Positions 1 to 26,661 of a stretch of DNA of 26,661 bases are shown piece by piece. This stretch comes from Catajapyx aquilonaris (lineage: Eukaryota). A model generated the notes under the pieces. The model was not told where the DNA came from, did not search any database, and was given only the letters and a program-made list of their open reading frames with translations. The position numbers were made by a program, and so were the translations under genes. The stretch lies in contig KZ538273.1 of assembly GCA_000934665.2 (NCBI GenBank), forward strand, positions 62,001-88,661, in the 5' to 3' direction. Within the stretch, counting starts at the first letter, position 1; each line of letters opens with the position of its first letter.

Positions 1-767
1 TCTGGGGGTTTAAATAGCATTTCATGCGGATATGAGGGTTTGCCTCTGTAACGTTTCATAATTACGGGTGTTAACATTAATTATGGTGATAACTGCTGTT
101 ACGATTATAATATGATATGTGATGTGCTATGAGATGTGACATAAATTCAAATGTGTGGCAGTAATGTCATGTATTAAGCATATAACTGGTTTAAAAATGT
201 CGGCTCATAAAACTACCTTGATCAACATCGCACTTTCTATATAATAACATATGTCAAAACAATTCGGCTGCTAAAACCCCGAATTGTGCAAACTCATTGT
301 TCCAACCGGATCAGAACTTTTTAAAACTAAAATAGTTGGCTGCGCGTCCCCAATTTTAGCCCGTATCTATTCATATGAATAGTTTTAGCCTTTTTAATTG
401 ACATCATTATATATTGTTCCTGGTTTTGCCGTTGTCCATTTACCAGACTTGGACAGTGGTGGTCGCCCTGATAAAACCACCCCCACAAAAAAAAATCCCC
501 CAACAAAATTGGGAACCATTCACCCTATTGGCAACCCCACGTTCAGGTTCTAACAAGACCCATGTATCGCACCTTCCATCAATAAATCTCCAACAATAGC
601 AGCTCTTTTAGCGACTCCAAATTTATTATGCCTCTCTTATCGTCTCTTACTGCCCAGATTTATCACAAGTCCTTTATTTACAGGAAGCTCTAACGACATT
701 GGCCCAAATCAGATGGGACTTGGGGACGTCCCATAAGGAAAGATTAACAGGGGGGAAAAAGACGGTG

Positions 768-847
768 CCACTAGAGGCGCTGAGTGTCAACAGACACTCC
801 CGCTAGGTGTCAGCACTGCAGGTAAGCCACGTGTATCCGCCATTTTC
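768..847 (+). promoter_or_regulatory. Candidate cis-regulatory/insulator motif cluster (two CTCF-like motifs, E-box, YY1 motif)
   Basis: CCACTAGAGGCGCTG (768-782) and CCGCTAGGTGTCAGCA (800-815) resemble the CTCF core CCASYAGRKGGCRS. They are separated by a 7-bp hairpin GAGTGTC-AACA-GACACTC. CACGTG lies at 828-833 and the YY1-like CCGCCATTTT at 837-846. Motif matches were made by eye only. Confidence 0.4.
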
Positions 848-1962
848 TCTACTGCTTAATCACCATTTTATCAGTTTATGGAGAAGATCTAGACGCGACT
901 AGTTGTGCCGTAGTGCTTTACAACTACTGAGCCATTTCCACCCAGATCTATGCGTTAATTGGCTCCTCAAAACTAGCCTAACTCATGAACTGAGGTGGAG
1001 GGTTTTGTCCTGCTAACTGACAGTAAATGTGGTTGAAATGACACGCCCTGATTTTACCTACGTTTTGGCGCCCCCCAGAGAGATAACAATGTTAGGAGGC
1101 CTGAGGCTACTTAGCGCCATTACCCGAGCCCAACAGCTATCGCTAAAGCTTATTGACAGATTAGCCATGGTGTTAATGGCCGTGTTGTTGGTGGATGCAG
1201 GATGAAATGGAGATTGTTATAGATGCTATCAACAGGCCACTTTTTGAAAATTGCATTTTCTATGAAAAAAAGTCATGGCCAATTCGTACAACAATTATTT
1301 GCGCCATCTATACGAGTGGTGTGGTACTGTCTACATTTCCCAATTTAACACAATAGCCAGTTTAGCTTCAAATAATCATTTCGCTCCAACACAATACCTT
1401 ACCCCCATATGAATATTAATGTAATGCATATTCAGCTGTTATAAGTTCACCTATCCGTAGTACTCTCCGACGTTTAGAGGTAGTAGCACAATGCACTTTT
1501 GGCGACTGAACATGTTCCCCTCCCCCCCTCCCTATTGGTAATAATGATATGCAAAGCGTTGTAAATGTACATTGTAGTATTAAAACTCCCAGGCCTGGGT
1601 ATATTTTTTTTCTGCACACAAAGCATCGCATATCCTTTGATGTACGAGTGCTGGGGCTCCACAATTTTGTACTTGGACTCAAATAGACCGCGGTAGTATC
1701 GAGGACTCTGCAGGAATGTACTGTATACAGCGTAACATCAAAAAGAAGGGGGGGGGGTTGGAAAAGCAGGTGCAAGGTACTGCTACATTACGGATCACTT
1801 GTCAGATTTATTGGATCGGTTAAAGAGTAACATGCTGTTATGTGCAAGTATGCGTAACTGTACAGTACTGCATGATTAGAAGTACTTGTAAAATTAATGA
1901 ACTCGAAATGTGTCCAAAAAAAATCAGGATAGGCACCACATTGTTGAATTATGTCACCTTAA

Positions 1963-2367
1963 AGGGACACTCCACTCAAAAAACAAGTTTGGCTCTAAAA
2001 ATCGGGCAAAAAATCCTGAATCTGAAGGTGCAATCCGTTTTTCGCTACGCTTAACGGTAATCCCAGGGCGAGGGGTCAAAGTGTGTCGTCCACTAATGAG
2101 AGGCGCCTCCACGCGGGGAACAGGGGAACTGGAGGGCTGCACCGCTCTGGGATGGGCTTAAGCGCGCGGGCAGGCGGGAGCAGCCCTCCAGTTCCCAAGG
2201 TCCCGATGGCGGCGCTGGCGGACGGCCAGCTTCTAGCGAATTTCCCCACTTTGACCCCTCGCCCTGGGATTACCGTTCCGCGTAGCAAAAAACGGATTGC
2301 ACCTTCGGATTCATGATTTTTTGCCCGATTTTTAAAGCCAAACTTGTTTTTTGAGTGGAGTGTCCCT
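1963..2367. mobile_element. Non-autonomous Kolobok/T2-type MITE, 405 bp, TTAA target-site duplication
   Basis: TTAA at 1959-1962 and 2368-2371. Termini are AGGGACACTCCACTC...GAGTGGAGTGTCCCT. TIRs of ~121 bp (1963-2083 vs 2247-2367) differ at about 6 positions. There is an internal inverted pair GGGAACTGGAGGGCTGC/GCAGCCCTCCAGTTCCC. TTAA plus AGG termini are the known signature of Kolobok/T2 MITEs (piggyBac ends usually begin CC). Confidence 0.88.
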
Positions 2368-2653
2368 TTAAGAGTGCTGATGGCTCAGATGGCTAGACAT
2401 ACAGTATTTTATGGCTATGTAGACCATTGCGAATATTTTTGCAATAATAGTTGCCATTTAATGAAAATGACAAAATTTTACGAAGTAAGAAGCTACTAAC
2501 TATAGCTGCAACACTGGCGTCACTTGTAACTATATCCGTTACGTCAGTACACTGCTCTGGTTATAACTGCATGGGGTAATATTTCAGAAAAAGAGGCCTC
2601 TAAGTGCAAGTGAAATTTACGATCAAATTACCTAAAATTTAAGTGTAAAAGTG

Positions 2654-2687
2654 CAATAACCAGGTAAGTGTACTTACCTGGTTATTG
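2654..2687. repeat. Perfect 16-bp-arm palindrome containing consensus 5' splice donor CAGGTAAGT on both strands
   Basis: CAATAACCAGGTAAGT-GT-ACTTACCTGGTTATTG; the arms are exact reverse complements. Confidence 0.9.
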
Positions 2688-3504
2688 TGGCCTACGCACT
2701 GTAATCACGCCTAATTACAACTTTAAAAGAGCTTAGGGACTATGCCTCACTGATCAATCCCTAACAATGCACATGAGGCAACAATAATTTTTTCCCCTAT
2801 CGGATCGACAATTTTCGTTTTCCAAAAAAGCTTCGGAATATACAGCCCCCCCATATTAGTCCTGTTTCTAGACACAAAGTTAGACGTCAGGCCATGCATA
2901 AACAAAAAGCTTGGCTGGAAGGCATCTCCGTACACAGCATCACCAAGCCTGCGTGCCTGCTCCGTAGACTAAGACGATTATCAACCGTTCCCCGGATTAC
3001 CTTTTCTCCGGGGAGGTTTAAAGCCTCTGAAGCTATTCGCCAGGCCTTAGCACAGCATCCACTTGGGCTCCGGAGCCTGGTGACAAACAGGGACGACTTT
3101 GGCCTCTGGATGGTAAAGGTTACGGGAACAAACTGGGGTGTCCTGGCCCTCACATTTTGCTAATCATGTAATGAGCAGGATTATTACGACATCAAGGGAT
3201 ATTATTTTTGTTTGGGTGAGTCATGAAGACAATATATTTGCATTGTTTGGGGCTTCTAGTAATGGATTGGATGAAGAAACATTTGAAAATGATGAAATGG
3301 GCACTGGCAGAGCCATCCGTAAACAAAGAAGCTTTCTGTTGTGTGATATCATACAAATTTAAAGGTTTATAAATATTTTAAAATAATTTTGTGAAATTTT
3401 TTACAGAATTTTGGACAATTTTTAACATAATTTTCTAACAAAAACCTCAAAGAATTATGCAGGACAATGTTTAAGAAAATTTTGAGACTTAAAAATTTTA
3501 AGTC

Positions 3505-3816
3505 TTTCACCAAAATTCTTTAAAGTTGTTATGAAATTCTCAAATACTTTTACTCGCTAAAATATTTTACAAAAATATTTTACAAATATTCTACAATTTT
3601 TTAAACAAATTTTTGCCAAATTCTTTGAAATTTTTGTTACTAAATTCTGAAAATATTTTCCAAAATATTTTCAAAATTTAGTAACAAAAATTTTAAAGAA
3701 TTTGGCAAAAAATGGTTTTAAAAATTGTAAAATATTTTGAACATATTTTTGTAAAATATTTTAGCGAGTAAAAGTGTTTGAGAATTTCATAACAACTTTA
3801 AAGAATTTGGGTGAAA
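3505..3816. repeat. Long AT-rich near-perfect palindrome (foldback), ~155-bp arms, essentially no spacer
   Basis: TTTCACCAAAATTCTTTAAAGTTGTTATGAAATTCTCAAA...TTACTCGCTAAAATATTTTAC pairs with GTAAAATATTTTAGCGAGTAA...TTTGAGAATTTCATAACAACTTTAAAGAATTTGGGTGAAA. The centre is at 3660/3661. It is embedded in an AAATATTT/AAATTT-rich block (~3360-3910). Confidence 0.9.
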
Positions 3817-3990
3817 AAAATTGTGAAAAGTCGTTTAAAAATGTGTAAAAATATTTAAATGGATTTTGTGAAATATTTCTTTTTATTTTGAAAGATTTTG
3901 AAACACATTTTAGCCTTATCTCGACTGCAATATTAATCCAAATTTTACAGTTTCATACCCATTTTACGCCCTTTAGACTTGTTAACGGAT

Positions 3991-4240
3991 ACAAGAGTCT
4001 TGAAAGTACAGCCTTGAGGTGACCCCCGAATGACCCCAGGCGATGTCAACAATGTTATTCATCACGGGTCTTTGAGATTGGCAGACATGTTTTTGCACCT
4101 GGTGTCAAATGTGGCGTACAAAGGATCAAAAGGAATAGTATCGCTTCAAAGTCGGTTTAAACTCCCACACCGTCTATTAGCACATGGGAAGAAGAGCCTG
4201 TTGCAAAAACAAGACTTTGTGACTTTCAGGACTTGTTAAA
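3991..4240. mobile_element. Possible non-autonomous Helentron-associated (HINE-like) or other small DNA element
   Basis: Imperfect subterminal inverted repeats AGTCTTGAAAGTACA (3996-4010) and TGTGACTTTCAGGACT (4218-4233). The left end is ACAAGAG with a CAAGAGTCTTG palindrome. The right end is AACAAG...CTTGTT followed by an A-run. Family assignment is inference. Confidence 0.3.
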
Positions 4241-4914
4241 ATATGCACCAAGGCAATGCAGGGATCCGCGAAACTTACATATTTGTATAAGACTCTCACA
4301 CGGCTGGGGTGAGCCACATGAGAAGTTGAAACATGTCATGCATGATTCAAGTACAGCATGCATGTAGGCCCCTCTAAGCAAGCCTCTAAGCTTAAGACAT
4401 CATGGTGTGTTCCAGTTGAGTAATGGAGTATAGAACAATGAACAATATATGCCATGAGAAGAATCCATATCAACAATGATGTCCGAGTAAGACGAGCTCA
4501 ATTGTAGGTTTTCCAAACGAACTTTTTGAGAAGCCAGAATATGACTGTTGTATTATATAAAAACATTTTCAAGCTATCATATTTTAAGTTTGAAGAAATG
4601 CGAAGCCTTAGACATACCCAGGAAATCAAATGCTCGGGAAACATGCAAAGCTTATAACAGTATGTCACAATGTGGTCGAAAATTGTGGCTTAAAGGTAAT
4701 TTGCCTTCAAATGTTTTAAATTTTACATTATATAGCATAAAGTTTGTATGTATGTCCGGGCTACCTAACCCACTTCCGGACTACTGAGAGTCCGGAACCT
4801 TTGCATACTAATCCACTGACTGAGAGAGAATTCTGAAAACTCCACTTTTTTGAGTCTCAAAATTTATGATTTTTTTTTGTCGCGTCACATATTTTATATC
4901 ACACATTTTAAAAA

Positions 4915-5210
4915 TCAAAATATATTATCATATACTATTTGAATACGGTTTAAAATAAGTTGACATATTTGCATGTACTTTTTGGATATTTTTAAAAATT
5001 TGTTCAGATATATTTTCATATATTTTTGATTATTTTTAAACATTTGTTCAGATATATTTTCATATACTTTTTGAATATTTAACAAAAAATTAGTTCACAT
5101 ATAGTGTATTTTCATATACTTTTTGAATACGGTATATTTAAAAATTAATTCGTGTATATTGTATATACTCTCTGAACACGGTTAAAATAGTTCACATAAT
5201 TATATTTTCA
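4915..5210. repeat. AT-rich degenerate minisatellite (~42-50-bp unit, core ATATTTTCATATACTTTTTGAATA)
   Basis: Recurring TTCATATACTTTTTGAATA and TTGTTCAGATATATTTTCATAT segments, about 6 degenerate copies. Confidence 0.7.
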
Positions 5211-5285
5211 TGCAGTCAACTCACTGCTAGGAGTTCACTTCAGGTACAGATGAAGTCCTATTGTTGCATATGTCGTAACATGAAC

Positions 5286-5319
5286 ACTCACCTGTAAAGA
5301 ATAGAAAACAAATTGTTAG
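5286..5319 (-). other. Candidate recursive splice site (ratchet point): juxtaposed 3' and 5' splice sites
   Basis: The minus strand reads CTAAC-AATTTGTTTTCTATTCTTTA-CAG|GTGAGT: branch-point consensus, pyrimidine tract, CAG acceptor immediately followed by a GTGAGT donor (junction between 5292 and 5291). Confidence 0.65.
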
Positions 5320-6062
5320 CCTCACAATAGCGACTATATCACCATTCAAACTTCTAACACTTGAAATATACAGGCAGTCCTATTCAGACACAAACATTCA
5401 CTGTGGGGGGCCTCCATGTTGATTCAGTCGTTTTGTTAGGTGTCGACCCACCTATCAAACTGGTCTCACAGAAAAATATGGGTCTAAAACAGCGATGCTA
5501 GAAGCCATGTCACATCCTCGTTTCTGCTCCCGGATTTATCGTTTGAAAGTGAATGGAGCTAGCCTTTCAATTGGTTGGCCGAGGGTGGAGGTTCTCCAAG
5601 GAGTCGTTGGGTCTCCTCCGGAATAGCCCGGAAAAAGAGACAGGTCTCCGGAGTGCGGAGCTGGAAAGATGCAGTTCCGAAGAAATAAGGCGGCTCTAAT
5701 GCATCATCGGTTACTTTTTCCAGGATTCCGCACTTTCTTTCCCTCCAATCTTCCCCTGCTAGATGGCGTGCAATCAAGCCCACGTCACTTCCCCCGGACC
5801 TCCTATTCCCCCGGATGGAGAAACGAGGCCTCGGTGGCCGAAAATACGGAGATAACGTGACGAAAACGCGGGTTCAAAATTGCCTCCAGGGATGGTCTCC
5901 CCCCCCTAACTCCATGTTTCAAAGGAGTCAAATCTTCTGGAAAATATTAGGCCGTATGCTCAAGATATTGTTTTAATGCAGAGTTCTGGTGGGACTGGAG
6001 CCAAAATGGCGTCTTGAAGTCTATTATGATGATGGTTGTGTGATCGTGACTTCGAATATATA

Positions 6063-6288
6063 CAGGGTGTTCCAAATTCGTGGATCGTTTTTTTATAACT
6101 GATATTGCCCGATTAGTTATTTTTTGTAGCTTGTTGCGCCCCTAACCAGGTGCTCCATTCTATAGAAACCGCTATATTCAATCACCTGGGTGTAATGGTG
6201 AACCTGGATCGCGGCACAAGTTACAAAAATAACTACTATTGGACTACGTCAGTTATTTAAAAATGACCGACGAATTTGGAACACCCTG
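6063..6288. mobile_element. Tc1/mariner-type MITE, 226 bp, TA TSD
   Basis: TA|CAGGGTGTTCCAAATTCGT...ACGAATTTGGAACACCCTG|TA: a perfect ~19-bp terminal match with imperfect inverted similarity continuing ~95 bp inward (ATAACTGA/TCAGTTAT, AGTTATTTTT/AAAAATAACT, CCAGGT/ACCTGG). TA is at 6061-6062 and 6289-6290. Confidence 0.85.
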
Positions 6289-6495
6289 TATTAGGAGTGA
6301 AAAGGTAAACTTTAAAATGCACAAATAAAAATATTGAGTGGGCCATTAAAGTTTTTAATTTTATTTCTTATTTATTGTTATTAATTGATTCCTTTCATTT
6401 TATTAATATAATGTGTTTTGATTCATTTTTTAATTTTGTTTAATTCTATGAAATTGTTTAATTTTTATTAATTTGTTTATTTTATTTTATTTTAC

Positions 6496-6525
6496 CAATT
6501 TCGTTAATAATAATTAACGAAATTG
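6496..6525. repeat. Short perfect hairpin (13-bp arms, 4-nt loop) in a T-rich low-complexity block
   Basis: CAATTTCGTTAAT-AATA-ATTAACGAAATTG. Confidence 0.8.
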
Positions 6526-6704
6526 TTATTCATTTTAATTTTTCATTCCATCTTCATTTTAATGTTTTGAATTAATTATGTAATTTTTCTTTTGATTTCA
6601 TTTACGGTATATCATTTTTGTGCATTTTATTTTTCTAGTTTAGTTTGATTCATATATTTCATCGACAGTTGTTAATTCCCAGAATTTATTTCATGTAGTT
6701 CAAA

Positions 6705-6895
6705 TTTATTTCATTAATTTCATGGATTAATTTCATTAATTTCATGGATTAATGTCATTAATTTCATGGATTAATTTCATTTCATCAATTTCATGAATTA
6801 ATTTCATTTCGTCAATTTCATGGATTAATTTCATTTCATCAATTTCATGAATTAGTCTCATTTCATCAATTTCATGAATTAGTCTCATTTAATCA
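6705..6895. repeat. Minisatellite, 22-bp unit grading into a 27-bp unit
   Basis: CATG cores at 6721, 6743, 6765 (22-bp period), then 6792, 6819, 6846, 6873 (27-bp period). Unit is approximately ATTTCAT(TTCAT)YAATTTCATGRATTA. Confidence 0.85.
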
Positions 6896-7944
6896 ATAGG
6901 TTTCATTTATTTCGATTAATTAATTTAAATAAATTTAGTATTCATTTAATAATAATCTATTAATTTTCAATGCCTCTACTTAAATAAATAATGCGCATTA
7001 TTAAATCCTACATAATCTGAGATTTTTATCCTTAATATGCGTCCAACCAAACGGGTCCTTTGTTAGTAAATACTTGAAACAAGTTTTCTAAAACGTAATG
7101 ACCTACTAAAAACCGGTTTCGACCTCTGTTAAAAAAAATACATGTTTGCAAAACTTCCCGGCGCAAACTTTAATCCCTCATGTTGCACCAATAGCGGAAT
7201 CGTTACTAGTCCCCGACGGGGGTTGTAATCCGGGGGTGTTGTCAGTAACTTTGAACAACACCAACGGTCCATAACAGGACCAGGCAACACCCGTGTTATG
7301 ATGCTGCACGGCACACGCGCTTTACATACATGAATAAAATGGAGCTCACTAGGTGAAAGCCAAAAACTCTATGAATACTCTGAATTTTTTTTTACTATGA
7401 GAAAAAAAATAGTTTTGTCAGGCAATTACTCTTCCTGAGCGATGACACATTTAGGACATGGACTGTCCCCCCTTTTTTTTGGTGTCGCCATACATTTTTG
7501 CAGAGTGAAGCGTCACAACTTCTTCGATCTTCTCATATTTACCAAAACACTCCGGTCGACAGTGAGAAAGTGCCAATTTTTCTGATGGCCTGGGTAAAAA
7601 CGCATGTTTTTCATAAACCCAGTTTTTTTTGTGTGGGTGTGTGTAAAAGCAAGCGCGAGAGTACACACCTGCAAACAAATTGGTGGTACTCTTCCGTGAC
7701 ACTTCCAACCCCCCTGACAGAGATATATGGGTGGACATGATGCGCAAAGGGCCCTTCACCCAAAGCAATTCCGTCCTTTCCATTAGTCCGGGAGATGGAC
7801 TGGCAGTCGACCCTACCCTAGTTTTGTCCCATGGATAAGAGTGAAAAGCCAATGGGAAACCGGCAACTATGTTTATTACAGTAGGACCAATGAGTTTGTT
7901 GGACAAATAGGAGAGTGGAGGAGAGTTTGGTTGAATTTCGTCAC

Positions 7945-8452
7945 ATTCTGCGCAGGCCTGAACAAAAGTTTTTGCTTCTACGCAGATTTTTTTTCATCGT
8001 TCTGAGCAGAAAAACACACTTTTCCCCATCTGCGCATGTCCTTATCGCCGTTCTGAGCAGGCCTTAATAAATTTTCACTTCTGCGCAGGTTTTTATTCAT
8101 CGTTCTGCTCAAGAAAGCACATTTTTCCGCTGCTGCGCATATCCTTCTCGCCGTTCTGCGCATAAAACATATTTTCACGCTTCTGCGCATGTTTTTTCAT
8201 TGTTCTGCGCAGAAAATTACACTAAATAGGATTCTGCGCAGTTCCTTTCCCTTGCGCTCAGGCCGTCCATATTTTCAGGTTCTGCGCAGGTTATTCTCAT
8301 CGTTCTGCGCAGACAAGCATATTTTCTAAGCTTCTGGGCAGGCACAGGTCATTCAGATTGTACTGCGCAGACTAGCAATTATTTTTCGGTTCTACGCATG
8401 CCCCCTGATCATCCTGCGCAGTGCATCTAATCACTACCGAATCTGCGCAGTC
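7945..8452. repeat. Degenerate array built on a TTCTGCGCA(G) core, roughly every 20-40 bp
   Basis: Many copies of CTGCGCA and one-mismatch variants (CTGAGCA, CTACGCA, CTGCTCA), with recurring TCATCGTTCTGCGCA and CATATTTT segments. Confidence 0.8.
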
Positions 8453-8945
8453 TACTCACAAATCACAATAATTATACCGCTTTATGAGTGCAAATTATTG
8501 CGTATTACCATACAAACAGTACATGTCTTGACACAACAATATTCGGACAATCAGCAGTACATTTTGGAATATGCAACAATCACGAACATTGCGCATCATC
8601 ACACATGTGCCAGATCATGTTATGTCCCCGGGAGCTGAGCTGGATCTATCCAAAATTTCCAATCAAAATCGGAGCATTATTAGGCATCGCACTGTGTATA
8701 GGTTACTGTATGTCCCACCTGTCACCGCTACTGTCATCGCATCTAACAGCTTATATATTACGCTCCGTTACTACTAATGAGCCTCACACTATGGCTTTAA
8801 AATATCGCTACTTTTAAAATTATTAATATAAGCGATACCGCATTTCGATACTGTGAGAACGATTTTTGATACTTTTATTAGCTATATTAGAACAGCTGCA
8901 AAGGCTATAAAAATATATTGCTGCCGAAATTGGGCGAAATTGATG

Positions 8946-9115
8946 TGTTTGTCCGGGGTGAGTAATCACCTCCACTCAACCAAGTCCGCGTAGTACCAAT
9001 GTCCATCGCATAGATGGCATATACGACCTCTCAGCACACTACTACCACTCTCAGTCGTGTGAGGGTACTACATGGACCTAGCTGAGTTGAGGTGATGACT
9101 CACCCCGGATAAACA
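8946..9115. mobile_element. Unclassified foldback/MITE-like inverted repeat, 52-bp arms
   Basis: 8946-8997 (TGTTTGTCCGGGGTGAGTAATCACCTC...GTAGTACC) is the reverse complement of 9064-9115 (GGTACTAC...GAGGTGATGACTCACCCCGGATAAACA) with 8 mismatches, mostly transitions. No TSD recognised. The inverted repeat is certain; the mobile origin is inferred. Confidence 0.65.
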
Positions 9116-9194
9116 GACAGCAAATCTATAATATTAAAACCATTTTCATGTTGTATGGTTATGCCTTCTGATTGCTCAGCCACACGACGATTCC

Positions 9195-9249
9195 GATTGG
9201 CCCCCGTTCTGCGCAGGCGCAATGGGGTTGGAGGCAGCGCCTCTGGTGG
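9195..9249. promoter_or_regulatory. Promoter-like motif cluster: reverse CCAAT, NRF1 site, CTCF-like motif
   Basis: GATTGG at 9195-9200; TGCGCAGGCGCA at 9210-9221 (NRF1/EWG-type site); CCACCAGAGGCGCTG on the minus strand at 9235-9249. Locally GC/CpG-rich. Confidence 0.35.
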
Positions 9250-10334
9250 GTAGGAGAAGGAACCATCCATTTGTTCCCTATCGGCGGGAGGGTCTACATC
9301 GCTCCCCCCTACCCCCACCCAGTGAGCGAATAAAGGGTACGGTATTATTATTATCCATCTCCATATCTACCCATAATCTTATCCGGACCATATCACTGGT
9401 CCCTTACTGTTCCTTCCAATTGTTGCACGTAACGACCAATCACACTTCAGGACCTCAGATCTTGAGGTTTTCATCCACCTAGAGCTAGATGGGGTTATGT
9501 ACTACGGTCCACTTTTGTCACGCTCCCCAATTATGATTAAAGCTGTCTGTGAGCCGAATGTGAGGAAGGTAAAATGGGGCCATTCCCTCCCCCACCACCC
9601 CCCACCACCTCCTCCCTCCTTCTGTCCAAGATTAGACAGCGTCCCTCCAGAGGACTCTGGTCCCTGTCCCTTTTCCGGCCCAGAGAACGAACTGCCCCCT
9701 AGGCGACCGTTTGGAGTGTCTCGGGATAATCCTAATCATGATTTGTACCCTTCCTCCCCATCCTTGTGTGTCCGGGACTGTTTACTGTCCCAGGGTCCGG
9801 CCTGACATAACTTTTGTCCCAAGCGGACGTTTCCGCTTCCGACCATTCAGAGCGACGGGCCGCAGACCAATTGCCTTTCGGAGGTTCCAAATCTAAAGTA
9901 ACGTCACCCCAGGTGCCTTCCTCGCCCACCAATCTCGGGGATCTTTAACACTCCGAACAGCCACAGTGCCCCCCTCACTTTCTCACACTCTTGGAGATAA
10001 GGAGGTGATGGGACTTATAAATAGAGAGGAGACGATTGGAAATAGGGCTATCAAAAGGGCGGTCAACGATGAAAATTATCGATACTCGCTAATGTAATTT
10101 AAGAATAGCAATAAAATCAGGCAAATAGCGGCAGAGAGTAGAAATTCACATTTTTTTACTCATTAAAATATTAACTGCTGAAATGAGGCCGAATAACAGC
10201 TATGCGATGGTAGATTGTGATACTAGGAGCACCATTACGTATCATATTATTTATTTGTTCGTCCTTTTGCTTGTTTGTTGGTTTATTAGTTTAGTTAGTT
10301 TGTTGGTTACTAGTTTATTAGCTTAGTAGTTAGA

Positions 10335-10640
10335 TTTTTATTATTTTTATTATGTATGAGTTAATTTACGATTTTCATTATTTTTATTAATGTATTAGTA
10401 AATTTAGGATTTTCATTATTTTTATTAGTGTATTAGTAAATTTAGGATTTTCATTATTTTTATTATGAGTTAATTTATGATTTTCATTATTTTTATTATG
10501 AGTTAATTTATGATTTTCATTATTTTTATTATGAATTAATTTATGATTTTCATTATTTTTATTATGAGTTAATTTATGATTTTCCTTATTTTTATTATGT
10601 ATGAGTTAATTTATGATTTTCATTATTTTTATTAATGTAT
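10335..10640. repeat. 33-bp AT-rich minisatellite
   Basis: Unit ATGAGTTAATTTATGATTTTCATTATTTTTATT starts at 10465, 10498, 10531 and 10564, with longer variants on both sides. Confidence 0.9.
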
Positions 10641-11609
10641 TAGTTATTGTTTTCATGATATATTAGTTAATTTGGTGTTATTATGTATTTGTTTATTAGT
10701 TTTCTGTTTTTATTATTTGATGTTTTTAAGTTTATAGATTCGTCTTTGTAGTTTTTTATTAAGTAGCTCATTACTCTCATTAGTTTTTTCGTTTGCTGAT
10801 ATGTTTATTTTAATATTAGTTATAATTTGTTTGTTTCATCTTAATTTAGTCGGTTCCATCATTTTTCTCTCCCATCCCTGTCCTTGCCGCAATATGACGC
10901 CAGCTTCCCAAAATTTAAAGGATCTTCCAGGGGTTTATTAATGTGACAAAAATTATTTATCTAAAATTTGGTCCCCCTTCGAGCCAACACGTATCGCGCG
11001 CCATCTGCTGAATACCTTCTCTCTTCTCTCTTCTTCTTCTTCTTTTTGTCCTCAGAAGAAAAGAGACGTGGTCCCAGCCGCGTCTCGCTAGTGCCGAAAC
11101 GTGCCTCACAGTCCCAAGTGCGCTATTGGACGACTTAATGAACTCAAATGACCACGGAGGAAAAGACGAAGAATGTCGCCATTGTTGATTCCACACCATG
11201 CTCCTCATCAAAATGGGGCAATTTTTTGGTAAAAAAAAATAGTTAATAATTGTACAGATATTATGCTTTTGGCGTAAATGTGACAAAGAGGCGGGGGTTG
11301 CTAGGGGTTGACACGAGTCCGAGTTTCTATGGATGTCCGGTTGACTCTATGGGGATAAATGGCCGTCTGATGCGAACCGTGGGCTTCAAAGTTAGCAAAC
11401 AGGCAATTTCTGCGAATTCGAAGTGAATGGGTAGGGACCCGGTTTCAGGAATAGAACTCCCGTTTGTCCACGTTCCGCTTTCAAAAGGCCAAGTTCCGCG
11501 ACCTCTACCTTTTGGGGAGAAGCTATTCAGGTGAGACGAATCAAAAGGGGGCAATCAAGTGAGATGGTCTGATGATATACGAACGGAGATAACTATCATG
11601 GAAGGTTAT

Positions 11610-12047
11610 GGACGAAATAACCGAACTGGACCTAACCTAACCAAAACTAACAGAACAGAAACGAAACACAGCGAAACGAACTTTGCCGAATCGAAACTAA
11701 CCAAAACGAAACGAACCAAAACGAAACGAAACGAAACGAAACAAAACGAGGCAAATCGAAACGAAACGAGACTACCGAACCGAACATATCCGAAACGAAA
11801 CGAACCAAAATGAAACGAAACCAGAACGAAACGAAACCAGAACGAAACGAAACGAACCAAAATGAAACGAAACGAAACGAGCCAAATCGAAACGAAACGA
11901 GGCTACCGAACCGAACCAAAACGAAGCGTTACAAAACGAAATAACCCGGAACAAATAAAAACGAACCGAGTTACGTTAGCCGAACCGAAACGATCAAAAC
12001 TAAACAAAACGAAAAGGGACGAATCGAAACTAACCGAACCTAACCTG
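11610..12047 (+). repeat. Degenerate (AAACG)n pentanucleotide microsatellite
   Basis: Long runs of AAACG with AACCG/AACCA/AATCG variants. It explains the FRFVS and KRNET ORFs in the track. Confidence 0.95.
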
Positions 12048-12639
12048 ACAGTGATCCTACCGGTCTCATTAATCACTATCGACACTTTGTGAATTAGCAT
12101 CAGCCCAATCGCACTTTTTCCCTCCCTTTAAACGCTTCCCCGGAAGCATATATCCAACCAGGCTATTAATTTAGAATTGATCGCCCCCCCCCCTCCCCAA
12201 CTTGATCCTCCCTCCCTCCCCTCCTCCCACCCCTTCCGTACTAATAATTCGTCTCCTGCTGCAAAGTAATAATATATCAAAGCCTTATTACATCATGTCG
12301 GGCCAGGGTCGGATTAAGTCAGATTTAAAATTGCGTTTGGGTCTTAATTACAGTCTGCGCCATTCACTTTGAGGCTAACTGCTTTGAAGCCCCTCACCTT
12401 TCCTCTGAGGCTATATTAGCTACCTGCTGTGTTTCCGCACCTGTCGATCAAATGTGTTGATCAGATTTGCAGAGAGTTTTTTTTAAAGTGAGGGATAATT
12501 AGCAATTACGGACAGCAAACATTACGGTCTGGATGATCGCAATTGCCTTAGTTGACTGCTACTCTATAGAGCTGTTAATTATAAATGGAAGCGCGTTCAG
12601 GTCATTCCGGAGATGACTGTCTTAATAGAGAAATTAGAG

Positions 12640-13130
12640 TAAATAAATAGCTATTCGTAGATAAATAATATTAAACAACTACACAAATAACGTTTATGGC
12701 TAAAACTAATAGCTAAAATAAATCATAAATGGCTATTTGTAGCTAAATAGGAATGAAATAGCTAAAAATAAAGAGCTATTTGTAGCTAAATAAGTAGAAA
12801 AGTAAATAATTAAACAAATAATAATTAAAATAAATACGTACATAAACAAATAGTTAAATAAATGTACATAACTTTTCGTAGCTTTATGAATAAAATTGAA
12901 CAGTTAACAATAAACAGTTGAAATGAAGAAATTAATATTTATTTGCAGCTAAGTAAATAGCAAATTAAATAACTAAACAAATAGCTCAAATAAACAGCTC
13001 AATCAACATAATATAGCTCAAATAATCAGTTAAGTCAACAAAGAGCTCAAATAAACAGCTAAGTCAACACATAGCTGAAATAAACAGCTGAAAACCTCAA
13101 AAAGCTAAAATGGTGAAATAAATAAATAGC
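12640..13130. repeat. A-rich degenerate repeat with AAATAGCT / CAGCT core
   Basis: Recurring GCTATTTGTAGCTAAATA and TAGCTCAAATAAACAGCT segments. Confidence 0.7.
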
Positions 13131-13148
13131 ATTAGACCCAAAAGTGAC

Positions 13149-13283
13149 AAGAAGGGGTGTGATTATGCGTCATATTTCCCACCCCATAATAAATTTGTCT
13201 TCGTTTTATTTAAGTTCGGTTCGGTTCGTTTTGGTAGCATCAAGAAGGGTTGTGATTACGCATCATATTTCCAACCCCCATAA
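13149..13283 (+). repeat. Direct repeat pair (~42 bp) separated by ~50 bp
   Basis: AAGAAGGGGTGTGATTATGCGTCATATTTCCCACCCCATAAT (13149-13190) vs AAGAAGGGTTGTGATTACGCATCATATTTCCAACCCCCATAAT (from 13243). Confidence 0.8.
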
Positions 13284-14153
13284 TTCATCTTCCGATTTGC
13301 AAAAACACCGTATCTGATATCCCCCCTTGTCTTTCGCACCCGCTTAATTCCCACCCTGCTAAAACTTCACCCCCGCATAAAAAATCCGGGCTTAGTGTAC
13401 TTAGAGTCAGGCCGATTCAGCATAACAAGATGAGCATAACAAGCATATCATTACATGTCCCCCCCCCCCCTCTATTTTTGGGGGGGTATCCACCCACTGC
13501 CACCCACCCCCCTAAAAAAAAAGAGCCGACAAAAGCCCTCCCCCTATGCCACCCATGGTATCGATTTCTGGCCTTCGTCCCACATTCTCGTCCATGCTCA
13601 TAATTGTTATGAAATACCGGGAGGGGGGGGGGGGTAGCAGGACACTGGTTCGAATCCGGTCCCCACATGAATTATACGGGTGGCCATTATTGATGTCACA
13701 TATTCAGGTTGGAACTACATGCATTTAAATCATGTGTTAAAAGGGTCCCCAATTGTTTTTTCGAGGCCCTCAGTATTTCACGTTTGGTCAGCAGTGTCCA
13801 CTCGGATATGACGTCACCCATTTTTAAAATAAAACGATAGTTTTTTTAAAAAAATATAAAGCTTTTTTACGGAAGTTCTGGTACGGGCTGATAAGAAGGC
13901 TAGATTTCCATTTTTATTGTGCGGGTAAGGGTATTAGCAGTCTTTGGAGGAAGAACCTGAGCCGTTTGGGTGAATATTTTAAGAAATTTTCGGTGGCCTC
14001 AAGTTTGGTTACACACGAGGGAGATTGGAAAGGTGTTAACAAAGCAGTTAGCGATTTAATAGCAGTCTCAAATCTAGTAGCAGGACTGCTAAAAGAGCAA
14101 TTAATAGTATAGCAGCAAACCTGGCGAAATAGCGGATAACTGATAACAGGACT

Positions 14154-14380
14154 GTTCCAATAGCAGCTAAGAGCGGACATGTTCAAATAACAGCTAAGAG
14201 CAGACCTGTTCAAATAACAGCTAAGAGCAGACCTGTTCAAATAACAGCTAAGAGCAGACCTGTTCAAATAACAGCTAAGAGCAGACCTGTTCAAATAACA
14301 GCTAAGAGCAGACCTGTTCAAATAACAGCTAAGAGCAGACCTGTTCATATAACAGCTAAGAGCAGACCTGTTCAAATAAC
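14154..14380. repeat. 27-bp minisatellite, ~8.5 near-identical copies
   Basis: Unit GTTCAAATAACAGCTAAGAGCAGACCT at 14181, 14208, 14235 ... 14370. It explains the LSCYLNRSA ORF. Confidence 0.95.
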
Positions 14381-14611
14381 AATAGCAGAACTTGAAATGA
14401 CGGTTACTAGCAGACATGGTAGCCTACTGTTAATAGTCCAGTAACATAACTGTTATAATAGCAGTTGAAAGCAGTCTGGTAAAATAACTTAATAGTGGCC
14501 ACATTAAATAAGTAGTCAATATTCGAGTAGCATAATGTTAAAATAGCAGTTGATAGCAGAACTATGAAAACAACGGTTAATAGCGGACATGTTAATATAA
14601 CATTGAATTGT

Positions 14612-14822
14612 AGAACTGTTAGAACAACAGATAATTCCAGAACTGTTAGAACAACAGATAATTGCAGAAATATTAGAACAACAGATAATAACAGAACTGT
14701 TAAATTAACAGATAACAGAACTATTAAATTAACAGATAACAGAACTGTTAAATTAACAGATAACAGAACTATTAAATTAACAGATAACAGAACTGTTAAA
14801 TTAACAGACAACAGAACTTAAA
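14612..14822. repeat. 27-bp (x3) then 24-bp (x5) minisatellite
   Basis: AGAACTGTTAGAACAACAGATAATTSC x3, followed by AGAACTRTTAAATTAACAGATAAC x5 with alternating G/A variants. Confidence 0.9.
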
Positions 14823-15121
14823 TTACCGTAACAGTTAAGAGCCGATCTGTTCAACTAGTAGCTAATATTAAAACTATTCAACAACAGATAATAGAACTCT
14901 TAAAATAACGGTTAATAGCGGACATGTTAAGTAACCGTTAATAGTCGAGTAGCATAACTGTCATAATAGCAGTTGATAGTAGTCTGGTAAAACTGTTAAT
15001 CGAGGCCATGTTAAATTAGTACCGGTAGTCAATATTCGAGTAGCATCTGTTAAAGTAGCAGTTGATAGCATAACTAAAAACAAATCTGTTAATAGCGGAC
15101 ATGTTAAAATAGCATTTAACT

Positions 15122-15212
15122 GCAGAACTGTTAAATGGTACTTAATAGCAGAACTGTTAAGTGGTACTTAATAGCAGAACTGTTAAGTGGTACTTAATAG
15201 CAGCACTGTTAA
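15122..15212. repeat. 26-bp minisatellite, ~3.5 copies
   Basis: GCAGAACTGTTAAGTGGTACTTAATA at 15122, 15148, 15174 and 15200. Confidence 0.9.
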
Positions 15213-16065
15213 AATAACATAATAACAGAACAGTTAAATAACGGCTAATAGCAGGCATGTTGAAGTAGCAGTTAATAGTCGAGTAACAAGACTGTTATAA
15301 TAGCAGTTTACATCAGAACTGTTGAAGCGACTGTTAATAGCATGTGTGTTAAACATGAGTTTTTTTAATTGCCCCGTGATGACCTGTTGGGTCTATAGGG
15401 GGGTGGATTACCACCATTGGAAGGATAGGTCTTTTGCCTATTATTGAATACGCCCGGACCCACGGGGAGGGAAACTAGGAGGGGATGTGCAAAGTGCATG
15501 TGCAATATCTTTGATTTTCCGTTTTGTGGACTCCCCCGGGTGGCTTAGTTGAAAGGATCGCCACCCAAGACGAAGCCACAAACATGAGTTAATCATCTAG
15601 TAGTACAACCGTTAAAGAAGCAGTTAATAAAACTGTTAAATGTCACTGCTGACGTGAGGGGTGTGAATTGTCTGTGGATGTCACTGTGGGTAGAATTCCA
15701 TAGAATATCCTTGATGGAGTCAGCATTGTTGCCAGGTCCAAATGAGGCGTTCCAGTATAGTTGTTCTGACAGAAAGAGGGCAATGCATAGCACAGCAGGA
15801 TCTTCATCTCCGGGAGGGGGAAGTTTTGCAAGGCCCATGGACATGAACAATGGCCTCTGAGCAGACCGGATGCTCATTTTTATTTTTCTTCTTCCTTCCC
15901 CTCCCTACCCCCAGAGGGAGAGGGGGTAGGATGTTTCCAGTTGCACACTCCGGGGATCAGGAAGAGGATCCCGGACGCAGCCAAACTTGGCCGGAAATGG
16001 AGGAGGACGACCAAGGCAGCACACTGGCTTAACAAGCCATGAACTATCATGGGAGAAAAAAAATT

Positions 16066-16417
16066 GGTATTTCCAACCGACGATGTCTAGTCACGTGAAG
16101 GCGCCATTTTGGAACCGGTTGGAAATATATGGTGTTCCGACTTTACGTGAGCCCCTTTTAGCATTGGGGCTTGGAAATACATGGTGTTCCGACTTCACGT
16201 GAGCCCTATCAGCATAGTGGCTTGGAAATACGACAGAAAAGTACGCCCAAATGCAGTTAGACCGTACAGTGCGGCACAATTATGCAGACCAATTGAACAT
16301 ACAGTATCACTTATGTAAAAGGACCGTCCGCATGTATTTCTCACCTCTCCAATCACGTAATCAAATGAGGACTCAGCGTACCCCATCAAATTAGAGTCTG
16401 CATGGTTGGAAATAACC
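16066..16417. mobile_element. Possible MITE remnant with TATTTCCAACC/GGTTGGAAATA inverted repeats and an internal ~52-bp tandem duplication
   Basis: TATTTCCAACCG (16068-16079) is inverted to CGGTTGGAAATA (16116-16127) and to GGTTGGAAATA near 16404. The tandem unit TTGGAAATAYATGGTGTTCCGACTTYACGTGAGCCC... starts at 16119, 16171 and 16222. Confidence 0.4.
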
Positions 16418-16820
16418 TCATTTAGAGTTCTGAAACCACCGAATTTTTAAAACCCTATAATATTAAAATTGGAAAGCACGTGCCAAATGAATCATTTAAA
16501 AACTGGACAGATTGGCACCACTGTAATTCCCCAGGGTTGACGCCGCCTAGTGTATGACTCTGCACATTAATCCGGCCAAAAAATTAACGCATGTAATGAA
16601 CACTGGGCTTTTTTTTGTGTGTGTGTCCGGTGAGCTAGGGCAGTTTGAAGACCAAACTTTTTTTTTATGTCGCACCGACACGGGCTAATTAGACCACAGA
16701 GCTAAGCACCGGATAAATTACAACGGCTTGAAGTAACACATGCGACAATGTTGCCATTTTAAATAACGTCTGAAATTTTTTTATTTGTTAGAGAAAAAAA
16801 AATCACAATTCCACGAAATA

Positions 16821-17358
16821 TTTTGACATTCAGGACTTAACCAGTCAGTGGCAGCCGCCATTTTTGGTCCAAACAAATATGGACGAAAGTACTTCGATAT
16901 GAATGAATTAATGAACGAACGAACATAAAATAAATAAATAAATATGAAACGAATAAATAAACATGAAACGAATAAATAAATAAAAATAAAAATGAAACGA
17001 ATAAATAATATAACTTCATAGAATAAATATATAAATCAAATTAAAATTCAACGAATAAATAATATAAATAAATAAAATAAAAATAAAGAAATAAAAATTC
17101 TAAGAATAAGAATATAACATTCAAAGAATTAAAAATTAAAATTCAACGAATAAAAAATATAGAATTCAAAGAATTAAAAATTAAAATTAAACGAATAAAA
17201 AATATCGAATTCAAAGAATTAAAAATTAAAATTAAACGAATAAATAAGTAAATAAAAAACAAAACTAATAAATATATAAATATATAAATAACAGGAAGCT
17301 TTTTGACCTCCAGCAACTGCCATGGCGGTCGCCATTTTTGGTCCAAATCAAGATGGAC
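16821..17358 (+). repeat. Two ~60-bp GC-richer direct repeats bracketing an A-rich minisatellite block
   Basis: TGGCAGCCGCCATTTTTGGTCCAAACAAATATGGAC (16849-16884) vs TGGCGGTCGCCATTTTTGGTCCAAATCAAGATGGAC (17323-17358), each preceded by TTTTGAC...CAG. Between them are ATGAAACGAATAAAT repeats and a 45-bp unit (TTCAAAGAAT at 17120, 17165, 17210). Confidence 0.8.
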
Positions 17359-19937
17359 TTCGTAACCTTCACTCCTTTCTAACTTTCCTCTTCAAATATG
17401 GGTGATGACAGGTAACACCGCCATGAACTTACCCCAATTTACGCGACTTACACCCAATTGTCGTGTCCCAAGCAATCCAAACGTCAACCGGTTTTCGCAT
17501 GGACACCTATCGGCTAAAACCATTATCCCATCACGCAAACTTTTATTACAATGTCCCCCCCCCCCCCTTCCTCTCCATACTTTGCAATGGAAGCCTTTAT
17601 GACCCCCTGACTCGCACACTCCCCCCCTACTAATAAATTCCAATTGCAATTTTATCAGTCAATTTTGCTATCCATAAATAACCAAAAAGAAGTTGCATTA
17701 AAACCAGTTTTGAAGGTGGGCGGTCCAGATTGGCTCGATAAATATTTGGCCAAGGTTTTTCCCAAAGTGTTTATGTCAAGTCATAAAGTACTGTCGTGAC
17801 AAGGTCCGATCGTGACACTCTATCACACGACAGGTCCTATATATTTTTGGGGGGAGATTTTTTTTTTTTTTGGGGGGGGAGGGGTAACTCAAATCCTTAT
17901 CAAAGAAGTGATATTGCCCCGACTCCAAAGGGAATGTATAATTTCGGGTCCACAAGAAGTTGAAAATTAGAAACACTTGAGAGTGTCGTAAATCTACGAA
18001 AGGGGGGGTAAGTAGGTCGGGGGGTGGGGGGGGGGGCTGCAAATTGTAATCATACACGCTCAGGAAGAAAGTGTGTGGAGCAATATTGTTTAATGTGAGT
18101 TTCATGCCAAGGATTGTTGGGGCGCGTCACACCCATGACGGTGACTAAAAAGAAATGCTTTATGGGCTATCATACCCATGAAAAGCGCCATATATGTGGG
18201 AGGATATGGCATGGAGTAAAACTGTTTTAATATTTGAGTGTGTTATACATGCACTGAGTTAACAGAGAAAGTCCGCACATAATTAACCCGTGCGAGCCAA
18301 CATTGTGCAAATGACATATGTCAACATAGAGGTCCACTCTTTAAAAATTGTGTTGTAATTATTGATTTGGCACACATTCACATATGCATTGCGACTAAAC
18401 GAGTTTGGAGCAACAATACAAATAATTATTGCATCATACATCTGCAATAAATGACAATGAAGGGCCTTCAACTATACACTTGAAGTGCTCTCAACGTACT
18501 TTTTGGCGCATCAAAAGCCTAGTGTTGAGGTTAACCCGGGTCCTCTCAGGTCATATACCACTGACACCGCCAACAATACCCTCAACAATGACCTCCATAC
18601 CACACTTGTCACTAAACAAGCCCGTTACACAACAAATCGCGGCCATTTTGGATCAAGTTTGTGCCGCCATATTTAGTCCAGCGCCATTTCAGGTCCACTT
18701 TCTCACCTTTTTTTTCAAGTACAGGGTGAGTCAGCTAGTTATTTGGACGGCAGATGTTAATTTTGGCAACTTATTACTAGCATTCCAACATATGCCAACA
18801 CTACCCACACAACTAGGCCAAAAGTAAGACCGAATCTAAATATTGACCCCCCCCCCCCGGAAACAGTATATCTGAGTAGTTCCGGTGGATACATTTTCAA
18901 CCCTTTAAAGATCCGGCAATATTTCAGTGGAAGCAAAACATCTCCTTTGAAACCCCATGTTTTTGATCTACCATACTTTTTCTTAGTTTTCTTTTCCAAA
19001 ATGATCTTTTCAAAAAGCTTTTTCAAAACACGACTTTTGGACTAATTTTGGAGCCATTTCCAAGATGCCTTTCATCCGATGCTCGGATTCTAATTAATAA
19101 TTGCCTCCACTGCAGTCCTTAAAAGTGTCCTTAAAAGATTTTTTTAAAATAGATCGAAAAAGATGCGCGCGCATATCCGCACAAAATCTAATGCTTTAAT
19201 AGAAATTGTTTTATCAATATTTCTTTGACGAATATTCAAATGAGGTCATACCGGTTGTTTACAAATTGCGCAATTAATTATGGACCTGGTAGCCCACATC
19301 ATTGCACTTGGCCGAAAAATTTGCATGGTAATTAATATTCGGCTAGCAGTCATTGCCTAATTCAGCGTGTGTGCATACAACGCTATTTTATGCATAATAT
19401 CTCGGGAGGAAATCAGCAGAGTTATGATCCGACATTTTGCTAAAAAAAAACAACAACAACCAGAGGGTAAATCGCCAATGGTGCAAATGGTGTGTAATGT
19501 TGTGCAAAAAAGTTCGCAAATTTCTGCTAATTTGCTGAAAATTCATAGCAGCTAAGCTAAGCTTCTACTAAAAATGGCAATAACAGTTTGCAGGAGTAGC
19601 TACTGGTATGGATTAAATTAGCGAACCAGTTCGATAATTAATTCGCTTTAGTTATTAGACTAATTGTGCAGTGGTTGAGAATCTATAGCGTTTTGTAAAT
19701 TTTAATGCATAAAAATTAATTAAACAATGGTAGGCCAGCGTAAAATTGATCCAAACAAAAATTAAGAATGAATTATTATGACTAATATTAATGACATAAA
19801 TATGCACAATTATGCTCATATACTTGTATAAATTACACAGTATATTTACAAATAAATTGTGCAGTATATTTACAAATAAATTGTACACTATATTTACCAC
19901 AGTATATTCATTGATTAATATTAAATTTTTCATAAAT

Positions 19938-20160
19938 CTGCCGTCCGCTGGAAGAAGACCGTAACTCAACATCCACTTTCCCTTGCGGCGAGAAAAAAAG
20001 GAGTGGTACCAAAAGCATCCAACAGATGGAGGTGGGGTGCCCGTTCCTTTTCCCACTTCCTTCAATGCCACTTCTTGGTGGCTTTCGGTAACACTTTCTT
20101 ACTTTTCTCGCCGCAAGGGATGTGGATTTTGAGTTACGGTTTTTTTCCAGCGGGTGTCAG
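19938..20160. mobile_element. Unclassified foldback/MITE-like element, ~80-bp arms plus inner stem
   Basis: CCGCTGGAAGAAGACCGTAACTCAACATCCACTTTCCCTTGCGGCGAGAAAA (from 19945) is the reverse complement, with few differences, of TTTTCTCGCCGCAAGGGATGTGGATTTTGAGTTACGGTTTTTTTCCAGCGG (to 20153). There is an inner GGAGGTGGG/CCCACTTCC stem. No TSD recognised. Confidence 0.7.
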
Positions 20161-20266
20161 AAATATGGCGTACTATAGAATAAATTTATATATAAAATAT
20201 ACAATATATTTATAAATGAGCACAATATAATTTAATGCAAAAAATATTATTAATATATCTCATGTA

Positions 20267-20455
20267 CAGGGTGTCCGAAGCTCAAGTGACTATTTCGCGG
20301 TTATTAATATCAGTGATATTGAGCCATTCATGTAGCAGCTATGTCTGAAATGTTACCTCTTCGGCGTCATCGAAAATATTAGCTGCCAATAGCAGCATAA
20401 AATTTTCGATGACATTCATAACAGTTCAATCGTCATTTGAACTTCGGCCACCCTG
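20267..20455. mobile_element. Tc1/mariner-type MITE, 189 bp, TA TSD
   Basis: TA|CAGGGTGTCCGAAGCTCAAGTGACTATT...AATCGTCATTTGAACTTCGGCCACCCTG|TA, a ~28-bp imperfect TIR. It contains the internal hairpin GTCATCGAAAAT/ATTTTCGATGAC. Confidence 0.82.
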
Positions 20456-22879
20456 TACACCGTACATTACTGCTAAATAAAATCATCGCTGTTATTAATT
20501 ACTGCTAATTTTTTAGCTGTAATCACAGCTAGCCAATTATCAGCATTTTGCTACAGTACTTTCTAAATGAGCGATTAAAAACCGTCATTACAGAAATTGC
20601 ATTACTCAACATGTCATAACCAGCTTTTCTAAAATTCGCAAAAAAAAATATATTCGCGAGAGCTGAAACATCGCTATTGGACTAAAAGCAAGACTTTGGA
20701 GGTTGGAAACGATCCCAAAACTTTCGAAAATTTCTCCCCCCCTCTCCATCTCCTTCTATCAAACTCTTTTTAAAAGCGCCTTCCTTTTTTCTTTACAATC
20801 GAGACGACGTATCTGTCTATATCCCTATTAAGTTTCCTCCGGAACACAAAATTACGTCCGGGTAAATTTCTTCCATATCGATCCTTTTCCCCCCCTCTTC
20901 AGCTTTTTTTTCATCATATATTAAGTGCACTTTGAAAAAAAAAAACATATTTCCCCCATTTCCACACAAAAAAATGTGTGTATTCAGAACCCAAGATCAC
21001 TTTATCTTATGCTGAACAATGCTTCTTCTTCCCCTCACAACAATATATTTCTCCAATGACTTTTTGGAGGGTTCTGATATCTCTACCCAATAGCAAGGCT
21101 CGTGGGCAAAAAAAATTATTGGACACCAAAAAAAATTTCAAGGTTCATAGAAAATGAGGTACCAACCTCTGCTACCACTTTTTTTTCGTTTGAGGTATAG
21201 AAATTGAAGAAGTTGGCGAGTTGAGAATACTCTTTTGTGAGTACTCTTTTCACAACATATTCCGATGAGGGTAGGGGGGTAGTGAGAGGTGGAGGGGGTA
21301 CAGAAACTTTCCTTACCAAACCTCCTGGAGAAAGCAATTTCCCAACTACAAACTCGAGAAATGAAAAAGTTTTTTTTTTTGCTTGTTCAAAAAACCAATG
21401 TTTCTTGCAAAATTGCACTTATTTTTTGGACAGCAAAACACTATTTTTTTGCACTAAATTATTGTTTGCACTAGTTGGTGCCAAGGTTCTAATACAACCA
21501 TTCATGTGTATAAATATAGCCCACTCAAATAGAAACCACTAAAAATAAACATCCGGTTGACTATTAATAATGTAGCTCGCTGCAATAAGAGAGCTTGAGG
21601 TGTCGTAATAAGCATCGTTACAGCGTAATTACACTAATTTCGCTGGAATTAATAAAATATGATCATGCTCCTCTAATAGTGCCTTTCAGTGCAACGAACC
21701 GTGGCTCTAATAACATACAGGGTGTTACGACTGACATGTACTGAAAGCAACGGGACACTTACTTATTACATATATTATTACTGCCAAATTGGCTAATACT
21801 TATCATGGAAATATGGAGTACAGGCTACGTTTGAAATACTGTAACTGTACAGTAACATCTGAAGTTAAGACAAACCATAGTTATGATTGAGGTCAAAGGT
21901 TAACTAACTTTTTTCACATGCACATACCCAGCTGCTCTGTAGTAATATGAATAGTAATATTTTGGATATAGTAAAACAACAATAAGTTTGAAATTTTGAT
22001 AACTACTGGAATATAATTAGATTTCTGAGAATTAACATTATTTCCAGGCATGCCATAATTTTTATAGTAATTCCAACACTGAAACGGCTTTAAAGCTCGT
22101 TACAAAATCACGCATCTTTTCGTTCCCAGTAACTCGTTAAAAAGCATCCAATGTAAACCACCATCAACAATACCTTTTGAAGCAAACACCCTTCAAGTTC
22201 ATTTGAATTCATCCTGTTTGCCAAACTCTTTTCTTGCAAAAAAAAACCGGATTCATCGTCTTGAAAGATCGATATTTCCTATACAATCGGCAACAGTACC
22301 GACAGATTTTTCCTTACAACAATGCAAAAGAAGCACAGAAAATCCACTGAAGTTTACTTTTCGTCACATTTTTCTTCCGCGGTTTTTTAGGGGCAATATT
22401 TGTTGTAAGTACATTAATTCCAAGCCTTTGTTGCCTTTGCTTCCAACAATGACTGTCAAAAAATAACAAGCATGTTCCATCTTGGCAAAAACCTGGAAGG
22501 AAGATGAAGGGTTGAGGGGGGGTGAGAGAAGGAGTTATCCTGGGTTGGGCCGTTAATCTCGGCTGGTAATGGCGATACTTTACCGCCTTTTCCTTCCTTT
22601 AATAATAACTGCAGCCCGTAATTAGCCCGGGAGATTCTTCAAAGACACCGGAATTCGTCTTGTTAATCTTCTCCGGCTACTACGTATATAGGATAATATC
22701 TCGCACGCCCGGAGGAGACTTGGGATTAAATTTGGTGGAAGGCTATATACAGGGTGTGGATGGGATCTGGATAGTTTCACATAATTATTATACGTTAAGT
22801 ATCAATAATATATCAAATATACGTACATTGCATTTCCATTTGTATTGCATATTGGTATCAAAATTATAATTTGATTCAT

Positions 22880-23300
22880 CAAGTCGACATTTTTCAATTT
22901 TATGAGGCGTATCGATATTAATTTTAGAGATACATCTATGAATATCGATATTAACTTGATATATCGAAACATATCGACATTCCATAGCTATATCGACATT
23001 CTGTAGCTATATCGACATTCTGCAGCTATATCGAAACATCGTTATTCCTGGCATACATCGATACATATCAATATTGCTTTCCGATATATATCGATACATA
23101 TCAATATTACTTTCCGATATATCGATACATATCAATGTTATTTTCCGAGGTATATCGATACATATCGATATTCATGGATGACATCATAAGCCATGATTGG
23201 CTGTGGCTCCTCCCCACATTGGACACAATAAAATCACTTTTTTATAGTTTTACAAAAATTAAAATCATGAATTATTATGGTATCGATTCCGTATCGATGT
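22880..23300. repeat. ATCGA(T)-core degenerate array (19-bp and ~32-bp subunits)
   Basis: The 19-bp unit ATATCGACATTCYRYAGCT starts at 22971, 22990, 23009 and 23028. A 31-33-bp unit ATCGATACATATCAATRTT... starts at 23057, 23090, 23121 and 23154. There are multiple TATCGATA octamers. Confidence 0.85.
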
Positions 23301-24271
23301 AACTATAAATGTTCGAAAATATTGAGTACAAATGTCAATGGCACAAAATGAATATATACTGCTTATCAAGAAGTTCAACTCTTTTGTTTGTCCTATGAAA
23401 TGGGTATGAAATTGGTTTGAAATTGGTCTCTAATGTTAGAAGCACACTTTCCCACCCAACTTTAACAAAGGCCTATTTCCTATAGGTCTAATTTTTCCCC
23501 TCGGGTTGATATCATTACAAGTCCATTATTGATACAAAAATGTGTCAGAACATACCTTCGATACAGGTCGATACACACCGAATAACTCCCCCCCCCCACT
23601 GCAAAAATAACACTCTCTGTAGGGAATAGTCCCTCGGATATTGACCGGCCTATAGCCCCTCCCTTCCAAAAGACTAACATTTTCAAGGCCGAGTCTATTG
23701 ACAAGAGGTTGTAATCAAGACGGAGAAGCCATCAGGAGAGGGGGAGGTATGGCCCCATCCTCGAAAATTTTGGGGAGGAGAAAAGCAGAAGAAGGGCTTG
23801 AGTGATCGCGGCCATTCCCGGAGAAAGCAATACTGTTTGCCGATATTTCAACGTCATATCGTATGCAGGATAAGGGGGCTTGGCTAGAGCCGTCTGGAAT
23901 AGATAACAAGTAAATGGGATTCGCCGTTTATTCTTCTCTATGTGTGTGTGTGTAGAACCTGCTCAGTTCAAGGACTGGAGTGGGAGAAAGAACTAATTTG
24001 CCTATATAACACCTGGAGGCGATATATCCAGATAATTAAAGTACATTAAAATAAAATTAAAGTGGAAGTATATAAAATACATTTAAAAATTAAATTTATT
24101 AATGACGGATAAATAAAATCAGTGAACAGGCTGATCAAATAATTAAAATAATATGATGACTCTTATCGTGTAAATAGTTAATATAAAATAAGAAAATATG
24201 ATAAAAATACAGTACAGTAAAAGTAAAATTCAATTAAAATATATCAGTAGAATAACTTAATACATTCATAC

Positions 24272-24596
24272 TGAATATAATAATTAAATATTAGTATGAA
24301 ATAATATAATAATTAAATATTAGTATGAAATAATATAATAATTAAATATTAGTATGGAATAAAACAATAAATTTATATCAGAAATATAGCTATAAATAAA
24401 ATAACAAATTAATATCCGAAATATAGCTATAAATAAAATAATAAATTAACATCAGAAATATAGCTATAAATAAAATAATAAATTAATATCAGAAATGTAG
24501 CTATAAATAAAATAATAAATTAATATCAGAAATGTAGCTATAAATAAAATAATAAATTAATATCAGAAATGTAGCTATAAATAAAATAATAAATTA
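24272..24596. repeat. Adjacent 29-bp (x3) and 37-bp (x6) AT-rich minisatellites
   Basis: TAGTATG at 24292, 24321 and 24350 (period 29). AGCTATAAATAAAATAA at 24388, 24425, 24462, 24499, 24536 and 24573 (period 37). Confidence 0.92.
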
Positions 24597-25496
24597 GTAA
24601 AGTAGAATATTAGAACGATAACATCAAATAATAAAATTGCATAATAAAAAACAAACTGTTATTGATATTATCTTTGATGTTACGGTATATTTAATATTCT
24701 TTACATTAATTATATCATTTTACCACCGGAATCCCTGATATTATTATTCATCACTGTACTGTATATTAGTATACTAATTATATTTGTATTTTTGTTAAAT
24801 GTATTACAAGTTATTTATTTTTACACTACTATTGTTGTTGCTTATTTTTATTTATTCGGGGTGCATTAGTTTTTCATTTTAGATAATATTTGTGACTAAT
24901 ATATTCTTACGAGCAAAATTAGCCAGAATGTGCACAAACCTAATAGAATAATTAACACAAGCCCTTAATTCAACCTAATATTACCAGCTAATATTCCAAC
25001 GCTGCTTTTAACAAGCAGCGTAGTGGCACACAAAATCGATGAAATTTTTTTATTGGATAAAAGTGTTGAAAGCTATCCCACCCTGAGGGTAGATAGAACC
25101 CGGAGAGACAATTGGGCACATAGTCCGGATGCCATATCCCCCCATTGGCCCATTCTTCCTCTCCTTTTAAGGGTATAGGGTGGTGGTGGTGTGGGTGTTG
25201 AAGCTGTGGGTGGAGGGTGGGCCAACCCACCGTCCCAATATTGTAGCCGCAGTGTCACCGTGGAAGACAAGGCCCGATCCATTATGCATGCTGTATTTCG
25301 ACCCGCCGCCGGCTGTCACGCCAGCCTGCGGGGCCTTCCTCAATTCAAATGGCACCCTCCTCTAATAGCTATTTTATGAAAATTAGGCCTGTACATCACT
25401 AGAAAGGGGAGGGGTTAAAATATGTTAAAGAGATATGGGTACGTGTTGGATACCCTGGTCACTGTTGGCTACGATGGGTACGTCTGGTCTTATCAC

Positions 25497-26110
25497 CAAG
25501 TGACCTTGATAACTGGAACGTGATTCGAGTAGACGTTTTCTCATTGGGAAGTACTAATTGGACAACAATGACATAGAATGATGTTAATCTTATTTCTCAT
25601 TGCCAAGGAACTTCTAATGGACCGCCTCCCTGACCGCCAATCTTCTCTACCGCCAACGCACATTTTCATTTACCGCCAAAAGTCCTGACTGCCAATTTCC
25701 TTTACCGCCAAAACACATTTTATTTTACCGCCAAAAGTCCTGACCGCCAATTTCCTTTACCGCCAACACACGTTTTCATTTACCGCCAAAAGTCCTGCCT
25801 GCCAATTTCCTTTACCGCCAGCACACATTTTCCTTTACCGCCAAAAGTCCTGACTGCCAATTTTGTTTACTGCCAAACCCGGATCCCGGAAGTTGACCAT
25901 GAAACGTGCTTTGGTAACGCTGAATCCGAATCCAAAAGCAGTTTGTCGATATCACTTGCAGTTTAGGCCCCGATACTTGTCCACAGACGGACGGACAAAC
26001 CAGTTTTTAAAAACTTTCTGTGATAATAAAAAGCCTAAATTTTTGTACAAAATTTCAAAATAATGTCTTGAGACCAGAACAGTGTAAATGTTGTATGTCA
26101 AGGTCACTTG
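25497..26110 (-). mobile_element. Candidate HINE/DINE-1/pearl-like non-autonomous element carrying the 55-bp array
   Basis: The perfect 13-bp inverted repeat CAAGTGACCTTGA (25497-25509) / TCAAGGTCACTTG (26098-26110) brackets a central tandem array, a short ACAGACGGACGGACA tract (25983-25997) and the palindrome AGTTTTTAAAAACT. True ends and TSD are not resolved. Confidence 0.4.
25629..25877. repeat. 55-bp minisatellite (~4.5 copies), each unit with three ACYGCCA motifs
   Basis: AGTCCTG at 25681, 25736, 25791 and 25846. Unit is approximately CCTGACCGCCAATTTCCTTTACCGCCAACACACATTTTCATTTACCGCCAAAAGT. Confidence 0.93.
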
Positions 26111-26661
26111 TCCAGTACATGGTAACTGAAGCAGACACTGTGCACTGTAGGTTACATTATCGAGCCTAAAAACACGAAATAACTACCCTATAAGCTTTAA
26201 CACACACCCACACACACGTCATGGCCTAATTTAATACTGTAAGTCCTTTATAACATCAGCTTCTGTGAGTCCGGGCCTATATCGTTTGATCCAGGTTCTC
26301 TGAAAAAAAAGGTCAAAGGCTGGCGGGGTTGGCACAAGTTGGGGCTTATTACCACTTTGTAGCCTACGCAAATGCTAAAATTACAAGGCAAACGAGCCAC
26401 TTTGGTGGCGTTAACTTATTTTAACATAACGGTCGTTTTTTTTCCAACGTATGTGATGACCTGGATATGGCAACAGTGGGCCAAAATACAGGGTGTTAAT
26501 CCTAAGCGTGTCACTAGAAAAGGTAGTGGTAGAGGGCGCAGGTGTGAGCATTTTTGCATAAGGAACTAGGGGTCGGAAACTCACCCTCACCGAATCACTC
26601 CCCCGCGTGCCGCACGCCTCTTGCACACTGCCTGCCGCAAACTTAAAAGGGGCGTAACTCG

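Follow-up and report, generated by a model that had tools for sequence, protein, structure and literature searches.

A candidate intronic ratchet point of the Drosophila type on the minus strand of a repeat-rich, non-coding window of eukaryotic DNA

Intronic ratchet points with cryptic RS-exons in Drosophila are said to have been described by Hatton in 1998, Burnette in 2005 and Joseph in 2018, and vertebrate RS-exons reportedly by Sibley in 2015. In flies, as set out in the relevant part of Joseph 2021 (PMC8605326), a ratchet point is a juxtaposed acceptor/donor pair with a cryptic RS-exon that is short (~50 nt, variable), has a downstream donor and is generally out of frame, and the donor of the ratchet point is generally stronger than that of the RS-exon. 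The same part of that source puts intronic ratchet points in flies at >500 versus <50 expressed ones. Fly ratchet points lie on the sense strand of very long introns, according to excerpts from the literature (the longest few per cent of introns; the sites are common in those of >40 kb), and the excerpted preprint of Duff (10.1101/006163) gives TT at positions -5/-6 for 196 of 197 fly ratchet points versus 43.8% of all introns. Vertebrate RS-exons, in the excerpted account of Blazquez 2018 (PMC6224609), are likewise defined first and then skipped by way of the rebuilt donor, and their inclusion produces a poison exon. The mechanism, the cryptic poison exon and the competition between donors are all already described in flies and vertebrates. 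Other marks of a fly ratchet point are RNA intermediates (reads joining an exon to the ratchet point, a saw-tooth profile of read density and recursive lariats) and an AG/GT core that is sharply conserved among poorly conserved flanks.

Experimental work on recursive splicing comes from Drosophila, human and mouse. Our search of the literature beyond these three found only a motif count of 2009 in sea urchin, mosquito, bee and beetle. Verification of a site in a further lineage would widen the known range of the mechanism. A paper on bee elavl2 mentions recursive splicing solely to exclude it for a 3-nt exon, and a sequence feature of human recursive splicing, as described in the accessible part of a 2026 preprint, depends on the intron's own 5' end. 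The 2009 count, in the part of Shepard et al. that reports it, gives the density per 100 kb of high-scoring ratchet-point motifs, in introns of >50 kb, for the sense versus the complementary strand. Values on the two strands were 2.196 and 0.101 in fruit fly (ratio 21.7), 1.029 and 0.000 in mosquito (ratio >>10), 0.807 and 0.101 in beetle (ratio 8.0), 0.540 and 0.066 in sea urchin (ratio 8.2), and 0.484 and 0.122 in bee (ratio 4.0). Sense enrichment in these five invertebrates is thus 4- to >20-fold, against a background near 0.1 per 100 kb; in vertebrates the ratio is 0.9-1.5, with no sense-strand enrichment in large introns (Shepard et al. 2009, same part). Given this enrichment, a strong copy of the motif in a long invertebrate intron, if it is on the sense strand, is functional in more cases than not, and elsewhere such a motif is background.

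The window analysed here is a stretch of 26,661 nt of DNA. Read directly, its minus strand contains gaggCTAACaatttgttttctattctttaCAG/GTGAGTgttcatg (the slash marks the cut), which is a branch-point-like CTAAC, a T-rich tract and CAG/GTGAGT. The parts of the site, within 5219-5319, are as follows.

5315..5319, minus strand: branch-point-like CTAAC, its second A at 5316, 24 nt upstream of the acceptor G
5296..5312, minus strand: polypyrimidine tract TTTGTTTTCTATTCTTT, 17 nt, 15/17 pyrimidines
5292..5294, minus strand: CAG acceptor (3' splice site), cut between 5292 and 5291
5286..5291, minus strand: GTGAGT donor directly behind the acceptor; the ratchet-point donor, which the first splice would regenerate
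5225..5291, minus strand: candidate cryptic RS-exon, 67 nt, not a multiple of 3, with stops in 3/3 frames
5219..5224, minus strand: second donor GTGAGT after GCA, 67 nt downstream; candidate RS-exon donor for exon definition

Fifteen of the 20 letters upstream of the YAG at 5292/5291 are pyrimidines, positions -5/-6 of the acceptor (5296 and 5297) are TT, and the gap from CTAAC to the CAG acceptor is free of AG. The stops of the 67-nt segment are TGA in frame 0, TGA in frame 1 and TAG in frame 2. Against CAGGTAAGT, CAG/GTGAGT agrees at 8/9 positions and GCA/GTGAGT at 5/9, the true regenerated donor being one that would depend on the upstream exon. The original prediction had described a branch point, tract and acceptor fused to a donor at this place, and re-reading of the sequence confirmed its position and description in every detail, with all coordinates correct; its second statement, that the 67-nt segment has a stop in each frame and a length that is not a multiple of 3, was reproduced by a frame scan of 5291-5225.

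The site agrees with the fly rules in the juxtaposition of acceptor and donor, in TT at -5/-6 and in a short out-of-frame RS-exon with a downstream donor. Like Drosophila ratchet points, it has the form (Y)nNCAG/GTRAGT, a short cryptic exon out of frame and a downstream donor that looks weaker on the exon side, and its letters are nearly identical to those of validated sites; the Drosophila sites are validated by RNA evidence, whereas this one is known from its sequence. For numerical comparison we used the S1 table of Pai 2018 (PMC6110457) with 539 fly recursive sites, in which counts of terms cover the whole file and comparisons of rows cover part 1 of 11. An exact YAGGTRAGT is present in 85 of the 539 sites, namely 48 with CAGGTGAGT, 27 with CAGGTAAGT, 8 with TAGGTAAGT and 2 with TAGGTGAGT, and TTTACAGGTGAGT is present in 6 of them. 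The 16-mer TTCTTTACAGGTGAGT of the window occurs in 1/539 validated fly sites. Fly sites of the form seen here have normalised motif scores of 0.93-0.96 in the compared part of the table, and as a motif the window site is top-tier by fly standards. The Drosophila ratchet-point architecture that had been proposed for the site holds, and it is strengthened by TT at -5/-6, the 67-nt exon and near-matches to two validated sites.

The best explanation, which we put forward tentatively and with a little less than even confidence, is that the site truly is an intronic ratchet point of the Drosophila type, on the minus strand, its use being inferred from the letters of the DNA. If the ratchet point is real, the window would belong to a non-vertebrate animal and lie within a long intron of a gene on the minus strand. 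In the proposed sequence of events, U2AF and U2 would recognise CTAAC (A at 5316), the T-rich tract and CAG at 5294-5292, and U1 at the downstream GTGAGT (5224-5219) would define the 67-nt cryptic exon. Ligation of the upstream exon to 5291 would then rebuild a full donor, (exon end)/GTGAGT, and this rebuilt donor would out-compete the weaker GCA/GTGAGT, so that the next segment of the intron would be removed. As the rebuilt donor would win, the 67-nt poison exon, on this proposal, would never reach the mRNA. Vertebrate RS-exons differ from the window site in genomic setting: CpG observed/expected is 0.85 over the whole window, which argues against a vertebrate genome, as CpG so little depleted indicates a genome that is not methylated in the vertebrate manner.

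One fly site resembles that of the window closely, and it lies in muscleblind (mbl). The site at 2R:13203579 has as its host intron 2R:13163568-13238597 of gene FBgn0265487, which is mbl (coordinates as in the Pai 2018 table, PMC6110457). In part 1 of 11 of the table, the window 37-mer (5316-5280) compared by eye with this site is identical at 27/37 positions, and the identity is concentrated in a core.

5284..5308, minus strand: 25-nt core, 24/25 identical to the mbl site 2R:13203579; tract block plus CAG/GTGAGTGT in the same register

The sole difference in the core is at 5295, the free N (-4) of the consensus. Of the 539 fly sites a single one, the mbl site, carries the 13-nt tract block TTTTCTATTCTTT, in the same register, and CAGGTGAGTGT occurs in 2/539, of which one is again the mbl site. 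By a rough post-hoc hand estimate, a 24/25 match in the absence of homology has p of about 0.002-0.006 and this exact pattern about 1e-4; the counts entering it, from the fly table, were TTCTTTRCAGGTGAGT in 5 sites, 7 occurrences of TTTTCTA, and 2 of 51 AGGTGAGT sites followed by GT.

The mbl intron has features of its own that bear on this resemblance. Excerpts from the literature state that the second intron of mbl is ~75 kb in fly, where it is said to be recursively spliced, that it is very large in other insects (>700 kb in honeybee), and that the recursive intron separates two exons encoding the first zinc-finger pair. Fly mbl recursive sites are ~10 kb apart in the compared part of the Pai 2018 table (PMC6110457). 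The large size of the intron fits a window without exons. However, the flanks beyond the core differ, with 3/12 positions matching, and the window lacks the mbl sites next to this one: two other mbl recursive sites gave 0 matches in it at up to 3 mismatches, and they could sit beyond 21 kb upstream. Metagenome scans gave 0 matches, both with the 22-nt site and with the 25-nt pattern in which R was allowed at the free position. We treat it as a lead only, and a doubtful one, that the window site may be the true counterpart of the mbl site, kept at 24/25 in a genome that does not look fly-like by composition. If it were, stepwise removal of the mbl intron and the exact sequence of the ratchet point would be far older than drosophilids, and the site would count as an ultraconserved splicing element outside coding sequence; no functional recursive site would have been traced across distant invertebrates before it. 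A particular ratchet point would then be conservable over long evolutionary distances, which would point to a functional requirement and not to neutrality.

Such motifs may also arise by chance, and the frequency with which they do was estimated with a null of 1000 dinucleotide-preserving shuffles of the window, both strands being scanned. The core YAG/GTRAGT alone is common, with a mean of 0.58 per shuffled window and at least one copy in 458/1000 shuffles. Addition of at least 14/20 upstream pyrimidines reduced this to 36/1000, and addition of CTAAY to 4/1000; with a second GTRAGT 30-200 nt downstream the composite appeared in 0/1000 shuffles, all of these composite statistics being for features selected post hoc, after the site had been seen. 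YAGGTRAGT was observed 3 times in the real window versus 0.64 expected, and only 1 of the 3 copies has a pyrimidine tract, which is the site at 5292/5291; the remaining two together make a palindrome at 2661-2680. From the context frequencies of the window itself (10.0% of positions pyrimidine-rich, 0.55% also with CTAAY within -45..-10, and a probability of 0.062 for GTRAGT within 171 nt), the full composite is expected 2e-4 to 1e-3 times per window of 26.7 kb. The full composite is thus rare per window, and by our arithmetic a genome of a few hundred Mb would contain a few by chance.

These numbers bear on the alternative that the site is a chance composite in intergenic or antisense DNA which is never used, or is used as rare splicing noise. 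We consider this somewhat unlikely. It is favoured by that handful of composites per genome, by the post-hoc choice of features, and by the background in animals, since in the excerpted counts of Shepard et al. (2009) high-scoring ratchet-point motifs have a density of about 0.07-0.12 per 100 kb on control strands and in intergenic DNA of all the animals examined. The lack of any detected gene, exon or strand bias in the window is on the same side. Against it stand the shuffles, with 0/1000 for the full composite and 4/1000 without the second donor, and the 24/25 identity with a validated fly site, which by the rough estimate above is unlikely in the absence of homology. Moreover, four details lie in the direction expected of a ratchet point: TT at -5/-6, a branch point 24 nt from the acceptor, an intervening stretch free of AG and a second donor that looks weaker.

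The scans of coding content and strand that enter this comparison were as follows. The window is repeat-rich non-coding eukaryotic DNA, with 51 rows of tandem repeats, 17 families of direct repeats and 3 long inverted repeats. Of the 210 listed ORFs, 59 were scanned (all from about 75 aa upwards, together with two over the site) and gave no Pfam match at the gathering score, three-base periodicity in the window was confined to tandem repeats, and neither tRNA genes nor Rfam families at the gathering score were found in it. The longest ORF, a 180-aa frame at 7451-7993 on the minus strand, matched no Pfam family, and a search of proteins of 99-315 aa returned no homolog for it at E<=0.01. Pfam, homolog and periodicity scans together detected no gene or exon in the 26.7 kb. 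An exon-less window fits a long intron, and it fits intergenic DNA equally.

As for the direction of transcription, no strand asymmetry pointing to the minus strand was present in the window. Outside tandem repeats, hexamers of the poly(A)-signal type numbered 58 on the plus versus 46 on the minus strand, GTRAGT numbered 10 on the plus versus 10 on the minus strand, and the skews of the plus strand were small (A over T 2%, C over G 3%). Relaxed ratchet-point-like sites were 3 on the minus and 0 on the plus strand; one of them is inside a repeat and none is strong, and we draw no inference from them. A search of the 21 kb upstream on the minus strand found no second strong ratchet point, which counts against a ratchet point here and, given the ~10-kb spacing of the fly mbl sites, against orthology with mbl.

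It is improbable, in our judgement, that 5292/5291 is instead the normal acceptor of an ordinary exon that starts with GTGAGT. Such an exon would be 67 nt long, or shorter if an internal weak donor were used, and would be included in stable RNA; at the same low probability it would belong to a UTR, to a non-coding RNA or to a regulated poison cassette. A conventional exon would be delimited by just these elements (branch point, tract, acceptor and downstream donor), a donor-like TAG/GTGGGT ~160 nt upstream on the same strand makes a transcript with a short intron conceivable, and flies have expressed exons with ratchet-point features, as excerpted from Joseph 2021 (PMC8605326). However, in the counts from the same excerpt this expressed type is the minor one (<50 vs >500 intronic ratchet points), and the full 9-nt U1 match at the start of the exon would tend toward re-splicing. 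A normal coding cassette is ruled out by the length of 67 nt and the stops in 3/3 frames: the segment has neither an open frame nor a length divisible by 3. Pseudoexons and poison cassettes, too, are short stretches of intron that have usable splice sites and a stop in each frame, but they need no full donor consensus at their start, whereas the 67-nt segment begins with GTGAGT behind CAG.

The copy number of the site was examined with sequencing runs, of which X1-X4 are DNA from one sample and X5 is a run of unspecified kind. The site falls in one contig of X1.

4789..6089, strand not applicable: single-copy segment with the site; X1 contig of 1301 nt, 0 differing letters, depth 25.8

Other unique bins of the window have X1 depths of 23-38, and depths in the thousands occur at about 4735-4791, 6058-6113, 1958-2372 and 15342-16008, the first two of which are the high-copy repeats that bound the segment. 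The objection that the motif is part of a high-copy repeat, which had been raised together with the original prediction, came out negative and is removed because 4789-6089 is a single contig at single-copy depth with no differences. In the X1 contigs the region of the site is single-copy at >=90% likeness, and elsewhere in the window we found no look-alike of the site, only the tandem repeat next door and chance matches of 16-36 nt. Contigs of X5 over 1-20000 touch only repeats and low-complexity ends (1959-2371, 4735-4791, 6060-6159, from 15476, and ends at 495 and 16626), and they have no bearing on expression. That the site is a relic, an AG/GT left without present function by a lost exon or by an old mobile-element insertion with splice-like ends, is highly improbable, as the segment does sit between mobile-element-like repeats but its region is single-copy at that likeness, has no look-alike in the window, and nothing positive supports a relic.

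Several other elements of the window were recorded. A perfect inverted repeat at 2654-2687 has 16-nt arms and a 2-nt spacer, and its centre is CAGGTAAGT on both strands; it offers a full 5' splice-site consensus each way, has no pyrimidine tract on either side, and lies in single-copy DNA (X1 contig 2345-3542, depth 33.3). An inverted repeat at 1958-2372 with 126-nt arms, 95% complementary and 163 nt apart, is MITE-like in look, and its X1 depth is about 9,000-14,000 versus about 35 for unique DNA. A second MITE-like element at 6060-6291 consists of 124 nt between terminal inverted repeats of 54 nt (81% complementary) and is of high copy number in X1; it bounds the single-copy segment of the site and contains a relaxed AG/GTGATT at 6186 on the minus strand. 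At 3505-3816 lies a near-perfect AT-rich hairpin, most likely a foldback element, whose 155-nt arms (93% complementarity) are 2 nt apart. Its weak match to MIR6140, a plant miRNA family, was rejected (41.6 bits versus a threshold of 140), being the hairpin of the inverted repeat itself.

Two Pfam matches fell below threshold: CEBP_ZZ (E 0.008) and a SelB-wing that lies in a tandem repeat. The CEBP_ZZ look-alike, in a 94-aa frame at 22317-22598 on the minus strand, was rejected as chance because its E against CPEB1 structures is only 0.11 and one zinc-binding Cys is replaced; the preceding CxxC is also absent. The stop-free frame at 7451-7993 (minus strand) lies in single-copy DNA and is longer than expected by chance at this composition. 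Minisatellite arrays occupy 14152-14381, 14528-14825, 10333-10646, 24358-24596, 25629-25876 and 11649-11900, and many are well kept. Among them are 8.5 copies of a 27-nt unit (96%), units of 24-27 nt, 8.8 copies of a 33-nt unit, 6.5 copies of a 37-nt unit (95%), 4.5 copies of a 55-nt unit and a (CGAAA)n-like repeat, and periods that are multiples of 3 give rise to long false open frames.

In dinucleotide composition, CC/GG is over-represented in the window at 1.29 and GC is at 1.08, a make-up that we take to be unlike that of Drosophila, so that the genome is presumably a different one; this also counts against orthology with the mbl site. Runs of 5-8 G or C are frequent, and the GC content per kb ranges from 19% to 52%.
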